Source of the DNA: Candidatus Brocadiia bacterium
GTDB lineage: Bacteria; Planctomycetota; Brocadiia; SM23-32
Assembly (NCBI GenBank): GCA_046538485.1
Contig: JBKHIT010000009.1
Span: 1-64,000, forward strand
Reading direction: 5' to 3'
Length of the DNA stretch: 64,000 bases
Position 1 is the first letter of the stretch. Each line of letters starts with the position of its first letter. The notes beneath the pieces are model-generated. The model did no database searches. It worked only from the letters and a program-made list of their open reading frames with translations, and was not told the origin of the DNA. Shown here piece by piece: positions 1 to 64,000 of this stretch. The position numbers and the translations under genes were made by a program.

Positions 1-17
1 TCTATGGGGTGAAGCCG

Positions 18-716
18 ATGCGCCTCTGGCGGAGAGGCTTCACTCTAATAGAACTACTGGTGGTGATCGCCATCATAGCCATTCTTGCGGCGATGTTGAT
101 GCCGGCGCTGGAGCGGGCACGGGAATCGGCATACACCGTGCGTTGCAGTTCGAGATTGCGCAATATATATCTCAGCGTCAATTACTACCTCCAGGATTAC
201 AGCGATTACTGGCCTGTCAGTAAAGTCTGGGGGCCTTACAACTTGCAATTCCGGCAACAAATGCGGCCCTATTTGCCGGAAGGACTCGGCTGGCCGGGTT
301 CGAATCACTATGACGTGACCGCCGACGAGTACATCTTCGTCTGCCCGGGGACGGACTATTCCTATCCCGGCAGCACGGATTTCAGTTATATCTGCCAGTA
401 CTGCACCGTGACGTGGGGGCACCAGCCGATGTGGTATTGGGCCAGCTCCCGGTTCGGCTACGGGAACATGAGCAGCCAGGGATGGATGTGGCAGCCGAAA
501 CGCTCCATGGATTTACCGGGCAACATTGCCTATCTTTTCGAGACACACAAGGGTACATCGGAACCTCACTGGGCGTATTACTGGGGGTACGGTCATACGA
601 AATACAATCACGCCAGCGGGAAGGCGACAAACATCCTTTTCACCCAGGGAAACGTCGGGACTTTTGGTCGGCCGATAGATGACGCGATAAACAATGGTGA
701 TCTGCGGGTGTGGTAA
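18..716 (+). CDS. Prepilin-type N-terminal cleavage/methylation protein (DUF1559 / H-X9-DG-like family)
   Basis: [26 protein letters not shown]-terminus, FVCPG motif, C-terminal [17 protein letters not shown] (variant H-X9-DG). Start could be GTG at 9 or ATG at 18. Confidence 0.9.
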
Positions 717-945
717 AGGGCAATCAACTGCCGAATGGGAAAAGAGCCCGTATACCCGGCATCCCGTGTTGCAATCACCAGGCGGTTTCGTATGGGTATC
801 CTGACGTTTTAAGAGAAAAAGCATCAGTGATGTCCGTGCCGCTAATTCACGTCCTCAATATCACAGGCGAAGTTACGAGAACCGAACCCCGCTGGAACTT
901 GTTTTTGGTGGACGCCTTAGAATGTCCGTTCTCGGGTAAAATCCC

Positions 946-973
946 TTGATAAGGTTATCTCACGCGGTAAACT
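946..973 (+). promoter_or_regulatory. Putative sigma70 promoter with overlapping palindrome
   Basis: TTGATA-16 bp-TAAACT. The palindrome GATAAGGTTATC overlaps the -35 box. Confidence 0.4.
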
Positions 974-1079
974 AAGAGAAAAGACGCGCGAGTATGCATC
1001 TGGTATTTACCATTGGGTATGACGTGGTCCGTTGGAGATGTATCAGCGGGCGGATCGATATTTTCGGGGGAGGATGGCA

Positions 1080-1778
1080 ATGAACGAGCCGAAGAGGCGG
1101 TTAAGTGCGGCATTTACGCTCATCGAACTGCTGGTTGTCATAGCGATCATAGCGATTCTGGCGGCGATGCTGATGCCGGCGCTGGAGCAAGCCAGGCTGG
1201 AGGCCAGAAAGACATTCTGCCGTTCCAGCATCCGCCAACTCTACCTTGCTGCTGTTACCTACTCCAACGACAATGACAGTGCCGCGATGTGGGGGCTCGG
1301 GGGATGGAACAACCACTCGAACTGGTATTTTCAGATACACGACTACATACAATGCGCCCATTCCTCCGAAGATCTCACCATGTACTCGAATTTGACCGGC
1401 GCTGGCTGTCTGCTGGCCGATGGATGCCCTTACTCACGGCTCGACAACAACATCCGCAATTCCTACGGGCTCAACCTCTGGCTGGCAAATCCTTCCATCG
1501 GAGAAACCTGGCCGAGGCTTCATAACAAGAGCGAACGTGGGCCGGCCATGACGGTGTATTTCATCGACTGCTGGATCGTAGGGGCCGACCGGTGGACCGG
1601 TCTCAGCGGGGGGTCGGAGCTTATCCGGACGCTTCACGGGCAGCCCTGGGACAATATACCGGTCCACGATGGGGAGGACCTGTCCACGGTGTTTTTCGAC
1701 GGTCACACTACGTTGTTGACCGAGGATAACCTGCGCTACGATTACGGGGAAACCCATTACGCAAGGTGGTGGCGGTGA
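1080..1778 (+). CDS. Prepilin-type N-terminal cleavage/methylation protein with H-X9-DG motif (DUF1559 family)
   Basis: [29 protein letters not shown] and [14 protein letters not shown] motifs; GGAGG SD before ATG 1080. Confidence 0.9.
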
Positions 1779-4124
1779 GCTCAAAGCGTGCGCGTGAGCA
1801 GACGGCGGCCTGGGTCCCGGTGATTCCGAGGGTTACCTGCATTTCCGCGCTCCTGATGGTGTGTTGTGGGCTGGCCGCGGCTGCGGAGGTGGTGGAGGTC
1901 CAGAAGGTACCCAGGCTAGAAGAGGTACAGCTGGAGAATCTGGCATTCGGAATCAGCGACGGAGGATGGCGTCTCGCAGGGAAGCAATCGCGAGTGCGCA
2001 AGGGTAGCGGACCGGACGGGAGGGCCACCCTGGTACTTGAGTCCGGCGGCAGCGCCGTCCAAACGATCACGGTCGGTCGCGGAAGGGTCGTGGGGGCGGG
2101 GCGACGCTATCTCTTGACGGTTCGGGCGCGATCTGTCGGCGAGGGGGCCCGGGCGCACCTGCGGCTCCGCCGCAAGGGCACCGTCAGCAGTGCTTCCGGG
2201 ACCACACATACGCCGGTCGGCTCCACGACGGGGACTGGTTCAGTCCATACGATGGCGACCGGCTCAAGAACGCGATGGATGAAAAGTACGCAGCCCTTGC
2301 CCGGAAGCTCGATTGGGGCGAGGGCGATGGAGCCGGCCGCCACATTCGGGTGGTGGAACTCGCCGACGAGCCCGGAGACGGGAGTATAGTCGATGCCGAC
2401 CTGGAGGCTTTCCGCAGGTTCCTGAAAAAACGGGGGATAACGCCAGCCCATGTCAGTGTTGCTACCTGGGGCGACGTGCTTCCCTATGGTTTCGAGACGG
2501 ATACGGAAAAGGAGACCCCCGAGCCGCCGGAGCCGCTGGGCGCCGGGACGCCTGCGCCCGGCAAGGAAGACGATGTTCCTGAGCCCGGATTCAGGATGAA
2601 TGAACCCGCCCAAAAGGACGTGGCGAAGGAGAAGAACGGAGGTCAGAAAACTGCCCCGAAGAGCACCCGAAAGAACCTGCCGCAGCGCCGGCTCATCTAC
2701 TACACCCGTCTGTTCCGAGCCCAGAAGACCTCGGATCTGTTCAAAACCGCCACGCGCGCCGTCGAGAAGCACCTGCCCGGGGCGCGCACGACGGTCAATT
2801 TTCGGTCCGGCGTGCGCAGGGTACTCACCCCCGAGACCGCGGACTGGTTCCGGATGGGCCGGGAGGGTGCTGTCACGATGATGTGGAACGAGGACTGGCT
2901 TAACACCTACGGGTGGCGCCGGAACGGTGTGGAACTGGTCAGCTACTACGTGGAGCTGATGCGTTCCGCAGCGCGCCCACGCAACCTGGCGGTAGGGGCT
3001 TTCTGATGTGTTACTGGGGGCAGGCCATGTTGAAAAGCTATTCCGCCCTGGCCCACGGCTCGCGCTATCTGCATTACTGGCGTTACGGACCTTCTTATGC
3101 CAATTATCTGCCCTACTCGTGGAGCCACAACCGAAGTGCTGTCAAACAAATAGCGACGGTGTGCCGGGACGTGGCGAGGATAGAGGAGACGCTGATGGAG
3201 GCCGAGCGGGTGCCCGCCCCGGTGGCACTGCTGTACGCCAAAAACGATCCTATCTGGGGCCGCGGTCAAACCGAGAACCGACTGGTGTTTTTTGCCCTGC
3301 TGCACGACCAGATCCCGGTTGATATCGTGACTGAGGCCCAGGTCGAGAAGGATGGACTGCTGGAACATTACAATTACCTCTACGTGACGGATATCTCCGT
3401 AAGACGCCGGACGTTGGCGGGGATTGCCGAGTGGGTCAGGGACGGCGGACGGGTATGGCTCTCGGGAGGGGCGGGGACGCGCAATCAGTTCGATGAGCCT
3501 TGCCGGACGCTGACCGATGCCCTTGGAGTTACCGTCCTTGCTCGGGAAGATGCTTCGGCTTCCATCCCCGGGCCAGGACAAAAATCTGCCACAGAGGTCC
3601 GCTCTCCCTTCCGCATAAAGGCCGCAGGGGCATCAGCCACGCTCCGGTTCGAGGATGGTAGTCCCGCCCTGCTGGTCGGCGAAGCAGGCAAGGGGACCTA
3701 CTGCGTCTGCGCATTTCGCCCCGGAGGGGTTTATGAGGCCCCGGTCCGCTCGCATTTCAACCGCGCTCACGGCAAGGGCAGAATACAAGGGGGATGGCGG
3801 GCAAGGAGACGGAGCTGGATCACAGGGTTTGCCCTCCGCAACGATTGCCTCCGCCCCGTAACCCTGGACAGGCCCTGCGTGGAGGCGATTCTGTATCGAC
3901 ATCACCGGCGTGACCTGCTGATGCTGATTAACTACACGGGAAGCTACACCAACACACCTCTCTGCGCCCGGGTACGAGGCAGTGGGGACGTTATCGGGGT
4001 AGAGAGCCTGCGTCAGGGACCTCTGGAGTTCAGGAGAGACGGTGGGGTCGTCTCGTTCCAGCTGCCGCTTCACCGTGCCGACACCGTCTGCATTACCCAC
4101 CAGCCCGAGAATAATCATCCCTGA
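1775..4124 (+). pseudogene. Disrupted secreted glycoside hydrolase-like gene with beta-galactosidase trimerisation-like C-terminal domain
   Basis: Three overlapping ORFs in different frames (1766-2389, 2275-3006, 2913-4124). Signal peptide and CBM-like N-terminus, frame switch near 2180, second switch at GGGGCTTTCTGATG (~3000), then an APVALLY...IPVDIVTE...YNYLYV...WVRDGG trimerisation-like domain. Confidence 0.65.
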
Positions 4125-4297
4125 CCCGCCCTCGTTTTTCCCGTTGCTCGGTGGATCATTCCTGTCAACCAAAAGGGCCGGCACGCGAGGACTATCGACA
4201 GGAGCAAGTGGGCGACGATCTTTGTGTAGGCGGGGCGGGCGTCCCGGGCCTTGCGTATAGGGCCTGTCAGTAGCGAATCACTTTTTATGAATGTTTT

Positions 4298-4714
4298 ATG
4301 GCCTACCGTGTACTTTTTGGCATTGCAAACCATTCGCCGAGTCACTACGTCATCTATGGCTGGGTGACCTATCGTACGTGCCTGCCTGAAAACAAAAATC
4401 GGATCGGCTGCCCCGGTATGCAGTTTCTCGGCAGGAGCATCACGGGCTACGGCGAAGGCTCCTCTCTCGGGGACTACTACGGGCCGGTTTATATCGATCG
4501 GGCTTCCAAGCAGCCGATGACCATCGATTGCCATGATATGAGTGACGGCCATTGGACCGGCTACGGTCTGATAAGCGATCCGCCTCGTAACAACCACGCC
4601 GATCTCGGCGGGGCTAATGCTGCGTTTATCGACGGACACGCCGCGTGGGCTTCTGAAGAAGAAATGGACTACCTTTTCGTTTTCTACGGCAACGAACGGG
4701 CGATGTGGCATTAA
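4298..4714 (+). pseudogene. Orphan C-terminal part of an H-X9-DG prepilin-like protein
   Basis: GCPG and NHADLGGANAAFIDGHA motifs present. In-frame TAG at 4271 upstream and no FTLIELL leader seen. Confidence 0.7.
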
Positions 4715-4763
4715 GAATGATGCCCCGGATATCCGCGTGGTGTAAATCCCGCTGAGATGGCTC

Positions 4764-4792
4764 TTGACACCCGGCAGGCTCGTTGATACATT
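4764..4792 (+). promoter_or_regulatory. Putative sigma70 promoter of the TA operon
   Basis: TTGACA-17 bp-TACATT upstream of AAGGAG SD. Confidence 0.6.
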
Positions 4793-4828
4793 GTACATAC
4801 GCCAGCAACGGGGAAAAAGGAGATTTCC

Positions 4829-5056
4829 ATGCTCAAGAATCTCACCAAACACGGCAACAGCTACGCGCTTGTGATCGACAAACCAATATTGAAACTCCTG
4901 GATATTGATCTCCAAACGCCCATTGAGATTACCACCGACGGGAGCATTATTGTTCTGTCGCCGGTGCGGGATGAGGATCGGGAAAAAAAGTTTGAGGGGG
5001 CTTTGGAGGATACGAATCGCAGGTTCAGGGACGTTCTAAAGAAGCTGGCGGACTGA
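4829..5056 (+). CDS. AbrB/MazE/SpoVT-family antitoxin
   Basis: LTKHGNSYALVIDKPIL swapped-hairpin motif; 75 aa; directly upstream of a Doc toxin. Confidence 0.9.
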   Translation: MLKNLTKHGNSYALVIDKPILKLLDIDLQTPIEITTDGSIIVLSPVRDEDREKKFEGALEDTNRRFRDVLKKLAD

Positions 5057-5059
5057 TCA

Positions 5060-5443
5060 ATGGGGCCGGTTTTTCTTCAACTCAGTGAGGTTCTGGCCAT
5101 CCATCAGGACCAGATTGTGCGCTACGGAGGCGCGCCCGGGATGCGTGAACTGCATCTGGTAGAGTCGGCCATCGCTGTGCCTCAGGCCGGTGTTGGTGAG
5201 GATTATTTGCACGAGGGGCTTTTCGAAATGGCGGCCGCTTATCTTTATTATATTGTCCAGGATCATCCATTTATCGATGGCAATAAACGCACAGGACTTG
5301 CGTCCGCTCTGGTTTTTCTGAAAATGAACGGGGTGTCTGTCGAGCCGGATGATAGACTGGAAGCTCTCGTACGGGAGGTCGCCCGGGGAAAGGCCAATAA
5401 AACCCGGGTGGTCGATCTTTTGCGTGAGTTGGCAGGACAGTAA
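5060..5443 (+). CDS. doc: Death-on-curing (Doc/Fic) family toxin
   Basis: HPFIDGNKRTG Fic/Doc motif; YGGAPGMRE N-terminal signature. Confidence 0.92.
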   Translation: MGPVFLQLSEVLAIHQDQIVRYGGAPGMRELHLVESAIAVPQAGVGEDYLHEGLFEMAAAYLYYIVQDHPFIDGNKRTGLASALVFLKMNGVSVEPDDRLEALVREVARGKANKTRVVDLLRELAGQ

Positions 5444-5858
5444 TGCGCTTAGAATGACGTGCTGAAGATGGGCTGAACTCTGGCCATGGGTTTAAGTTGT
5501 GGGGCGACAGAGCTTAGTGTGGTCAGGTTATTAAGCGGGAGTAGCGAGCACCTACGAACGAAAACGCATTCCCCCGAAGAGCATAAAGAGCATGAGAGAA
5601 CGGGGAACGGAAAGGAGTTCAGGGCAGACACGAAACGATACGGGAAAAGGATGGAGGCAGAGGGAAGCAACGGAGACACGCGAATGAAGCGCGATCAACT
5701 GAGGTAATGACTATCGATTACTTTCGCATAGGGCTTCTGATCGGGCGGCCTGTTTTGAAACTTTGGGCCGGGGCGATATAATTACGTAGAGATAAGGCGG
5801 TTATGGTGACAATTGTGCGCCCGTTTTGACCCGAAATCGCTTCTAAAGGAAGATCGAT

Positions 5859-6926
5859 ATGTCTCCCGTGACCTATAAAGATGCCGGAGTCGACATCGAA
5901 AAAGGCGAGCAGTTCGCCGAAGCAATCCAGGGACTCATGCAAAGAACGTTTGACGGGCGCGTGGTTCCTCAGCCGGGTGGTTTTGCCGGACTGTTCTCGG
6001 TTGATTTCGAAGGGAAACTCTGGCGCAGGGACTATAAGCATCCGGTTCTCGTTAGTTCCACGGACGGCGTTGGCACGAAGCTTAAAGTCGCCTTTATGAG
6101 CGGGCGGCATGACACAGTCGGGATTGATCTCGTCGCGATGTGCGTCAACGATATCGTTGTGATCGGGGCGGAACCTCTGTTTTTCCTTGATTATATCGCT
6201 ACGGGGAAACTGGCAGATGACACCCTTTACCATGTGGTAAGGGGGATTTCGGACGGTTGTCGCCAATGCGATTGTGCTCTTTTGGGCGGCGAGACGGCCG
6301 AGATGCCGGGCTTTTACGACGAGGGAGAGTACGATATGGCTGGATTTGTTGTGGGGGTCATCGAGCGCGACAGCATGATCCAGGGGAAACAAATCGAGCC
6401 CGGAGATGGCGTAATCGGCTTGAAATCGAACGGCATTCACTCCAATGGCTACAGTCTCGTCCGGAAATTGTTTTTTCAACAGGAAAGTATGAAACCCGAC
6501 AGTTCACTCGCCGATTATGGGCTTGATACGACCGTGGCGGACGAGTTGCTCACTCCGACACGCATCTATGCTCGATCGGTTCGACGGGTTCTGAATTATT
6601 ACCGCGTGAAACAAACCGTTCACGGGATGGGACATATTACGGGCGGTGGATTGCCCGCGAACCTGGAGCGGATTCTACCGGCGAATTGTGCGATCGAGAT
6701 CGATAGCAATACCTGGGAGCGCCCGCAGATTTTCAACGTAATCCAGGAGCTGGGCGAAGTTCCCGATGAAGAGATGTATAAAACATTTAATATGGGAATC
6801 GGTCTCGTGATGGTCGTCGCTCCATATTACGAGCAAAATATCATGCGTATGCTTCGGGACGAAGGCGACGAAGCGGTATTGATAGGGCGTGTCGAAGACC
6901 GCAAACGCAGCGTTACGATCGAATGA
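5859..6926 (+). CDS. purM: Phosphoribosylformylglycinamidine cyclo-ligase
   Basis: TYKDAGVDI, STDGVGTK, GGETAEMPG, HITGGG and TFNMGIG motifs. Confidence 0.98.
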   Translation: MSPVTYKDAGVDIEKGEQFAEAIQGLMQRTFDGRVVPQPGGFAGLFSVDFEGKLWRRDYKHPVLVSSTDGVGTKLKVAFMSGRHDTVGIDLVAMCVNDIVVIGAEPLFFLDYIATGKLADDTLYHVVRGISDGCRQCDCALLGGETAEMPGFYDEGEYDMAGFVVGVIERDSMIQGKQIEPGDGVIGLKSNGIHSNGYSLVRKLFFQQESMKPDSSLADYGLDTTVADELLTPTRIYARSVRRVLNYYRVKQTVHGMGHITGGGLPANLERILPANCAIEIDSNTWERPQIFNVIQELGEVPDEEMYKTFNMGIGLVMVVAPYYEQNIMRMLRDEGDEAVLIGRVEDRKRSVTIE

Positions 6927-6936
6927 AAGCAGGGAT

Positions 6937-9561
6937 ATGAAAGGCGAGCGAACCACCGACCGGGATGCATTGACGGACCGATACGGGCTGAACACACGCC
7001 TGGCAGCCCGCATTGTGGCTCTGCTTGCGAAAAAAATTGACGTCTCGGAAACTATACTTGAAAGTGCTGGTTCGGAAGAAAGTGTCAAAGACCTGTTGCT
7101 CCATAAATTTCTTTTGAAAGAGCCGGAGAATCTAACTGAAAGCTGGATACAGGAGCGGGCGGCGGAGAAGGGATATGAAGATGCCGAGCTTTTACGCCTG
7201 GTTGAAGGGGAAAACGGATGGCGCACGGTGGCTCTGGAAGACGATGTTCTCGCGGCTGAAGCAAGGACGGCGGCCGGTAAGGAAGAGCCCACATCTATGA
7301 TCAAAAGCCCCGCGGGAGGGATCAGCCGAAAGGAAACTGAAGAACTTTTCGCCCCGGAAGAAGTGGCACAGATTAAGCTGAGTGCGCTCACAAGCCAAAA
7401 TGATGAGGAACGCATAGAAGCTCTCCGAAAATTGGTTTTTGTTCCCCTGCCGGGCTCGGAAAAAGCGAACGTGTTTGTGAATGTTTTGATCGACTCTTCG
7501 GCTTCTGTGGCGATCAGGCGTGAGGCTGTGAGGTCCCTGGAACAGATCGGTTTTCGGACGGAACTTGCTGAGTGCGTTCGACGCGTTTTCGAGGCAGACC
7601 ACGACGAAGTAATGTATGCGTTGGAACGTTTGGGGGCGTTGATAAAAGATGCCGAAGATGCCGAAATCGGTATCGGATTGGCGGTTGTTCTCCAGCTATT
7701 TGATGACACGGATGATCCGGATATTTTGCGTAAGCTTTTGTCTTTGATTCAGAGTTCTGCTGATGTGCTGGCTTTGAGCCGCGAGAAAACCGAAAACTTC
7801 ATTCAAACTGCGTTGCGGCAGCTCACGCGCAATTTTACCGAGTTATCAGTGCCTGTCGATAACGCTTTCGAGGTCTGCCACGAGCACAACGAGGAACTCG
7901 TTGAGGATGTGCTCTGGAAAGAGCTGGACCGCAGTACGGACGCACGCGTGCGTTCCTACATTATCCGGACCCTCGGTGATATGGTGGAGAGCCCGGAACG
8001 GGTCGAAGAACTGGCGAAGGCAGCAGTTTCAGCGATACTTGATCCCGATTTGCCGGAAGATCAAAGATCATACCTGCGATACGGGCTTTTGAGAATGGGG
8101 GAAGCAGCGGTTGACGCAGCGCAGGCTCGAATTTATGAGGAGAGCGGGCGTCGTCGCGCGGAATTGGTGCGGCTTATCGATGTGCTTTGTTCCGAGGGCG
8201 AGGTCAGCCGTGAAACACTGAACGAAGCTGTTCGCGTGTTGATTGACATGCTTCAGGTGGGAGAACGTTCGATCCGCCGTATGATACTGGAAGCCACCTG
8301 CCCGACCGATTCCCGTGTGGATGACGATTTGCAGGAGCAGGTTGCTACTGAGCTTCTGTCCCATATGAATGAATTCAAGATGCAGGCGACAATCGATATT
8401 ATTTCGCGCACGCTTGAACAGATCGGGCCGGTGGCGCTGAAACCCCTCGTGTCCTACGTGAAAAGGCGTTTTCCCCAGGAAAGTATCGAGCCTGCATTCC
8501 GGAGCATAGGACACATTGCGCGCGATTGGGGACCTGAGCTTCCGGATGAACCGCTGGAGCAGATCCACGAATTTTGCATTGAGCTGCTGGAGGACGAAGA
8601 TACAGAAGATGGAAGTTTCACCATTGCCCTGGCTTGTCTGTGCGGTTACAGCGATGCGGGGAAGAAGTGGTTCGTTGAGGCACTGAATAAATTACAGGAC
8701 CGAATCGGAAAAGTGGCATACTCATTTGATATATTCGAGGCGCTTGGGATCATGGCAGGTTCCCCGAATGCCGAAATGGAGCAGCAGAAAGACCTGTTTA
8801 GTATGTTCGACAGCATCCTGACGGCTCGGGCGCCTGCTGTTTTCGGGATCGAAAGGGATACGCCCGACGGAACCGTTTACGAATTCGGCTCGGAAGTGGA
8901 GTTCAACACCCGTGTACTGCCTTCGGTTGTCCGGGGGCTTGAACGTATCGCCGTCAGTGAGGGGGCAGATGGGGAGTTGCGCCGGAAGATTGCAAAACGA
9001 TTGCTGGTGCTCTGGGAAGGCGTTTCGAAAGTCCGTATTGTTTGGGGACCGGCCGGTGTGGGTGCTCTGGTGCAGGCAATGTCCAGTACCGCGTGCTCCG
9101 CACATGCGGACACGCAAATGAGAATACGGCTGGCGAGGTCTCTTCTGAAGTGTCTGAATAAAGTGGGGGTTGTTAGAAGTCTCGGAGAAATATGTTCCGC
9201 GCCCGATGAGAGCGGTGAAATGCAGGAACTCTGCACCGAGACCGCGGAGCAGATGATAGACGAGTGGGAGAACGCGGATCAGCAAGACGAGGAACGCCGC
9301 GTAGCCATTCTGAAAGCGCTGGGGAAGATAGGAGCCAATATAGCGCTCGATGCGGAAGATGAAGTCGTGCAGCGAACCCGCGAGAATATACTGGATGTCC
9401 TTTACCAGGGGATACGGGAAGGCATCGATCAGGTTTATGAGCCACTTGAACGTATGAGAGATTGTCCCGATTTGGGCAAAGAGACCCGGGACAAAATCAG
9501 GGAACGGCTCAACCGCGCATTTGGGCTTACCAGGATCAAACCGAAGCGCGAAGCGCTTTGA
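6937..9561 (+). CDS. Large acidic alpha-solenoid (HEAT/ARM-repeat-like) protein of unknown function
   Basis: Long ORF with repeated helical motifs (IRREAVRSLEQIG, VRSYIIRTLGDM, RRVAILKALGKIG). Confidence 0.7.
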   Translation: MKGERTTDRDALTDRYGLNTRLAARIVALLAKKIDVSETILESAGSEESVKDLLLHKFLLKEPENLTESWIQERAAEKGYEDAELLRLVEGENGWRTVALEDDVLAAEARTAAGKEEPTSMIKSPAGGISRKETEELFAPEEVAQIKLSALTSQNDEERIEALRKLVFVPLPGSEKANVFVNVLIDSSASVAIRREAVRSLEQIGFRTELAECVRRVFEADHDEVMYALERLGALIKDAEDAEIGIGLAVVLQLFDDTDDPDILRKLLSLIQSSADVLALSREKTENFIQTALRQLTRNFTELSVPVDNAFEVCHEHNEELVEDVLWKELDRSTDARVRSYIIRTLGDMVESPERVEELAKAAVSAILDPDLPEDQRSYLRYGLLRMGEAAVDAAQARIYEESGRRRAELVRLIDVLCSEGEVSRETLNEAVRVLIDMLQVGERSIRRMILEATCPTDSRVDDDLQEQVATELLSHMNEFKMQATIDIISRTLEQIGPVALKPLVSYVKRRFPQESIEPAFRSIGHIARDWGPELPDEPLEQIHEFCIELLEDEDTEDGSFTIALACLCGYSDAGKKWFVEALNKLQDRIGKVAYSFDIFEALGIMAGSPNAEMEQQKDLFSMFDSILTARAPAVFGIERDTPDGTVYEFGSEVEFNTRVLPSVVRGLERIAVSEGADGELRRKIAKRLLVLWEGVSKVRIVWGPAGVGALVQAMSSTACSAHADTQMRIRLARSLLKCLNKVGVVRSLGEICSAPDESGEMQELCTETAEQMIDEWENADQQDEERRVAILKALGKIGANIALDAEDEVVQRTRENILDVLYQGIREGIDQVYEPLERMRDCPDLGKETRDKIRERLNRAFGLTRIKPKREAL

Positions 9562-9588
9562 GAATTGTGGCCACACTTGATAATGGTG

Positions 9589-10671
9589 TCAGGAGATAAA
9601 AGTAGCGTCTCCGTAACTGTAGAATCGGTAGCCTTCTTCCACGGCCACTTTGTAGGCGTTAATGATATTTTCGCGGCCAGCAAATGCACTGACAAGGACC
9701 AGAAGGCTGCTTTTGGGCAGATGGAAATTTGTAATGAGGGCATCCACCACGCGGAATTCAAAGGGCGGGTGAATGTAAAGATCCGTCCAGCCAGCATGAC
9801 CTGCCAGAGATTTTTCCCGAACGACGTATTCCAGGACACGGCAACAGGTGGTGCCGGTTGCGACGATTCGCCGTTTTTCTTCGAGGGCAGTGCGGATAAT
9901 AGCTGCGGACTCGTGCGGTAGACGGTAAAATTCCGGGTCGATGGTGTGCTGCTCCACCCGTTCAGTTCGAATGGGCTGAAATGTGCCTGGCCCGACCATC
10001 AGCGAGAGCGGGCAAACCTGTACGCCCTTATTGCGGAGTTGATTCAGCAGATCTGTTGTGTAATGAAGCCCGGCCGTCGGTGCTGCAACCGCTCCGGGAC
10101 GCTCGGCGAATACTGTCTGGTAACGTTCCCGGTCAATTTCAGATTGAGATTCGGGTTGCCCCAGCTGTCGTCGTTTGCGGCGTATATAAGGTGGGAGAGG
10201 CATGTTGCCCGCCGCAAATATATCGTCGAGAGTCAAACTTTCTCCATGAATTTGCAGAATCCAGTAGCCTTTCCCCTGGTTCTTGATCAATCGAATCGAA
10301 CCGGGGCAGGAATCAAGATGCAGCTTTTCTCCTTCGCGTAAGGAACCGCTTGAACCAAGCGTGGCGACCCAGCGAAGGCGGTTTCCCTCTGCTGCGGGGG
10401 GGCGTCCATCGGCACGTCTGACGAGCAGAACTTCGACCTTTCCCCCGGTAGCGCGATGAGCCCGGAGGCGAGCGGGAATGACTCGGGCGTCGTTAATGAC
10501 GAGCACATCGCTGGGATTCAGAAGATTTGTAATCTCGTGGAAACGGCGATGTTGAATATTTCCAGTCCGTTTTTCAATACAGAGCAGGCGCGAGGCGGCC
10601 CTCTGGTCGGCGGGTTCGGAAGCAATGAGGTTTTCCGGAAGCTCGTAATCGTAGAGGGAGAGTTCTGTCAT
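9589..10671 (-). CDS. queA: S-adenosylmethionine:tRNA ribosyltransferase-isomerase
   Basis: YDYELPENLIA, PLPPYI, YQTVFA..GAVAAPTAGLH, TNFHLPKS and YRFYSYGDA motifs. Confidence 0.98.
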   Translation of the reverse strand: MTELSLYDYELPENLIASEPADQRAASRLLCIEKRTGNIQHRRFHEITNLLNPSDVLVINDARVIPARLRAHRATGGKVEVLLVRRADGRPPAAEGNRLRWVATLGSSGSLREGEKLHLDSCPGSIRLIKNQGKGYWILQIHGESLTLDDIFAAGNMPLPPYIRRKRRQLGQPESQSEIDRERYQTVFAERPGAVAAPTAGLHYTTDLLNQLRNKGVQVCPLSLMVGPGTFQPIRTERVEQHTIDPEFYRLPHESAAIIRTALEEKRRIVATGTTCCRVLEYVVREKSLAGHAGWTDLYIHPPFEFRVVDALITNFHLPKSSLLVLVSAFAGRENIINAYKVAVEEGYRFYSYGDATFIS

Positions 10672-10965
10672 TTTGTTTTTGCAATTGTAAAGTAGCGGTC
10701 GGACACTTACTTACCAATATGCCAGAGAAATCAGGGAGAAACAAGGAGGTCAGGGTTCATTTGAGGTTAAGAAAAAACCTGTAATTTCTCTTTCGTCATA
10801 TTTCCCCCTTTTTCTGACGGTTTTTTTGATTCTCAGAAGGCAGAATGCGGGAGAGTTTAATGCCGGTATTCCCGACGTTAATATGTCCCTGACCTTGCAA
10901 TTTGGGACGAAGTTAATTACAGTTCAGGGGATGTTGTAAGCCGAACTATCAGAAGGGGATTGGAT

Positions 10966-11871
10966 ATGTCTTTCAGGACAACAGAGGCCCTGGAGGGGCC
11001 ATGGCACGAAAGACCGCTCCGCCGGATAGAATTAGCATCAGGAAAGGTGCTGGATACCGAAGCGGCACCTCTGATAATGGGGGTTTTGAATGTCACCCCC
11101 GATTCTTTCAGTGATGGAGGACGATTTTTTCGTCCGGATGTTGCCTCGGAACATGCTCTGGAAATGGTGCGACGGGGAGCGGATGTCATTGATGTCGGGG
11201 GAGAAAGCACCCGTCCGGGAAGCGAACCAGTGGACGAGGAGGAAGAGAAGAGACGGGTTATACCTGTTATTGAAGAAATTACGGGAGAAACAAATGCTGT
11301 AGTGAGCATTGATACCCAGAAGGCGCCTGTTGCGGAGGCGGCTTTAGATGCGGGAGCTGCGATCATCAACGACGTCAGCGCTTTGAGGACCGATCCGGAG
11401 ATGGCACCTCTGGCGGCAGATCGTGGTGTGCCCGTTTGTTTAATGCACATGCAGGGAAAACCCAAAACGATGCAGGCAGATCCCAGTTATAAAGAAGTAG
11501 TTGGTGATATAGCGCTCTGGCTTGAAGAACGGGTGGAGTACGCGGTCGATGATGGAGTTGACCGGGACCGTATTTTTGTGGATCCAGGATTTGGGTTTGG
11601 GAAGACCCCTCAGCATAATCTCGAATTGTTGCGTCGACTTCACGAATTTCACGCTCTGGGTTGTGCGGTGATGGTGGGGACTTCACGGAAATCGACAATC
11701 GGAATTGTTCTGGATGCGGACAAAGATGAGAGGTTATATGGCACACTGGCGACAGTGGCCTGCGCAGCAATGTCGGGATGCCACATGGTGAGAGTTCATG
11801 ATGTGGAGCCCGCAAAAGACGTTGTGAAGATGAGCGAGGCGATCCGTCGGGGGATTCAATGGAAGCAATAA
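10966..11871 (+). CDS. folP: Dihydropteroate synthase
   Basis: MGVLNVTPDSFSDGG, DVGGESTRPG, DPGFGFGK and GTSRKS motifs. Confidence 0.97.
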   Translation: MSFRTTEALEGPWHERPLRRIELASGKVLDTEAAPLIMGVLNVTPDSFSDGGRFFRPDVASEHALEMVRRGADVIDVGGESTRPGSEPVDEEEEKRRVIPVIEEITGETNAVVSIDTQKAPVAEAALDAGAAIINDVSALRTDPEMAPLAADRGVPVCLMHMQGKPKTMQADPSYKEVVGDIALWLEERVEYAVDDGVDRDRIFVDPGFGFGKTPQHNLELLRRLHEFHALGCAVMVGTSRKSTIGIVLDADKDERLYGTLATVACAAMSGCHMVRVHDVEPAKDVVKMSEAIRRGIQWKQ

Positions 11872-12677
11872 GCGAGCTTTTCAATCAGATCCTGCAATGG
11901 CTTAATATCCGGAGTCTGTTTCTGGTGAAAGCAGGCTTTGAGGTATTCCTTATATTCCTTTTGGTCTACGGTTTTTTGCGGTTGCTTCAGGGTACGCGTG
12001 GTGTGGGAATTGTTAAAGGGCTTACTGTATTTCTGGGGATTTTGCTGCTGGTGACAATCCTTGTAACCCGTTGGTTCCCGCTGGAAACAGTTAACTGGGT
12101 TCTGACCCGATTGGCTCCCGTTGTCCTGGTTCCGTTGTTCATTTTATTCCAGCCGGAAATACGTCGTGCGCTGATACGTCTCGGGCAGAATCCACTTTTC
12201 AGCATGTTTTTCCGTCCGCACGGCCATTTTACTGACGAACTTGTGGAAGCGACCATTAGCCTGGCCCGCAACAAAATCGGGGGCATGATTGCTATTGAAC
12301 GGCAGGTAGGCCTTTCAAGTTATGTCGAACGCGGCGTTCGTCTCGATAGTGAAGTGAGTGCGGAGCTAATAAAGACGATTTTTTGGCCAGGAACGCCCCT
12401 GCACGATGGAGCCATTGTCATACGTCATCAAAGAATCGCCTCGGCCGGTTGTCTTTTTCCTCTGACGGATAATCCGCATTTTTCGACAGAGCTGGGGACG
12501 CGACATCGGGCTGGTATTGGGATCAGTGAGGAGTCGGATGCGGTGGCAATTATTGTGAGCGAGCAAACGGGTCAGGTTTCACTCGCTGTGAAAGGCGCAA
12601 TCCAGCAGGATTTAGGCGAGCGCGCTTTGCGGCGCGCGCTGGAAGATATTGCGGCGGAGCCCCTCGTTACGGAGTAA
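11859..12677 (+). CDS. cdaA: Membrane diadenylate cyclase CdaA/DacA
   Basis: Three N-terminal TM helices, FQPEIRRAL, PLHDGA and GTRHRAG catalytic motifs. Confidence 0.95.
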   Translation: MEAISELFNQILQWLNIRSLFLVKAGFEVFLIFLLVYGFLRLLQGTRGVGIVKGLTVFLGILLLVTILVTRWFPLETVNWVLTRLAPVVLVPLFILFQPEIRRALIRLGQNPLFSMFFRPHGHFTDELVEATISLARNKIGGMIAIERQVGLSSYVERGVRLDSEVSAELIKTIFWPGTPLHDGAIVIRHQRIASAGCLFPLTDNPHFSTELGTRHRAGIGISEESDAVAIIVSEQTGQVSLAVKGAIQQDLGERALRRALEDIAAEPLVTE

Positions 12678-12686
12678 AGTGTCGGT

Positions 12687-13718
12687 ATGTTCAAGAATTT
12701 GCGTCAGCTTATTTTTGGGAACGCGGTGATAAAACTCATCGCGCTGGCTATCGCTGCCGCACTATGGTTCTATGCCAATAACCGTTTGAAAGAAGAGGCG
12801 AACCTTCGTGTCCCCGTGGTTGTGGATGTTCCTGAGGGGTATGAGCTCGTCTACCAGAGCCACAACAGAGTTCAGGTTCGGTTTTCGGGTCCTCAGTATC
12901 TTGTTCAGAGACGTCAGGAGGAGGCAAATCAGAATTTCCTCCAGATGACGGGGCGATTTGGTGGGGAGGAAATCAAAGGCGGTTTGAGAAAACTACCGAT
13001 TCAGGGCAAATGGCTGAACATCCCGGCGACCGAGCTGGTGCAGATGGGTATACAAAATGTAAAACCGGAAGCTCTTACGGTTTACATTAGTCCTGTGGAA
13101 TCGCGAACTCTCCCCGTCGAAATTTTGACTTCTGGACGACCACGCGAAGGGTATGAAATTCGTGGGAAAAACAGTATCCCCGAGGAAGTTGTTGTGCAGG
13201 GGCCTCGTGTGAGTTTGAACGAGATGAGTGCGATTATGACCCACCCGATATCGGTCTGGGACGCCCGGAGTGACCTGCGGCGTGTGGTGCCTCTTGTCAA
13301 ACAAAGAAAGGTTGAACTTGCTGAAGGGCTTGAGGTCTCGACTTCAGTGAAAGCTGATCCTCCCCAGGTTGCGGCGTATGTTGAAGTGGCGGGACAAGAC
13401 GAGGAGCGGGTTCTGGAAGGCCTTCCGGTCCAGATTGTGAGGCCGCTGAGCTTTCCGTACGGAGTAAAAATACCGGAAGAAGAATCGCACGCGACAGTCG
13501 TTTTGCGCGGACTATCCCATCAACTCGACCGGGTTGAGCCCGAAGGCCTGATGGTTTACGTTGATCTTCGTACCCTGACTGAAGAGAAAATTGAACCCGG
13601 TGGCAGTGCTCTGTACAAAGAAAGAATACACGTGTTGCCGCCTGACGAAGGCGATGTGGAGGTTATCCGGACAGAACCCCAACAGGTCACAGTTGAACTG
13701 AGCAATAAGGTTGAGTAA
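12687..13718 (+). CDS. cdaR: YbbR/CdaR-like regulator of diadenylate cyclase
   Basis: KLIALAIAAALWFY anchor, repeated P..V.V.GP YbbR-like segments, position after cdaA. Confidence 0.85.
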   Translation: MFKNLRQLIFGNAVIKLIALAIAAALWFYANNRLKEEANLRVPVVVDVPEGYELVYQSHNRVQVRFSGPQYLVQRRQEEANQNFLQMTGRFGGEEIKGGLRKLPIQGKWLNIPATELVQMGIQNVKPEALTVYISPVESRTLPVEILTSGRPREGYEIRGKNSIPEEVVVQGPRVSLNEMSAIMTHPISVWDARSDLRRVVPLVKQRKVELAEGLEVSTSVKADPPQVAAYVEVAGQDEERVLEGLPVQIVRPLSFPYGVKIPEEESHATVVLRGLSHQLDRVEPEGLMVYVDLRTLTEEKIEPGGSALYKERIHVLPPDEGDVEVIRTEPQQVTVELSNKVE

Positions 13719-13772
13719 CACTATCCCTGGAGCGCATTTTGCGATTACATCTGGTGTTGGGAGAAAAGCACT

Positions 13773-14531
13773 ATGAGTCTACTCGGGGTAAACGTTGACC
13801 ACGTTGCGACAATTCGTGAGGCCCGCCAGACATACGAGCCGGATCCTGTATGGGGGGCTGCCGAAGCCCAATTGGGTGGCGCTGATCTGATCACAATCCA
13901 TCTGAGGCAGGACCGGCGGCATATTGGAGACCGCGACCTGAGGCTTCTGCGAGAAACCGTTTCGATACCTCTGAATCTCGAAATGTCACTCTCGGACGAG
14001 ATTGTGCAAATAGCGCTCGGAGTCGGCCCGGATATGGTTACGCTCGTGCCGGAAAACCGCCAGGAGGTTACCACTGAAGGTGGACTGAATGTCATTTCTC
14101 AAAAAGATCGACTTGAGAAAGTTTTGCCAGATTTCCATGAAAAAAGTATTCCCGTCAGTCTTTTCATTGATGCTGAACCGGATCAAATCGAGATGGCAGC
14201 CTCCCTCGAAGCGGATTTTGTGGAATTGCACACAGGGCCCTACGCCAATGGCGAACTGAGAGACCGCGCCGCGGAGTTAGAGACTCTCGTCGAGGGTGCC
14301 CAGAAAGGGCGAGAAGTTGGTTTGACTGTCAATGCCGGACACGGTCTTACATACAACAATGTCGCTGGTGTTGTCAGGGCTTTTGGCCCTCACGAACTTC
14401 ATATCGGGCATAGCATAGTGGCCCGATCGGTTTTTACCGGAATGCGAGAAGCGGTCCGGCAAATGAAAGAGGTTATTCACCGGACGGAAATTCTGAACGA
14501 TACCAGGAAGCGCGGTTCAAAAGAAGTATAG
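13773..14531 (+). CDS. pdxJ: Pyridoxine 5'-phosphate synthase
   Basis: [32 protein letters not shown] and IGHSIV motifs. Confidence 0.97.
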
Positions 14532-14559
14532 ATGTTCTTCCGAAAGGCAAAGCGCACAA

Positions 14560-15123
14560 TTGGACAAAAATAAAATCAAAAAAGCTGTTACTACAATGCT
14601 GGAAGGAATGGGACTGGACCCTGCAAGCCACGGTCTGCGAGAGACTCCGCACCGGGTTGCTGAGATGTATGCGGAAGTCCTCAGAGGATACGAGCAAGAC
14701 CCTGAAGATGTTGTCAAAGTCTTGAAAGGGGAGGAATACGATGAAGTAGTCCTTGTCCGGGATATCCCATTTTACTCTCTCTGTGAACATCACCTTTTGC
14801 CTTTTCATGGCAAAGCGCATGTGGCTTATATCCCCGAAGGGAATCGTATCACGGGTCTCAGCAAACTGGGCCGTGTTGTGGAAGTGTTTGCACGGAGGTT
14901 GCAGGTTCAGGAGCGCATGACGCGTCAGATCGCTGATAGCCTCATGCATTCTCTCGCCCCAAAAGGTGTTATGGTGGTGGTCGAAGCGGAACACCTTTGT
15001 ATGACTATGCGCGGGGTGGAAAAACCCGGTTCTATTACTGTTACCAGTGTTGTCCGCGGGATATTCCGGGAGAACAATGCGACGCGTTCGGAAGCGATGG
15101 CGCTTATTCGCCAGGGGCGTTGA
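14560..15123 (+). CDS. folE: GTP cyclohydrolase I
   Basis: [25 protein letters not shown] and HLCMTMRG motifs; TTG start. Confidence 0.97.
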
Positions 15124-15156
15124 CCCAGAAATCTCGTTACGGGAAGTCTTTTAATT

Positions 15157-15597
15157 ATGGCCGAAAGCGATGATAAAATCGCCGCGTTTGTCAGGCTGGA
15201 TTCTCCACAAGACAAGTGGGCAGCGGTTGCCCAGTATGTCAAAAAATGCTACGAAAATGGCGAGACGGCTGCCATACATGTCGCTACGCGGGATGATGGA
15301 GAACAACTCGACAAAAAGATATGGACGTTTGAAGATCGAAGATTTATTCCGCATTTCCTGGCCGACGAAGCCCGGGAGCCTATTATTGAACCGGTTCTCA
15401 TTTACTGCGGAGATGAACCAATCGGGGAGGCAGATGTTTTGATCGAAGCCGCCGGCGGACATGCTCTGGACGATATCGAAAAATTCGACAAAATTTATGA
15501 CCTGGCGGAAGTTTATGACGATGAGTTGCAAGAATTGAGTCGCAAACGATACCGGAAATACCAGGAAGCCGGCTATTCCATGCGCTACAAAAAATGA
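15157..15597 (+). CDS. holC: DNA polymerase III chi subunit-like protein
   Basis: LDKKIWTF...FIPH and SRKRYRKYQEAGY resemble HolC signatures. Confidence 0.8.
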   Translation: MAESDDKIAAFVRLDSPQDKWAAVAQYVKKCYENGETAAIHVATRDDGEQLDKKIWTFEDRRFIPHFLADEAREPIIEPVLIYCGDEPIGEADVLIEAAGGHALDDIEKFDKIYDLAEVYDDELQELSRKRYRKYQEAGYSMRYKK

Positions 15598-15660
15598 ACG
15601 TTTGTTCCAATTCTTCTTGTCCGACTTCCCATCTGGCCCTGTTTTGAAAAGGAAACCGCT

Positions 15661-16947
15661 ATGGAGTACCCTCATATTCTTCTAATCGCCCTCGATACCG
15701 TCCGTCGAGACCGTCTCGGTTGTTACGGATATTCCCGTGAGATAACTCCGAATATCGATCGCCTCGCCGATAGAGGAGTTCGTTTTGTGGATTCTGTGGG
15801 TAACTGCGGTTGGACTCTACCGCAACATGTGACATTGCATACGGGGCTCTACCCGCTGACACATGGCTGCCTTTTGCTGCGTGAAGACAGACCAATCCCG
15901 AGAAGTGTGACTACCCTGGCCGAACATTTGGAAGCCACGGGTTATGCGTGTTTTGGCGGGGTGAATCCCAATAATTACGGCGGCGGGGCAAAATATGACT
16001 ACGACCGCGGTTTCGATCGCTACGATGCTTGTGAGGAATACAACCAGCATATGGAATGGACTGCGGACTGGATTGCAGATAATTTCCGCCAGCACCACGA
16101 AGATTCGCCATGTTTCCTTTACGTCCATGTGAATGCGTCCCACGAGCCCTGGGAGCCACCCGAGCCCTGGCCCGGAATATGGGGCCCAAGCTATCACAAT
16201 CAGTACGAAGCGGGACTATCCTATGTCGACTATCATTTGGGACGCGCTTTCTCAGCCATGAAAGGGATGGAGATATTCGATGACACTCTCATCGTGATTT
16301 TTTCGGACCACGGGACAGAATTTGCCGAACACGGGTTCTATGAGAAGAAGGTAAACCTTTACAACGAAATACTCTCTGTCCCGCTGATTTTTCACTGTCC
16401 GAGCCAACTTCCGAAGGAGCGAGTCGTGGACGGGTTGGTGGAGACGGTAGATGTTGCCCCCACTATCTGCGAGATTGCCGGCGTGCCTCCTTTTGAACAA
16501 GCACAGGGAGAAAATCTTTTGCCCCGGATGCTCGGAGAGGGAGGTCATGCCCGCGAATTTGTTTGTTCCCATACGGTCCACGATCACCAGGCCGAAGGAG
16601 GGGATCCTCAGTTCGATCATTTTGCGGTCCAGAGTCTCGGTTACAAATTTATCCGGCTGGAACTGCATGTGGACCCGGATGAGCTTCACAGCGACTGGGA
16701 GCAAAGATGCCAGAACATTATGCTCCGCGCCGGCCGAGACCCCGCCGATCTCGAGAGAAATACTGTCGTGCGCGAACTCTACGATCTCCGCGCTGACCCG
16801 GGAGAACATCGCAGCCTCTTGAATACCGCGGCCAACCCACCGGCCTGGCGGCAGGAGGTCGCGACGGAGGATCAACAGAAGGCCGAGGATCTTGAAGAGC
16901 ATCTCGATAACTGGATTGAAGAAACGCGGGCTGCTCGCCGCGAATAG
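15661..16947 (+). CDS. Sulfatase-like / alkaline phosphatase superfamily hydrolase
   Basis: ILLIALDTVRRD, WTLPQHVTLHTG, FSDHG and ELYDLRADPGE motifs. Confidence 0.88.
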   Translation: MEYPHILLIALDTVRRDRLGCYGYSREITPNIDRLADRGVRFVDSVGNCGWTLPQHVTLHTGLYPLTHGCLLLREDRPIPRSVTTLAEHLEATGYACFGGVNPNNYGGGAKYDYDRGFDRYDACEEYNQHMEWTADWIADNFRQHHEDSPCFLYVHVNASHEPWEPPEPWPGIWGPSYHNQYEAGLSYVDYHLGRAFSAMKGMEIFDDTLIVIFSDHGTEFAEHGFYEKKVNLYNEILSVPLIFHCPSQLPKERVVDGLVETVDVAPTICEIAGVPPFEQAQGENLLPRMLGEGGHAREFVCSHTVHDHQAEGGDPQFDHFAVQSLGYKFIRLELHVDPDELHSDWEQRCQNIMLRAGRDPADLERNTVVRELYDLRADPGEHRSLLNTAANPPAWRQEVATEDQQKAEDLEEHLDNWIEETRAARRE

Positions 16948-17043
16948 AATCCTGAAGTTTGCATTCATCCGCCGACAGAATTACCATCGGTATACCCCAG
17001 CTGAACAGATTGGTCGTGAGTTGCGCGTAAGAGGAGGATTTGT

Positions 17044-20000
17044 ATGCTGATGCCGGGTTGGTGGATGAAGGTGCTGTTCCTGGGGATTTTATTTGTTTTT
17101 GTTGTGCAGGCAGCGGAGCAAAACCCCGACGAAAATGATCTGGAAGCGCGCTACGATGAATTGCATCGTATGGTGCAACAGAACAAACACCGTCAGGCAC
17201 TCAGCGGTCTGGAGCGGTTCCTGAACGAAAATCCCGATTGGCCACGCCGGCGTGAAGCAGAACTGCTGTACGCCATCGAACTTGTAGAAAATGGAAAACT
17301 GGCACCTGCTCAAGAACGTTTGGGGCGTTTTATTGCGGTGGCGCCCGATTCAGCAGCTGCCGTTCGGGCGCGTTTCCATCGGGGAAGGGCCGAGGAAGGA
17401 CTGGGGAATTTTGAACAGGCGATGTTGACTTATGAGTCGGTGCACCGAGGCGACAAAGATTTGCCTCTTGCCCGGAAAGCGCTCCTCAAAGAGTTCCAGA
17501 TTGCTGCGAAAATCGTGCGCAATTACTCGCGCGCTCATGACGGAGCACAACGCTTTTTCGAATCTTATCCTGAAGATCCCCGGGGCCCCGATCTGTACAA
17601 TCAGCTCGGGATTCTGGCCGAGATGTTTCCGGGAGATGTAGACCCCGGGTTTATGCAAGATTGGTATGTGGTCGGACCGTTTTCTGTGGCTGAACATGCT
17701 GAAAATGCATATCAAAGCGGTTTCGATCGGGCATTTCCACCCGAGAAAGGAGTTGACCTCGATGCCAAATATCAGGTTTCTGACACACAGAAAGCGGGAT
17801 GGCGTCGTGTTCCTGCTGATGCTCGGGCCGAAGATGGGTTGATCAATCTGCAAGGGCTATTCGCCCCCAACTCCTATGCGGTGGCTTATGCATGGACGAG
17901 TGTTGTCTCACAAAAACAGAAAAGAGCCTGGCTTATCTTTGGCTCAGATGACGGTTTTAAAATTTGGATCAATGGCAAGGAAGTTTCAGGCAAAGAAGTG
18001 TATCGTCCTGCCCAGCCCGCGCAGGATGTTATGCCGGTTGTTCTGAAAAAAGGGGAAAACGACATTCTTCTAAAAATTACGCAGGCTGAAGGCGAATGGG
18101 GATTCTATTGTCGTCTGACGCACGATTACCCGCGAGGCCCGGCGGCCGCTATTCATTACTATAAACAATATGCTGAGAAATATCCCGACGATGATGGAAA
18201 CGGTCGTATGAACGGACGGGTTGCGGGAGCGGACCGTGCCCTGTGGCAGGCAGCTCAGATCAGCCGCAGCCAACTTCAGGATCCCGCTTCGGCTGCGCTT
18301 CTATACGCAAAATGGGAGAATTTGCCCCATACGCCTCCGGGCGAAGGGTATATCGAGGCTGCTCGATTGCTTTCAGGAGCATCCTATGCGGGCGATGCAG
18401 GGCCTTATTTCAATAAGGCTCTGAAAGCTGAATACAGGGAGGATTGGCATCTGGATTATGCACAATGGCTCAAAAAGTCTCAGCCGGAAAATCCGCGCCC
18501 CGCAGTGCGGGAATTTGCCGAGCTGACAACGAGGGCTGTGAGAAAACGGATATTTGAAACAGCTTTGAAGGAATTGACGAAAACGAAACTTCTGGAGCTG
18601 GTGCAAAAAGACCCTTTTAACTACCAGTTACTGTCGCATTACCTTGGCAGGCCTGGCAAAGCAGATTTCGAGCAGAAACATGAGCTGCTGCCGGGGGAGG
18701 AGAGATCTCGTAAAATTGGTTGGGCAGTCAGAGTTTGGCGGGAGTGGTTCGAAAAGACAGAGCGGTGGCAGGATGCTTGTGGGTGGCGCCGACGTGCAGT
18801 CGAGAAAGGGGATGTTGTAGGGATCGCCCAGTCTACATTGGCAATGGCAAAACTGATGCGACAGGGAAAAGCTCCGCCTGGTGAAAATGTAACGAGAGCG
18901 GTCAGTTTGTTGACCAATACCGCTAACAATTGGTGGCGATATCCCGGGTTTCCCAGCGATCAATTTGCAGTTGCCCTGGAGCAATGTGCCGAAAATTCGG
19001 GTAAACAACGTGAGGCCCTGGAAACGATTGAAAAGCTGGAGTTGAACGAAGGGGCGGAAGGCGCTGATGTGCTGGCGGCCCTGCATTCACATTTTGATAC
19101 GAAGATGGAAGCGCAGGCTTGCTTAGAAGCGTGCAAAAAGGCCATCGAGGCTGACCGGCCGAACTTGTTTCGCAGGAATTTAAGACGCTACCAGAATATA
19201 GCAGATGCGCGTGATGAAAAGCTGGTTGAGCTTGCTTGCCAGATAAGACAGCACGGGGCTGGGTTCTGGAAAAAAGTCCAGACGGAAGTCATCATTCCGA
19301 TGGCCGCACGCCTGGAGAAGCATTTCCAGGCAATCTCGCCTCCCAATGCGTCAAGCCGTCTGGCTCTGGCTCGCCTCGGCATTTTCGAGAAGCCGGAAGT
19401 GAGTGTTGCGCGGCATGATGCGTTTTTAAGGCATCATCCAGACGAGGCAGAGGTTTTTTTTGTGCGGCGGAACAGGTTGCATGAGATGAAACGTGCGGGG
19501 AATGAAGGATTGAAACAGGAATTGACCGATATTGTGGCGGAAATCCCGGATAACCCCGACATCATACGGGCAATTCCCATCGAGCTGTTGCCGGTCGGCC
19601 CGAAGGGGATGACTTTATTCGAAAAATATCTGCGGCAGCTGGACAAAATCAAATCCCGTGTGAAGGCCAACGCGTTGTTCAGGCTTGCTCATGCGAAATG
19701 GAAGCGCGGCAAGACTTCCAGCGCCTGGCGAACGGTCGAGCGCCTTGTCAATCAATATCCGGAATCACCTGAGGCCGGAAAAGCAAAACGTCTGGCGATT
19801 CGCGTTTTTGAAAAGGAACAATTGCCCGATGGACTCGGGCAAATTCAAGCTCAGAAAACCTTTGAATGGCTGATGGGCCTGGCTCTGACGGGGCAGAAAG
19901 ATAGCTTTGAGCGGCTTACGGGGAACGTCTGGCTTTTCGCCTGTCATCCTCAGTTCCGAGAAGGGAGCAAGAGAAAAGCGGACCCGAATCCGGTGCATCT

Positions 20001-21354
20001 TTGTGCCGCGAGACGCATACATGGCACGTGGGGAATTGACCTGTGGAAGAAGTACTGCGAAAAATTTCCAAAAGATAGACGGGGAAAATGGATGTTCGCA
20101 TACACGCAGGTATGGGCGCATCCCTCTGGCGCTTTGAAAAGCATTGAGGAGTGGAGGAAGAAATATCCACACGACAGACATTGGTTATATCTTCATGCAC
20201 TCTGTCTCTGGAATATAGGCCGACAGGAAGAAGCGTTGCGGAGATTTGAGAAACTGACCCACAATCCATGGCACGATCGCTGGGATTCAGCGTCTGCACG
20301 GTTTTATCGGAAGGTAATTCTTTGCGGAAAAGACCCTCTGAACATCAGTCGTGAATACGAACTTTTTGTAAAAGCGGCCGGATCCTGGGCACTCTGGAAG
20401 GAACTGGCGAGAGAACGGGATGCCCGTAACGGACCGCTGCGTGCAAGAGTAGAGGCTGCCCGCTATTTGTCATCAATGAAAGATGAACTCACCGTATTTC
20501 GCCAGACATTGGGCAGATTAAAGGCTGAGATGGAAAAGGAACGTGCCCGCCGCGTGTCAGCTCAAAATCTGGTAGAAAAAGATGATACGAAAAAGGGTGT
20601 GAAGGCCGAAGCGCGCCGGGTCATGTTTGCGGTAAAGCAATCGCAAAAAACGTTAGAAAGACGGATCGCGCAAACAAAAGCGAAGCTTGCCTTTCGGGAA
20701 AAGCAAATTGAGAAATTCCGCGGGCGGTTGGGCTTAGAAAAGGCCCAGAATCCCCTCGAGTTACCCCTCGATTTTGCTCTCGAGCGACTGGAAAAGCAAG
20801 GATTCTCGCCTTCTCTGGTGGAGGAGCTTGCTCGAGTAATTCCTGCTGAGAATTACATGGACAAAGTTCGAAGGCTGCTGGTTTACGTCTGCGAGAATTC
20901 TACGGATGACAGGCAGGTGACACGGACGGTAGATCGGTTGGTTAAGCTTTTTCCCGAGAAAAGAGAACTGTCTCGGACGGCGCATCTTCTGACGGACCTG
21001 GCGTTGCGACGTCCTCTTGCAAAAGGAAATATGGGGTGGTTGAAGAAATCATGTGATCTTGCGAGTTCGGCCGGGGACGTTTATTTCTTCGCTCGCAATA
21101 ACCAGATTTTATCACGATTAGTGGAGCAAGATCCCGCGCTTAATGCCCTGAAAACAGGGGCAGTTTTTGAGGAGGCGGGCCACCGCAATTCCGCGGAGTA
21201 TCAGTATTTGCTGGCGGTAAAGACAGCCCAGGATGCGGAGTCGGCAAGACGGGCACGACTGAAATTGGCGGATTTCTACCAGAAACAAGGGCGTCCCCGG
21301 AAAGCTCTTGAAATCCTGTCGAAATTGGTTCCCTTAAGTATGCCGGAAGAATAG
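17044..21354 (+). CDS. Large secreted TPR protein with an inserted PA14/beta-sandwich-like domain
   Basis: Signal peptide, BamD-like TPR motifs (FLNENPD, LVNQYPESPEA), WYVVGPF...GSDDGFKIWING...LKKGENDILLKI domain, coiled coil. Confidence 0.8.
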   Translation: MLMPGWWMKVLFLGILFVFVVQAAEQNPDENDLEARYDELHRMVQQNKHRQALSGLERFLNENPDWPRRREAELLYAIELVENGKLAPAQERLGRFIAVAPDSAAAVRARFHRGRAEEGLGNFEQAMLTYESVHRGDKDLPLARKALLKEFQIAAKIVRNYSRAHDGAQRFFESYPEDPRGPDLYNQLGILAEMFPGDVDPGFMQDWYVVGPFSVAEHAENAYQSGFDRAFPPEKGVDLDAKYQVSDTQKAGWRRVPADARAEDGLINLQGLFAPNSYAVAYAWTSVVSQKQKRAWLIFGSDDGFKIWINGKEVSGKEVYRPAQPAQDVMPVVLKKGENDILLKITQAEGEWGFYCRLTHDYPRGPAAAIHYYKQYAEKYPDDDGNGRMNGRVAGADRALWQAAQISRSQLQDPASAALLYAKWENLPHTPPGEGYIEAARLLSGASYAGDAGPYFNKALKAEYREDWHLDYAQWLKKSQPENPRPAVREFAELTTRAVRKRIFETALKELTKTKLLELVQKDPFNYQLLSHYLGRPGKADFEQKHELLPGEERSRKIGWAVRVWREWFEKTERWQDACGWRRRAVEKGDVVGIAQSTLAMAKLMRQGKAPPGENVTRAVSLLTNTANNWWRYPGFPSDQFAVALEQCAENSGKQREALETIEKLELNEGAEGADVLAALHSHFDTKMEAQACLEACKKAIEADRPNLFRRNLRRYQNIADARDEKLVELACQIRQHGAGFWKKVQTEVIIPMAARLEKHFQAISPPNASSRLALARLGIFEKPEVSVARHDAFLRHHPDEAEVFFVRRNRLHEMKRAGNEGLKQELTDIVAEIPDNPDIIRAIPIELLPVGPKGMTLFEKYLRQLDKIKSRVKANALFRLAHAKWKRGKTSSAWRTVERLVNQYPESPEAGKAKRLAIRVFEKEQLPDGLGQIQAQKTFEWLMGLALTGQKDSFERLTGNVWLFACHPQFREGSKRKADPNPVHLCAARRIHGTWGIDLWKKYCEKFPKDRRGKWMFAYTQVWAHPSGALKSIEEWRKKYPHDRHWLYLHALCLWNIGRQEEALRRFEKLTHNPWHDRWDSASARFYRKVILCGKDPLNISREYELFVKAAGSWALWKELARERDARNGPLRARVEAARYLSSMKDELTVFRQTLGRLKAEMEKERARRVSAQNLVEKDDTKKGVKAEARRVMFAVKQSQKTLERRIAQTKAKLAFREKQIEKFRGRLGLEKAQNPLELPLDFALERLEKQGFSPSLVEELARVIPAENYMDKVRRLLVYVCENSTDDRQVTRTVDRLVKLFPEKRELSRTAHLLTDLALRRPLAKGNMGWLKKSCDLASSAGDVYFFARNNQILSRLVEQDPALNALKTGAVFEEAGHRNSAEYQYLLAVKTAQDAESARRARLKLADFYQKQGRPRKALEILSKLVPLSMPEE

Positions 21355-21477
21355 AGCTGCGTTACCTATCCTTTCAGACAACCTCGCGCCGGCCAGACTC
21401 GATTGCCATTTAGTTTCAAACAGGCTAATTTATAGATTTGTCATGATTCTGTTTTCAGAAGGAAATTTGCAGGATGA

Positions 21478-21735
21478 GAAATAATTGCCCAGTTAAGGTG
21501 CTTAAAAGGTTTTTCGGCGAGCAAAGGTTTTATTTTTGAGTGGAATTGCGCGGGCGATCTCGATAAGAATCATTTTGGCAGTCGGTATGGTATATGGTCG
21601 ATATGGGGACCGTATGCTCCGACGACGCGACATATGAATGGCACGCGGGGCCAGTTCGTGTATGGAGATGGTCATCTTGGTCACTTAAAGGATTATTACA
21701 CGTCATTTTCCCAGCTTCCGTTCAAATGGTACTGA
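21478..21735 (+). pseudogene. Start-less C-terminal remnant of an H-X9-DG prepilin-like protein (not in ORF track)
   Basis: Open frame after TGA 21475-77 reads ...SASKGFIFEWNCAGDLDKNHFGSRYGIWSIWGPYAPTTRHMNGTRGQFVYGDGHLGHLKDYYTSFSQLPFKWY*. Confidence 0.6.
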
Positions 21736-21854
21736 AGCTCGATCGGGATTTTGCCCCACACATTCCGCTGCAACCCTCCGCAGCATTTGGCTTCAGTTCT
21801 GCAGGCGTGAGAGTTGGGGTCCATTTGCCGATATAAGGATTTAATATAAATCCT

Positions 21855-22718
21855 TTATTCGGTGACCTTTACTTCGAACTTCCATTTTGCGTTGTTGGAC
21901 CTAACTTTGACGTAGAATCGCCCGTCCCGCATGACTGTAGCTTTTCGAATATATTCGTCTTCGGTTCGGAAAGTTTTAATCAAGTCTCCGTCTGGAGTTT
22001 TAATTTCGAACGTTGTGAACGCGTCTTCTTTACCAGGGTTGGGCTTTTGTCGGTACTGGAACTGCCAGCGTCCCGTTGTGTCAAACAGATCGCATAAATC
22101 GTTCGAATTGCCAGACATTGAGACAACGGTTCGAATCCGTTCTCCTCTCAGAGGGGTGGGTATTTCCGGGTCGGGCGGGGAAGGGGCGCCCTCAAAAAGG
22201 TCTTCACTATTAGTTTCTTTTGCAGGGGTTTCGTCCTTAACGTCCTTTTTTTCTTGCTCGTCTTTCTTCGGCGTTTTTCCGCTTCCGGAAGCTTTACTTT
22301 CTGCGGCATTTTTCTGAGCAATCTTGAGTTTGTCTTCGAGTTTTTCGACTTTTTCTTCGGCCTTTGCGGCTTTCGTTCGAAGAACGGTCAATTGGCCGGT
22401 TAACGATTCTCGAGCTTTGCTCAAGCCTTCGGCCTCTGCCTTTTGTTTTTCGTATTTTTCCTTGTATTTGTCGGCCTGTTTTTTGAATGCATCGCGTTGG
22501 GCATAAAGATCTTCGTTTGTGGGCGGGCGCAGCATATAGCCCCCCCAAATCCCCAGGGCCAGAGCCAGGGGCCAGCAGATCCAGAACAAAAGAGGCCAGG
22601 GGACGTTACCTTTGTCCGATGAGGTGCTTGTACGCATTCTCCTGACGGTTTTGTCGCTTTTGCGGCGCTGACTGGATTTAACAACCGTATGTTTGGGGTT
22701 GCGATTGCGCTGGGCCAT
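21855..22718 (-). CDS. Hypothetical bitopic membrane protein (basic N-terminus, TM, coiled coil, C-terminal beta domain)
   Basis: GGAGG SD; WPLLFWICWPLALALGIWGGY TM; heptad-rich segment. Confidence 0.8.
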   Translation of the reverse strand: MAQRNRNPKHTVVKSSQRRKSDKTVRRMRTSTSSDKGNVPWPLLFWICWPLALALGIWGGYMLRPPTNEDLYAQRDAFKKQADKYKEKYEKQKAEAEGLSKARESLTGQLTVLRTKAAKAEEKVEKLEDKLKIAQKNAAESKASGSGKTPKKDEQEKKDVKDETPAKETNSEDLFEGAPSPPDPEIPTPLRGERIRTVVSMSGNSNDLCDLFDTTGRWQFQYRQKPNPGKEDAFTTFEIKTPDGDLIKTFRTEDEYIRKATVMRDGRFYVKVRSNNAKWKFEVKVTE

Positions 22719-22893
22719 TTATTGACCTCCGTGATTTCTTGATACGTTGGAACTCACAGGACTGGGACTTTGGCCTGCTGTTGCATATAAAGGGCTGCTG
22801 CACCTCTTTTAGGCTAAAAGTAATTTTACCTTAATGAACCTGTACGGTCAAATTCTGAAATGCGCTGGGGACGAAAAAGAGAAGAGCCCGGTT

Positions 22894-22922
22894 TTGACTT
22901 TGTTCTTGGCTCCGGCTACCAT
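22894..22922 (+). promoter_or_regulatory. Putative sigma70 promoter of hisI
   Basis: TTGACT-17 bp-TACCAT. Confidence 0.55.
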
Positions 22923-22979
22923 AAGTGCGTTTGTGCATTCTGCCAGACAAGACTGTGGGTTTCAGGAAGAGATTTGTTC

Positions 22980-23363
22980 ATGGAGAATTTGCTGAAAGAA
23001 CTGAATTTCCAAAATGGTTTAATGCCATCGGTCATCGTCGATGCGGAAGACGGACAGGTTTTAACGCTTTGTTATTTAAGCGAGGAAGCACTTAGAAAAA
23101 CTCTGGAGACCGGGATAGTTCACCTTTTCAGGCGTTCCAAAGGACGTTTAATGATGAAAGGTGAGACGAGCGGGCATACTCAGCATCTGAAAGAGTTACG
23201 GGTTGACTGTGGGGGAAAATCTCTTGTCCTGGAAGTTAAACAGAAAGTTGCTGCCTGTCATATGGGATACAAAAGTTGTTACTACCGGCGGTATGATATA
23301 TCAGAAGATCGCCTCCTGATAGATGGCGAGAAAATTTTTGATCCCGAAGACGTTTACGGGTAA
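22980..23363 (+). CDS. hisI: Phosphoribosyl-AMP cyclohydrolase (divergent)
   Basis: KGETSGH, DC...ACHMGYKSCYYR Zn motif, FDPEDVYG end. Confidence 0.88.
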   Translation: MENLLKELNFQNGLMPSVIVDAEDGQVLTLCYLSEEALRKTLETGIVHLFRRSKGRLMMKGETSGHTQHLKELRVDCGGKSLVLEVKQKVAACHMGYKSCYYRRYDISEDRLLIDGEKIFDPEDVYG

Positions 23364-23576
23364 CATGAGTTCTGATGTCGTTTTCTATAGTCGGACGTTG
23401 AAAATACTGAAAATGGAGCAATTGTAGCGTAAACAACACCGCCCTTATATTGGACATATCGGTGTTTTGGTGTATAATATTGTAGAAGGGTACGATGTAG
23501 GCGAGCGATAAGTTTCTTTGAGCATGTGCCCGTAAGTCGGGAAAACCGTGCCAGTTCAAGGAAGAGGAGAGAACCG

Positions 23577-24719
23577 ATGGCCGATGACCAGATAACCGAA
23601 GAAGAACTTATAGACAGGTGGGGAATTTCGAGCACAGCGATTGAGAGGCTTATCGAAGAAGATCGCCTCCCCGTTCAGGAAGAAAGAGAAGGCCAGCGAT
23701 GTTTTTCGCTGGAAGATGTCGAAGCTTTCGAAGAATCCGAAGGGGGCGAAGATTTTCTGACGGCAGAGGAAGCTGTCGAAGAACTCGGTATACCGCAAGA
23801 GGATCTTGAAGAAGCTGTTCAAGAGGGGAGTGCAACGGAATATCGGTTCGGCGCAGAGGCGAGGTATACACGAGAACGTCTGGATGAGCTGGAGGGTGGC
23901 CGTGAAGAAGCCGAAATAGGAGCGGCGGCGACTGATCAAACTCAAGAAGTCAACGAAGACGACCTGTTTGATTTTGGAGAAGATATTGGTGTTGACCTTG
24001 GGATGGAGGAAGAGGAGGAAGCTGAAAGGGAAGAGGAAGAGGAGGAAGCTGAAGGGGAAGAGGAAGAGGAGAAAGCTGAAGGGGAAGAGGAAGATGTTTC
24101 TGAAGACGATATGATTACTGGTTCCGTTGACGTGAGCGGAATTGTCGCTGAGGAAGAAGAGGGGGAAGGAGAAGAAGCTGCGGAGGTTTCCGAATCTGAA
24201 ATGATCACCGAAGTCGTGGATGTCAGTGGTCTGGAAGCCGGTGAAGAAGATCTGCTCGGCGATATTATCGAGGATGTGGGGGCTGATATTGAAGAAGAGC
24301 CGGAGTCGACTGGCGGGATGGCTGGAGAGGAAACAGTGGAAATGGGCGAAGGTGTGGAGGCCACCGCCGACATAACTGAACTGGACGAGGAAACTGTGGA
24401 TGCCAGCTGGGAAGAAGGGGAGCGAACGGCCGATATCTCGCAGCTGGAAGAAGAAAGTTTCGAGGGCGAAGAACTTGAAGATATTCTTGCGGGTGAAGAA
24501 GAGCTGCACGGAGAACTCGAAGAGGATGAAGATTTTGAGGTTCCCTATGGAACGCCCGTTGCAGCTGAAGCCGAAGCTTCTGTGCCCGTCTGGATCGTCG
24601 TTGTCCTTGTCCTCGCTTTTGTCATCCAGGCTATTGGGGCGCTGTTTGTGGTGGAGAATTCGGTGGCGCCCGAATACAAGACGGGGATTACTGAATCGAT
24701 TAATCTGTTTAAAGAGTGA
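23577..24719 (+). CDS. Highly acidic protein with two MerR/excisionase-like HTH modules and a C-terminal TM helix
   Basis: ITEEELIDRWGIS and LTAEEAVEELGIP repeats; E/D-rich linker; WIVVVLVLAFVIQAIGALFVV TM. Confidence 0.75.
   Translation: MADDQITEEELIDRWGISSTAIERLIEEDRLPVQEEREGQRCFSLEDVEAFEESEGGEDFLTAEEAVEELGIPQEDLEEAVQEGSATEYRFGAEARYTRERLDELEGGREEAEIGAAATDQTQEVNEDDLFDFGEDIGVDLGMEEEEEAEREEEEEEAEGEEEEEKAEGEEEDVSEDDMITGSVDVSGIVAEEEEGEGEEAAEVSESEMITEVVDVSGLEAGEEDLLGDIIEDVGADIEEEPESTGGMAGEETVEMGEGVEATADITELDEETVDASWEEGERTADISQLEEESFEGEELEDILAGEEELHGELEEDEDFEVPYGTPVAAEAEASVPVWIVVVLVLAFVIQAIGALFVVENSVAPEYKTGITESINLFKE
24006..24086 (+). repeat. Three near-perfect 27-bp tandem repeats (in-frame, EEEEEAE[R/G]E)
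   Basis: GAGGAAGAGGAGGAAGCTGAAAGGGAA / ...GAAGGGGAA / GAGGAAGAGGAGAAAGCTGAAGGGGAA. Confidence 0.9.
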
Positions 24720-24845
24720 TAGGCCGGATCCACCCGTTTTGCCCTGCTGAAAGTCGCTTCTTTTTTAACAATCTCCTTGCATCTTGATTCCGGCAATTGT
24801 TACACTCAGAAGGGATGTGGTATTTGACTTTCCCCTGGAATAGGA

Positions 24846-25616
24846 GTGTTAAATAAAATGCGCAGGAGTTTGCTTGTCATAATGGCCACTGTCAGTGCTG
24901 TTTGGGTAATGGGCTGCGCGCAGACCAGAGAGTTGAGCAAGACGAACAAAAACCTCCAGGATAAGCTGAAAACTTACAGAAGCGAACGGGATGCATTGAG
25001 GAAACGTTGCGAGAACCTGGAAAAAGAAAATACGCAACTCAAAGAAAAACTTAAGAAGGCGCAGGAAAGTACGAGGGAAATGAGCGAGTTGCTCGGGCAG
25101 CTCGAACAAGCGCGAAAACAACGGAAAAAGAAACTCGACGAATTGCGGAAATTGGTGGCCGATATAAGCGGGATGCGCATCGAACCGCGACAAGAAGGTG
25201 ATTTTATTATTATCGAAAATAAAATCCTCTTTGCTGCGGGGAAAATTGCTCTTAACGAAGATGCTCAAACGACACTCAAATCGACGGTGGTTGCTTACAT
25301 AAACAAGACGCTTGCGGAGAAACCAAACCAAAAATTCCGTATTGACGGGCATACAGACGGACAACCTATCCGACATTCAGAGTGGAAAGACAATTATCAT
25401 CTCGCGGCTATGAGAGCTCATTCGGTTATGTCTTACCTCCACTCTCAGGGTGTGCCGAAGGAAAAGATGTATATTTCTGCCTTTGGCCCTAATCGGCCAC
25501 TGGTGAAGCCAAAAAAACCGGAATCGGATACGCCCAAAAACCGACGCGTCGAGATCCTTATGGTGCCACGTGCTGCGGAGGGTATCGACGAAGTTTTGGA
25601 GCAGTTCGGTCGATAG
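24846..25616 (+). CDS. OmpA/MotB C-terminal domain lipoprotein with coiled coil
   Basis: Lipobox VMGC; IDGHTDGQPI, NYHLAAMRA and KNRRVEI motifs. Confidence 0.9.
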   Translation: MLNKMRRSLLVIMATVSAVWVMGCAQTRELSKTNKNLQDKLKTYRSERDALRKRCENLEKENTQLKEKLKKAQESTREMSELLGQLEQARKQRKKKLDELRKLVADISGMRIEPRQEGDFIIIENKILFAAGKIALNEDAQTTLKSTVVAYINKTLAEKPNQKFRIDGHTDGQPIRHSEWKDNYHLAAMRAHSVMSYLHSQGVPKEKMYISAFGPNRPLVKPKKPESDTPKNRRVEILMVPRAAEGIDEVLEQFGR

Positions 25617-25654
25617 AAACACAGGCAAATACGCCAACTTATGTAGAGCTGTCT

Positions 25655-25709
25655 GAACGGGCCGCGGGTCGGAATTAAGTCCTTTCCCTCGTCGGCCCGT
25701 TCTTTTTTT
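25655..25709 (+). terminator. Putative intrinsic terminator
   Basis: GAACGGGCCG...CGGCCCGTTC stem followed by T7. Confidence 0.65.
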
Positions 25710-25762
25710 CTGTTACTCTTTCCTATTACGAGCGGGGCGCCGAGCCTGTGAGGTTTCGAGAA

Positions 25763-26278
25763 ATGATCTATAAGGTGAAAATGCCCAAAATAGATGCCAA
25801 CGTCGATGAGGGAACCATCGGAGAATGGCTTAAAGACGAAGGGGAAGAGGTGGTTGAAGGCGAACCTCTGGTAGAAATCATTACTGATAAGGCGAATTTC
25901 CAGCTGGAAGCCCAAGACAGCGGGTTCCTGAGAGTAAAATTGGCCCGAAGCAAGGACGTGATTCCTGTAGGCTATATTCTCGCATTGATGGCCGATAACA
26001 TGAGTGAGAATTTGCCGGATCCGATGGCGGAAAACGACAGCATTATGGAGCAGTACCGTCAGAATATGCTTTTCGGTGGAGCGGAAGACTCGGAACCGGA
26101 GGAAGCGGGATATAAACAGCGTAGCCGTCAGAAATCCAAGGATGTCAGTGCAACGCCCGCGGCACGCAGGCTCGCACAGACCTACGGCATCGATCTGACA
26201 GAAATCGATACTGGTGGACGCGTGATCAAAAAGGAAGATGTGCAGGAATTGGCGGAACAAGAGCGGGGAGAAACATGA
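25763..26278 (+). CDS. Stand-alone lipoyl domain plus E3-binding (PSBD) protein without acyltransferase domain
   Basis: VKMPKI...EGTIGEWLK...EIITDKA lipoyl motif; ATPAARRLA..GIDL...IKKEDV PSBD. Confidence 0.88.
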   Translation: MIYKVKMPKIDANVDEGTIGEWLKDEGEEVVEGEPLVEIITDKANFQLEAQDSGFLRVKLARSKDVIPVGYILALMADNMSENLPDPMAENDSIMEQYRQNMLFGGAEDSEPEEAGYKQRSRQKSKDVSATPAARRLAQTYGIDLTEIDTGGRVIKKEDVQELAEQERGET

Positions 26279-26282
26279 AACC

Positions 26283-27494
26283 ATGACCGGTAGGTGTAAA
26301 GTATGGGTTACAGGCCTCGGAGTCGTTTCGTGCCTTGGTATCGGGGCGGAGGCATTCTGGAATGCCCTGCTGTGTTGTGAAAATGGTATCGGACCGCTTG
26401 ACCGGTTCGATTTGGGAAATAGTGCCTATACCTTCGGGGGACAGGTGTCCGGCATGACGCCAGAGCCTTTCCTCGAAGCTGGTGGCTCGATGGGGGCGCA
26501 GTTCGCAGTCCGGGCGGCCAAAGAGGCACTCGATGATGTCCCGGAGACCGAACGCAAGGAAATGGCTCTAATCCTGGCGACAAATTTCGGTCCTGCGGAA
26601 ATCCTGGAACAACTGATTGATGAGGGCGACCTCGAAGGAGCACCTATTGAAAATCCATTGCCGCGAGGATTCTACGATTGGGATGTCGAATACGTGGCAA
26701 ATCGGATTGGTCTCGGAGGAGAACGGTTTGATATGTCGCTTTCATGCAGTTCCGGTAATGCGGCGTTTGGACACGCCCTTGAGTTGATCCGAGGGGGATG
26801 CGCGGAAATGGTGCTCGCCGGTGGGTATGATAGCATTCAGAAAACTTCATGGGCGGGACTGTCATGCCTTAGAGTCATGGCTGTTGATGATGACGAACCA
26901 CCACTCGTGCGGCCTTTCGATGCCAACAGATCCGGTACGCTTTTTAGCGAAGGAGCAGCGTTGCTATTGCTTGAAAGTGCCGACCATGCGAAAAAACGTG
27001 GCGCGCATGCTCTTGCAGAACTCGCTGGAGCCGGTGCCAATAATAATGCCTATCACATGACACATGCCGACGAGGAAGGCAAAGCTACGGGGGAAGTGAT
27101 TCGGATGGCAATAGAGGACTCACAAATCGATGATTCAGAAATTTCGCATTTTAATGCCCACGGTACCGGCACAAAATTGAACGATGTCATTGAATCCCGG
27201 GCAATTGGCCGTGTCTTTGGAGACCGTACCAAGAGTATTCCGGTGAATTCGCTCAAAGGCGGGCTTGGACACGGTATGGGAGCGGCAAGCGCTTTCGAAG
27301 CTGTCGCGTGCGTTAGAAGCCTGCAAGAAAATCTGATACCCCCGACAGCTAATCTGGAAACCCCCGATCCAGAATGTGACCTTGATCTGGTGCGTAACGA
27401 GCCGCGTGAGGCTGATCTGAAAGCGGTTGTAAACAATTCTGCCGGAATCGGTGGAGGCAATGCTGCAGTGTTGCTGAAGAAGGCTGGAGATTAA
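26283..27494 (+). CDS. Beta-ketoacyl-ACP synthase (FabF-like / type II PKS KS)
   Basis: VWVTGLGVVS, catalytic LSCSSG, NAHGTGT, LGHGMGAA and NSAGIGGGNA motifs. Confidence 0.93.
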   Translation: MTGRCKVWVTGLGVVSCLGIGAEAFWNALLCCENGIGPLDRFDLGNSAYTFGGQVSGMTPEPFLEAGGSMGAQFAVRAAKEALDDVPETERKEMALILATNFGPAEILEQLIDEGDLEGAPIENPLPRGFYDWDVEYVANRIGLGGERFDMSLSCSSGNAAFGHALELIRGGCAEMVLAGGYDSIQKTSWAGLSCLRVMAVDDDEPPLVRPFDANRSGTLFSEGAALLLLESADHAKKRGAHALAELAGAGANNNAYHMTHADEEGKATGEVIRMAIEDSQIDDSEISHFNAHGTGTKLNDVIESRAIGRVFGDRTKSIPVNSLKGGLGHGMGAASAFEAVACVRSLQENLIPPTANLETPDPECDLDLVRNEPREADLKAVVNNSAGIGGGNAAVLLKKAGD

Positions 27495-27597
27495 ATTTAA
27501 TTTGATAACCGTCGATCCTGACGGGTGACTCGAAAACAAGAGTTTTTCTCTGTTAGTGATTGAAAGACGGCTCATTCATAAAACGGCTTTATAGACA

Positions 27598-28782
27598 ATG
27601 AACGATCGACAAAATAAAACGGAATCTATTTATATAACAGGGTTGGGTTGTGTGAGCGCATTGGGGGTTGGTATTGAAGCCATTGCAGAACCTTTTTGGA
27701 GCAGTGATAACCTTTTGGAAGATAAGGAATCCGCGCGAAACAAAGGTCTTCCACAATGCTGTGTGCCTGAGTTCGACGTCAGCGATTTTATCCCAACGAA
27801 AAGGCCTTATCTCGATCCCAATAGTCGTTTCGCGCTGGTGGCAGGCGGGATGGCGCTCCATGCCTCGGGACCGGGAGAGGAAATTATCAATCCCGCCCGA
27901 AGTGGGGTGGCAACGGGAACGGTATTGGGAAATATCAATTCGCAGGAAAAATTTCAATACGGAATAATGGAAAAAGGTGTCCGGCTGGCTTCCCCGATGT
28001 TATTTCCGCATTGCTATCCGAATACGAGCAACAGCCTTCTGAGCATCGAATTTGGTCTTCGGGGCTATAACCAGAATATCTGCGGGAACCGTGTCAGCGG
28101 CGCGAAAGCCGTTCAACTCGGCGCTCAGGCAATTCACTCAGGGCATGCCGACCTGATGCTGGTGGGAGGTTCGGATGCTTTGAGCGAAACAGTTTTAAAC
28201 GCTTGGGAGCAAGGTGACAATAACCGGACAATCCCGCCGGGAGAAGGCGCGGCGTTTCTTGTTTTGGAAAACGAGTTCTCCCTGGAACGGCGTTCGAGCT
28301 CCCCGGCCTGTCGCCTCGCTTCCATTTTGAGTTGTGGAACGGGAGTCCTTCCTGAAGAATCGGGTATCGACGTTGAACGCAAAATCACCAGGACGGTTAA
28401 AGATACTATCGAGCAGGCTCTTGAACAGGCCAGTTTATGGGAGGGGGATCTCGGAGCGGTGTTTACGACCCTTTCCCTTGATGAAGATCGAGTTGTTTCG
28501 CGTGCTTTGAGCGACGCTCTTGCGTCATCCTCGCAGGTTCCGAAATTCCCGCCATCCCGCCGCATAGGGGATACGCTGGCAGCAGCTTTCGGCATGGGAT
28601 CCATACTGGCGGCCCTGATTGTTAACGAGGAAAAGTTGCCTTCTCCACCTCAGCTTGAAGATGTTCAAAATGGCGTAGAGCTCTGGGTTGAAGAAATGCC
28701 TTCCGGGATGCTCGGGAAAGCGGTAGCCGTTGTGGATTGCTCGGAGCATAATGTGGTGGTGGCGATTCTTTCCGCAAGTTGA
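27598..28782 (+). CDS. Non-catalytic ketosynthase homolog (chain-length-factor-like)
   Basis: IYITGLGCVS, SPMLFP...N and GEGAAFLVLE retained. Cys site reads GNRVSG, HGTGT is absent, second His site reads IGDT. Confidence 0.85.
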   Translation: MNDRQNKTESIYITGLGCVSALGVGIEAIAEPFWSSDNLLEDKESARNKGLPQCCVPEFDVSDFIPTKRPYLDPNSRFALVAGGMALHASGPGEEIINPARSGVATGTVLGNINSQEKFQYGIMEKGVRLASPMLFPHCYPNTSNSLLSIEFGLRGYNQNICGNRVSGAKAVQLGAQAIHSGHADLMLVGGSDALSETVLNAWEQGDNNRTIPPGEGAAFLVLENEFSLERRSSSPACRLASILSCGTGVLPEESGIDVERKITRTVKDTIEQALEQASLWEGDLGAVFTTLSLDEDRVVSRALSDALASSSQVPKFPPSRRIGDTLAAAFGMGSILAALIVNEEKLPSPPQLEDVQNGVELWVEEMPSGMLGKAVAVVDCSEHNVVVAILSAS

Positions 28783-29645
28783 GGGTGATGACTGTGGCTG
28801 TTGTGAGCGCCATTATACTGAGCCATAACAAATCAAAATACACCCGCGCAACCCTGGCAAGTTTGGTTTCAACCAGGGGAGTAAAGCTGGAAGTTATCCT
28901 GATTGATAATGGTTCGACCGATGGCACACGCGCGATGTTGGAAGAGATGAAAGATGAATTCGCCGAGCAGGGCCATGTTATGCGGTGCCACTTCAATGAA
29001 ACAAATGTTGGGTGTTGCACCGGTAGAAACCAGGGGCTGGAAATGGCGCGTGGGGAATACTGCGCCTTTCTGGACAACGATGTGATGGCCGTGGAAAATA
29101 ACTGGGCATCCGAGCTTATTTCAACACTCGAAGAGGAAGAGAATGCCGGGATTGTTGGGCCGAAGATGATTTACCCGTTTGGACCTCACCAGATCCAGTG
29201 CGCCGGCGTTGGGGTCTCCCCCAACGGCCGCATAAAATTCAGGGGCCGGGGGGATGACCGACATACACCACGATATAATGTCCGTCGGGAAGTTCAATGT
29301 CTTATCAGTGCCTGTTTTCTTTTTCCCAGAAGTTTGTATGAGGAGATCGGTGGACTCGACGAAGTCTTCAACCCAATCGAATTCGAAGATTTTGATTTCT
29401 GCTATCGAGCCAAAGAAGCGGGATATTGTTGTATTTATGAACCCGGCGTCGAGATGTACCATTGGGAAAGTATTACCAGCGAGGGGACGGCGAAACTGCC
29501 GAATACTTACCTTATCATCAAGCATGGCATAATTTTTAAAAAGCGCTGGCGTCACATGTTTAAAAAGGAAGATGGTCCGCCTGATTCCGAATGCAAGTGG
29601 GAAAAAATTACGATGGAAAGTCTGGATGGGAAACGCTCTCGGTGA
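28779..29645 (+). CDS. Glycosyltransferase family 2
   Basis: VILIDNGSTDGT, GRNQG, FLDND, GGLDE and EDFDFC motifs. Confidence 0.93.
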   Translation: MRVMTVAVVSAIILSHNKSKYTRATLASLVSTRGVKLEVILIDNGSTDGTRAMLEEMKDEFAEQGHVMRCHFNETNVGCCTGRNQGLEMARGEYCAFLDNDVMAVENNWASELISTLEEEENAGIVGPKMIYPFGPHQIQCAGVGVSPNGRIKFRGRGDDRHTPRYNVRREVQCLISACFLFPRSLYEEIGGLDEVFNPIEFEDFDFCYRAKEAGYCCIYEPGVEMYHWESITSEGTAKLPNTYLIIKHGIIFKKRWRHMFKKEDGPPDSECKWEKITMESLDGKRSR

Positions 29646-29789
29646 AAGGATGTTGCTGGAAACAGGGGAGAATTTGCAAAAGGGACTGACAGTTCGGTTA
29701 CCACGGAAGGTTGTCTGGCGCCGGGAAATCGGGTAATTTCGATTTGTGCAGAGTTGCATCGGTGATGACTACTTTCAAAAGGAATAATT

Positions 29790-30050
29790 ATGGACAAAGA
29801 ACTGGAAGACAAAATCAAGGAAATGATTGTGGAGAGATGTTTTCTGACCATTGGTCCCGAAGAAATCGACGATGGAGCGAATTTGATGGACGATGTGGGT
29901 CTCGATTCGGTTCAGATACTGGAAGTGGTAGTCGGACTGGAAGATGAATTTGGTGTTACGATTGATGATTCAGATTTTGACATCGAGAATTTTGAGACGG
30001 TGGCGGCGATTGCCAACTATGTCCGTGATAATGAAGAAACTGGACAGTGA
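29790..30050 (+). CDS. Acyl carrier protein
   Basis: GLDSVQILEVVVGLEDEFGV phosphopantetheine motif; acidic 86 aa. Confidence 0.95.
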   Translation: MDKELEDKIKEMIVERCFLTIGPEEIDDGANLMDDVGLDSVQILEVVVGLEDEFGVTIDDSDFDIENFETVAAIANYVRDNEETGQ

Positions 30051-30062
30051 TTTTGGAGAGCC

Positions 30063-31094
30063 GTGAATATTATGACACCTTATGAGATTGTCCGGCGGGC
30101 GATAGAATTCGATAAACCGAAACGAATTCCAATTCGGCTCGGAACGATCGGTTTTGACGATTGTTGCTGGGTCGGGTGGAAGCCACCCGAAAACTGGGAG
30201 GCTCGAGCGGAAAATGTGGATGAGTGGGGGTGTCGCTGGGAGCGTCCCACGACCGTGCAGAATATGGGACAGGTTAAGGGACATCCGTTGGAGGATTGGC
30301 GTGAGCTGGAGAACTATCTCGCCCCCGATCCGCATATCCCATCGCGGTTCCGGGATACAGAAGAGCAGCTTCAAGAGGCGGGTGAAAAATACGTTGTTAT
30401 TGGATGTGGATTTACGCTATTTGAACGAATGTATTACCTGCGCGGGTATCAGAATCTTTTGACGGATTTTTATACGCAACCGAAACGTGTGGACGAGCTT
30501 GCGGAAAAAGTGGTGCAATTCCCAATTGGTATCGCGGAGGAGGTCGGCAAGCGATTCCGAGGTCGCATTCACGGATTTGCAATGACCGACGACTGGGGTA
30601 CACAGCAGCAGTCGACAATCAGCATTCCCATGTGGCGGCGATTTTTCAAGGAACGTTATCGGCGGCTGTTTGATGCGATCCACGATGCGGGAATGCATGC
30701 GTGGATGCATTCATGCGGAAAGGTCAACGAGGTGATCGAAGAATGGGTCGATGTGGGGCTTGACGTTGTGAACCTCCAGCAGCCTACACTGCTCGGCATT
30801 AAGGAGATCGGTCAACGATACCGGGGGAGAATCTGCTTTGAAACGCTTTGTGATATCCAGAAAACACTTCCAGGGGGTTCCCCCGAGGAGATTCGAGCGG
30901 AAGCACGGGAATTGCTGAAAGAATGGGCCACTTCGGAAGGGGGGTTCATCCTCAGTGACTACGGGGATGGTGCCGCGATCGGAGCTGCTGACGAGCAAAA
31001 ACAGATTATGTGGCGCGCATTTACTGAACTGGCTGCGCCTGAACTGGAGGGATTGAAACCCTGGGAAGAAAGTGGGACGGTCCATCCCGCCTGA
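30063..31094 (+). CDS. Uroporphyrinogen decarboxylase / MtaA-CmuA methyltransferase superfamily protein
   Basis: DEWGC.W, TLFERM..LRG, DDWGTQ, MHSCG and GGFILS motifs. Confidence 0.88.
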   Translation: MNIMTPYEIVRRAIEFDKPKRIPIRLGTIGFDDCCWVGWKPPENWEARAENVDEWGCRWERPTTVQNMGQVKGHPLEDWRELENYLAPDPHIPSRFRDTEEQLQEAGEKYVVIGCGFTLFERMYYLRGYQNLLTDFYTQPKRVDELAEKVVQFPIGIAEEVGKRFRGRIHGFAMTDDWGTQQQSTISIPMWRRFFKERYRRLFDAIHDAGMHAWMHSCGKVNEVIEEWVDVGLDVVNLQQPTLLGIKEIGQRYRGRICFETLCDIQKTLPGGSPEEIRAEARELLKEWATSEGGFILSDYGDGAAIGAADEQKQIMWRAFTELAAPELEGLKPWEESGTVHPA

Positions 31095-31127
31095 CACGTA
31101 TCTCCTACGATTTATCGAGGAAATCAG

Positions 31128-31337
31128 ATGAGAACGAACGAAATGGCAGATGTCGTCAAATCAGACTGGTTTGGACGGGACGTCACTGTATTGCTTGAGA
31201 ATGGAAAATCAATGACAGGTGAATTATCGGAAACCAGTTCAAATTATATTGTTCTGACAACTCAATCTGGCGATGAAGTTCAGATTATGGTTCACGCTAT
31301 TGTTCTAATAAAATCCGCGGGGGCATCTTCGGCTTGA
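31128..31337 (+). CDS. Small Sm/LSm (Hfq-like) fold protein
   Basis: VTVLLENGKSMTGEL...YIVL (Sm1-like) and QIMVHAIVLI (Sm2-like); GAGG SD. Confidence 0.65.
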   Translation: MRTNEMADVVKSDWFGRDVTVLLENGKSMTGELSETSSNYIVLTTQSGDEVQIMVHAIVLIKSAGASSA

Positions 31338-31380
31338 GGGAGAATGCGGAGGGATCTTCCGGAAAGTTCCCGGGGCAAGC

Positions 31381-31406
31381 AAAAACCCCGCGAATGCGGG
31401 GCATTT
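31381..31406. terminator. Intrinsic terminator (T-tract on the minus strand, downstream of tRNA-Phe; possibly bidirectional)
   Basis: AAAAA-CCCCGC-GAAT-GCGGGG-CATTT. Confidence 0.8.
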
Positions 31407-31413
31407 GTAGGTA

Positions 31414-31488
31414 TGGTGGGTAGGGTCGGAATCGAACCGACGACACCGGCCTTTTCAGGGCCGTGCTCTACCCCTGAGCTACCTACCC
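31414..31488 (-). tRNA. tRNA-Phe (GAA)
   Basis: Cloverleaf GGGTAGG/CCTACCC acceptor, anticodon arm CGGCC-CTGAAAA-GGCCG, TTCGATT T-loop, encoded CCA. Confidence 0.98.
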
Positions 31489-31501
31489 ACCAGAGCCAGC
31501 A

Positions 31502-31530
31502 ATTCTACTTGCCAGGAATTAGTTCGTCAA
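31502..31530 (-). promoter_or_regulatory. Putative sigma70 promoter of tRNA-Phe
   Basis: TTGACG-17 bp-TAGAAT on the minus strand. Confidence 0.7.
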
Positions 31531-31554
31531 GCAGAAAGAAATAACCTCCGGGCC

Positions 31555-34212
31555 TCAGGACAACTTTTTTTCAAGCAGTTTTCTCACGGCATCGAAAGCT
31601 TCCGGTAGTTTATCTGGTTCGGAACCGCCGGCCTGGGCCAAATCAGGACGTCCCCCTCCGCCTCCACCCAATACACGGGCAGCCGTGCAGGCGATTTCTT
31701 CTGCGTCGAGCCCTTTTTGCACAAGATCGGGGCTGAGCCCTGCCACGAGTGCGACTTTCTCGTTTTGTCTTGATGCCAGCAGACAGGCGACATTTTCATT
31801 GTTCTTACGGAGCACATCGGCTGCGCTCCGTAGTTCAGAATGCCCGCCATCGAGTTCCGTGAAAATGGCTCGCACGCCCGCAATTTCCTCGGATTCTTCG
31901 ATCAGGCCCCCCCCGGATGCCATCTGGCGCACGGCCTTTTCCCTGGCGTTCTGGAGGTCTTTCTCGAGTTGACGGATTTGATCCTGTAGATCTCGGGTTC
32001 TTTTCAGGAGATTTTCCTCCTGCGTGTTTATTTCATCAGCCAACCGGGCGAGCAGACGTTCGCGGTCACGCAGCCGTTCCAGCGTGTTGGTGCCGGTTAC
32101 GGCTTCGATTCTCCGGACGCCGCCGGCGACGCTGCTCTCGCTTGTGATACGGAAAAGCCCGATTTCGCCCGTCCGATCGCAGTGGGTTCCCCCACAGAGC
32201 TCGCGGCTGTAATTGCCGATGCTGATCACGCGCACGATATCGCCGTATTTTTCTCCGAAAAGCGCCATCGCTCCGATTTCCTGGGCTTCGCTTCGGCCCA
32301 TATGTGCCGATACGACCGGATCATCAGTCAGAATTTTATCGTTTACGATGTCTTCAACTTCAAGAAGTTCCTGGGTGTTCAATTCTGTCGGGTTTGAAAA
32401 GTCGAACCGGAGATGATCGGCGGCCACCGCGGAGCCGCTTTGCGTTGCGTGTTCGCCCAGCACTTCACGCAGCGCGTAGTGGAGGAGGTGGGTTGCCGTG
32501 TGGTTGCGGGCGGTGGCCCTGCGTTGTTTTTTGTCGACGCGGCAGAGGACGCGATCATTTTTGGCGAGCATGCCACTTTCAACACGTCCCACATGAAGGA
32601 AGAACCCTTTTTCGCGTCGGACACTATCAAAAACAAATTCGTTTTGCTCTCCGTCGACCGTCCTGACAATTCCCCGGTCTCCCATTTGTCCGCCCGATTC
32701 TCCGTAAGCCGGTGTTCGGTCGAGAACAATTTGAGCGTCCTGTCCCCCTTCAATTTTTTCAACGAGTTCATCTTGGTGGACAATCCCGATGATTTTGCCT
32801 TCGCTTTCCAGCGTATTGTAACCGGTAAATTCTGTGCTTTCATGTTCTTCCTGGAGCTGGCTGACCGGTCCGCCGGCGAAGACGCCTTTCTGGAAGGTAG
32901 AGCCGTTTTTCGAGCGCCTTTGGTGTGCTTCGAGGTGCTGGAGGAACCCCTGTACATCGGCGGAAATCCCATTATCTTTAAGGATTGACTCTGTCATTTC
33001 GACGGGGAATCCGTAGGTTTGGTAGAGGTCGAAAATTTCTTTCCCGCGGAGCACAGAGGATTTTTGACGTTTTAATCGGGCGATATGATCGGCGAGCACG
33101 GCCGAGCCTCGTTTTACAGTTTTTTGAAAGGATTTTTCCTCTTCTCGCACCACAGTTGCGATATGATCCCGGCTTTCCGCCAGCTCGGGATACGCGTCGG
33201 AATGGGCCTGGATAACGGGATCAAGCAGCTCCACCAGGAAAGGCCCTTCGACTCCGAGCTGCACGCCGTCTCTGATGGCCCGCCTCAGGAGGCGCCGCAC
33301 CACATAGCCCCGTTCTTCATTACTGGGAATTACTCCGTCGCCGATGCAGAAAAAGATAGATCGCGCGTGATCTGCGATGCGCCGCATGAGCGATGCATTA
33401 TCGGAATCGGTTTCATAACTGAGACCGCAAATTTCTTCGATTTGTTCCATGATCGGTTCGAAAATATCAATGTCGTAATTTGTCGGGACACCCTGCATGA
33501 TCCGCGCCATGCGTTCCAGGCCCATTCCCGTATCAATATTGCGCATAGGAAGGGGCTCAAGACTACCGTCGTCCTGCCGGTCGTATTGTTGGAAGACAAG
33601 ATTCCAGAGTTCGACATAACGATCGCAGTCACAGGAGGGATCGCAATCTGCGCGGTTGCAGCCGGTGTCTTCGCCGAGATCATAGAAAATCTCGCTGCAT
33701 GGCCCGCAAGGTCCGCTGGGACCTTGACTTCGCACATTAGCAGGCCAGAAATTTTCGCCTTCTCCGAATCTGTATATTTTTGCAGCGGCTATCCCCACCG
33801 TATTACGCCAGACATCATAGGCTTCTTCATCTTCTTCGTAGATGCTGACCACCATTTTCTCGGCGGGAATTGATATCTCATCTCGCATAAACTGCCATGC
33901 CCAGCGGATGGCGTCTTCCTTGAAATAGTCTCCAAAAGAGAAATTGCCCAGCATCTCGAAGAACGTATGATGGGAAGCCGTCTTCCCGACGTTTTCAATA
34001 TCACCCGTCCGCAGACATTTCTGGCAGGTTGCTGCTCGTTTCAGGGTTTCGTCGCCACGCCCGTAAAACTCGTCTTTGAACTGGTTCATCCCCGCGCCCG
34101 TAAACAGTAGCGATGGATCGTGCGTCGGCACGAGTGTATCCGGAGGGACAACACGATGATCGAACTCGCGAAAAAAATCCAGGAATCGCCTTCTAATGTT
34201 GTCTGTTTTCAT
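31555..34212 (-). CDS. alaS: Alanine--tRNA ligase
   Basis: LLFTGAGMNQFK, HHTFFEMLGNFSFGDYFK, HTATHLL, ELCGGTH and GGGGGRPDLAQAGG motifs. Confidence 0.99.
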   Translation of the reverse strand: MKTDNIRRRFLDFFREFDHRVVPPDTLVPTHDPSLLFTGAGMNQFKDEFYGRGDETLKRAATCQKCLRTGDIENVGKTASHHTFFEMLGNFSFGDYFKEDAIRWAWQFMRDEISIPAEKMVVSIYEEDEEAYDVWRNTVGIAAAKIYRFGEGENFWPANVRSQGPSGPCGPCSEIFYDLGEDTGCNRADCDPSCDCDRYVELWNLVFQQYDRQDDGSLEPLPMRNIDTGMGLERMARIMQGVPTNYDIDIFEPIMEQIEEICGLSYETDSDNASLMRRIADHARSIFFCIGDGVIPSNEERGYVVRRLLRRAIRDGVQLGVEGPFLVELLDPVIQAHSDAYPELAESRDHIATVVREEEKSFQKTVKRGSAVLADHIARLKRQKSSVLRGKEIFDLYQTYGFPVEMTESILKDNGISADVQGFLQHLEAHQRRSKNGSTFQKGVFAGGPVSQLQEEHESTEFTGYNTLESEGKIIGIVHQDELVEKIEGGQDAQIVLDRTPAYGESGGQMGDRGIVRTVDGEQNEFVFDSVRREKGFFLHVGRVESGMLAKNDRVLCRVDKKQRRATARNHTATHLLHYALREVLGEHATQSGSAVAADHLRFDFSNPTELNTQELLEVEDIVNDKILTDDPVVSAHMGRSEAQEIGAMALFGEKYGDIVRVISIGNYSRELCGGTHCDRTGEIGLFRITSESSVAGGVRRIEAVTGTNTLERLRDRERLLARLADEINTQEENLLKRTRDLQDQIRQLEKDLQNAREKAVRQMASGGGLIEESEEIAGVRAIFTELDGGHSELRSAADVLRKNNENVACLLASRQNEKVALVAGLSPDLVQKGLDAEEIACTAARVLGGGGGGRPDLAQAGGSEPDKLPEAFDAVRKLLEKKLS

Positions 34213-34542
34213 CGTTGATCCGAATTAACTGGCCTGTGGATTAAGCGTTCTACTGGCGGTCAGAACACGCCTGAAAAGGAGAGAATACAAATGGATAGGA
34301 TATCGCGCTCCGAGGAAAGCGTCAAGCAATCGAAAGGAAAATCCCAGGCAGCTTACGAAAAGTTAACATTATGAACATCAAGTTGAGATCTTTCTGTGGT
34401 TTTTATGGGCCGGTCGGTAACGTTCTGTGTCTGGATTTCATCGGGGCGGTTGTGCGTGCGTTAGAAATTGTGCAAGATGGCAACACGAGGCTCTGCCGAT
34501 TTGGGAAGGACGGAAACGGCAATTGCAGAGGGCGATACAGCC

Positions 34543-34686
34543 ATGGCCAGAATACTGATTTTCGAGGACGAAGAAGATCTGCAGCTGCTTTACCGCGAAA
34601 ATCTCTCGCAACTGGGTTACAAAGTGCTGACAGCAGGAGATGGGGTGCAAGCTCTTGACAGCCCCCGGACTGTTTCCTATCATTAA
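34543..34686 (+). pseudogene. Truncated response-regulator receiver domain
   Basis: MARILIFEDEEDL...GYKVLTAGDGVQAL, then divergence and a stop before the phospho-acceptor Asp. Confidence 0.75.
34655..34683 (+). promoter_or_regulatory. Near-consensus sigma70 promoter for the downstream lipoprotein gene
   Basis: TTGACA-17 bp-TATCAT. Confidence 0.7.
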
Positions 34687-34757
34687 ATACGATTCAGGCG
34701 TTAGTATTGAATTTTATTAACGAGCTTAAAGATGTTTTTCTTTTTGAGGAGGTAGCC

Positions 34758-35411
34758 ATGAAAAGACTCATGGGAACGGTGCTGAGTGTGCTGGCGATAG
34801 CGATCATCACGGGGTGCAGTGGAACGCCCCCCCAATGGGTTGAAGCAGGATCAGGGCCCGCTGAAAAAAAATGGGGCAAAGCAATTTACGGTATTGGGGT
34901 TGCCGCGCCAACTCCTGATCCAGAAGACCAATTGAATATTGCCAAACTCAGTGCAAAAAAAGAAATCGCGCGCACTGAGGAGGACTACATAGCGGGCTTC
35001 GCGAAAGACGTTATGAAGAAACATCCGGATTCTTTCAACGCCAAAGCCGCCAGTTCTGTTAAGTTGTCCGAGAAAGTGGCACAACAGATTGCTGATGCTA
35101 CATATTTTGACACGGGGGTTGTTAATAAATGGCGCGATGGCGGAGGAAAGCTGGCCCAGAAAGGGAGCCTCTATATTTTGATGAAAGTAGACCTGGATGA
35201 TGAATTCTTCGATCTGCTGGAGGTGACTTTGAAAGGCCTGTTGCAAAAACACCAGAGCAAAGTTTTGAAAGGGAAAGCAGAGAAAGCGTTTGCAGAGCTC
35301 AAAAAAGAGATCGTCAAGCTCCGCATGGCTCCGGTGAACTACGGCGCACCGGTTCCTGCCAAAAGCTCTGAAAAAACTGGAAAGAAAGAGAATAAAAAAG
35401 GCTCAGAGTAG
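34758..35411 (+). CDS. Putative lipoprotein (LPP20-like)
   Basis: GAGGAGG SD, lipobox ITGC, PQWV...IYGIGVA. Confidence 0.75.
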   Translation: MKRLMGTVLSVLAIAIITGCSGTPPQWVEAGSGPAEKKWGKAIYGIGVAAPTPDPEDQLNIAKLSAKKEIARTEEDYIAGFAKDVMKKHPDSFNAKAASSVKLSEKVAQQIADATYFDTGVVNKWRDGGGKLAQKGSLYILMKVDLDDEFFDLLEVTLKGLLQKHQSKVLKGKAEKAFAELKKEIVKLRMAPVNYGAPVPAKSSEKTGKKENKKGSE

Positions 35412-35442
35412 CCTGAAAAATTAAGCAAACTAATATGGTTTT

Positions 35443-35478
35443 GGGACCCGGTTTTCAAAGACCGGGTTCTACTTTTTT
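35443..35478 (+). terminator. Putative intrinsic terminator
   Basis: GGGACCCGGT...ACCGGGTTC stem then TACTTTTTT. Confidence 0.65.
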
Positions 35479-35609
35479 GGAAGCCGGGAAGAAACCAGTG
35501 AAGCAGCTGGCAGAAGTTCGCCTCCGGGTCCCGGCCATTGAGAGTTCATCGACGAACCAAAATGGCGGGTAACGTGATTGTGAAGAGTTAAGGAAAGGAG
35601 AAACTTGTC

Positions 35610-37367
35610 ATGAATTTTGCAAGAAAACTCGCTGAAATCTGTCTGGCAGGAATCTGGATTTGTGCTGTTTCGGTCCAGGCTCTTGAGCCGGAACGGGCGG
35701 TGCCTGCTGATGCAGCGTACATCGTGAAAATTCGGGACGTGGGCGAATATTACAACGAACTCGTCAACAGCAAAAGACTGAATGCACTTTTGGAAGCGGG
35801 GACATTGCCCGAAGTATCTGCGAAAATGAACGAGCTCACGGCTATTTTGAAAGGTCTCGAAGAAGAATATGGGTTCGATCTGCGGGAGACGATGGATAAT
35901 TTCCTGGGACGCGAAGTAATTATCGCTGGTGCCATTGATGGGCCTGCTGTCTTTGCTACGCGAGGCCACAGTGCCGAATCGCTCCAAAAAGCTGTTTTAC
36001 AATTCCAAAAATTGGTTGAAGCAGAAACGGGCTCCGTTACGAGTCGATCTGACAGTTACAAAGGAATGGAAATAGAAACAGTCTCACAGGCAAAAAATAC
36101 CCATTCTCGCGTCTTTTACAAGGACCTTTTGCTGGCCAGCGAGGAGGCGAAATATCTCCGACAGGTTATTGATGTTCTTGCAGGCGATGCGGATTCTCTG
36201 ATGCAATCGGTTCCGTATCGGAAAGCATTGAAGCAAACACCCGCCGACGGTTTTATCACGTGTTACGTAGATGTCAGCGCATTTTGGTCGCTCGCGCGAG
36301 TATTGCGAGGCTCGGAGATTCTTAAAAAAATGCCTCCCAAAGCACGAAATCCCTGGACAAAATACATTCTCTTTCGAATGAGTGAGTTACTTCCGAGGAT
36401 ACAGTCCATTGCATTTTCGCTTCATAGTACCGATAGGTTGACTGGCCGTTTGCACATTAACTTTATTGGAGGAAAAATCCCTGAGGAACTGAAAACGGTT
36501 TTCGGGGAGAAAGGAATGGGGCAGTCCCTCCCGTCTTTTGTCCCCCAGAACGCTGTCCTGGCTGCCAGCAGACGGGTCAAATTTGAGGCTCTCTGGGATG
36601 ATATCATCCGGGTTATGGGAAAATCCGATCCTGCCGCCAAACAGAGGTTGGAAAGAGGCATCGAACGCATGACCAACATGATAGGGGGTATTGAAGGGAA
36701 GAAGGACTTTTTCGAGCAAATCGGTGAGCAGATAACTTTTTTCGCGCTGGCACGCCGTGATGAAGATAAGTTTCCCGCGGCGGCGGTGGCTCTGGAGTTA
36801 CGAAAGACCGAGAAAATTCCGAATGCTCTGCGAACTCTCATGGGTGCTCTTGCGATTCTTGGTACGGCCGAGAATGAAGAAGTCAGTGCCACGCTTCAAA
36901 AGCTGCGTTACAAGGAAGTTCCGTTGACAGTAACTGAGATTGAGGCAAACGGTCCTGCCGGTCAGTTCAGCCCGACGCTGTTTGTGATGGACAAAACGCT
37001 TTTTTTAACCAGTGATGTGACAGCGGCGCATTCCATTGTTGATACCAGCAAGAAAAAACAAAAATCTTCCGAAAAAGAAAACAATGAGCAAAAAATAGCT
37101 TTCGGGCGGATGCGATTAGATATGCTGCTCACTCGAGCTATGTTGGAAAAATACCGCGCGCAAATTATTAAAAACAGTGTCAAAAACGAAAACAAAACCA
37201 GAGCCCAGGCGGAACAGGAACTGGCAGCGCTGAAATCTTTCCTGATACTTTTCAAGGAACTGGATCTGGAAGCGGCGTACAAAAAGGGACAGCTCGATTT
37301 CAATTTGACATCCTGCTATTCGCCGCTTGAAGCTGTCCGAAAGAATGCCTGTGTTCCTGCTCGCTGA
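35610..37367 (+). CDS. Secreted hypothetical protein (DUF3352-like)
   Basis: Signal peptide (VQA), VPADAA start, duplicated architecture with YKGMEI / YKEVPL motifs. Confidence 0.65.
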   Translation: MNFARKLAEICLAGIWICAVSVQALEPERAVPADAAYIVKIRDVGEYYNELVNSKRLNALLEAGTLPEVSAKMNELTAILKGLEEEYGFDLRETMDNFLGREVIIAGAIDGPAVFATRGHSAESLQKAVLQFQKLVEAETGSVTSRSDSYKGMEIETVSQAKNTHSRVFYKDLLLASEEAKYLRQVIDVLAGDADSLMQSVPYRKALKQTPADGFITCYVDVSAFWSLARVLRGSEILKKMPPKARNPWTKYILFRMSELLPRIQSIAFSLHSTDRLTGRLHINFIGGKIPEELKTVFGEKGMGQSLPSFVPQNAVLAASRRVKFEALWDDIIRVMGKSDPAAKQRLERGIERMTNMIGGIEGKKDFFEQIGEQITFFALARRDEDKFPAAAVALELRKTEKIPNALRTLMGALAILGTAENEEVSATLQKLRYKEVPLTVTEIEANGPAGQFSPTLFVMDKTLFLTSDVTAAHSIVDTSKKKQKSSEKENNEQKIAFGRMRLDMLLTRAMLEKYRAQIIKNSVKNENKTRAQAEQELAALKSFLILFKELDLEAAYKKGQLDFNLTSCYSPLEAVRKNACVPAR

Positions 37368-37508
37368 GGGCATAAAACAGGATTCTTTGAAGGAATACCC
37401 GCGGGGGAGGCTCTTCCGCCCTCTGAGATTGCAATCCTGAGCAGGGGCGGTCATTATATGCGGTCTGTTCTGTTTTAGCTAAACTCTCATGAAGAAAGAT
37501 GTGTTTGT

Positions 37509-38546
37509 ATGAATTCGCAACGGAAAATGCGTGTTGTTCAGGTTGGTGTCGGCGGCTTTGGCGGAGCTCGCCGGAAGAGAATGAGGGAAACAGGGCTTTT
37601 CGATCTTGTCGGGGCTTACGACTGGAACTCCAAAGTACTTGCCAGAGCGTGTGAGGAGGAGAGTGCGGAGGCAACGGGAAGTTACGAAGAACTGATTGAT
37701 TTGCCCGACATTGAAGCGGTGGTCATTTCGACGGGGGCAAAATACCACGCTCAGCAGGTCCTCGATGCAGCTGAGAAAGGGCTACATGTTTTTGTCGAAA
37801 AACCGCTTTGTTCAACGCCCGCAGAATTGAACAGGCTCATCGAGCTGGATTCGGAAAGTGATGTGATAATCGGCGTCGGACATAACAATCACAAACACGA
37901 CGCAGTCGCATTGACGATTCAGCGGAAAATCGACGCGGGAGAACTCGGGGACGTCGTGACTTTCGAAAAAACGACCGCCCATAGCGGAGGATTGGTTATG
38001 GAGCCCGATGAGTGGCGCGCCGATCCCGAAAAAAACCCCGGCGGCATGTTGTTTCAGTGCGGGGTGCACAGTATTCATGAGCTGGCGTTTTATTTCGGGC
38101 CAATTGCGGAGGTCTATTCCACGATGCAACACGATATTCATTCGAGTGAGACCGCCGATATCGCCCTCTGCCACCTGAAGTTTACTTCTGGCCTCGTCGG
38201 TACTCTCAATGCTTATCATGTCACACCGTACCGGCATACACTCTCAATTTTCGGTACCAGAGTCAATATCTATCGCGATGTCCGATATCATGGGGAGGGG
38301 ACGGCACTCCTGACCCAGGAAACTCACCTCAATGGCAAAGAAGAACCACGCCTCCCTCTGGAGCCTATAGGTGAAAATGACGTTGGCGGGAATCTTCGCA
38401 GCTTTTATAACGCAGTGCGGAGTGGGGACGAGCTATATCCATCGCTGATTGACGGCGCGCGCGCTGTTGCGGTTGTTTTTGCTGCCGAGAAATCTGCCCG
38501 CGAAAAACGGTGGGTTGAAGTCGATGAACGATTGAGCAAGGTATGA
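37509..38546 (+). CDS. Gfo/Idh/MocA family oxidoreductase
   Basis: VGVGGFG, HVFVEKP and GGMLFQCGVH motifs. Confidence 0.93.
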   Translation: MNSQRKMRVVQVGVGGFGGARRKRMRETGLFDLVGAYDWNSKVLARACEEESAEATGSYEELIDLPDIEAVVISTGAKYHAQQVLDAAEKGLHVFVEKPLCSTPAELNRLIELDSESDVIIGVGHNNHKHDAVALTIQRKIDAGELGDVVTFEKTTAHSGGLVMEPDEWRADPEKNPGGMLFQCGVHSIHELAFYFGPIAEVYSTMQHDIHSSETADIALCHLKFTSGLVGTLNAYHVTPYRHTLSIFGTRVNIYRDVRYHGEGTALLTQETHLNGKEEPRLPLEPIGENDVGGNLRSFYNAVRSGDELYPSLIDGARAVAVVFAAEKSAREKRWVEVDERLSKV

Positions 38547-40579
38547 AAATGGAAGACATCCCCAAGCAGTTAATAATACCAATTGCGGAAACCGTTTGCG
38601 CAGAAACCAATTGGAGCAGGCCCGAATTGGAAAAGCTGGAAAAAGAAAGGTCGAAGGGAGAACCGCTGGAGACCGCTTGTGTTTTGATTGATTATCTCCG
38701 TGCGCGGAAGCGACCTGAGCCACTTTTTTCGAGAGATTACGTCAGTATGGTTCGAGAAAGGGCGGGTAAAGGGCAAAAAAATGAAGCTTGTGATGCGCTG
38801 GAAGAAGCCCTGGAGAAAGCTTTGGTTGGTGAAGGTCATTCTAATCCCATAAGCGCTATCGGACCGGAAAAATTCTTCCTGGCGGCGGATGAGTTTTTCT
38901 GCGAGCAAATTGCCAGAACCGTTATCGGTTGCCGAGAAAAATGGAATGCAGGGACATGGGGTAACACCCGGCATATCTGCGAACTGCTGCTCCAGCTTTT
39001 TGCTGTCCCAGAATGCGAAAGCCGGGATATTGTGCCAGTTATGGCCTGGTTGCTCCAACAGGCACGTGCTGAGTGGGCGATGGCCCGGGCATGGGATGAG
39101 GCAGGACTGGGTAACAGCGGCCATAACTGGTGGTTACACACTTTCATCGGGTTTTTTGAGGTCGGCCTGTATTTTTCGATGTTCGATGGATTCGAGAAGT
39201 TCCAGGCGTTCGCCCCCACGTATTTTGAACACGAGATGCGCCTTTTGATGAATTCGGATGGTTTTACCCGTGAGCGTTCGGGGTATCACTGGGGTACGGC
39301 GCGCCATTGGTACGCGGTTAGAAGACTTGCGGAACTGGGTGAGGTCGAGCTGGACAGTGAGTTTTATGAGCTTCTGCATCGGGTTGCGGATACCGAATGG
39401 AAAACACTTGCGCCCAACGGAGATGTCCCGCGAGTAGGGGACACGGGGAACCGACATTCACGGTCTTCTCTGGAGCATGTCCGGGTCGCAGCCGCTTTGT
39501 TCAATATGCCCGAGGCGAAATACGTGGCCGAAAAACTGGCTCCGAATTGGGCCCCTCCTTATCAGGAGCTTCTTCCGTGTATGGGCCAGAATGTTCTGTC
39601 TGACTACAGGGAGTCCTCCGAGCAAATCCCGTCGTTACCCACGGCGGATACGGCACTGAAGGATTCGGGTTACTATTTTATGCGGCAGAATTGGACGCCT
39701 CAGTCAGATTGGATGTGCATTGAAGCTGGCCCTCTTGGGAATATCGTTCATAGCCATGATCATACGCATGTTTTCAATATAGAACTTTACAGCCGGGGGA
39801 GACCCATTCTGATCGATAATTGCAGCGGACCGTACGGGGGGGCGCCTGAACGCATGTGGCGTGTTAAAAGCGCGAGCCACAATGTGGCGACGATTGACGA
39901 ACAGGACCATATCCCGGTCCAGACAGAATGGCGATGGGAAGGAACTGTGTTGCCCCACGTCAACCGCTGGCAGACGGAGGAGAAGTACGCTTATTTCAGT
40001 GGTGCACACGAAGGCTACCGATACCTCCCTGAAAAAGTTGCTTCCGTCCGGCGGAAAATTTTCTATCTGCGCGGCCAATACTGGATTATGATCGATCGGT
40101 TTACTCCCGAAACCGAAGCCGAACACCAGTACACGCTTCACTTTCACGTAAATGCTGAGGGCAAACTTGGTTGTAAAGGACGATTTGTAACGGAAGGCCA
40201 GGGAGGCAATCTCATGATTCTCCCAATTGCCGGGGCAGCGGGGGAAGCCGACGTTTCTCCATGTCCCTATCCGATTGAAGGTTACGATAATCCACAACAT
40301 CTTATTTACACTGCTGTGGATTCAGGTCCGCAGCTTTTCGTGACCCTTCTGGTTCCGTTTTCTGGCAAGGACCAGCCAGAAGTGAAAACTCGTCTGATCG
40401 ATGTTCAAGCCGATGATCGGCGGGTGGATCAATGGGAAATAACAGGTCTTGAGGTAAACATTGCCGGACGGCGAGATCTTTATGTGAATCAGCATATGCA
40501 ATGGAATTTGCCATGGAGAGCTGCTGAATTCGGTGCTCAGGGACGCATATTTCATTCGCAGTGCCATTCGCAAGATTGA
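38543..40579 (+). CDS. Heparinase II/III family (polysaccharide lyase-like) protein
   Basis: DGFTRERSGYH, SGYYFMR..W, HSHDH, GRPILID and SHNVATID motifs; no signal peptide. Confidence 0.85.
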   Translation: MKMEDIPKQLIIPIAETVCAETNWSRPELEKLEKERSKGEPLETACVLIDYLRARKRPEPLFSRDYVSMVRERAGKGQKNEACDALEEALEKALVGEGHSNPISAIGPEKFFLAADEFFCEQIARTVIGCREKWNAGTWGNTRHICELLLQLFAVPECESRDIVPVMAWLLQQARAEWAMARAWDEAGLGNSGHNWWLHTFIGFFEVGLYFSMFDGFEKFQAFAPTYFEHEMRLLMNSDGFTRERSGYHWGTARHWYAVRRLAELGEVELDSEFYELLHRVADTEWKTLAPNGDVPRVGDTGNRHSRSSLEHVRVAAALFNMPEAKYVAEKLAPNWAPPYQELLPCMGQNVLSDYRESSEQIPSLPTADTALKDSGYYFMRQNWTPQSDWMCIEAGPLGNIVHSHDHTHVFNIELYSRGRPILIDNCSGPYGGAPERMWRVKSASHNVATIDEQDHIPVQTEWRWEGTVLPHVNRWQTEEKYAYFSGAHEGYRYLPEKVASVRRKIFYLRGQYWIMIDRFTPETEAEHQYTLHFHVNAEGKLGCKGRFVTEGQGGNLMILPIAGAAGEADVSPCPYPIEGYDNPQHLIYTAVDSGPQLFVTLLVPFSGKDQPEVKTRLIDVQADDRRVDQWEITGLEVNIAGRRDLYVNQHMQWNLPWRAAEFGAQGRIFHSQCHSQD

Positions 40580-40878
40580 AATTTATGCGGGGCGGACAGC
40601 GCGAACTTTGCCAGGAAAATGATATCTCCCCCCCGGAAATTGTATAATTGCGGTTTGAAAAACAAGTCCGGGGCGGATCAAAGAATCCGCAGCATGCGAA
40701 TGGAGGCTCTCATGTGGATAGACCGGTGAAAACTCTCTGTATTAGGGCTTTTGGCCGGAGCTGAGAATGCTGAAGGTTTTAGCTCTTGTTTTTGCTGTGG
40801 TATAGTCGGGCTTAACGGCTAATGGCGCACTTTGCAGAAAGGGAATTAAAGCAACCAGATGCCCTACAAGGTGAAGCG

Positions 40879-41832
40879 ATGCGTTTTGTGAAGCGAACTA
40901 TCTTTGTATTAATAGCTTTGGGAACCGCGGTGCTGCTTCTTCTGGCGGGATTGTTACGTAATCCCATGTGGGCCATATCGTCGGGGGCAGGGGCCGGAGT
41001 GGGGCTGTTTATTCTGGCGGTAAGCCTGCTTTGGCGATCGATGGAGGGGGGGCCGGATGCAAAAGAGATCCACAAGCGTATAAACCAGGGTCAGCTTGAT
41101 CGCATTCGTGAATTGATCCAGAAAAAAGCTCGCCTTTTATCAGCCGCTGATGACCATGGAGGTACTCCTCTTCACCGGGCGGCGCTGGAAGGACAGGTGG
41201 AGATATGCCGTTTCCTGATTGAGAAAAAGGCCGATGTCTCCGCTCGCGAGTCTTTATTCGGTTTTACCCCATTGCATATGGCAGCCTGCCGGGGGCATAC
41301 ACCAACCGTTGCGGCCATGCATCCAGAGATGACGCGTTGTCACTGGGAATCAGGAGCAGCGGGGAGTGAGAACGCCGAAGTGGCTGAAATTCTGCTGCAA
41401 GCTGGAGCCGATCCGAATGTGCGAGCTGGATTCCGCCGAACGGCACTCCATCTTGCAGCACTGTCCGGGGATTCAGAAACCGTGATGTCATTGCTGAAAA
41501 GGGGGGTGAAGGTCCAGCCAACCGATGGGTTGGATTTTACCCCCCTGCACTATGCTGCTTACGGAAACCACGGTGAGGCAGCCCAGTTGATACTGGAAGC
41601 GGGCGCCGATCCAAATACCCGGGCCGATTGCGGTTTTGCTCCCCTCCACACAGCAGCGGAACGAAATTCTACCGAAGTGGCTCGGATGCTCCTGGAACAG
41701 GGCGCGAGTGTCAATTTGTTAACCGATCACAGCTGTACTCCAGTCACACTGGCGGCGAGAAGGGGCCATGAGGAGCTTGTGGAATTATTGCGAAAATACG
41801 GCGGTAAAGCTAAAATAGCCGGTGAGACCTGA
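40879..41832 (+). CDS. Membrane-anchored ankyrin repeat protein
   Basis: Two N-terminal hydrophobic helices; repeated TPLH.AA motifs. Confidence 0.92.
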   Translation: MRFVKRTIFVLIALGTAVLLLLAGLLRNPMWAISSGAGAGVGLFILAVSLLWRSMEGGPDAKEIHKRINQGQLDRIRELIQKKARLLSAADDHGGTPLHRAALEGQVEICRFLIEKKADVSARESLFGFTPLHMAACRGHTPTVAAMHPEMTRCHWESGAAGSENAEVAEILLQAGADPNVRAGFRRTALHLAALSGDSETVMSLLKRGVKVQPTDGLDFTPLHYAAYGNHGEAAQLILEAGADPNTRADCGFAPLHTAAERNSTEVARMLLEQGASVNLLTDHSCTPVTLAARRGHEELVELLRKYGGKAKIAGET

Positions 41833-42004
41833 AAAACTTATCCTGGTTCATCAGAGCGGGAGATAGACCTCCTTCCTTTAATAATTTCTTGCAGGTGTTT
41901 TCCTATCTATTTGTGAGCTCTCCTCATGACTGGCAGAAAAACACGAGAGCGATTAGAATACCGCCAACCCGCAGATGTGAATCCGCCTGATGGTAAAAAG
42001 AGCA

Positions 42005-43528
42005 ATGGTCGACACGTTTTTTAGCGCGAAAGATATCTCCAAGGAATTTTCTGGCAAACGTGTCCTTGATGGGGTTAATGTGTCGCTCACTGAGGGCGAA
42101 GTGCTTGGACTTATAGGCGAAAATGGGGCAGGGAAATCAACGCTTCTCAAAATCATCAGTGGCATCTACCAACCAACTGAGGGGGAAATTCTTATAGAGG
42201 GACGGCCATTTGACATCGCTTCGCCATGGGTAGCACGGCGGCTGGGTATCACAATGATTCCTCAGGAATTCAATCTTGTGGACACATTGCGGGTTCACGA
42301 GAATGTGTTTCTGGGGCAGGAGCAAACGCTTGGGCCAATTCTCAAACGACGTGACATGATCGCCAGTACCAGAGAACTGCTTCAAGAACTCAATGCAGAT
42401 ATCTCACCCACGAGAGTGACCAGAAGCCTGAGCGTTGCTCAAAAACAGATGGTAGAGATTGCCAAAGCCCTCGTGCATGAATCCCGCCTGCTGATTATGG
42501 ATGAACCCACAACGGCCGTCACAGAGCGGGAAATTGAAGTGCTTTTCCGGGTAATTCGGGATTTAAGTGAGAAGGGCGTCACGGTCATTTTCGTCTCGCA
42601 TAAGCTTGGCGAAATAAAAGAACTTTGCGAAAGGGTCCTCGTTCTGAGAGACGGCAAGCAGGTGGGGCTTGACGAGACATGTCATTTGAACGAACGAAAA
42701 ATGGCCGAGATGATGGTGGGCAGAGAACTGAGCGAAGTCTTTCCAAACAAAGTGCCGAGCATGCAACAAACGAAACTGGAGGTTAAGAGTCTGAGCGTTC
42801 GTGGCGTTATTCATGATATCAGTTTCGACGTGAAAAAGGGCGAAATTCTGGGTATAGCAGGATTGGTCGGAGCCGGACGTACGGAACTGGCGGAAGCTAT
42901 TGTAGGACTTCGCAAGAAATCTGCAGGCGAGATTTATATCGACGGTGAGCGGTGTCGAATAAAAAAACTTGCCGACGCTGTTCGGCACGGGCTGGCTTAT
43001 CTGTCGGAGGACCGTCAGGGGAAAGGCATACTTCGTGGATTCGCGTTGCCAGCCAACATTTCGTTGATTTCGCTGGCGCAGTACTCTCGATGGGGATTTG
43101 TGGATAAAACCTCTGAAAAGGCCAGTGCTCAAGAGCATGTCGAAAAATTTAACATAAGGGCTCCATCTCTTGGCGCCAAACTCCGGTATCTGAGCGGTGG
43201 TAACCAGCAAAAGGCCTATCTGGCAAAATGGATGGATACCGAACCGCGCATCATGATTCTGGATGAACCGACCCGGGGGATCGACGTTCAGGCGAAACGA
43301 GAGATATATCGGTTTATCCACAATCTTACCAATTCGGGAATTGGCTGCGTCGTGATTTCGTCCGAGCTTGAAGAAATAATCGGTATGTGCAACCGGGTTC
43401 TTGTGATGCGTGAGGGGAAGGCTGCCGGCATACTTGATTCCGACAAAATTTCGGAAGAACAAATCATGTATCTTGCAACAGGTGTTGAAGGTGCAACGGT
43501 GAGCGGCGGATCATACAACGTCGATTGA
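42005..43528 (+). CDS. Sugar ABC transporter ATP-binding protein (RbsA/MglA-like)
   Basis: GENGAGKST, MDEPT, LSGGNQQK and LDEPTRGID motifs. Confidence 0.96.
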   Translation: MVDTFFSAKDISKEFSGKRVLDGVNVSLTEGEVLGLIGENGAGKSTLLKIISGIYQPTEGEILIEGRPFDIASPWVARRLGITMIPQEFNLVDTLRVHENVFLGQEQTLGPILKRRDMIASTRELLQELNADISPTRVTRSLSVAQKQMVEIAKALVHESRLLIMDEPTTAVTEREIEVLFRVIRDLSEKGVTVIFVSHKLGEIKELCERVLVLRDGKQVGLDETCHLNERKMAEMMVGRELSEVFPNKVPSMQQTKLEVKSLSVRGVIHDISFDVKKGEILGIAGLVGAGRTELAEAIVGLRKKSAGEIYIDGERCRIKKLADAVRHGLAYLSEDRQGKGILRGFALPANISLISLAQYSRWGFVDKTSEKASAQEHVEKFNIRAPSLGAKLRYLSGGNQQKAYLAKWMDTEPRIMILDEPTRGIDVQAKREIYRFIHNLTNSGIGCVVISSELEEIIGMCNRVLVMREGKAAGILDSDKISEEQIMYLATGVEGATVSGGSYNVD

Positions 43529-43539
43529 GGTATTCGTCA

Positions 43540-44493
43540 ATGGAATTGCAGAAAGCACGTGACTTTGATTATACGAAGATCGCACCTTTTGTGGCTCTTG
43601 CGGTTCTGATTGCTGTTTCTGCGACCATGAGCGAGCATTTCTTGAAACCTCAGAATCTCCTCAATGTACTTCGCCAGGTGTCGTTCACTGGCGTGATAGC
43701 GCTGGGGATGACCTTTGTCATTATAGGGGGAGGTATCGATCTGTCCGTGGGATCGGCTGTTGCCTTCGCGGGGGCGATTGGCCTGATGGCGATGAATTCC
43801 GTTGGAGACGGCGTAGTGGCGGTCCTGGCAGGCATTGGGGCCGCCGTTGGAGTGGGAAGCGCCTGTGGTGCGTTCAACGGAATACTCGTGGCGAAAGGTA
43901 GAGTTGCTCCGTTCATTGCTACGCTCGGGACGATGTCCATTTTCCGCTCCCTGACGCTTCATATCTGTCAAGCTGGGGAGGTGCGCGCGAATAACGCTTT
44001 GTTCCAGAAACTTGGCGCGGGAACTTTCCTCTGGGTTCCGGTCCCCGCGTGGGCCTTCCTTATTCTGGCGGTCCTTTTTCACATCTTGCTTACGAAAACG
44101 CGTTTTGGACGTTATGTTTATGCGGTTGGAGCGAACGAAACTGTGGCACGGTACTCTGCTATCAAGGTCGGATGGATCAAAATGGGGACCTACGCTCTGA
44201 CCGGGCTTGCCGTTGCCATAAGTGCAATTTTGCTCTCTTCTCGTCTCAACTCGATAAGTTCCACGGGAAGTGGGCAGTTTTATGAGCTCGATGCAATCGC
44301 CGCAGTTGTCATAGGAGGAACGGTTATGTCAGGCGGTGAAGGTACAATTTACGGAACGGTTGTCGGGGCTATCGTTCTGGGTATTATCAGCAATATGCTG
44401 AACCTTATAGGTGTTTCTACCTACTTGCAGGGCACAGTGCGAGGATTAGTTATAATCGGTGCAGTCCTGCTTCAGTACAAAAAAGGCGACTGA
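43540..44493 (+). CDS. Sugar ABC transporter permease (RbsC-like)
   Basis: GGIDLSVGS, FIATLGTM and YELDAIAAVVIGG motifs. Confidence 0.96.
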   Translation: MELQKARDFDYTKIAPFVALAVLIAVSATMSEHFLKPQNLLNVLRQVSFTGVIALGMTFVIIGGGIDLSVGSAVAFAGAIGLMAMNSVGDGVVAVLAGIGAAVGVGSACGAFNGILVAKGRVAPFIATLGTMSIFRSLTLHICQAGEVRANNALFQKLGAGTFLWVPVPAWAFLILAVLFHILLTKTRFGRYVYAVGANETVARYSAIKVGWIKMGTYALTGLAVAISAILLSSRLNSISSTGSGQFYELDAIAAVVIGGTVMSGGEGTIYGTVVGAIVLGIISNMLNLIGVSTYLQGTVRGLVIIGAVLLQYKKGD

Positions 44494-44603
44494 CACAAAA
44501 CAGGGGATCGGAACATCCCTGGATCGACTTGACATACATGACTGTCCCAATCAATATTAACCATTCTGGGACCAATTTTAAACCCGCGATTAAGGAGGAT
44601 AAG

Positions 44604-45665
44604 ATGAGAGGAAAAGTATACACGGCAATTTTTGTGAGTGTGATCATTCTCCCCCTTTTAATGTTAGTTTCAGGGGGTTGTGAACGATCGGAAGAGTCTT
44701 CGAGTTCCGCCGACGCGAGCGTAAGAGGTTCTTCAGAAAATGGTGGCGTGCGCAATCCGGAAGCATCGAAACCTGTAACCATCGGAGTCTCCATACCGAC
44801 GGCCGATCATGGCTGGACCGGTGGTGTGGTTTGGTGGACGAAAAACGCGATAAAAGATTGGAAGGACAAAGATCCTCACGTGACCTTTCACCTGGCAACT
44901 GCTAATTCGCCCGACAGGCAGGTTAACGATGTCGAAGACCTGATGATTAAAGATATCGACGCCCTGGTAATCTTACCGCACGATTCGGCTCCGCTGACAC
45001 CTGTGGTGGAGGAAGCTCACAAGAAAGGCATTTACGTGGTCGTGATCGATCGTGGTCTCACCAAGCCCGTCTCCGACGTCTACGTTGCGGGCGATAATCC
45101 GGGTCTGGGGCGCGTAAGTGCCCAATGGATGGCCGAGCGCCTGAATGGTAAAGGAAAACTGGTTGTCCTGGAAGGCATTCCTTGTGTGATTAATAAAGAA
45201 CGTGTCAATGCGTTTAATGAAGTTATGAAAGAATATCCTGACATTGAGATCATGGATTCGCAGCCAGCGTACTGGAGTACCCAAAAGGGACTGGAAATAA
45301 TGGAAAATTACGTCCAGAAATACGATCACATCGATGCCGTGTGGGCGCAGGATGACGATGTGTTGAAAGGCGTACTCCAGGCATATAAAGAGTCCGGCCG
45401 AGATGATATTAAATTTTTCCTCGGTGGGGCAGGATCAAAACACATGATCAAAAAAGTGATGGAAGGCAGCGAGCTTGTACCGGCGGACGTAACTTACCCG
45501 CCTTCGATGGCAGCAACCGCCGTTAGCCTGGCTGTCAAAGGATTAAGAAACCAGCCTCTGGATGGGTTTTACCAACAGAAAATTCCGTCGAAAATTATCC
45601 TTGCTGCGGAACTCGTAACGGAGGAGAATGCGGAGGATTATTATTTTCCTGACGCGATTTATTAA
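44604..45665 (+). CDS. Sugar ABC transporter substrate-binding lipoprotein
   Basis: AAGGAGG SD, lipobox GGC, PTADHGW, VIDR and WAQDDD motifs. Confidence 0.93.
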   Translation: MRGKVYTAIFVSVIILPLLMLVSGGCERSEESSSSADASVRGSSENGGVRNPEASKPVTIGVSIPTADHGWTGGVVWWTKNAIKDWKDKDPHVTFHLATANSPDRQVNDVEDLMIKDIDALVILPHDSAPLTPVVEEAHKKGIYVVVIDRGLTKPVSDVYVAGDNPGLGRVSAQWMAERLNGKGKLVVLEGIPCVINKERVNAFNEVMKEYPDIEIMDSQPAYWSTQKGLEIMENYVQKYDHIDAVWAQDDDVLKGVLQAYKESGRDDIKFFLGGAGSKHMIKKVMEGSELVPADVTYPPSMAATAVSLAVKGLRNQPLDGFYQQKIPSKIILAAELVTEENAEDYYFPDAIY

Positions 45666-45891
45666 TATTTTTACGGTTGTTTTCCGGCTCCTCTCCGATT
45701 TGCCGCTGTTTCTCGCTCCGGCACTGGTAGAAAGAAGAATTCAAAAACAGTGAATGGGCAGAAGCGATTTCGGTTAAGGCCGTCGTGCAGATTCCATACT
45801 GACAGCGTTATAATCGTGATCGTGAAATCAGTTAAAACCAGACCACTGCGAATGGTCTGGGGACATCATACGTGGGGTGGGATCGTCGAAC

Positions 45892-45971
45892 CACTTATTG
45901 TTGTTGTAAATTCTTACATCTAAACGGCATGCCCTGTTTTACATAGCCTGCATCCGTAAGGTGCACGTTAG
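45892..45971. repeat. Copy A of an 80-bp dispersed intergenic repeat
   Basis: Ungapped match to 54179-54258, 68/80 identical by manual alignment. Confidence 0.9.
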
Positions 45972-46029
45972 AACGTGGTTTACTGAATACTTACGAATGG
46001 ATACGAGAGGGCAAATTAACGGGTATAGC

Positions 46030-46058
46030 TTGACAGGCCGGGGGTGGGCACATAGAAT
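46030..46058 (+). promoter_or_regulatory. Sigma70 promoter of the nusA-infB operon
   Basis: TTGACA-17 bp-TAGAAT. Confidence 0.8.
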
Positions 46059-46087
46059 AAAGTTAGTAGTTTGTTTCTGTTAAAAAA

Positions 46088-46159
46088 CTCCGTTTGCTCG
46101 TGCGGGCGGAGACATAGTAGTTGTGTCTCGATGGGTGGGGCCTTGTGCCCCGCATTTTT
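46088..46159 (+). promoter_or_regulatory. Structured nusA leader with attenuator-like hairpin (rimP-leader-like)
   Basis: CTCCGTTTGC/GCGGGCGGAG hairpin and GTGGGGC-CTTGT-GCCCCGC-ATTTTT terminator-like hairpin. Confidence 0.6.
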
Positions 46160-46177
46160 CTTATAGGGCGTCCTGAC

Positions 46178-47731
46178 ATGCGCGGAAAAGAAATACTCAG
46201 GCTCGTAGATGGCCTGCACAGAAATAAGGATATCGACGCCGAGATTATTTTCAAGGCCATCGAAAGCGCGCTCGAATCAGCGGCCAGGAAGCATTTTGGT
46301 TCCAGCGAAGATGTGTCGGTTGATATCGACCGGGAAACCGGCGAAGTCGAAGCCTATATTGAGGGAGAGCGGGTGGAGCCCGAAGAGCTCGGTCGGATCG
46401 CGGCCCAGACAGCGAAGCAAATCATCACTCAACGTATCCGTCAGGCCGAAAGCGAAATAATTTACGAAGAATACACTGAGAAAAAAGGGCAGCTTGTCAC
46501 CGGAACCGTGCAGAGATTCGACGGTGGAGCAACTATTATTAATCTGGAGAAGACCGAAGCAGTATTGCCCCGTTCTGAACAGATTCCGGGCGAGCACTAT
46601 CAGCCAGGAGAACGAATCCGCGGAATTGTTCTGGATGTGAGGAAATCTGGTGAACAGGCCAAAATTATCCTGTCCCGTACTCATCCGGATCTCGTTAAAC
46701 GGCTTTTCGACATAGAAGTTCCGGAAGTCGGTGAAGGAGTTGTTGTGGTGAGGCGTATCGCGCGAGAACCAGGGCAGCGGACGAAAATTGCCATGGAGAG
46801 CCTCGAGCCTCATGTCGATTGTATCGGTGCTTGTGTGGGAGTTAGAGGGACTCGAATTAAGAGCATTATTGATGAGTTGAGTGGGGAGAAAATTGACATT
46901 ATACCGTGGCGAGAAGCTCCAGAAATTCTGATTGCCGATAGTTTGAAACCAGCGGAAATCCTCCAAATGACTCTGGAGGAGGGAGAAGGTACTAAGCATG
47001 CGACGGTTGTCGTACCGGAAGACCAGCTTGCGCTGGCGATCGGACGTAAAGGTCAGAATGTCAGACTGGCAGTAAAATTAACAGGTTGGGATATTGATAT
47101 ACAACCTCCAGGGGCTCTGGAGGAAGAAGAAACCGAGGGAAAAGAGGAGGAAGAAATGGAAGAGTTGCCTGAAGAACCGGAGGCCCCGGAAGAAAAGGAA
47201 CCTGAGGAGCCTGAAACTGCTGAAGGAGAAGCGGCTCCCGTTGAAGATGAGGTGCTGGAAGAACCTGAGGTGGAAGAGGAACCTGTAACCGAAGAAGAGG
47301 TTCCCCCCGAGCAGGAAATGCAGCCTCAAGAAGAAGTTGAGGAAGACGACGCCGATGGTATCATCCCGGACTTGGAAGAACCATCCGCCGGTGAGGATCT
47401 GTCGGCTGTGGCCGAAGAAAACAATGTGCCTGAAATCCCTGTTTCGGAACTCGAACCGGCGGAAGAAGCCCCGGCGGGGCTTGACGAAACAGCGGATATA
47501 GACGAGGAGAATCTGCCGGAACTCTCAGAAGAAGCTTCGGAAGTAGAGGAAGAGATTCCGGAACTGCCTCAAGCGGAAAATCCTGAGGAGGAAACACTTG
47601 AGGCCCCCCCCCCTCAGGAAGCAGAAGAACCGACGGAACCAGAGGAAGATGTCGTTGCTGCAGAAGATGAAGAGCCAAACGGCAATGTATCTGAACCGGT
47701 TGAAACTCCCGAAGAAGACGAAGAAGGTTAA
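46178..47731 (+). CDS. nusA: Transcription termination/antitermination factor NusA with long acidic C-terminal extension
   Basis: GRIAAQTAKQ, SRTHP, AREPG.RTKIA and LAIGRKGQNVRLA motifs. Confidence 0.97.
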   Translation: MRGKEILRLVDGLHRNKDIDAEIIFKAIESALESAARKHFGSSEDVSVDIDRETGEVEAYIEGERVEPEELGRIAAQTAKQIITQRIRQAESEIIYEEYTEKKGQLVTGTVQRFDGGATIINLEKTEAVLPRSEQIPGEHYQPGERIRGIVLDVRKSGEQAKIILSRTHPDLVKRLFDIEVPEVGEGVVVVRRIAREPGQRTKIAMESLEPHVDCIGACVGVRGTRIKSIIDELSGEKIDIIPWREAPEILIADSLKPAEILQMTLEEGEGTKHATVVVPEDQLALAIGRKGQNVRLAVKLTGWDIDIQPPGALEEEETEGKEEEEMEELPEEPEAPEEKEPEEPETAEGEAAPVEDEVLEEPEVEEEPVTEEEVPPEQEMQPQEEVEEDDADGIIPDLEEPSAGEDLSAVAEENNVPEIPVSELEPAEEAPAGLDETADIDEENLPELSEEASEVEEEIPELPQAENPEEETLEAPPPQEAEEPTEPEEDVVAAEDEEPNGNVSEPVETPEEDEEG

Positions 47732-47787
47732 TCAGAGAGCAAACCTTTTCTGGAAAGTCGTAAGCTTAAGTAGATTCGGTGGATAAC

Positions 47788-50049
47788 ATGTCGGAAAACG
47801 TAAAAATTTACGAAATCGCGCGCAAGATTGGGATCTCCAGTTCTGAACTGGTGGATTTGTGCGAGCGAGCAGGGTTTGATGAAATAACGCATCACTCCAA
47901 TGCCGTTTCACCGGAAAAAGCTGAGGAAATCCGGAAGGCGGCCATCAGACTTTACAAACCAAAGGAAGAACCGGATAAGACAAAGAAGACAAAGAAGCCA
48001 AAAAAGACCAAAAAGAAAAAAAAGCCGGAGAAAAAAAGCAGGCCTATCCCGACCACCGAACATGTAAAACCTGTCGCTCCCCCTAAACCTAAAGGACGAC
48101 ACGCACCCAGGGAAAAAAAGGAAGAAGAAAAGGAATCGGGGGGACCGAAGCAAAAAGCTGCCGGCAGAGAAGAAAAGAAAAAGGAAGAAAGGGACACCGG
48201 CGAAAAAGAGGAAGAAAAAGGGGGCAAGACTACCAGAACGGTTATTTTTAAGCAGCGAGAAAAACCACCAGAGACCGAACGAGCGTCAGAAATCGAAGTG
48301 ACGCTCCCTGTTACGCTGCGAGAACTTTCAGAAAAAATGGGGGTCAGCGCAAGCGAACTTATCAAAACGCTGATGTTGGAACATCAAATTCGGGCCAACA
48401 TTAACCAGACCCTGGAGCGTGAGGTCATCGAGTTGCTCGGTCTCGAGTACGACATCGAAATCAACTTTGAGGCTGCAAAAACCGCTGAAGATATCCTTGA
48501 AGAATATATTCCCGAAGACAATCCCGACAAGATGGAAACTCGACCGCCCGTGATCGCACTCTTGGGACATGTGGATCACGGGAAAACATCTATCCTTGAT
48601 TGCGTCCGCGATACGAGTGTTGCCGAACAGGAAGACGGTGGAATTACACAGGATATTGGCGCATGGCAGATGGAATATGAAGGGCAACGCGTTACTTTTG
48701 TCGATACGCCGGGGCATGAAGCTTTCACGGCAATGCGTGCGCGGGGAGCTCAGGTTACCGATGTCGTCATCCTGGTCGTTGCCGCTGATGACGGCGTTAT
48801 GGCCCAAACTGAGGAGGCGATTTCCCATGCACGGGCGGCTGAGGTCCCAATCGTAGTGGCGTTGAATAAAATTGATAAACCAGAAGCCAACACAATGCAG
48901 GTGCTGCAACAACTTGCAAAGCACGAATTAAATGCAGAAGAATGGGGCGGCGAGACCGGATGCGTGGAAGTATGTGCCCTGACTGGTGAAGGGATCAACG
49001 AGTTGCTGGAGCGGACGCTCCTGGAAGCGGAAATCTTGGAATTGGAAGCCGATCCGACCAGACCAGCAGATGGTGCTGTTCTTGAGTCGCGAATGGAAGA
49101 AGGGCTCGGAGTGGTCGCTAACGTTATCGTGCGGGGTGGACATCTGGAACCGGGCGATATCATGGTATGTGGCCCAGCGCATGGGCGCGTTCGTTCGCTA
49201 CTGGGCCAGCGAGGACAAGAAATTTCGTACGCCGGCCCGTCCACCCCCGTGGCCGTGAGCGGTTTGGACCGCGTTCCGGAGGCGGGTGACCCGTTTGTGG
49301 TTGTCAAGGATCTGGATGTTGCCCGGGAGGTTGCTGAAGAGCGCATCGAAAAAATGGAGCAGGAAAGACGTCGGCCCAGATCCCATATCACGCTGGAAAA
49401 TCTCTACCAGAGCCTGGCGGCCGGTGAAGAAGAACAGCTCCGAGTCGTTGTCAAAGGTGACGTTAAAGGTTCTCTTGAGCCCCTCGTCAACAGTCTTGAA
49501 CAGTTAGGAACCGATGATGAAGTCAGCGTCAGAGTTCTCCACAGGGGGGTGGGCCCGGTTAATGTCAGTGATGTGTTGCTGGCGGATGCCTCAGATGCGG
49601 TCGTTATTGCTTTCCGCGTCGGTATGGAAGAACGAGCACGGGAGGAAGCCAGAGAAACGGGCGTTGATATCCGATATTTCCGCGTTATCTATGAGGCAAT
49701 TCAGGAGGTTAAAGACGCCCTTGAGGGACTTCTGGAACCCGAGCGAAGAGAAGAACGCGTCGGTGTGGCTGAGGTGCGCCAGATATTCAGAATCAGTAGT
49801 GTGGGGAATATCGCCGGATGTTACGTACGGGATGGCGTTGTTAAACGCGGAAGCCGGGTGCGACTTGTCCGCGACGGGACAGTTGTGCACGAAGGACGCA
49901 TTGAGTCTTTACGCCGCGAGAAAAACGATGCGCGGGAAGTGGAAAGTGGCTACGAGTGTGGTATAAAACTCCAGAATTATAACGATATTGAAGTCGGCGA
50001 TCTGATTGAGTGTTACACTGTTCGAGAAGTCAAACGCGCGCTGTCCTGA
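47788..50049 (+). CDS. infB: Translation initiation factor IF-2
   Basis: GHVDHGKT, DTPGHEAF, NKID and GYECGI motifs. Confidence 0.99.
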   Translation: MSENVKIYEIARKIGISSSELVDLCERAGFDEITHHSNAVSPEKAEEIRKAAIRLYKPKEEPDKTKKTKKPKKTKKKKKPEKKSRPIPTTEHVKPVAPPKPKGRHAPREKKEEEKESGGPKQKAAGREEKKKEERDTGEKEEEKGGKTTRTVIFKQREKPPETERASEIEVTLPVTLRELSEKMGVSASELIKTLMLEHQIRANINQTLEREVIELLGLEYDIEINFEAAKTAEDILEEYIPEDNPDKMETRPPVIALLGHVDHGKTSILDCVRDTSVAEQEDGGITQDIGAWQMEYEGQRVTFVDTPGHEAFTAMRARGAQVTDVVILVVAADDGVMAQTEEAISHARAAEVPIVVALNKIDKPEANTMQVLQQLAKHELNAEEWGGETGCVEVCALTGEGINELLERTLLEAEILELEADPTRPADGAVLESRMEEGLGVVANVIVRGGHLEPGDIMVCGPAHGRVRSLLGQRGQEISYAGPSTPVAVSGLDRVPEAGDPFVVVKDLDVAREVAEERIEKMEQERRRPRSHITLENLYQSLAAGEEEQLRVVVKGDVKGSLEPLVNSLEQLGTDDEVSVRVLHRGVGPVNVSDVLLADASDAVVIAFRVGMEERAREEARETGVDIRYFRVIYEAIQEVKDALEGLLEPERREERVGVAEVRQIFRISSVGNIAGCYVRDGVVKRGSRVRLVRDGTVVHEGRIESLRREKNDAREVESGYECGIKLQNYNDIEVGDLIECYTVREVKRALS

Positions 50050-50088
50050 TTCCGGGCCATCAGGGGGCCTTGCAGGAGTGATCCGACC

Positions 50089-50376
50089 GTGGTTGTGGGA
50101 ATACTTGATATCAAACTCGCCTTGCGCCAGTGCCGGTCCCTCAAGAACAAACGGCGCATTTTGAACAGTTTGAAAGACCGTTTGTGCAATAAACATAATG
50201 TGAGTGTTTCGGAAGTAGATAAGCAGGATTTCTGCCAGACGGCGCATGTGGCGGTGGCTCAGGTCTCATCAGACGCTCGATATGTGCGGGGTTCGCTGGA
50301 AAAGGTGGTAAAAATGGTCCGCAAGTTTCGTGGCGCACAACTGACGGATTATAGTATCGAAGTTTTCCATCAGTAA
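50089..50376 (+). CDS. DUF503 (YlxP-like) protein
   Basis: SLKNKRR...NVSVSEV; conserved position between infB and rbfA. Confidence 0.88.
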   Translation: MVVGILDIKLALRQCRSLKNKRRILNSLKDRLCNKHNVSVSEVDKQDFCQTAHVAVAQVSSDARYVRGSLEKVVKMVRKFRGAQLTDYSIEVFHQ

Positions 50377-50393
50377 ACCTACCGAAGGATTGC

Positions 50394-50774
50394 ATGATGG
50401 TTACAAGAAAACACAGAGAAAAAGAAGAACTTCTCCGCCGTGAAATCAGCAGTATCATTTTGCGAGAGCTCAATGATCCCCGGTTGGGATTCGCAACGGT
50501 CACCCGAGTTACGGCGGACGGAGAATTCCGGACGGCCAAAGTGTACCTTATGTTGCGTGGTTCAGAAAAAGAATGTCAACAAACAATTAACGTTCTCGCT
50601 CATGCTCGTGGCCGTATCCAGGGCCTTGTGGCGAGCCGTATCAAATTGCGTAATACACCGGTGCTGGAATTTGTTGAAGATGAGGAAATGCTTGAGGCCC
50701 TCCGTGTGGACCGGCTGATTGACGAGGTTATGGAGGAGCAGCGGAAACGTAAGCAGAAGACGGATGATGAATAA
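50394..50774 (+). CDS. rbfA: 30S ribosome-binding factor A
   Basis: LNDPRLGFATVTRV, AKVY and LRNTPVLEF motifs. Confidence 0.93.
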   Translation: MMVTRKHREKEELLRREISSIILRELNDPRLGFATVTRVTADGEFRTAKVYLMLRGSEKECQQTINVLAHARGRIQGLVASRIKLRNTPVLEFVEDEEMLEALRVDRLIDEVMEEQRKRKQKTDDE

Positions 50775-50813
50775 TAGAGTCGCAAGCGAGACGGCATAGC
50801 GAGGTAATAAAAA

Positions 50814-51482
50814 GTGGTGAGTGCCAAGAAAAAAAAGGAAATAGCCGAAGAAATCGCCGAATACGCCATTGACAAGTACGGAGATCCCACAAGGCGAAAG
50901 GTGCGGCCACCGCTGGACCAGCTTATCCAAAGCGCTCTGTGGCGTTACACAAGTGTTCGCCGTGGAACCAGGGCTCTCAGACAATTGAAACGAACTTTTG
51001 TGGACTGGAACGAAGTGAGAGTTAGCCCTCCCGTGGAAATTGCCTCGGCTATGGCCACAACCGATTGGGCAACAACTGCAGCGGAGCATATAAAGAAAAT
51101 TCTGGAAAGCCTTTTCGACCTAAGAAACGTGGTGTCTCTGGGCTTTCTTGATGAGTTGACAACGGCCCAGGCGAGAACGTTCCTGCGCAGTTTGCAGGAA
51201 GTCCCGCGGGATCTTGCCGACGAAGTGTTGCTGTTCAGCATCGATGCTAAAACTTTTCCCATCAATATTCATACCGCCCGGATGGCTTACCGCTTGGGTT
51301 TGGTTAAAAATCCTCGGGCTACTCAAACCAATCAAAGAAGCCTTATGAAACTCTGGGACAAAGACGATTATGTGGCAGTAGACCAATTGTTCGTTGATAA
51401 TGCACGTGAGATTTGTTCTGAAAGCGAACCACGTCATAAAAAATGCCCGGTGGAGTCGATTTGCCCGAAAAAGGGACTTTGA
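50814..51482 (+). CDS. Endonuclease III (HhH-GPD) homolog with degenerate catalytic motifs
   Basis: PLDQLIQSAL, FVDWNEVR, FPINIH..R...RLG, C-terminal CSESEPRHKKCPVESIC. Confidence 0.75.
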   Translation: MVSAKKKKEIAEEIAEYAIDKYGDPTRRKVRPPLDQLIQSALWRYTSVRRGTRALRQLKRTFVDWNEVRVSPPVEIASAMATTDWATTAAEHIKKILESLFDLRNVVSLGFLDELTTAQARTFLRSLQEVPRDLADEVLLFSIDAKTFPINIHTARMAYRLGLVKNPRATQTNQRSLMKLWDKDDYVAVDQLFVDNAREICSESEPRHKKCPVESICPKKGL

Positions 51483-51534
51483 ACCGTAAACGAACTTTCA
51501 AAAACTTTCCGATGTTGCTCCAGGAGCATTACGA

Positions 51535-52407
51535 ATGAAGAAACTCAATTTAGGTATCCCCAAAGGAAGTCTGCAGTCTTCAACGATCGAGATGATGCAG
51601 AAAGCAGGCTACCAGGTTGAAGTGCGTCATCGATCCTATTTTCCCGCCATTGATGACGACGAACTTAATGTGCGTCTGTTTCGCCCTCAGGCTATGTCTC
51701 GCTTCGTCGAAAAAGGTGTTATTGACGCCGGACTGACCGGTGCGGACTGGATTGCTGAAAATGAGAGCGATGTCCACGAGGTCGCAAAATTGGTATATGC
51801 CAAACAACAGCTTGTCCCCGTTCGATGGGTCGTGGCGGTGGCGGAGGGTAGCGATATCGAATCCGTGGAGGACCTTGAAGATAAGCGTATAAGCACCGAG
51901 CTGGTCAATGTGACCCAAAAATTCCTGGATGAACGGGGAATCAACGCAACGATTGAATTCAGCCACGGGGCGACAGAAACAAAAGTTCCGGACCTGGTCG
52001 ATGCTATTGTGGAATTAACTGAAACGGGGCGAAGCCTCCGGGAAGCCAATCTGCGCGTGGTGGAAACAGTGATGGAGAGCACTACGTGCCTGATAGCGTG
52101 TGAAGAATCATGGCGGGATGAATGGAAACGGAACAAGATTGAGAGTCTTGGCATGTTATTCAAAGGTGCTATGGTGGGGCAAAATAAGGTGGGGCTAAAG
52201 ATGAACGTCGAAAAGGAAGCGCTCCAGAGGGTGTTGGACGTGCTACCAGCTTTGCGTAAACCGACTGTCAGTCCCCTGAGCGAAGAGTCGGGTTATGCCG
52301 TGGAGACGGTGCTGGAAGAGAAGATCGCTCGAGATCTTATCCCCGATCTAAAACGGGCCGGCGCCCAGGGTATAATCGAATACGCTTTGAACAAAGTCGT
52401 TTTATAG
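51535..52407 (+). CDS. hisG: ATP phosphoribosyltransferase (long form)
   Basis: LGIPKGSL, DAGLTGADW, GATE and VELTETG motifs; C-terminal regulatory domain. Confidence 0.97.
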   Translation: MKKLNLGIPKGSLQSSTIEMMQKAGYQVEVRHRSYFPAIDDDELNVRLFRPQAMSRFVEKGVIDAGLTGADWIAENESDVHEVAKLVYAKQQLVPVRWVVAVAEGSDIESVEDLEDKRISTELVNVTQKFLDERGINATIEFSHGATETKVPDLVDAIVELTETGRSLREANLRVVETVMESTTCLIACEESWRDEWKRNKIESLGMLFKGAMVGQNKVGLKMNVEKEALQRVLDVLPALRKPTVSPLSEESGYAVETVLEEKIARDLIPDLKRAGAQGIIEYALNKVVL

Positions 52408-52433
52408 AGCCTGAAGCACTCGGCAAAACAACA

Positions 52434-53768
52434 TTAGAGTTTTTCGGGGTTCTCAAGCAGATCTCGGAAAGTCGCGTAAAACTCTGCCGCTTGTGCACCA
52501 TCCACAACACGGTGATCTGCACTGATAGTAACTTTCATCAGGGGTTCTATGCGGATAGCGCCGTCTTCTGCGATGACTTCTTCAGCTATTTTCCCGACGC
52601 CGATGATGCAGCTCTCGGGAGGATTGATAATAGGGATAAAATAATCTACCCCGTATGTTCCCAAATTGCTGATAGTCAGGCTGCCCCCTTCGTACTGATC
52701 TGGTCGAAGCTTTCCTTCACGGGCCGTAGCTGCAAGCGACTTGAGGTCGGAAGATATTTCCTTCAAATTGCGCCGGTCGGCATTGTGAATGACCGGCACA
52801 AAAAGACCATCCTCGACGGCGACTGCAACTCCGACGTTGGCCTTTGAGTTGAGAAGAATAGAATCACCATCGAAACGAGCATTAACGCGGGGATGGTCTT
52901 TCATTGCCAGTCCCGCTGCTTTCACCAGCAAATCCGTAAACGTTATATGCACGTCAGCGGACATATTGAGTTCCTGGCGATACTCCGCAGCCGCCCGCAT
53001 GTTGATCTGTCCGACGAGATAAAAATGCGGCACGGACTGTTTGGACTCTGCCATGCGCTGAGCAATGGTCTGGCGCATTGCCGGCAATTCCACCCGGTTG
53101 CTACCGGAAACCGTCCCCGTGGCCGCACCCTCCTCTGCAGCGCGCTGAACATCTTCACGGGTAATTCGCGTCGCCCCTTCGGCCGGTTCAAGCCCTCGGA
53201 GATCGACCCCCTGTCGAATAGCCACTTCCCTGGCTGTTGGGGTGTAATTTATCTGGGATAGCTCATCGAGGTACGTTTCAATGTCTCTTTCAATAATCCG
53301 ACCTTGAGGGCCCGATCCGCTCAGAGTGTTAACCGGTATTTGGTTTTCTTCCGCCAGTTTTCTGGCGCGGGGCGATATAAAAACGCGTGCGGCAGCGTCT
53401 GAACCCGGAGATATCCCAGAGGAAACCGTCTCTTGCTGAGCCGTTGCTTGATCTTCGGTACTTTCTGCCACCTCGACAGATTCTTTCGTCTCTTCACGTA
53501 GAGCACTCAGGTCCTCCGGAAGTTCATCGTCTTCCTCACCGATGATTGCCACCAGCTCATTTACGGGGACGGTTTTGCCTTCTTCAACGAGTATTTTTTT
53601 AAGCAAGCCGTCGGCAAAAGATTCGACCTCAAGAGTTGCTTTATCCGTGGTAAGTTCGAAAAGAACTTCCCCTTTTTTAACTTTATCACCTTCTTTTTTG
53701 TGCCATTTCTCTATCGTTCCTTCTTCCATTGTCTGGCCGAGTTGTGGCAGCAGGACTTCTTGAAGCAT
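52434..53768 (-). CDS. Dihydrolipoamide acyltransferase (E2) with one lipoyl and two PSBD domains
   Basis: TTDKATLE lipoyl site, ISPRARKLA and YTPTAREVA PSBDs, TISNLG, ADHRVVDG. Confidence 0.95.
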   Translation of the reverse strand: MLQEVLLPQLGQTMEEGTIEKWHKKEGDKVKKGEVLFELTTDKATLEVESFADGLLKKILVEEGKTVPVNELVAIIGEEDDELPEDLSALREETKESVEVAESTEDQATAQQETVSSGISPGSDAAARVFISPRARKLAEENQIPVNTLSGSGPQGRIIERDIETYLDELSQINYTPTAREVAIRQGVDLRGLEPAEGATRITREDVQRAAEEGAATGTVSGSNRVELPAMRQTIAQRMAESKQSVPHFYLVGQINMRAAAEYRQELNMSADVHITFTDLLVKAAGLAMKDHPRVNARFDGDSILLNSKANVGVAVAVEDGLFVPVIHNADRRNLKEISSDLKSLAATAREGKLRPDQYEGGSLTISNLGTYGVDYFIPIINPPESCIIGVGKIAEEVIAEDGAIRIEPLMKVTISADHRVVDGAQAAEFYATFRDLLENPEKL

Positions 53769-54178
53769 TTCCTTATCTCCAGATGTTATGGGCAGGTTAA
53801 GGACTTGGGGAAAGAACAATTTTAATTTCCAGGCTTGAATCGTGCAAGCACCAAGCGGCTGGCCCGGATCTTTCAAGCGTCCTCAGTGCTGCAGATGCGC
53901 GGAAGCCAGAGGCGGGTGTATTCTCATGCCCCAGCTGCAGCCTGACAAAGCAGAGAGGCAGAACGGTGTTCCATAAAGATTCTACCCTGATTGGGCAACA
54001 ATAGCTCCCAATTATCCGTAAAATCCGGGCTAAAAAAACGGCGCATAAATCTGATAACTTAAAATCAGTGATCAGCAACGAGGCGAACGCTACGTTGAGA
54101 AACGATTGGCTTTAACTGCTTTTTCACAAGGAAGATACAGACATCTTGCTGCACAGTAACACTGGCCGGACACTGTGA

Positions 54179-54258
54179 CACTTCTTGTTTTCGTAAGTTC
54201 TTACTCCTAAACGGCATGCGCCGTTTTATATAGCCTGCATCCGTAAGATGCAGGCTAG
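54179..54258. repeat. Copy B of the 80-bp dispersed repeat, with hairpins
   Basis: AAACGGC-ATGC-GCCGTTT and TAGCCTGCATC-CGTAA-GATGCAGGCTA inverted repeats. Confidence 0.9.
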
Positions 54259-54528
54259 TGGCCCCTGACACTTGATTTTACCGGTTCAGTCGGGCGCTGG
54301 TAGTGCATATGCAAGGCGCAGTGAGAAGTTCGACCCAAACGGGTCCACGCCGAACTGCAACACCGCATATGGGCTGCCAGCGCACGACCCGTAGGGAGCA
54401 ATTCTGCCGGGCCATTTCTTCGTTGCGGCTTCGCAGGGACCCGGCTGGGTCACCTTTGGCGCCGCGCCTCGAGCTGACCTCGGCAGAACTGCTCTGAACC
54501 GGTAAAAGCAAGTGTCAGGGACCACTAG
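54255..54528. mobile_element. MITE with 35-bp terminal inverted repeats that include flanking CTAG
   Basis: Left CTAGTGGCCCCTGACACTTGATTTTACCGGTTCAG versus reverse complement of the right end CTAGTGGTCCCTGACACTTGCTTTTACCGGTTCAG (2 mismatches); no transposase inside. Confidence 0.88.
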
Positions 54529-55694
54529 ACGCCGGGGTGACTGGCGACTGTTTCGGCAAGGCTCTTGGATTCGGTGGGGCGATCAGAAAAAATAACGTCC
54601 CGCCGCATTGCGACGCTGGAAACAAGTCCAAACGCGGCAAAGGTGCTGATCATTGAAGATCCTCCGTAGCTCATCAGCGGGAGAGTCAGCCCGGTAATGG
54701 GGGCGAGGCGGAGAGAAATGGCGATGTGTAAAAGACACTGGAAACCAAAAACCGCCATGATGCCTCCTACCAGAAGCCGACCGAAAGTGTCAGGTGTTTG
54801 TGGTGCGATTCTGGCCAGCATGAGCAAAACCATCAGGTAGAAAACAACCACCGCACTCGTCTTCACAAATCCCCACTCTTCGGCGATGACCGGGAATATG
54901 AAATCGGTGTGGCGTTCTGGAACTCTTTTCAGTTGATTCAGAACGCCGCGACCCCAGCCCTGGCCCTCAAAACCTCCGCCAGCAACCGCAATGGTGGCCT
55001 GCCGGGCGTTGTACGATGCCGGGGAATGGGGACTGATGCGCGGATCGATAAAACTTATCACCCGTTGTTTTTGATAGTCTTTTAATGCTCCGGGAGTGAA
55101 CCACATTGTAGCGGCGAATAAAACCCCTCCCGTGATGAGAAAAACAAGGTTCCGTATGGGAACCAGGGCCAGAAATGCGACCGCCAGGAAAGTCGGAAGG
55201 AAGAGCAGTGATGTCCCGAGATCGGGTTGGCCGACAATCAGTATCATGGGGGCGAATGTGAGAGCCAACGGAATGATAAGGTCACGGAAGCGGCTCAATC
55301 GGTCAGTGTAGGTAAAGTAAGTGGCCAGAACAATGACTACTAAGTATTTCATTGCCTCCGACGGCTGAATGCTGATAGGGCCGATGCTGTACCATCGGCA
55401 TGCGTGATTGCGTTCAACCCCCAGAAGGGGGAGCAGGGCAAGCGCAATCAGTCCGGCCGCATACAGGATAGGACAGAGGCTGGGTAAATGCCGGTAGTCG
55501 ATTAAGGAAAGAGAGAAGAAAACAAATACGCCCAAGCAAAGAAAAATAAGATGCTTCTGGGCGAAAGCGGCGGAAGCTGCGCTTCGGACAAACAACGCCC
55601 CAAGAAGAGCCAATAAGATAGCCGAGAGAAGCAAAACCCACGGGACCTTTTTAATCTCGAAAGGTCCTGTAATATCTCTTAATATCTTCAGCAT
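54525..55694 (-). CDS. rodA: SEDS-family peptidoglycan glycosyltransferase (RodA/FtsW)
   Basis: IQPSE..K, QPDLGT, PERHTDFIF..IAEEWG and GLTLPLMSYGGSS motifs. Confidence 0.9.
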   Translation of the reverse strand: MLKILRDITGPFEIKKVPWVLLLSAILLALLGALFVRSAASAAFAQKHLIFLCLGVFVFFSLSLIDYRHLPSLCPILYAAGLIALALLPLLGVERNHACRWYSIGPISIQPSEAMKYLVVIVLATYFTYTDRLSRFRDLIIPLALTFAPMILIVGQPDLGTSLLFLPTFLAVAFLALVPIRNLVFLITGGVLFAATMWFTPGALKDYQKQRVISFIDPRISPHSPASYNARQATIAVAGGGFEGQGWGRGVLNQLKRVPERHTDFIFPVIAEEWGFVKTSAVVVFYLMVLLMLARIAPQTPDTFGRLLVGGIMAVFGFQCLLHIAISLRLAPITGLTLPLMSYGGSSMISTFAAFGLVSSVAMRRDVIFSDRPTESKSLAETVASHPGV

Positions 55695-55707
55695 TTATAC
55701 CGTTCGT

Positions 55708-56919
55708 TCAGATCTTGATATTATGTAAACTTGCCCCATCGGCAGGCCGGCAGAAACTGATCTCGGCCTTGCCTTCCATATCAGGATGAGCCGAGAGATA
55801 ACGTTTAAGAATATCAGGGCCGAGTCCGTCCACAGGATGTTGCTTCAGCAGTCCGATGCTGCAACCCCTGAACCCGGCGCCGCTGAAGCGTGCACCGATG
55901 ACCCCTTCGGAGTCGCAAAGGACCTCATAGGCCGTCCGCAGATATCGATTGCCACACTCATAGTTTTTCACCGAACTGCGTCCTGATTCGGTAATGATCC
56001 GGCCGAAATCTTCCAGATCTCCCCCTTCCCACAATTCAACACCGCGTCGGACGCGCTGTTGTTCCGAAAAAAAGTGCGTCGCCCGCCGCCTCAGAGGTTC
56101 AGGCAGAATTCCCCGATAATTCAGGAAGATTTCTCGTGGCACACGGCGCAATTTCGGGCTGTGCTTGGATGCCATCCCCGCTTTTTGGAGAAGGATTCGA
56201 GCGGCCTCTTCACATTCTTCGACGCGTCGGTTGTAATCGGTGTTTGAAAGCTGACTTTCCAGACCACTGTAAAGAATCCCAACCCAAATATCACATTCGA
56301 TTCCACATGAGTGAAGCGTAACTTCGTTTGTCTGACAATCCAGATGCATCAGTTTGTCCTTCTTACTCATGAGAATAGACGATTGATCAAGCAATCCGTT
56401 GTTGAGTCCGATAAAATCATTTTCGATTCGTCGATCGAGTTCAATATTTTGCCTTCGGGTTACATCGAGGCCATTGACTGTTTCCAGAGCCAGCAGATAA
56501 GCTACCCCAACTGCTGCCGAAGAGCTGAGCCCTCCGACATGTTCATAACCATCAACGAGCCCAAGGAACCCGTTTTGAATTTTATATTCCTGGCGCAAAG
56601 CAAAAATTGCTCCCCGCAGATAATCTCCCCAATTCCCCTCTGGCTCAGGGACTTCATCATCCAATGCAAACTCAATCGTGCCGGGGAAATTGGTGCTTTC
56701 TACGCGGACTTCAGCCTTTTGGGTGGGGGCAAAGGCCAATAGAAGGGCTTTTTCCAGTGCCATCCCTGTGACCTCACCGAGCTGATGATCTATATGGGCA
56801 CCAATCGGACAGATGCGGTATGGACTTCGCACGATTCGGACCGCGCTTTTATCGACGCTGAATCTTTCATGAAGGGACTCGACCAGCTGCCGGATTCTCT
56901 CTATGTCTGTTTCAGGCAC
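55708..56919 (-). CDS. GHMP sugar kinase, galacturonokinase-like
   Basis: SPYRICPIGAHIDHQ, GLSSSAA, NGLLDQ, NYECG and GARFSGAGFRGC motifs. GTG start at 56919 inferred from a promoter-like TTGACT...TACCGT upstream. Confidence 0.85.
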   Translation of the reverse strand: MPETDIERIRQLVESLHERFSVDKSAVRIVRSPYRICPIGAHIDHQLGEVTGMALEKALLLAFAPTQKAEVRVESTNFPGTIEFALDDEVPEPEGNWGDYLRGAIFALRQEYKIQNGFLGLVDGYEHVGGLSSSAAVGVAYLLALETVNGLDVTRRQNIELDRRIENDFIGLNNGLLDQSSILMSKKDKLMHLDCQTNEVTLHSCGIECDIWVGILYSGLESQLSNTDYNRRVEECEEAARILLQKAGMASKHSPKLRRVPREIFLNYRGILPEPLRRRATHFFSEQQRVRRGVELWEGGDLEDFGRIITESGRSSVKNYECGNRYLRTAYEVLCDSEGVIGARFSGAGFRGCSIGLLKQHPVDGLGPDILKRYLSAHPDMEGKAEISFCRPADGASLHNIKI

Positions 56920-57109
56920 GGAAGCTACCTTGGACAAAAAATTTAATGAATCACGCTTTTTACGGTAATCCGCAAGCAACGGCAAAGTCAAGCCGGACCG
57001 TAAAGTCGGGTCACCATTTAGCGGCGGCAAAACTGTTTTGACCGGCGCCGGTGCGTGACGATATAATAAGGAAGCCTAAGAGGTTTCTCTCAGATGCGAT
57101 GTGACTGAT

Positions 57110-57664
57110 ATGGGTACCGAAAAAGTTGTTTGCCCCAGCTGCGGTCAAGAAGTAGACCCTGAGGAAGGTGTATGTCCAAACTGCGGGGTAAACGTCCGCA
57201 GCGGTGAGACTTTCAAGACCCGGATGAAACGGGCGAGGGGCCGCAAAACCGAGCATACGGAGATAATGCGTAACCTTGGTTTCGCTATTGTCCTGGCCTT
57301 TGGCCTGATCATTCTTGCTGGTTTTATGTACCACAGGCGCGTGTTGAAGGTCATGAGTAAGAGACAGAATCGAAGAATGTTCAGTTATTACACGCGGAAA
57401 ATGGATTGGTTGCGAGGGTTGGTAAAAGCGGGGAAGGTCGCGCAGGCACGACGCGAGGGGAAGGCACTGGTGAAGGAACTTCAGCAAGACGCGGACGCTA
57501 TCGAAATAGAGCTGGCGCCGTCCACAGAGCAGAAAGAGCAAGAAAGGGAACCCAAATCGCATCGAGAAGCTAAAAAGGCCCTTCTAAAAAATATGAGCGA
57601 GAAAGTAGAACACTTACTTTCAAACTTGCCAGAAACAGGCAACAATTCTGCCGGAAGCCGATAA
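57110..57664 (+). CDS. Zinc-ribbon membrane protein
   Basis: CPSCG...CPNCG, one TM helix, helical C-terminus. Confidence 0.8.
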   Translation: MGTEKVVCPSCGQEVDPEEGVCPNCGVNVRSGETFKTRMKRARGRKTEHTEIMRNLGFAIVLAFGLIILAGFMYHRRVLKVMSKRQNRRMFSYYTRKMDWLRGLVKAGKVAQARREGKALVKELQQDADAIEIELAPSTEQKEQEREPKSHREAKKALLKNMSEKVEHLLSNLPETGNNSAGSR

Positions 57665-57680
57665 GGAGAAAGTAACTGAT

Positions 57681-58016
57681 ATGGCTGAAGACGTGTTAGA
57701 AGTGACGGACGATAATTTTGAGGAGACTGTTCTTGGTTCAGATCAACCGGTTATCGTGGATTTCTGGGCTCCATGGTGCGGACCATGCCAAATGGTAACC
57801 CCGCTGTTGGAAGAGCTCAGTGAGGAATACTCCGATTCGGTAAGCGTTTGCAAGCTGAACGTGGATGATGCACCGGACATCGCTGCGCAATATGGGATCA
57901 CATCGATACCTTCTGTCCTGTTTTTTAAGGATGGCGAAGAGTTAACGAACAGCAGGTTGATCGGGGCACGTCCCAAGGATAGCTACGAGAAAGTGGTGAA
58001 GGATATGGTCAAGTAG
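57681..58016 (+). CDS. trxA: Thioredoxin
   Basis: DFWAPWCGPC. Confidence 0.97.
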   Translation: MAEDVLEVTDDNFEETVLGSDQPVIVDFWAPWCGPCQMVTPLLEELSEEYSDSVSVCKLNVDDAPDIAAQYGITSIPSVLFFKDGEELTNSRLIGARPKDSYEKVVKDMVK

Positions 58017-58054
58017 GCCGTTTTTAGAACCCGCGTAAGTGAGCATTGCCCACT

Positions 58055-58083
58055 AAAAAAGCCCCATTAACGGGGCTTTTTTT
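58055..58083. terminator. Bidirectional intrinsic terminator between trxA and rplQ
   Basis: AAAAAA-GCCCC-ATTAAC-GGGGC-TTTTTTT. Confidence 0.88.
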
Positions 58084-58116
58084 AGGCGCTATAGTGCCGA
58101 TCTCACGAGCGCGGAC

Positions 58117-58890
58117 CTAATGTTCTTCTGCCTCTTCTGGCCCGTCCTGTTCGTCAGCGGAATCTTCCGGCGGAGTTTCGGTCTCCGTCTCTCCATCTGT
58201 TTCCATCCCACTCTCAGCTTCTGTTTCGGCTGAGGGTTGAGTTTCCTCTTCCTCTTCGCCAGCATTACTCTCTGGCGGCTCTTCCTCTTCAACGGCAGCG
58301 ACTTTTGCGTCTTCTTCTTCGGACAAGCTGATTTCAGGCTCGACTTCTTCTTCCTCAGGTGAAGGTTTTTCTTTTTCTACGAGTTCGAATATTACCTGTT
58401 CAGCGTTATCGCCAAGGCGGTTGCCGGTCAGTTTCAATGTTCGAGTTTTACCGTTGATTGTGTAAGTAAAGACGGGGATTTCGCCGATTGTTTGACCGAC
58501 CGGTACTCCGAGTCGGCTGCCCTGCAAACGGATGATACGAGTTTGACCACTTGGCCTATCGGCGTATCGCTCGGCAAGCGATTCACTTTCTACCCATGGT
58601 CCTTCGCCGAAGAGTTTTTGGACCATTTTTTTATCCTGCAGTTTTTTCAAGGCTTGCCGATAATAATGAAGGTATTTTCCACGATCGTCGGGGTCACCGG
58701 TATCTTTGTATGGTTGGGCTTTCCGGGCAAGCGTGATCAGCCGTTCCACAAAAGGTTGGGCTTCTTTCGCTTTAGCGGGAGTTGTCACAATCCGTTCGTG
58801 CTCAAGAAGGGCTTTGGCCAGATTCTGCCGCAAGGCCTTTCTGTGAGCGGGTGTTCTGTTGAGTTTGCGTCCTTTTTTTCCGTGTTTCAT
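58117..58890 (-). CDS. rplQ: 50S ribosomal protein L17 with insertions and acidic tail
   Basis: MKHGKKGRKLNRTPAHRKAL, TTPAKAKE and RLGDNA motifs. Confidence 0.95.
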   Translation of the reverse strand: MKHGKKGRKLNRTPAHRKALRQNLAKALLEHERIVTTPAKAKEAQPFVERLITLARKAQPYKDTGDPDDRGKYLHYYRQALKKLQDKKMVQKLFGEGPWVESESLAERYADRPSGQTRIIRLQGSRLGVPVGQTIGEIPVFTYTINGKTRTLKLTGNRLGDNAEQVIFELVEKEKPSPEEEEVEPEISLSEEEDAKVAAVEEEEPPESNAGEEEEETQPSAETEAESGMETDGETETETPPEDSADEQDGPEEAEEH

Positions 58891-58931
58891 CGTCAGTCCG
58901 ATGCCCGTGACTAATGAGAGTATGAATGGTG

Positions 58932-59933
58932 TTATTCTTCGGGAGCGAGCAGCCCGATTTCTAAACCTTCTTTTTCAAGCTGTTCATGCAATTCATCAAG
59001 TGTGACCTGTCCGAAATTTCTGATATTTAGAAGTTCATTTTTTGTTTTTTCCAGGAGTTCGCCGACTGTTTTGATCCCTTCGCCTTCGAGGCAATTCAGC
59101 GCACGAGCGTTGAGATCAAGGGCTTTGAGAGGCATGGAGAGAGTGGACTCTGTGACCTGGGGTTGTTCACTTTCTTCGACGGGAGCGAGGGGGTGAGGTT
59201 CTTCTTGTGGAAGCAGTTGGCCGATCTCAAAGTATTGAACGAAGGGATTCAGGTATTTCCGGAGTATTTTGGAACCTTCCACCAGGGCCATTTCAGGCCC
59301 CACAGAGCCGTCCGTCCAAATTTGGATGGTGAGGCAGTCGTAATTGGTCCGCTGACCGACTCGCGTATTAGCGACATCATAGGCCACACGCTGGACGGGA
59401 CTGAAAAGGGCATCGATAGGGATCGTGCCGATGGTTTCTGGGAGGTTTTCATGTTCCTCTGCTGGAACGTAGCCTCTGCCCTTTCGGATTGTCAGTTCAG
59501 CTGAGAACTTTACGTCATCGGTCAGGGTGGCGATCAACTGGTCAGGGTTAGCGGCTTCCAGGTCCGCGGTGTCCTCTATATCACCGGCAGTCACCGGGCC
59601 TTCGCCTTCTTTTTCCACTTTGACGGTGCGCTCTTCGTCAGGATGGAGAGTCAGCACCAATTCTTTGATATTCAAGATGATTTCAGCGACATCTTCTCGA
59701 ACACCTTCCATTGCAGTAAATTCCTGCTGGACACCATCTATTCGAACGGCCACCACGGCTGCACCTTCAAGGGATGACAGCAAGACACGCCGCAGGCTGT
59801 TGCCAATGGTGTGGCCGAAACCACGTTCAAATGGTTCAACAACAAATTCACCGTACGTGTCCGAAAGGCTTTCCTCATTTGTTTCTACCTGGACGGGGAG
59901 TTCAAGCCCGCGCCATCTCACTCGTACCGGCAT
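58932..59933 (-). CDS. rpoA: RNA polymerase alpha subunit
   Basis: EPFERGFGHTIGNSLRRVLLSSLEG, RVGQRTNYD and RNFG motifs. Confidence 0.99.
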   Translation of the reverse strand: MPVRVRWRGLELPVQVETNEESLSDTYGEFVVEPFERGFGHTIGNSLRRVLLSSLEGAAVVAVRIDGVQQEFTAMEGVREDVAEIILNIKELVLTLHPDEERTVKVEKEGEGPVTAGDIEDTADLEAANPDQLIATLTDDVKFSAELTIRKGRGYVPAEEHENLPETIGTIPIDALFSPVQRVAYDVANTRVGQRTNYDCLTIQIWTDGSVGPEMALVEGSKILRKYLNPFVQYFEIGQLLPQEEPHPLAPVEESEQPQVTESTLSMPLKALDLNARALNCLEGEGIKTVGELLEKTKNELLNIRNFGQVTLDELHEQLEKEGLEIGLLAPEE

Positions 59934-59993
59934 CTATGTGCCTCCAAATATTTTTGCGAAAATGTTTTCCGTACCTGTGGTCGCTCCGATGGA

Positions 59994-60617
59994 TTAACGA
60001 GAACAGAATTCCACCACAAGGCCTTCGTCGATTTCGACACTAATATCTTCACGCACGGGAAGTCGAGCAATACGGACTGTCAGGTCCGAATCGTTGATTT
60101 CCAGCCATGCAGGTTCTGGGTGGCCCAGCTCCTCACGATTCTGTCGAATCATATCGAGTATATTATCCTCTGGTTTCGGGCGGATAACATCACCCTTTTT
60201 CACGAGCGCACTGGGGACATCAGTTTTTGTACCGTTGAGATCGACATGACCATGTCGCACCAGCTGCCGGGCCTGAGCTCGAGATGCTGCAAATCCGGCC
60301 ACTTTCACCACGTTATCAAGGCGCTGTTCAAGAAGCGACAGAACATTTTCTCCGGTGTTGCCTTTTTGTTTATTGGCGTGCTCAAAGAAGCGTCGGAACT
60401 GTCGTTCGTAGAGGCCGTAAAAACGTTTGAGTTTTTGTTTCTCCCGTAAACGGATTGCGTACGGAGAGGGTCTCCCGCGCTGCCATCCATGCATTCCAGG
60501 AGGACGGCTGCGTTTTTCAATCGGGCACTTTGCGCTGTAGCACCGGGCACCCTTCAAAAACAGTTTGGCGCCCTCGCGTCTGCAGCGTTTACATTTTGGA
60601 CCAGTGTCTCTTGCCAT
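59994..60617 (-). CDS. rpsD: 30S ribosomal protein S4
   Basis: MARDTGPKCKRCRREG, LREKQK and RLDNVV motifs. Confidence 0.98.
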   Translation of the reverse strand: MARDTGPKCKRCRREGAKLFLKGARCYSAKCPIEKRSRPPGMHGWQRGRPSPYAIRLREKQKLKRFYGLYERQFRRFFEHANKQKGNTGENVLSLLEQRLDNVVKVAGFAASRAQARQLVRHGHVDLNGTKTDVPSALVKKGDVIRPKPEDNILDMIRQNREELGHPEPAWLEINDSDLTVRIARLPVREDISVEIDEGLVVEFCSR

Positions 60618-60670
60618 ATCGTTGCGTCTGCTCCTGAGGCCAATTTGTTGGAATTTCTCTCGTGATTTAT

Positions 60671-61048
60671 TTACACGCGCCGACGTTTGCGGGCACGACA
60701 TCCGTTGTGGGGCAGGGGGGTTACATCCTCAATACTGTGAACAATCAATCCGGCCCCTTCAAGGGCTGCCACGGCCGATTCACGGCCTGCGCCGGGCCCT
60801 TTGACTTTAACATCCACTTCGCGTACACCCATTTTCTTGGCGTTCTGAGCGGCCTGCTCACTGGCTCTCTGAGCCGCAAAGGGCGTGCTTTTCCGCGCGC
60901 CACTGAAACCGCACGTTCCCGCGCTCTCCCAGCACAAAACTTCGCCTTTGAGATCGGTTATTGTAATTTTTGTGTTGTTAAATGTGGCATGCACGTGGGC
61001 AACGGCGCGCGCACCCACTCGTTTGGTTCGTCCTTTTTTCTTTGCCAT
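60671..61048 (-). CDS. rpsK: 30S ribosomal protein S11
   Basis: [14 protein letters not shown] and [11 protein letters not shown] motifs. Confidence 0.99.
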
Positions 61049-61090
61049 TCTTAAATCGGCTCCTCAAACAACGTATTCAGCGAAAATCTT

Positions 61091-61918
61091 TCATTCAAAA
61101 TCGTCGATAATTTCCGGTAGCAGCTTTTCGATCGCTGGTTTTACATCAAACATATCGCGGAGCTGACGGTACTCCCGGTCTCGGGGGGTCCGACTCCGTC
61201 TTTTAACCTTCCGGCCGCAAATACATAAATTTTTCGGGGTAAGTTTCGGCGAACTGATTTCGTCAAGTTCTACATGATACCCTGCGCTTCGCAAAAACTG
61301 GGCCCGTAGCGTATCGGTCAAAAGATTCGCTAATCGATAACGAACCGGCCCGAAATCAGTCATCGCGGTCAGGGGATGTCCGGATTTTATCTGACCCCGG
61401 ATCTGATTCTGACAACAAGGGACGGTCAGTATCAGCTGACAACCAAGCTGAATTCCTTTGGCAATGGCTTCATCCGTGGCTGTATCGCAGGCATGCAGGG
61501 CTATGACCAGGTCAAAAGACCTGTCGGGGTCGAATTGCACAGTTCGACTGCTCACAAAATGAACATCTGTTAATGCGAGCTGCTCAGACAGATCACGGCA
61601 CCGTGTTATCAAATCCGGATTGGAATCTACACCCCAGAGTTCGACCCGCGTATTTTCAAAATGATCCAACAACTCGGCGAGTGCGAAACCGAGATAACTT
61701 TTGCCACACGAGCACTCCAGGACACTGATCTTTTCCTTGCCACCGAGCCACTTCCGAACGTACCGGAGAATGACTTCGCTGAACCCGGCGACTTCGCGCA
61801 ATTTAGAGGACCCACGTTCATCGACTTGGCCTTCAGGCCCGAGGATGTCCATATCTTTAAGCATCTCGGGTTGTTCACGAAGGTGAGCTAATATTGTTTT
61901 TCTGTTAGGTTCAGGCAC
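61091..61918 (-). CDS. SAM-dependent methyltransferase (Methyltransf_32-like)
   Basis: ECSCGKSYLGF, ALHACDTATD, VPCC, LTDTLRA and TPKN motifs. Confidence 0.88.
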   Translation of the reverse strand: MPEPNRKTILAHLREQPEMLKDMDILGPEGQVDERGSSKLREVAGFSEVILRYVRKWLGGKEKISVLECSCGKSYLGFALAELLDHFENTRVELWGVDSNPDLITRCRDLSEQLALTDVHFVSSRTVQFDPDRSFDLVIALHACDTATDEAIAKGIQLGCQLILTVPCCQNQIRGQIKSGHPLTAMTDFGPVRYRLANLLTDTLRAQFLRSAGYHVELDEISSPKLTPKNLCICGRKVKRRSRTPRDREYRQLRDMFDVKPAIEKLLPEIIDDFE

Positions 61919-61965
61919 GGAACAGATAAATTGTACAACTGGGAAAATCGACTGTCGGCATGGCG

Positions 61966-62352
61966 TCAGTGCTGAATATCCTTAACACCTTTTTTACCAG
62001 CGACGGTACGGCGTTTTCCTTTACGTGTGCGGGCATTTGTCCGGGTTCTTTGTCCTCGGACGGGCAGCCCCCGGCGGTGCCGGACTCCGCGGTAGCAATT
62101 AATTTTGCGCAGCCGAGCAATATTGGCGGCCTCCAGGCGCTTCAGTTCGCCTTCGATTATAAAGTTCTTATCGATATATGCGCCTATGCGGCTCAATTCG
62201 TCCTCGGTCAAATCCTGGGCGTGTCTTTGCTCTTCGATGTTCAGCACATCACATATGTGCTCCGCAGTTGTCTCTCCAACTCCGTAAATGTATGTCAGAG
62301 CAATTTCTGTGTGCTTATCTCCAGGAATATCAACTCCAGCCACACGTGGCAT
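61966..62352 (-). CDS. rpsM: 30S ribosomal protein S13
   Basis: MPRVAGVDIP, LTYIYGVG and GLPVRGQRTRTNARTRKG motifs. Confidence 0.99.
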   Translation of the reverse strand: MPRVAGVDIPGDKHTEIALTYIYGVGETTAEHICDVLNIEEQRHAQDLTEDELSRIGAYIDKNFIIEGELKRLEAANIARLRKINCYRGVRHRRGLPVRGQRTRTNARTRKGKRRTVAGKKGVKDIQH

Positions 62353-62393
62353 GTTCGTTAAACCTCCCAGTTATTATTCAAATTCAAGCTATA

Positions 62394-62507
62394 TCAACCT
62401 TGACGTTGTTTATGGCGCGGGTCGGTGCAGATTACCCGTACAACACCCTTACGCCGGACAATTTTGCAATTTTCACAAATCTTCTTTACTGATGATTTTA
62501 CTTTCAT
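62394..62507 (-). CDS. rpmJ: 50S ribosomal protein L36 (Zn-binding form; below ORF-track cutoff)
   Basis: Manual translation [45 protein letters not shown]. Confidence 0.97.
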
Positions 62508-62710
62508 TTTTTACCTCCTGGACCGGCTTTTTTATGACCGCCCAAAAGTACCGCTGCGTCAGAACTTTTTATGGGGCATATGTGCGACTATCCGAAGCCG
62601 CTGCCTTTGTCGGCCGCGCAAGTTATTCCGGCATGCGAACAGACCGATCGACCCTGTGAACTCTCACGGTACTGACAAAATTTCTTGCCGGAGAGTCGAA
62701 GATCGGAGAA

Positions 62711-62926
62711 CTATTCACGATAGACAATTCGACCTTTTTCAAGATCGTAAGGTGAAATCTCCACCGTAACCTTATCTCCTTGTAGAATACGGATAAAATT
62801 CATCCGCATTTTACCCGAGACATGAGCAAGGATCTCATGCCCGTCTTCAAGCTCTACCTTGAATCGCGCGTTCGGCAGAGTTTCTTTCACTATACCTTCA
62901 ACTTGTATCGGCTCTTCTTTTGGCAT
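62711..62926 (-). CDS. infA: Translation initiation factor IF-1
   Basis: [17 protein letters not shown] and SPYDL motifs. Confidence 0.98.
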
Positions 62927-62974
62927 GGGACACACCAGACCAAATTATACCAAGGTTTGGACGTAACAGCAAGT

Positions 62975-63736
62975 CTACTCGATCGTCATTATCACAGCCC
63001 GCTCTTTTTCCACGGCGATCGTGTTTTCAAAATGCACAGCCAGACAGCGTTCTTTCGTCACAACTGTCCATCCATTATCAAGTTCTTCAACTTTTCCCGA
63101 ACCGGCAGTTAACATCGGCTCGATAGCAACTGTTGCTCCCTCTGGAAGTTTCGGTCCGCTTGAGAGGGGCCAGGAGCTTACAAAATTGGGGATTTGCGGG
63201 AATTCATGCATTTTTTTCCCAATTCCATGTCCGGTGTACTTGCGCACGACACCGTAGCCCGCGTCCTCGGCGGTCTGCTGAATCGCATGGCCAATCTCCG
63301 CTATTTTGACTCCAGCTCGTATAACCTCGAGAGCCGCTTGCAAAGCCTCTCGACATGTTTTGGTAATGCTTTGAGCTTCCTCGCTGCATTCGCCAATGAG
63401 AACCGTCCGCGCGGCGTCTCCCGCATAACCGTCCAGAAAAACTCCCGCATCGATGCTCAATACGTCACCTTCTTTGATTGTACGGGCCCCCGGAATTCCA
63501 TGCACAACCTCTTCATTCAAACTTGTGCAAAGAGTTGCCGGATAACCGCGGTAGCCTTTGAAGGCCGGGATCGCATCATGACTGCGGATATATTCTTCAG
63601 CAAGCCGATCCAATTTGCCTGTTGTTACTCCCGGTTCTGCTGCTTCTACAGCCAGCTGGAGTGTTTCGGCGACCAACCTGCCGGCTTTTCGCATCTTTGC
63701 CAGTTCCGGGGGTTTTTTGCGGTTGACCTGTGCCAT
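62975..63736 (-). CDS. map: Methionine aminopeptidase type I
   Basis: NEEVVHGIP, GHGIG..MHE.P, AIEPM and HFENT motifs. Confidence 0.97.
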   Translation of the reverse strand: MAQVNRKKPPELAKMRKAGRLVAETLQLAVEAAEPGVTTGKLDRLAEEYIRSHDAIPAFKGYRGYPATLCTSLNEEVVHGIPGARTIKEGDVLSIDAGVFLDGYAGDAARTVLIGECSEEAQSITKTCREALQAALEVIRAGVKIAEIGHAIQQTAEDAGYGVVRKYTGHGIGKKMHEFPQIPNFVSSWPLSSGPKLPEGATVAIEPMLTAGSGKVEELDNGWTVVTKERCLAVHFENTIAVEKERAVIMTIE

Positions 63737-63773
63737 AACGAATCCAGTCTTCTGCGTGGCCACAACAGCTATT

Positions 63774-64000
63774 TTACTCCAAAGCGGTCAGTATCTCTTG
63801 TGTTTGTTCGCTCACCTCTTCGGGGCTTGGGGAGGCGTCAACACGGTAGAGAAGTCCTTTCTCTTTGTAGTAAGGCACCAGAGGACGTGTTTTATGCTCG
63901 TATTCCTCGAGCCTTTTGCGTACGACATCTTCGGTGCTATCGCTCCGAACAGTTAATTCGCCGCCGCATTCGTCACAAATCATATCTTTTTGCGGGGGCA
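63774..64000 (-). CDS. adk: Adenylate kinase, C-terminal part (truncated by window end)
   Basis: CDECGGEL..RSD, RLEEY..KT.PL..YY; upstream of map. Confidence 0.9.
   Translation of the reverse strand, partial: PPQKDMICDECGGELTVRSDSTEDVVRKRLEEYEHKTRPLVPYYKEKGLLYRVDASPSPEEVSEQTQEILTALE

Follow-up and report, generated by a model that had tools for sequence, protein, structure and literature searches.

In the window analyzed here (the whole stretch of 64,000 nucleotides), a stand-alone lipoyl carrier, Lip, heads a series of genes that encode a ketosynthase (KS), a KS homologue without the catalytic triad (CLF), a GT2 family glycosyltransferase, and an ACP. As judged from sequence comparisons, the cassette is conserved within the PVC group; Brocadiia-type Planctomycetota carry it, as do Kiritimatiellia, and single named relatives of Lip come from Lentisphaeria. 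The reading proposed here is tentative, with somewhat less than an even chance of being correct: a pyruvate-dehydrogenase-like system would have lent its front end to a ketosynthase pair, Lip loaded by E1 would prime KS/CLF–ACP, and GT2 would use the product. If true, this suggests an undescribed route by which a 2-oxoacid directly starts a fatty-acid-like chain, with neither an E2 core nor CoA. No described system of this kind was found in the literature.

Gene Content and Borders of the Cluster

Seven genes, all on the plus strand, lie within positions 25763–31337, in the order Lip, KS, CLF, GT2, ACP, UroD/MtaA-like, and Sm-like (Table 1). Pfam, alignments, and the fold of the hairpin bore out this gene list and the preceding terminator, both of which had been given in an earlier note on the same DNA. 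The terminator forms a hairpin of -29 kcal/mol (z -4.93; none of 200 shuffles was equally stable) followed by seven U, and was missing from the output of a simple consensus pattern scan. At the other border, the ORF 31344–31544 was rejected as an artefact that overlies the minus-strand tRNA-Phe. Ketoreductase, dehydratase, FabD, and FabH domains were all absent from the Pfam scan of 57 window ORFs (18 + 39), in agreement with the earlier note.

Table 1. Features of the cluster and its surroundings, in window positions.
Feature	Position	Strand	Evidence or role
Intrinsic terminator	25655..25709	+	Closes upstream OmpA-like gene; cluster 5' border
Lip, 171 aa	25763..26278	+	Lipoyl domain PF00364, E 1.4e-10; E3-binding PF02817, E 6.5e-08
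KS, FabF-like ketosynthase	26283..27494	+	PF00109, PF02801; Cys155-His293-His330 intact
CLF, triad-less KS homologue	27598..28782	+	Pfam: N-terminal KS domain only
GT2 family glycosyltransferase	28779..29645	+	PF00535, E 1.4e-24; DND motif
ACP	29790..30050	+	PF00550; serine in GLDSV
UroD/MtaA-superfamily protein	30063..31094	+	PF01208, 51.4 bits; MtaA/CmuA 32.1 bits, far under cut-off
Sm-like protein	31128..31337	+	AF2 mean pLDDT 78.6; Foldseek PDB
tRNA-Phe (GAA)	31414..31488	-	ARAGORN; Rfam RF00005, 71 bits; cluster 3' border
Full-length E2 of 2-oxoacid dehydrogenase	52434..53876	-	PF00198, PF00364, PF02817

The full-length E2, which the earlier note did not mention, scores 390.6 against TIGR01349 (cut-off 445). 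No E1 or E3 gene was seen adjoining it, which suggests that E1 and E3 genes are ordinarily scattered in this genome. The E2 shows that the genome has a lipoyl-dependent complex, with E1 and E3 encoded at other sites, and both could also serve Lip.

The Lipoyl Carrier

Lip combines a lipoyl domain (motif TDKA) with a peripheral-subunit (E3) binding domain and lacks the acyltransferase core. The 32 relatives of 160–221 aa that were found come from a narrow set of MAGs. In the resulting 33-row alignment, T41, D42, and K43 (the lipoyl Lys) are invariant in every member (33/33), as are A130, T131, P132, A134, and A138 in the ATPAARRLA stretch of the E3-binding domain. These features point to a genuine protein family.

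The earlier note had considered that the lipoyl ORF might be a truncated E2 pseudogene. Indeed, of the three domains of an E2, Lip has only the first two, as would be expected of a decaying fragment in an accidental arrangement. This explanation has next to no chance of being right and is effectively refuted: the length, the lysine, and the E3-binding motif are kept in all 33 sequences, synteny is maintained across two phyla, and in a Lip profile search 67 of the best 150 50%-identity representatives are of stand-alone size (≤250 aa). Moreover, the N-terminus of the full-length E2 in the window shares only 27% identity with Lip over 169 residues.

The Ketosynthase Pair and Its Carrier

The likely start of KS, 4 nt past the Lip stop, lies within an ORF that at its longest begins at 26238. 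When KS is aligned with PDB 9s5h_B and with Synechocystis FabF (1e5m), its Cys, His, and His fall on the catalytic residues, and the triad is retained in all 12 related KS sequences. In a full-length alignment with 9s5h_B, CLF carries Arg in place of the Cys, Thr in place of the first His, and Asp in place of the second, so that the description of the pair in the earlier note was accurate. CLF, for which 17 close relatives were found, is presumed to be the heterodimer partner of KS; in two related loci, KS and CLF are fused in a single frame (679 aa in L008 and 748 aa in L009). Three residues ahead of the catalytic position, Brocadiia-type CLFs carry a near-invariant Cys, and in view of this residue CLF may not be chemically inert.

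Every NCBIfam score of KS, CLF, and ACP falls below its cut-off, which places the three proteins in no curated clade and agrees with the expectation of the earlier note that they lie outside characterized ones. KS reaches 317.5 against the FabF model TIGR03150 (cut-off 493.75). ACP scores 46.6 against TIGR00517 (AcpP; cut-off 70.45), and its best family is cispentacin AmcB (64.3 vs. 80); it is predicted to be a dedicated carrier and not the housekeeping AcpP.

Conservation of the Linkage and Partners of Lip

A set of 12 related loci (L001–L012) was retrieved via CLF alone. In seven of them (L001–L007), four Brocadiia-type and three Kiritimatiellia-type, a Lip orthologue lies directly upstream of KS–CLF, and this recurrence in two phyla of MAGs indicates an arrangement beyond chance. 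The linkage described in the earlier note is thus conserved. Indirect evidence comes from three search tables, in which CLF, Lip, and GT2 relatives are connected by longest contigs of identical length (for example, 78961, 7772, and 347001, each of which occurs in all three tables).

The Kiritimatiellia cluster has the order Lip, FabG-like reductase (SDR), KS, CLF, PDH-type E1alpha, E1beta, and GT2. All seven genes follow one another in L005, spaced by only -28 to +10 nt, while L006 has Lip, KS, CLF, and E1alpha, and L007 has Lip, SDR, KS, and CLF. The in-cluster E1beta is above the PDH E1beta subfamily cut-off (395.4 vs. 321); E1alpha is just below the PDH equivalog cut-off (366.8 vs. 393.85), and the SDR just below that of FabG (289.2 vs. 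297.75). As a counterpoint, E1alpha and E1beta could be housekeeping PDH genes located there by chance. Near the cluster in the window and in its four closest loci (L001–L004), no E1, E3, reductase, or lipoate-attachment genes were found, and the link to E1 in these genomes would be drawn from the Kiritimatiellia versions.

Two natural fusions also involve Lip. In P0292, Lip is joined to an SDR/KR (the Lip part is 37% identical to the window Lip, and the SDR part 34% to the L005 SDR), and in P0253, Lip and its E3-binding domain are joined to an AcpS-type phosphopantetheinyl transferase.

A rather unlikely explanation of these data is an aryl-polyene or highly reducing type II-like cluster that is primed conventionally, by acyl-CoA, acyl-ACP, or malonyl-ACP decarboxylation. 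Lip and E1alpha/beta would then be neighbors that boost local acetyl or NADH, or a separate 2-oxoacid or acetoin dehydrogenase. CLF weakly matches, over its full length, NF005084 (52.1 bits) and NF006618 (43.9 bits), which we take to be models for KS genes of aryl-polyene-type clusters, and Lip itself scores best in NCBIfam with the N-terminus of acetoin dehydrogenase E2 (78.9 bits). KS–CLF pairs also occur without Lip: L008 contains SDR, fused KS–CLF, E1alpha, and E1beta, yet no Lip was found within 21.8 kb, nor was there one in L009–L012, which have related KS–CLF pairs (L011 ends inside KS). This KS–CLF lineage therefore does not require Lip. In addition, according to a preprint covering 898 Kiritimatiellia genomes, 14.2% of BGC calls are antiSMASH 'aryl polyene' clusters with two ketosynthases plus a ketoreductase at the center (10.64898/2026.10.06.756941). 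However, neither the window nor the scanned ORFs of L001–L008 contain a dehydratase, an adenylating enzyme, a thioesterase, or a LolA-like or MMPL protein, and the KS, CLF, and ACP scores are far under the curated cut-offs. With no dehydratase found there, the polyene that the earlier note had envisaged as one possible product also gains no support. Furthermore, mere neighborhood poorly explains the tight packing of Lip and E1alpha/beta around KS–CLF, or the Lip+SDR and Lip+PPTase fusions, and a dehydrogenase with a lipoyl arm and no acyltransferase core would have no outlet for its acyl group.

Proposed Mechanism

In the mechanism that we favor, a PDH-type E1alpha/beta would decarboxylate a 2-oxoacid, most likely pyruvate; the genes for this E1 belong to the cluster in Kiritimatiellia and presumably lie at another site in the genome of the window's organism. 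The lipoyl-Lys43 of Lip would be reductively acylated by E1, probably with acetyl, while the E3-binding domain would tether Lip to E1 and later to E3. Because Lip lacks an E2 acyltransferase core, the acyl group would not be handed to CoA; thioester exchange would instead place it either on Cys155 of the KS/CLF heterodimer or on the dedicated holo-ACP, thereby priming the chain. KS/CLF would then condense the primer with malonyl-ACP, and the 3-keto group would be reduced by a FabG-like reductase, which the cluster itself encodes in Kiritimatiellia and which the window's organism would borrow from fatty acid synthesis. GT2 would use the resulting 3-hydroxyacyl product of short or medium length, or a lipid derived from it, to form a glycoconjugate, and Lip would be re-oxidized by E3 recruited via its E3-binding domain.

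In this scheme we infer the lipoylation of Lip, the substrate of E1, the transfer from the lipoyl arm to KS or to ACP, the length of the chain, the acceptor of GT2, and the final product. The earlier note had suggested a lipoyl carrier that shuttles a 2-oxoacid-derived starter; E1alpha/E1beta and the FabG-like reductase of the Kiritimatiellia clusters strengthen this idea, as do both fusions, and the acyl transfer itself stays conjectural. QncN/L/M and SclQ1-4 provide a precedent for loading from a ThDP enzyme via a lipoyl arm to an ACP (PMC6335953). The proposed Lip route resembles these systems and is here known from genes, whose content, catalytic residues, conservation, synteny, and fusions were established directly.

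It was also suggested in the earlier note that KS–CLF builds the chain for the lipoyl Lys. Octanoyl-ACP from mitochondrial fatty acid synthesis is a lipoate precursor, and a chain-length-limiting CLF and a dedicated ACP adjoin a lipoyl-accepting protein, so that KS–CLF–ACP might make an octanoyl-like chain as a private cofactor synthesis for Lip. This is very unlikely: LipB, LipA, and LplA were not found in the window or among the scanned loci ORFs, GT2 would be left with no role, and the in-cluster E1alpha/beta implies that Lip is a substrate of E1 rather than a product only.

The Glycosyltransferase and the Distal Genes

The longest GT2 ORF overlaps CLF by 4 nt, as described in the earlier note, whereas the database version of the same protein, with 283 aa, would begin at 28794 and so be clear of CLF. 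GT2 orthologues are present in L001–L005 (51–71% identity), and at least 119 relatives share ≥51% identity. In a word-based search the GT2 family seems larger than the CLF family, and GT2 may also occur in other contexts. Its PDB matches are generic GT-A enzymes only.

The conservation of GT2 bears on a further explanation, FabH-independent initiation of ordinary fatty acid synthesis, in which acetyl from E1/Lip would be converted by KS/CLF into acetoacetyl-ACP, and GT2 and the Sm-like gene would be unrelated. The cluster is surrounded by housekeeping genes (HisI, AlaRS, and tRNA-Phe), FabF is the nearest match of KS in both the curated families and the PDB, and the in-cluster reductase falls just short of a FabG equivalog. 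Even so, we regard this explanation as improbable: GT2 closes the cluster in two phyla and is, with ACP, among the best-conserved proteins of the set, ACP is under the AcpP cut-off, and so narrow a distribution of the family is hard to reconcile with it.

ACP orthologues occur in L001, L002, and L004; none of this type was found in L005–L012, but the sequence of L005–L007 stops at or before GT2, so that for these three the absence carries no weight. The UroD-like gene, which the earlier note had counted in the cluster, was not detected by tblastn in any of the 12 loci and therefore probably does not belong to the core; it looks like an insertion, specific to the window, that separates the ACP and Sm genes. 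Its product had no PDB sequence match. The Sm-like gene adjoins the ACP gene in L001, L002, and L004. The top Foldseek PDB matches of its AF2 model are Hfq chains (E 2.6e-4 to 7.4e-4, the best being 3hfo at 2.6e-4), and the product is predicted to have an Hfq-like Sm fold.

Gene Content of the Cluster

The seven genes listed in an earlier sequence-only note, headed by a stand-alone lipoyl protein (Lip), were each confirmed on the forward strand by the ORF listing and by Pfam and NCBIfam scans. The start codon of the ketosynthase gene (KS) lies 4 nt past the Lip stop codon. The terminator proposed in front of the cluster is borne out by its folding energy, with as stable a fold in 0 of 200 shuffles. 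The same note had described the window as devoid of ketoreductase, dehydratase, FabD and FabH genes; Pfam found none of these in the 57 window ORFs scanned, nor any E1, E3 or lipoate-attachment domain. The ORF that follows the Sm-like gene is an artefact lying over the tRNA-Phe(GAA) gene of the opposite strand, and the cluster therefore ends at the Sm-like gene. This tRNA was the sole RNA element found by an Rfam scan of positions 24500-32000, and a promoter scan gave sites no more numerous than in shuffles.

Features of the window, with positions in nucleotides
Feature	Position	Strand	Description
Fic/DOC gene	5060-5443		
Diadenylate cyclase (DAC domain) gene, then YbbR-domain gene	11859-13718	+	Usual c-di-AMP synthase/regulator pair
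Sulfatase and heparinase II/III-like genes	15661-16947 and 38543-40579		
HisI, 397-aa protein with excisionase-type HTH, coiled-coil OmpA/MotB-like protein	22860-25616	+	Upstream of Lip
Terminator hairpin	25655-25709		-29 kcal/mol, z -4.93, then a run of seven U
Lip	25763-26278	+	171 aa; lipoyl PF00364 (E 1.4e-10), E3-binding PF02817 (E 6.5e-08)
KS	26283-27494	+	PF00109 and PF02801
CLF-like KS homologue	27598-28782	+	N-terminal KS domain alone found by Pfam
GT2	28779 or 28794 to 29645	+	PF00535
ACP	29790-30050	+	PF00550
UroD/MtaA-superfamily protein	30063-31094	+	PF01208
Small Sm-like protein	31128-31337	+	No Pfam family
ORF	31344-31544	+	66 aa; overlies tRNA-Phe(GAA)
Terminator-like hairpin	31402-31385	-	3' of tRNA-Phe
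tRNA-Phe(GAA)	31414-31488	-	
Full E2	52434-53876	-	Lipoyl, E3-binding and catalytic (PF00198) domains

A Core-Less Lipoyl Protein Family

Lip consists of an E2-type lipoyl domain (MP...EG...TDKA) followed by a peripheral-subunit-binding domain, as in E2 proteins. The eukaryotic E3-binding protein of pyruvate dehydrogenase (PDH), or protein X, likewise has a lipoyl domain and then a peripheral-subunit-binding domain. Unlike both, Lip has no core or catalytic domain: PF00198 is absent according to Pfam, the chain stops at residue 171, and its scores against the NCBIfam E2 equivalog models (50-79 bits) reach none of the cut-offs (307-722). Since Lip ends after the binding domain, no 24- or 60-mer core would be assembled and no acyl-CoA made. 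A lipoyl domain tied to E1 rather than to an E2 core is also found in the alphaproteobacterial PDH E1beta with an N-terminal lipoyl domain (NF008854), which Lip matches over profile positions 1-124 at 47.4 bits. In that case, however, the lipoyl domain is fused to E1beta, whereas Lip is a protein in its own right that includes a binding domain and is encoded beside the ketosynthase pair.

A protein that stops short of the E2 core could be a truncated E2 pseudogene, a possibility that the earlier note had raised against its own reading. This explanation is ruled out by several features. In a 33-row alignment, the lipoylatable Lys of the DKA motif lies in an invariant T41-D42-K43 (33/33), and A130, T131, P132, A134 and A138 are invariant in the binding-domain stretch ATPAARRLA. 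A database search returned 32 relatives of 160-221 aa, of which the few that are named come from Planctomycetes and Lentisphaeria MAGs. With Lip, the N-terminus of the full E2 encoded in the window shares only 27% identity. Judged by this conservation, Lip is a real protein family and not a broken E2, and no E2 catalytic domain was found in the family.

The Lip profile was also searched against 1.84 billion cluster representatives, giving 582 matches at E 1e-30 or better. The best 150 comprise 67 proteins of at most 250 aa, 13 of 251-350 aa and 70 longer ones, the last mostly ordinary multi-lipoyl E2s. Two of the matches longer than 250 aa are natural fusions. P0292 (443 aa) joins Lip to a short-chain dehydrogenase/ketoreductase (SDR/KR), 37% identical to the window Lip in its first part and 34% identical in its second to the SDR of locus L005, described below; P0253 (319 aa) joins a lipoyl and an E3-binding domain to an AcpS-type phosphopantetheinyl transferase.

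Neither an E1 nor an E3 gene adjoins the full E2 of the window, whose neighbours are FtsW/RodA-like and HisG genes, and scattered genes for a 2-oxoacid dehydrogenase complex are therefore normal in that organism. This E2 has two E3-binding-like stretches, and the binding domain of Lip aligns to residues ~165-200 and again to ~209-249.

The Ketosynthase Pair

Alignment to PDB chains 9s5h_B and 1e5m shows that KS retains Cys, His and His, and alignment to 9s5h_B places Arg, Thr and Asp at these positions in the triad-less homologue (CLF), in agreement with the earlier description of a ketosynthase with an intact triad and a partner lacking all three catalytic residues. Among the related loci the triad is kept in 12/12 KS sequences, and Cys occupies its position in 0/10 CLFs. 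In L008 (10001-12040, 679 aa) and L009 (4522-6768, 748 aa), KS and CLF are natural fusions in a single ORF, which supports their acting as one unit.

Neither protein is readily placed in a known clade. KS scores below every curated NCBIfam cut-off, including that of FabF (TIGR03150, cut-off 493.75), against which it reaches 317.5 bits and the L005 KS 373.6. Among PDB chains, KS scores higher against FabF (232-234 bits) than against Iga11/AntD (208) or the actinorhodin KS (198). A paper search on 9s5h, the best KS match, returned nothing relevant. CLF is no nearer to known CLFs than to FabF, and a word-limited search gave 17 close relatives with 37-50% identity over the alignment. Its AF2 model, built from an 18-row alignment, has a mean pLDDT of 58.1, with most of the N-terminal half below 50; Foldseek matches to FabF, the actinorhodin CLF and AntE (TM ~0.5, rmsd ~12 Å) indicate a KS fold at most and give no clade placement.

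The NSFGFGG motif of FabF chains reads NSAGIGG in the KS of the window (27438-27467, residues ~386-395), of L001-L006 and of the fused L008 protein. At the position of the second Phe, taken here to be the gating residue of FabF, eight of the 12 sequences have Ile, three have Phe and one has Cys. This altered gate might fit an unusual acyl donor.

Conservation of the Lipoyl-Ketosynthase Linkage

One genome per species was scanned with the CLF alignment, which yielded 12 loci (L001-L012), all from MAGs assigned to Brocadiaceae/Brocadiia, Kiritimatiellia, Planctomycetota or unclassified bacteria. By tblastn and hmmsearch with the Lip profile, Lip lies directly upstream of KS-CLF in seven of them (L001-L007). 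The linkage that the earlier note had proposed to look for in other genomes is thus conserved across two phyla. Indirect support comes from the relatives of CLF, Lip and GT2, which share longest-contig values in all three search tables (e.g., 78961, 7772 and 347001). The remaining loci, L008-L012, hold more distant KS-CLF pairs, with no Lip in the sequence covered; L011 is cut inside its KS.

In the Brocadiia-type loci L002 and L004 the order is HisI, HTH protein, OmpA-like protein, Lip, KS, CLF, GT2, ACP and Sm-like protein, and L003 follows it up to GT2, the last gene on its contig. GT2 of L001 is separated from an inverted ACP-Sm pair by two adjacent BrxC/D-like ATPase genes (PF10923, 6475-8916). 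This BrxC/BrxD-like pair looks like defence-type genes inserted into the cluster.

The Kiritimatiellia-type loci bring in further enzymes. L005 encodes, in order, Lip, SDR, KS, CLF, E1alpha, E1beta and GT2, with gaps of -28 to +10 nt. Its E1beta belongs to the PDH E1beta subfamily NF006667 (395.4, cut-off 321), while its E1alpha scores 366.8 against the PDH equivalog TIGR03182 (cut-off 393.85) and its SDR 289.2 against FabG (TIGR01830, cut-off 297.75). The contig of L006 ends after E1alpha, which is preceded by Lip, a putative SDR judged by the size and place of its ORF, KS and CLF; L007 contains Lip, SDR, KS and CLF up to the contig end. In the more distant L008, SDR, the fused KS-CLF, E1alpha and E1beta are followed by polysaccharide genes; these encode a Wzx-like flippase, an FrhB-like protein, a pyruvyl transferase and a UDP-GlcNAc 2-epimerase.

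A protein of 1910-1987 aa without Pfam family is encoded upstream of Lip in L005 (1816-7548) and L007 (1505-7468), and in L005 its end reaches 4 nt into the start codon region of Lip. ESM Atlas gave leads to Ig-like or 3-keto-disaccharide-hydrolase-like surface proteins (score 0.95 to one cluster), and the giant protein was set aside as a surface protein unrelated to the gene cluster.

Proposed Mechanism

Directly in evidence are a core-less lipoyl carrier with an E1/E3-binding domain, a competent KS, an inactive partner, a dedicated ACP and a GT2; one lineage also encodes a PDH-type E1 and a FabG-like reductase within the cluster. The best explanation of this gene set, which we hold tentatively and at somewhat less than an even chance, is that a PDH-like E1 and Lip prime KS/CLF-ACP and that GT2 acts on the product. 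The steps draw on established knowledge of 2-oxoacid dehydrogenases and ketosynthases. E1 would decarboxylate a 2-oxoacid (pyruvate, by family resemblance) and reductively acylate the lipoyl-Lys43 of Lip, whose binding domain would tether it to E1 and later to E3 for re-oxidation. Because Lip has no E2 core, the acyl group would leave by thioester exchange to KS Cys155 or to holo-ACP. KS/CLF would then extend it with malonyl-ACP, and a reductase would give 3-hydroxyacyl-ACP. No scanned version of the cluster contains a dehydratase or an enoyl reductase, and the product would therefore be short or finished by housekeeping fatty acid enzymes. GT2 presumably glycosylates this product or a lipid built from it. 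In the window organism, Lip would draw on the same E1 and E3 as the housekeeping E2.

The suggestion in the earlier note that Lip could shuttle a 2-oxoacid-derived starter is strengthened by the in-cluster E1alpha/beta genes and by the fusions. Several observations nevertheless weigh against the proposed priming route. ThDP E1-like subunits occur in L005, L006 (E1alpha alone before the contig end) and L008, but neither in the window nor in its four closest loci, L001-L004, and L008 has E1 with no Lip in the sequence covered. The GT2 family looks much larger than that of CLF: GT2 has at least 119 relatives with identities of 51% and above, and a word-limited search gave 17 for CLF. Finally, Brocadiia-type CLFs almost always have a Cys three positions ahead of the catalytic one (at least 90% of 18 sequences; Cys162 in the window, 28081-28083), where the Kiritimatiellia-type CLFs of L005 and L006 have Ser.

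In a bolder version, the acyl-dihydrolipoyl arm of a core-less E2 remnant would dock on KS/CLF and acylate the KS Cys directly, the triad-less CLF having evolved into its docking partner, so that a 2-oxoacid becomes a starter without CoA, E2 core or FabH. We consider this unlikely. A complex prediction of KS, CLF and the lipoyl domain of Lip (residues 1-85), run without controls, gave ipSAE values of 0.00 and 0.00, compared with a mark of 0.32, and weighs neither for nor against a Lip-ketosynthase contact. Were direct docking true, thiolase-fold condensing enzymes would have in the lipoyl arm a third kind of swinging-arm donor in addition to ACP and CoA, and a PVC-specific glycolipid pathway would be defined.

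If the priming mechanism as first set out holds, the lipoyl arm can work apart from the E2 core, recruited to shuttle acyl groups to enzymes that form carbon-carbon bonds. The known logic of chain initiation, which relies on FabH, on CLF decarboxylation, on adenylating loaders or on E2-containing Qnc-type modules, would be extended, and central 2-oxoacids could be turned directly into starter units, which is useful for engineering. The cluster also points to a conserved but uncharacterised product of little-studied PVC bacteria, probably a glycosylated hydroxyacyl lipid.

Comparison with Known Systems

The system is a variant of known PDH-like loading and KS/CLF systems. In quinocarcin (QncN/QncL/QncM) and scleric acid (SclQ1-4) biosynthesis, a ThDP enzyme, a lipoyl domain and an ACP provide glycolicacyl-ACP, the lipoyl domain being fused to an E2 acyltransferase catalytic domain that carries out the transfer to ACP (PMC6335953). 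These systems are the closest functional analogue of the cluster: here too, a ThDP E1-like enzyme (encoded in L005, L006 and L008), a lipoyl arm and a discrete ACP would carry an acyl unit from primary metabolism to an assembly line, with no free CoA thioester on the way. The Qnc/Scl substrate is a ketose phosphate and the receiver an NRPS, whereas here E1 is of PDH type and the receiver would be a KS/CLF pair; the Lip family also differs from the Qnc/Scl lipoyl proteins in the absence of the E2 catalytic domain and the presence of an E3-binding domain. Naphthyridinomycin biosynthesis has a counterpart of these loading modules.

Type II polyketide synthases (PKS), such as those of actinorhodin (1tqy), AntDE:AntF (6smo/6smp) and ishigamide (Iga11/12, 6kxd), all among the sequence and fold matches of KS/CLF, similarly combine an active KS, a triad-less homologue and a dedicated ACP, and the KS/CLF/ACP part of the cluster works like a minimal type II PKS. 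In type II PKS, a conserved active-site Gln of the CLF acts as the malonyl-ACP decarboxylase used in priming. Here, in contrast, Gln occupies this position in 0/10 CLFs (R, S, S, H, F, V, A, R, A and W; variable also in the 18-row alignment), and Pfam found no cyclase, aromatase, dehydratase or other tailoring gene in the scanned ORFs of the window or loci.

Cispentacin biosynthesis uses a KS heterodimer (AmcF-AmcG) and a small ACP (AmcB) on a 2-oxoacid-related starter. The KS matches AmcF (NF058662) at 219.2 bits and AmcB (NF058660) is the best family of the ACP at 64.3 bits, but both scores fall below the cut-offs (325 and 80), and the cluster has no adenylating loader or other Amc genes.

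Aryl polyene (APE) clusters comprise KS, CLF-like KS, ketoreductase, ACP(s), a GT2-like gene, dehydratases, an adenylating/thioesterase loader and LolA/MMPL export genes; to our knowledge, they contain no lipoyl protein or E1. The cluster shares with them KS, CLF-like KS, ACP and GT2, with a ketoreductase in the Kiritimatiellia loci only, while no dehydratase, adenylating enzyme, acyltransferase, LolA-like or MMPL gene was found in the scanned ORFs of the window or loci. Set against this APE gene list, the gene set does not fit the aryl polyene class. According to a preprint, Kiritimatiellia clusters with two KS and a KR are commonly labelled 'aryl polyene' by antiSMASH (10.64898/2026.10.06.756941). 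Such automatic labels in these phyla are likely to be applied despite the poor fit seen here, and call for caution in genome mining.

The terms lipoyl, lipoamide and pyruvate dehydrogenase do not occur in the paper on the ladderane candidate loci (PMC2649909), and a full-text literature search returned no account of a KS/CLF pair that works with a lipoyl protein.

Accessory and Flanking Genes

GT2 (51-71% identity) and ACP (66-72%) are among the best-conserved proteins of the set. The PDB matches of GT2 are generic GT-A enzymes alone.

The Sm-like protein noticed from the sequence also stood up to modelling. Its AF2 model (mean pLDDT 78.6) comprises helix H5-9 and five strands, as in the Sm fold, and matches Hfq chains in Foldseek with TM of 0.64-0.82; the protein is predicted to have an Hfq-like fold, its sequence scoring 15.7 against the Hfq equivalog TIGR02383 (cut-off 61.7). 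Its gene adjoins ACP in L001, L002 and L004, the inverted pair included, an adjacency that could reflect a transcriptional link or simply local synteny.

The UroD/MtaA-like gene, which the earlier note had counted in the cluster, is present in the window but was found in none of the 12 loci by tblastn. Its product carries an HSCG motif, which we take to be the kind of zinc site found in MtaA-type thiol methyltransferases, and matches no PDB sequence. The UroD-family gene of L012 (8735-9868), two genes past the KS-CLF pair, is a very distant member with the same motif, 29% identical over 41 residues only. The UroD/MtaA-like gene was accordingly dropped as a core member.

Upstream of Lip, the order HisI, HTH protein, OmpA/MotB-like protein is kept in L002-L004; in the window, the terminator parts these genes from the cluster.
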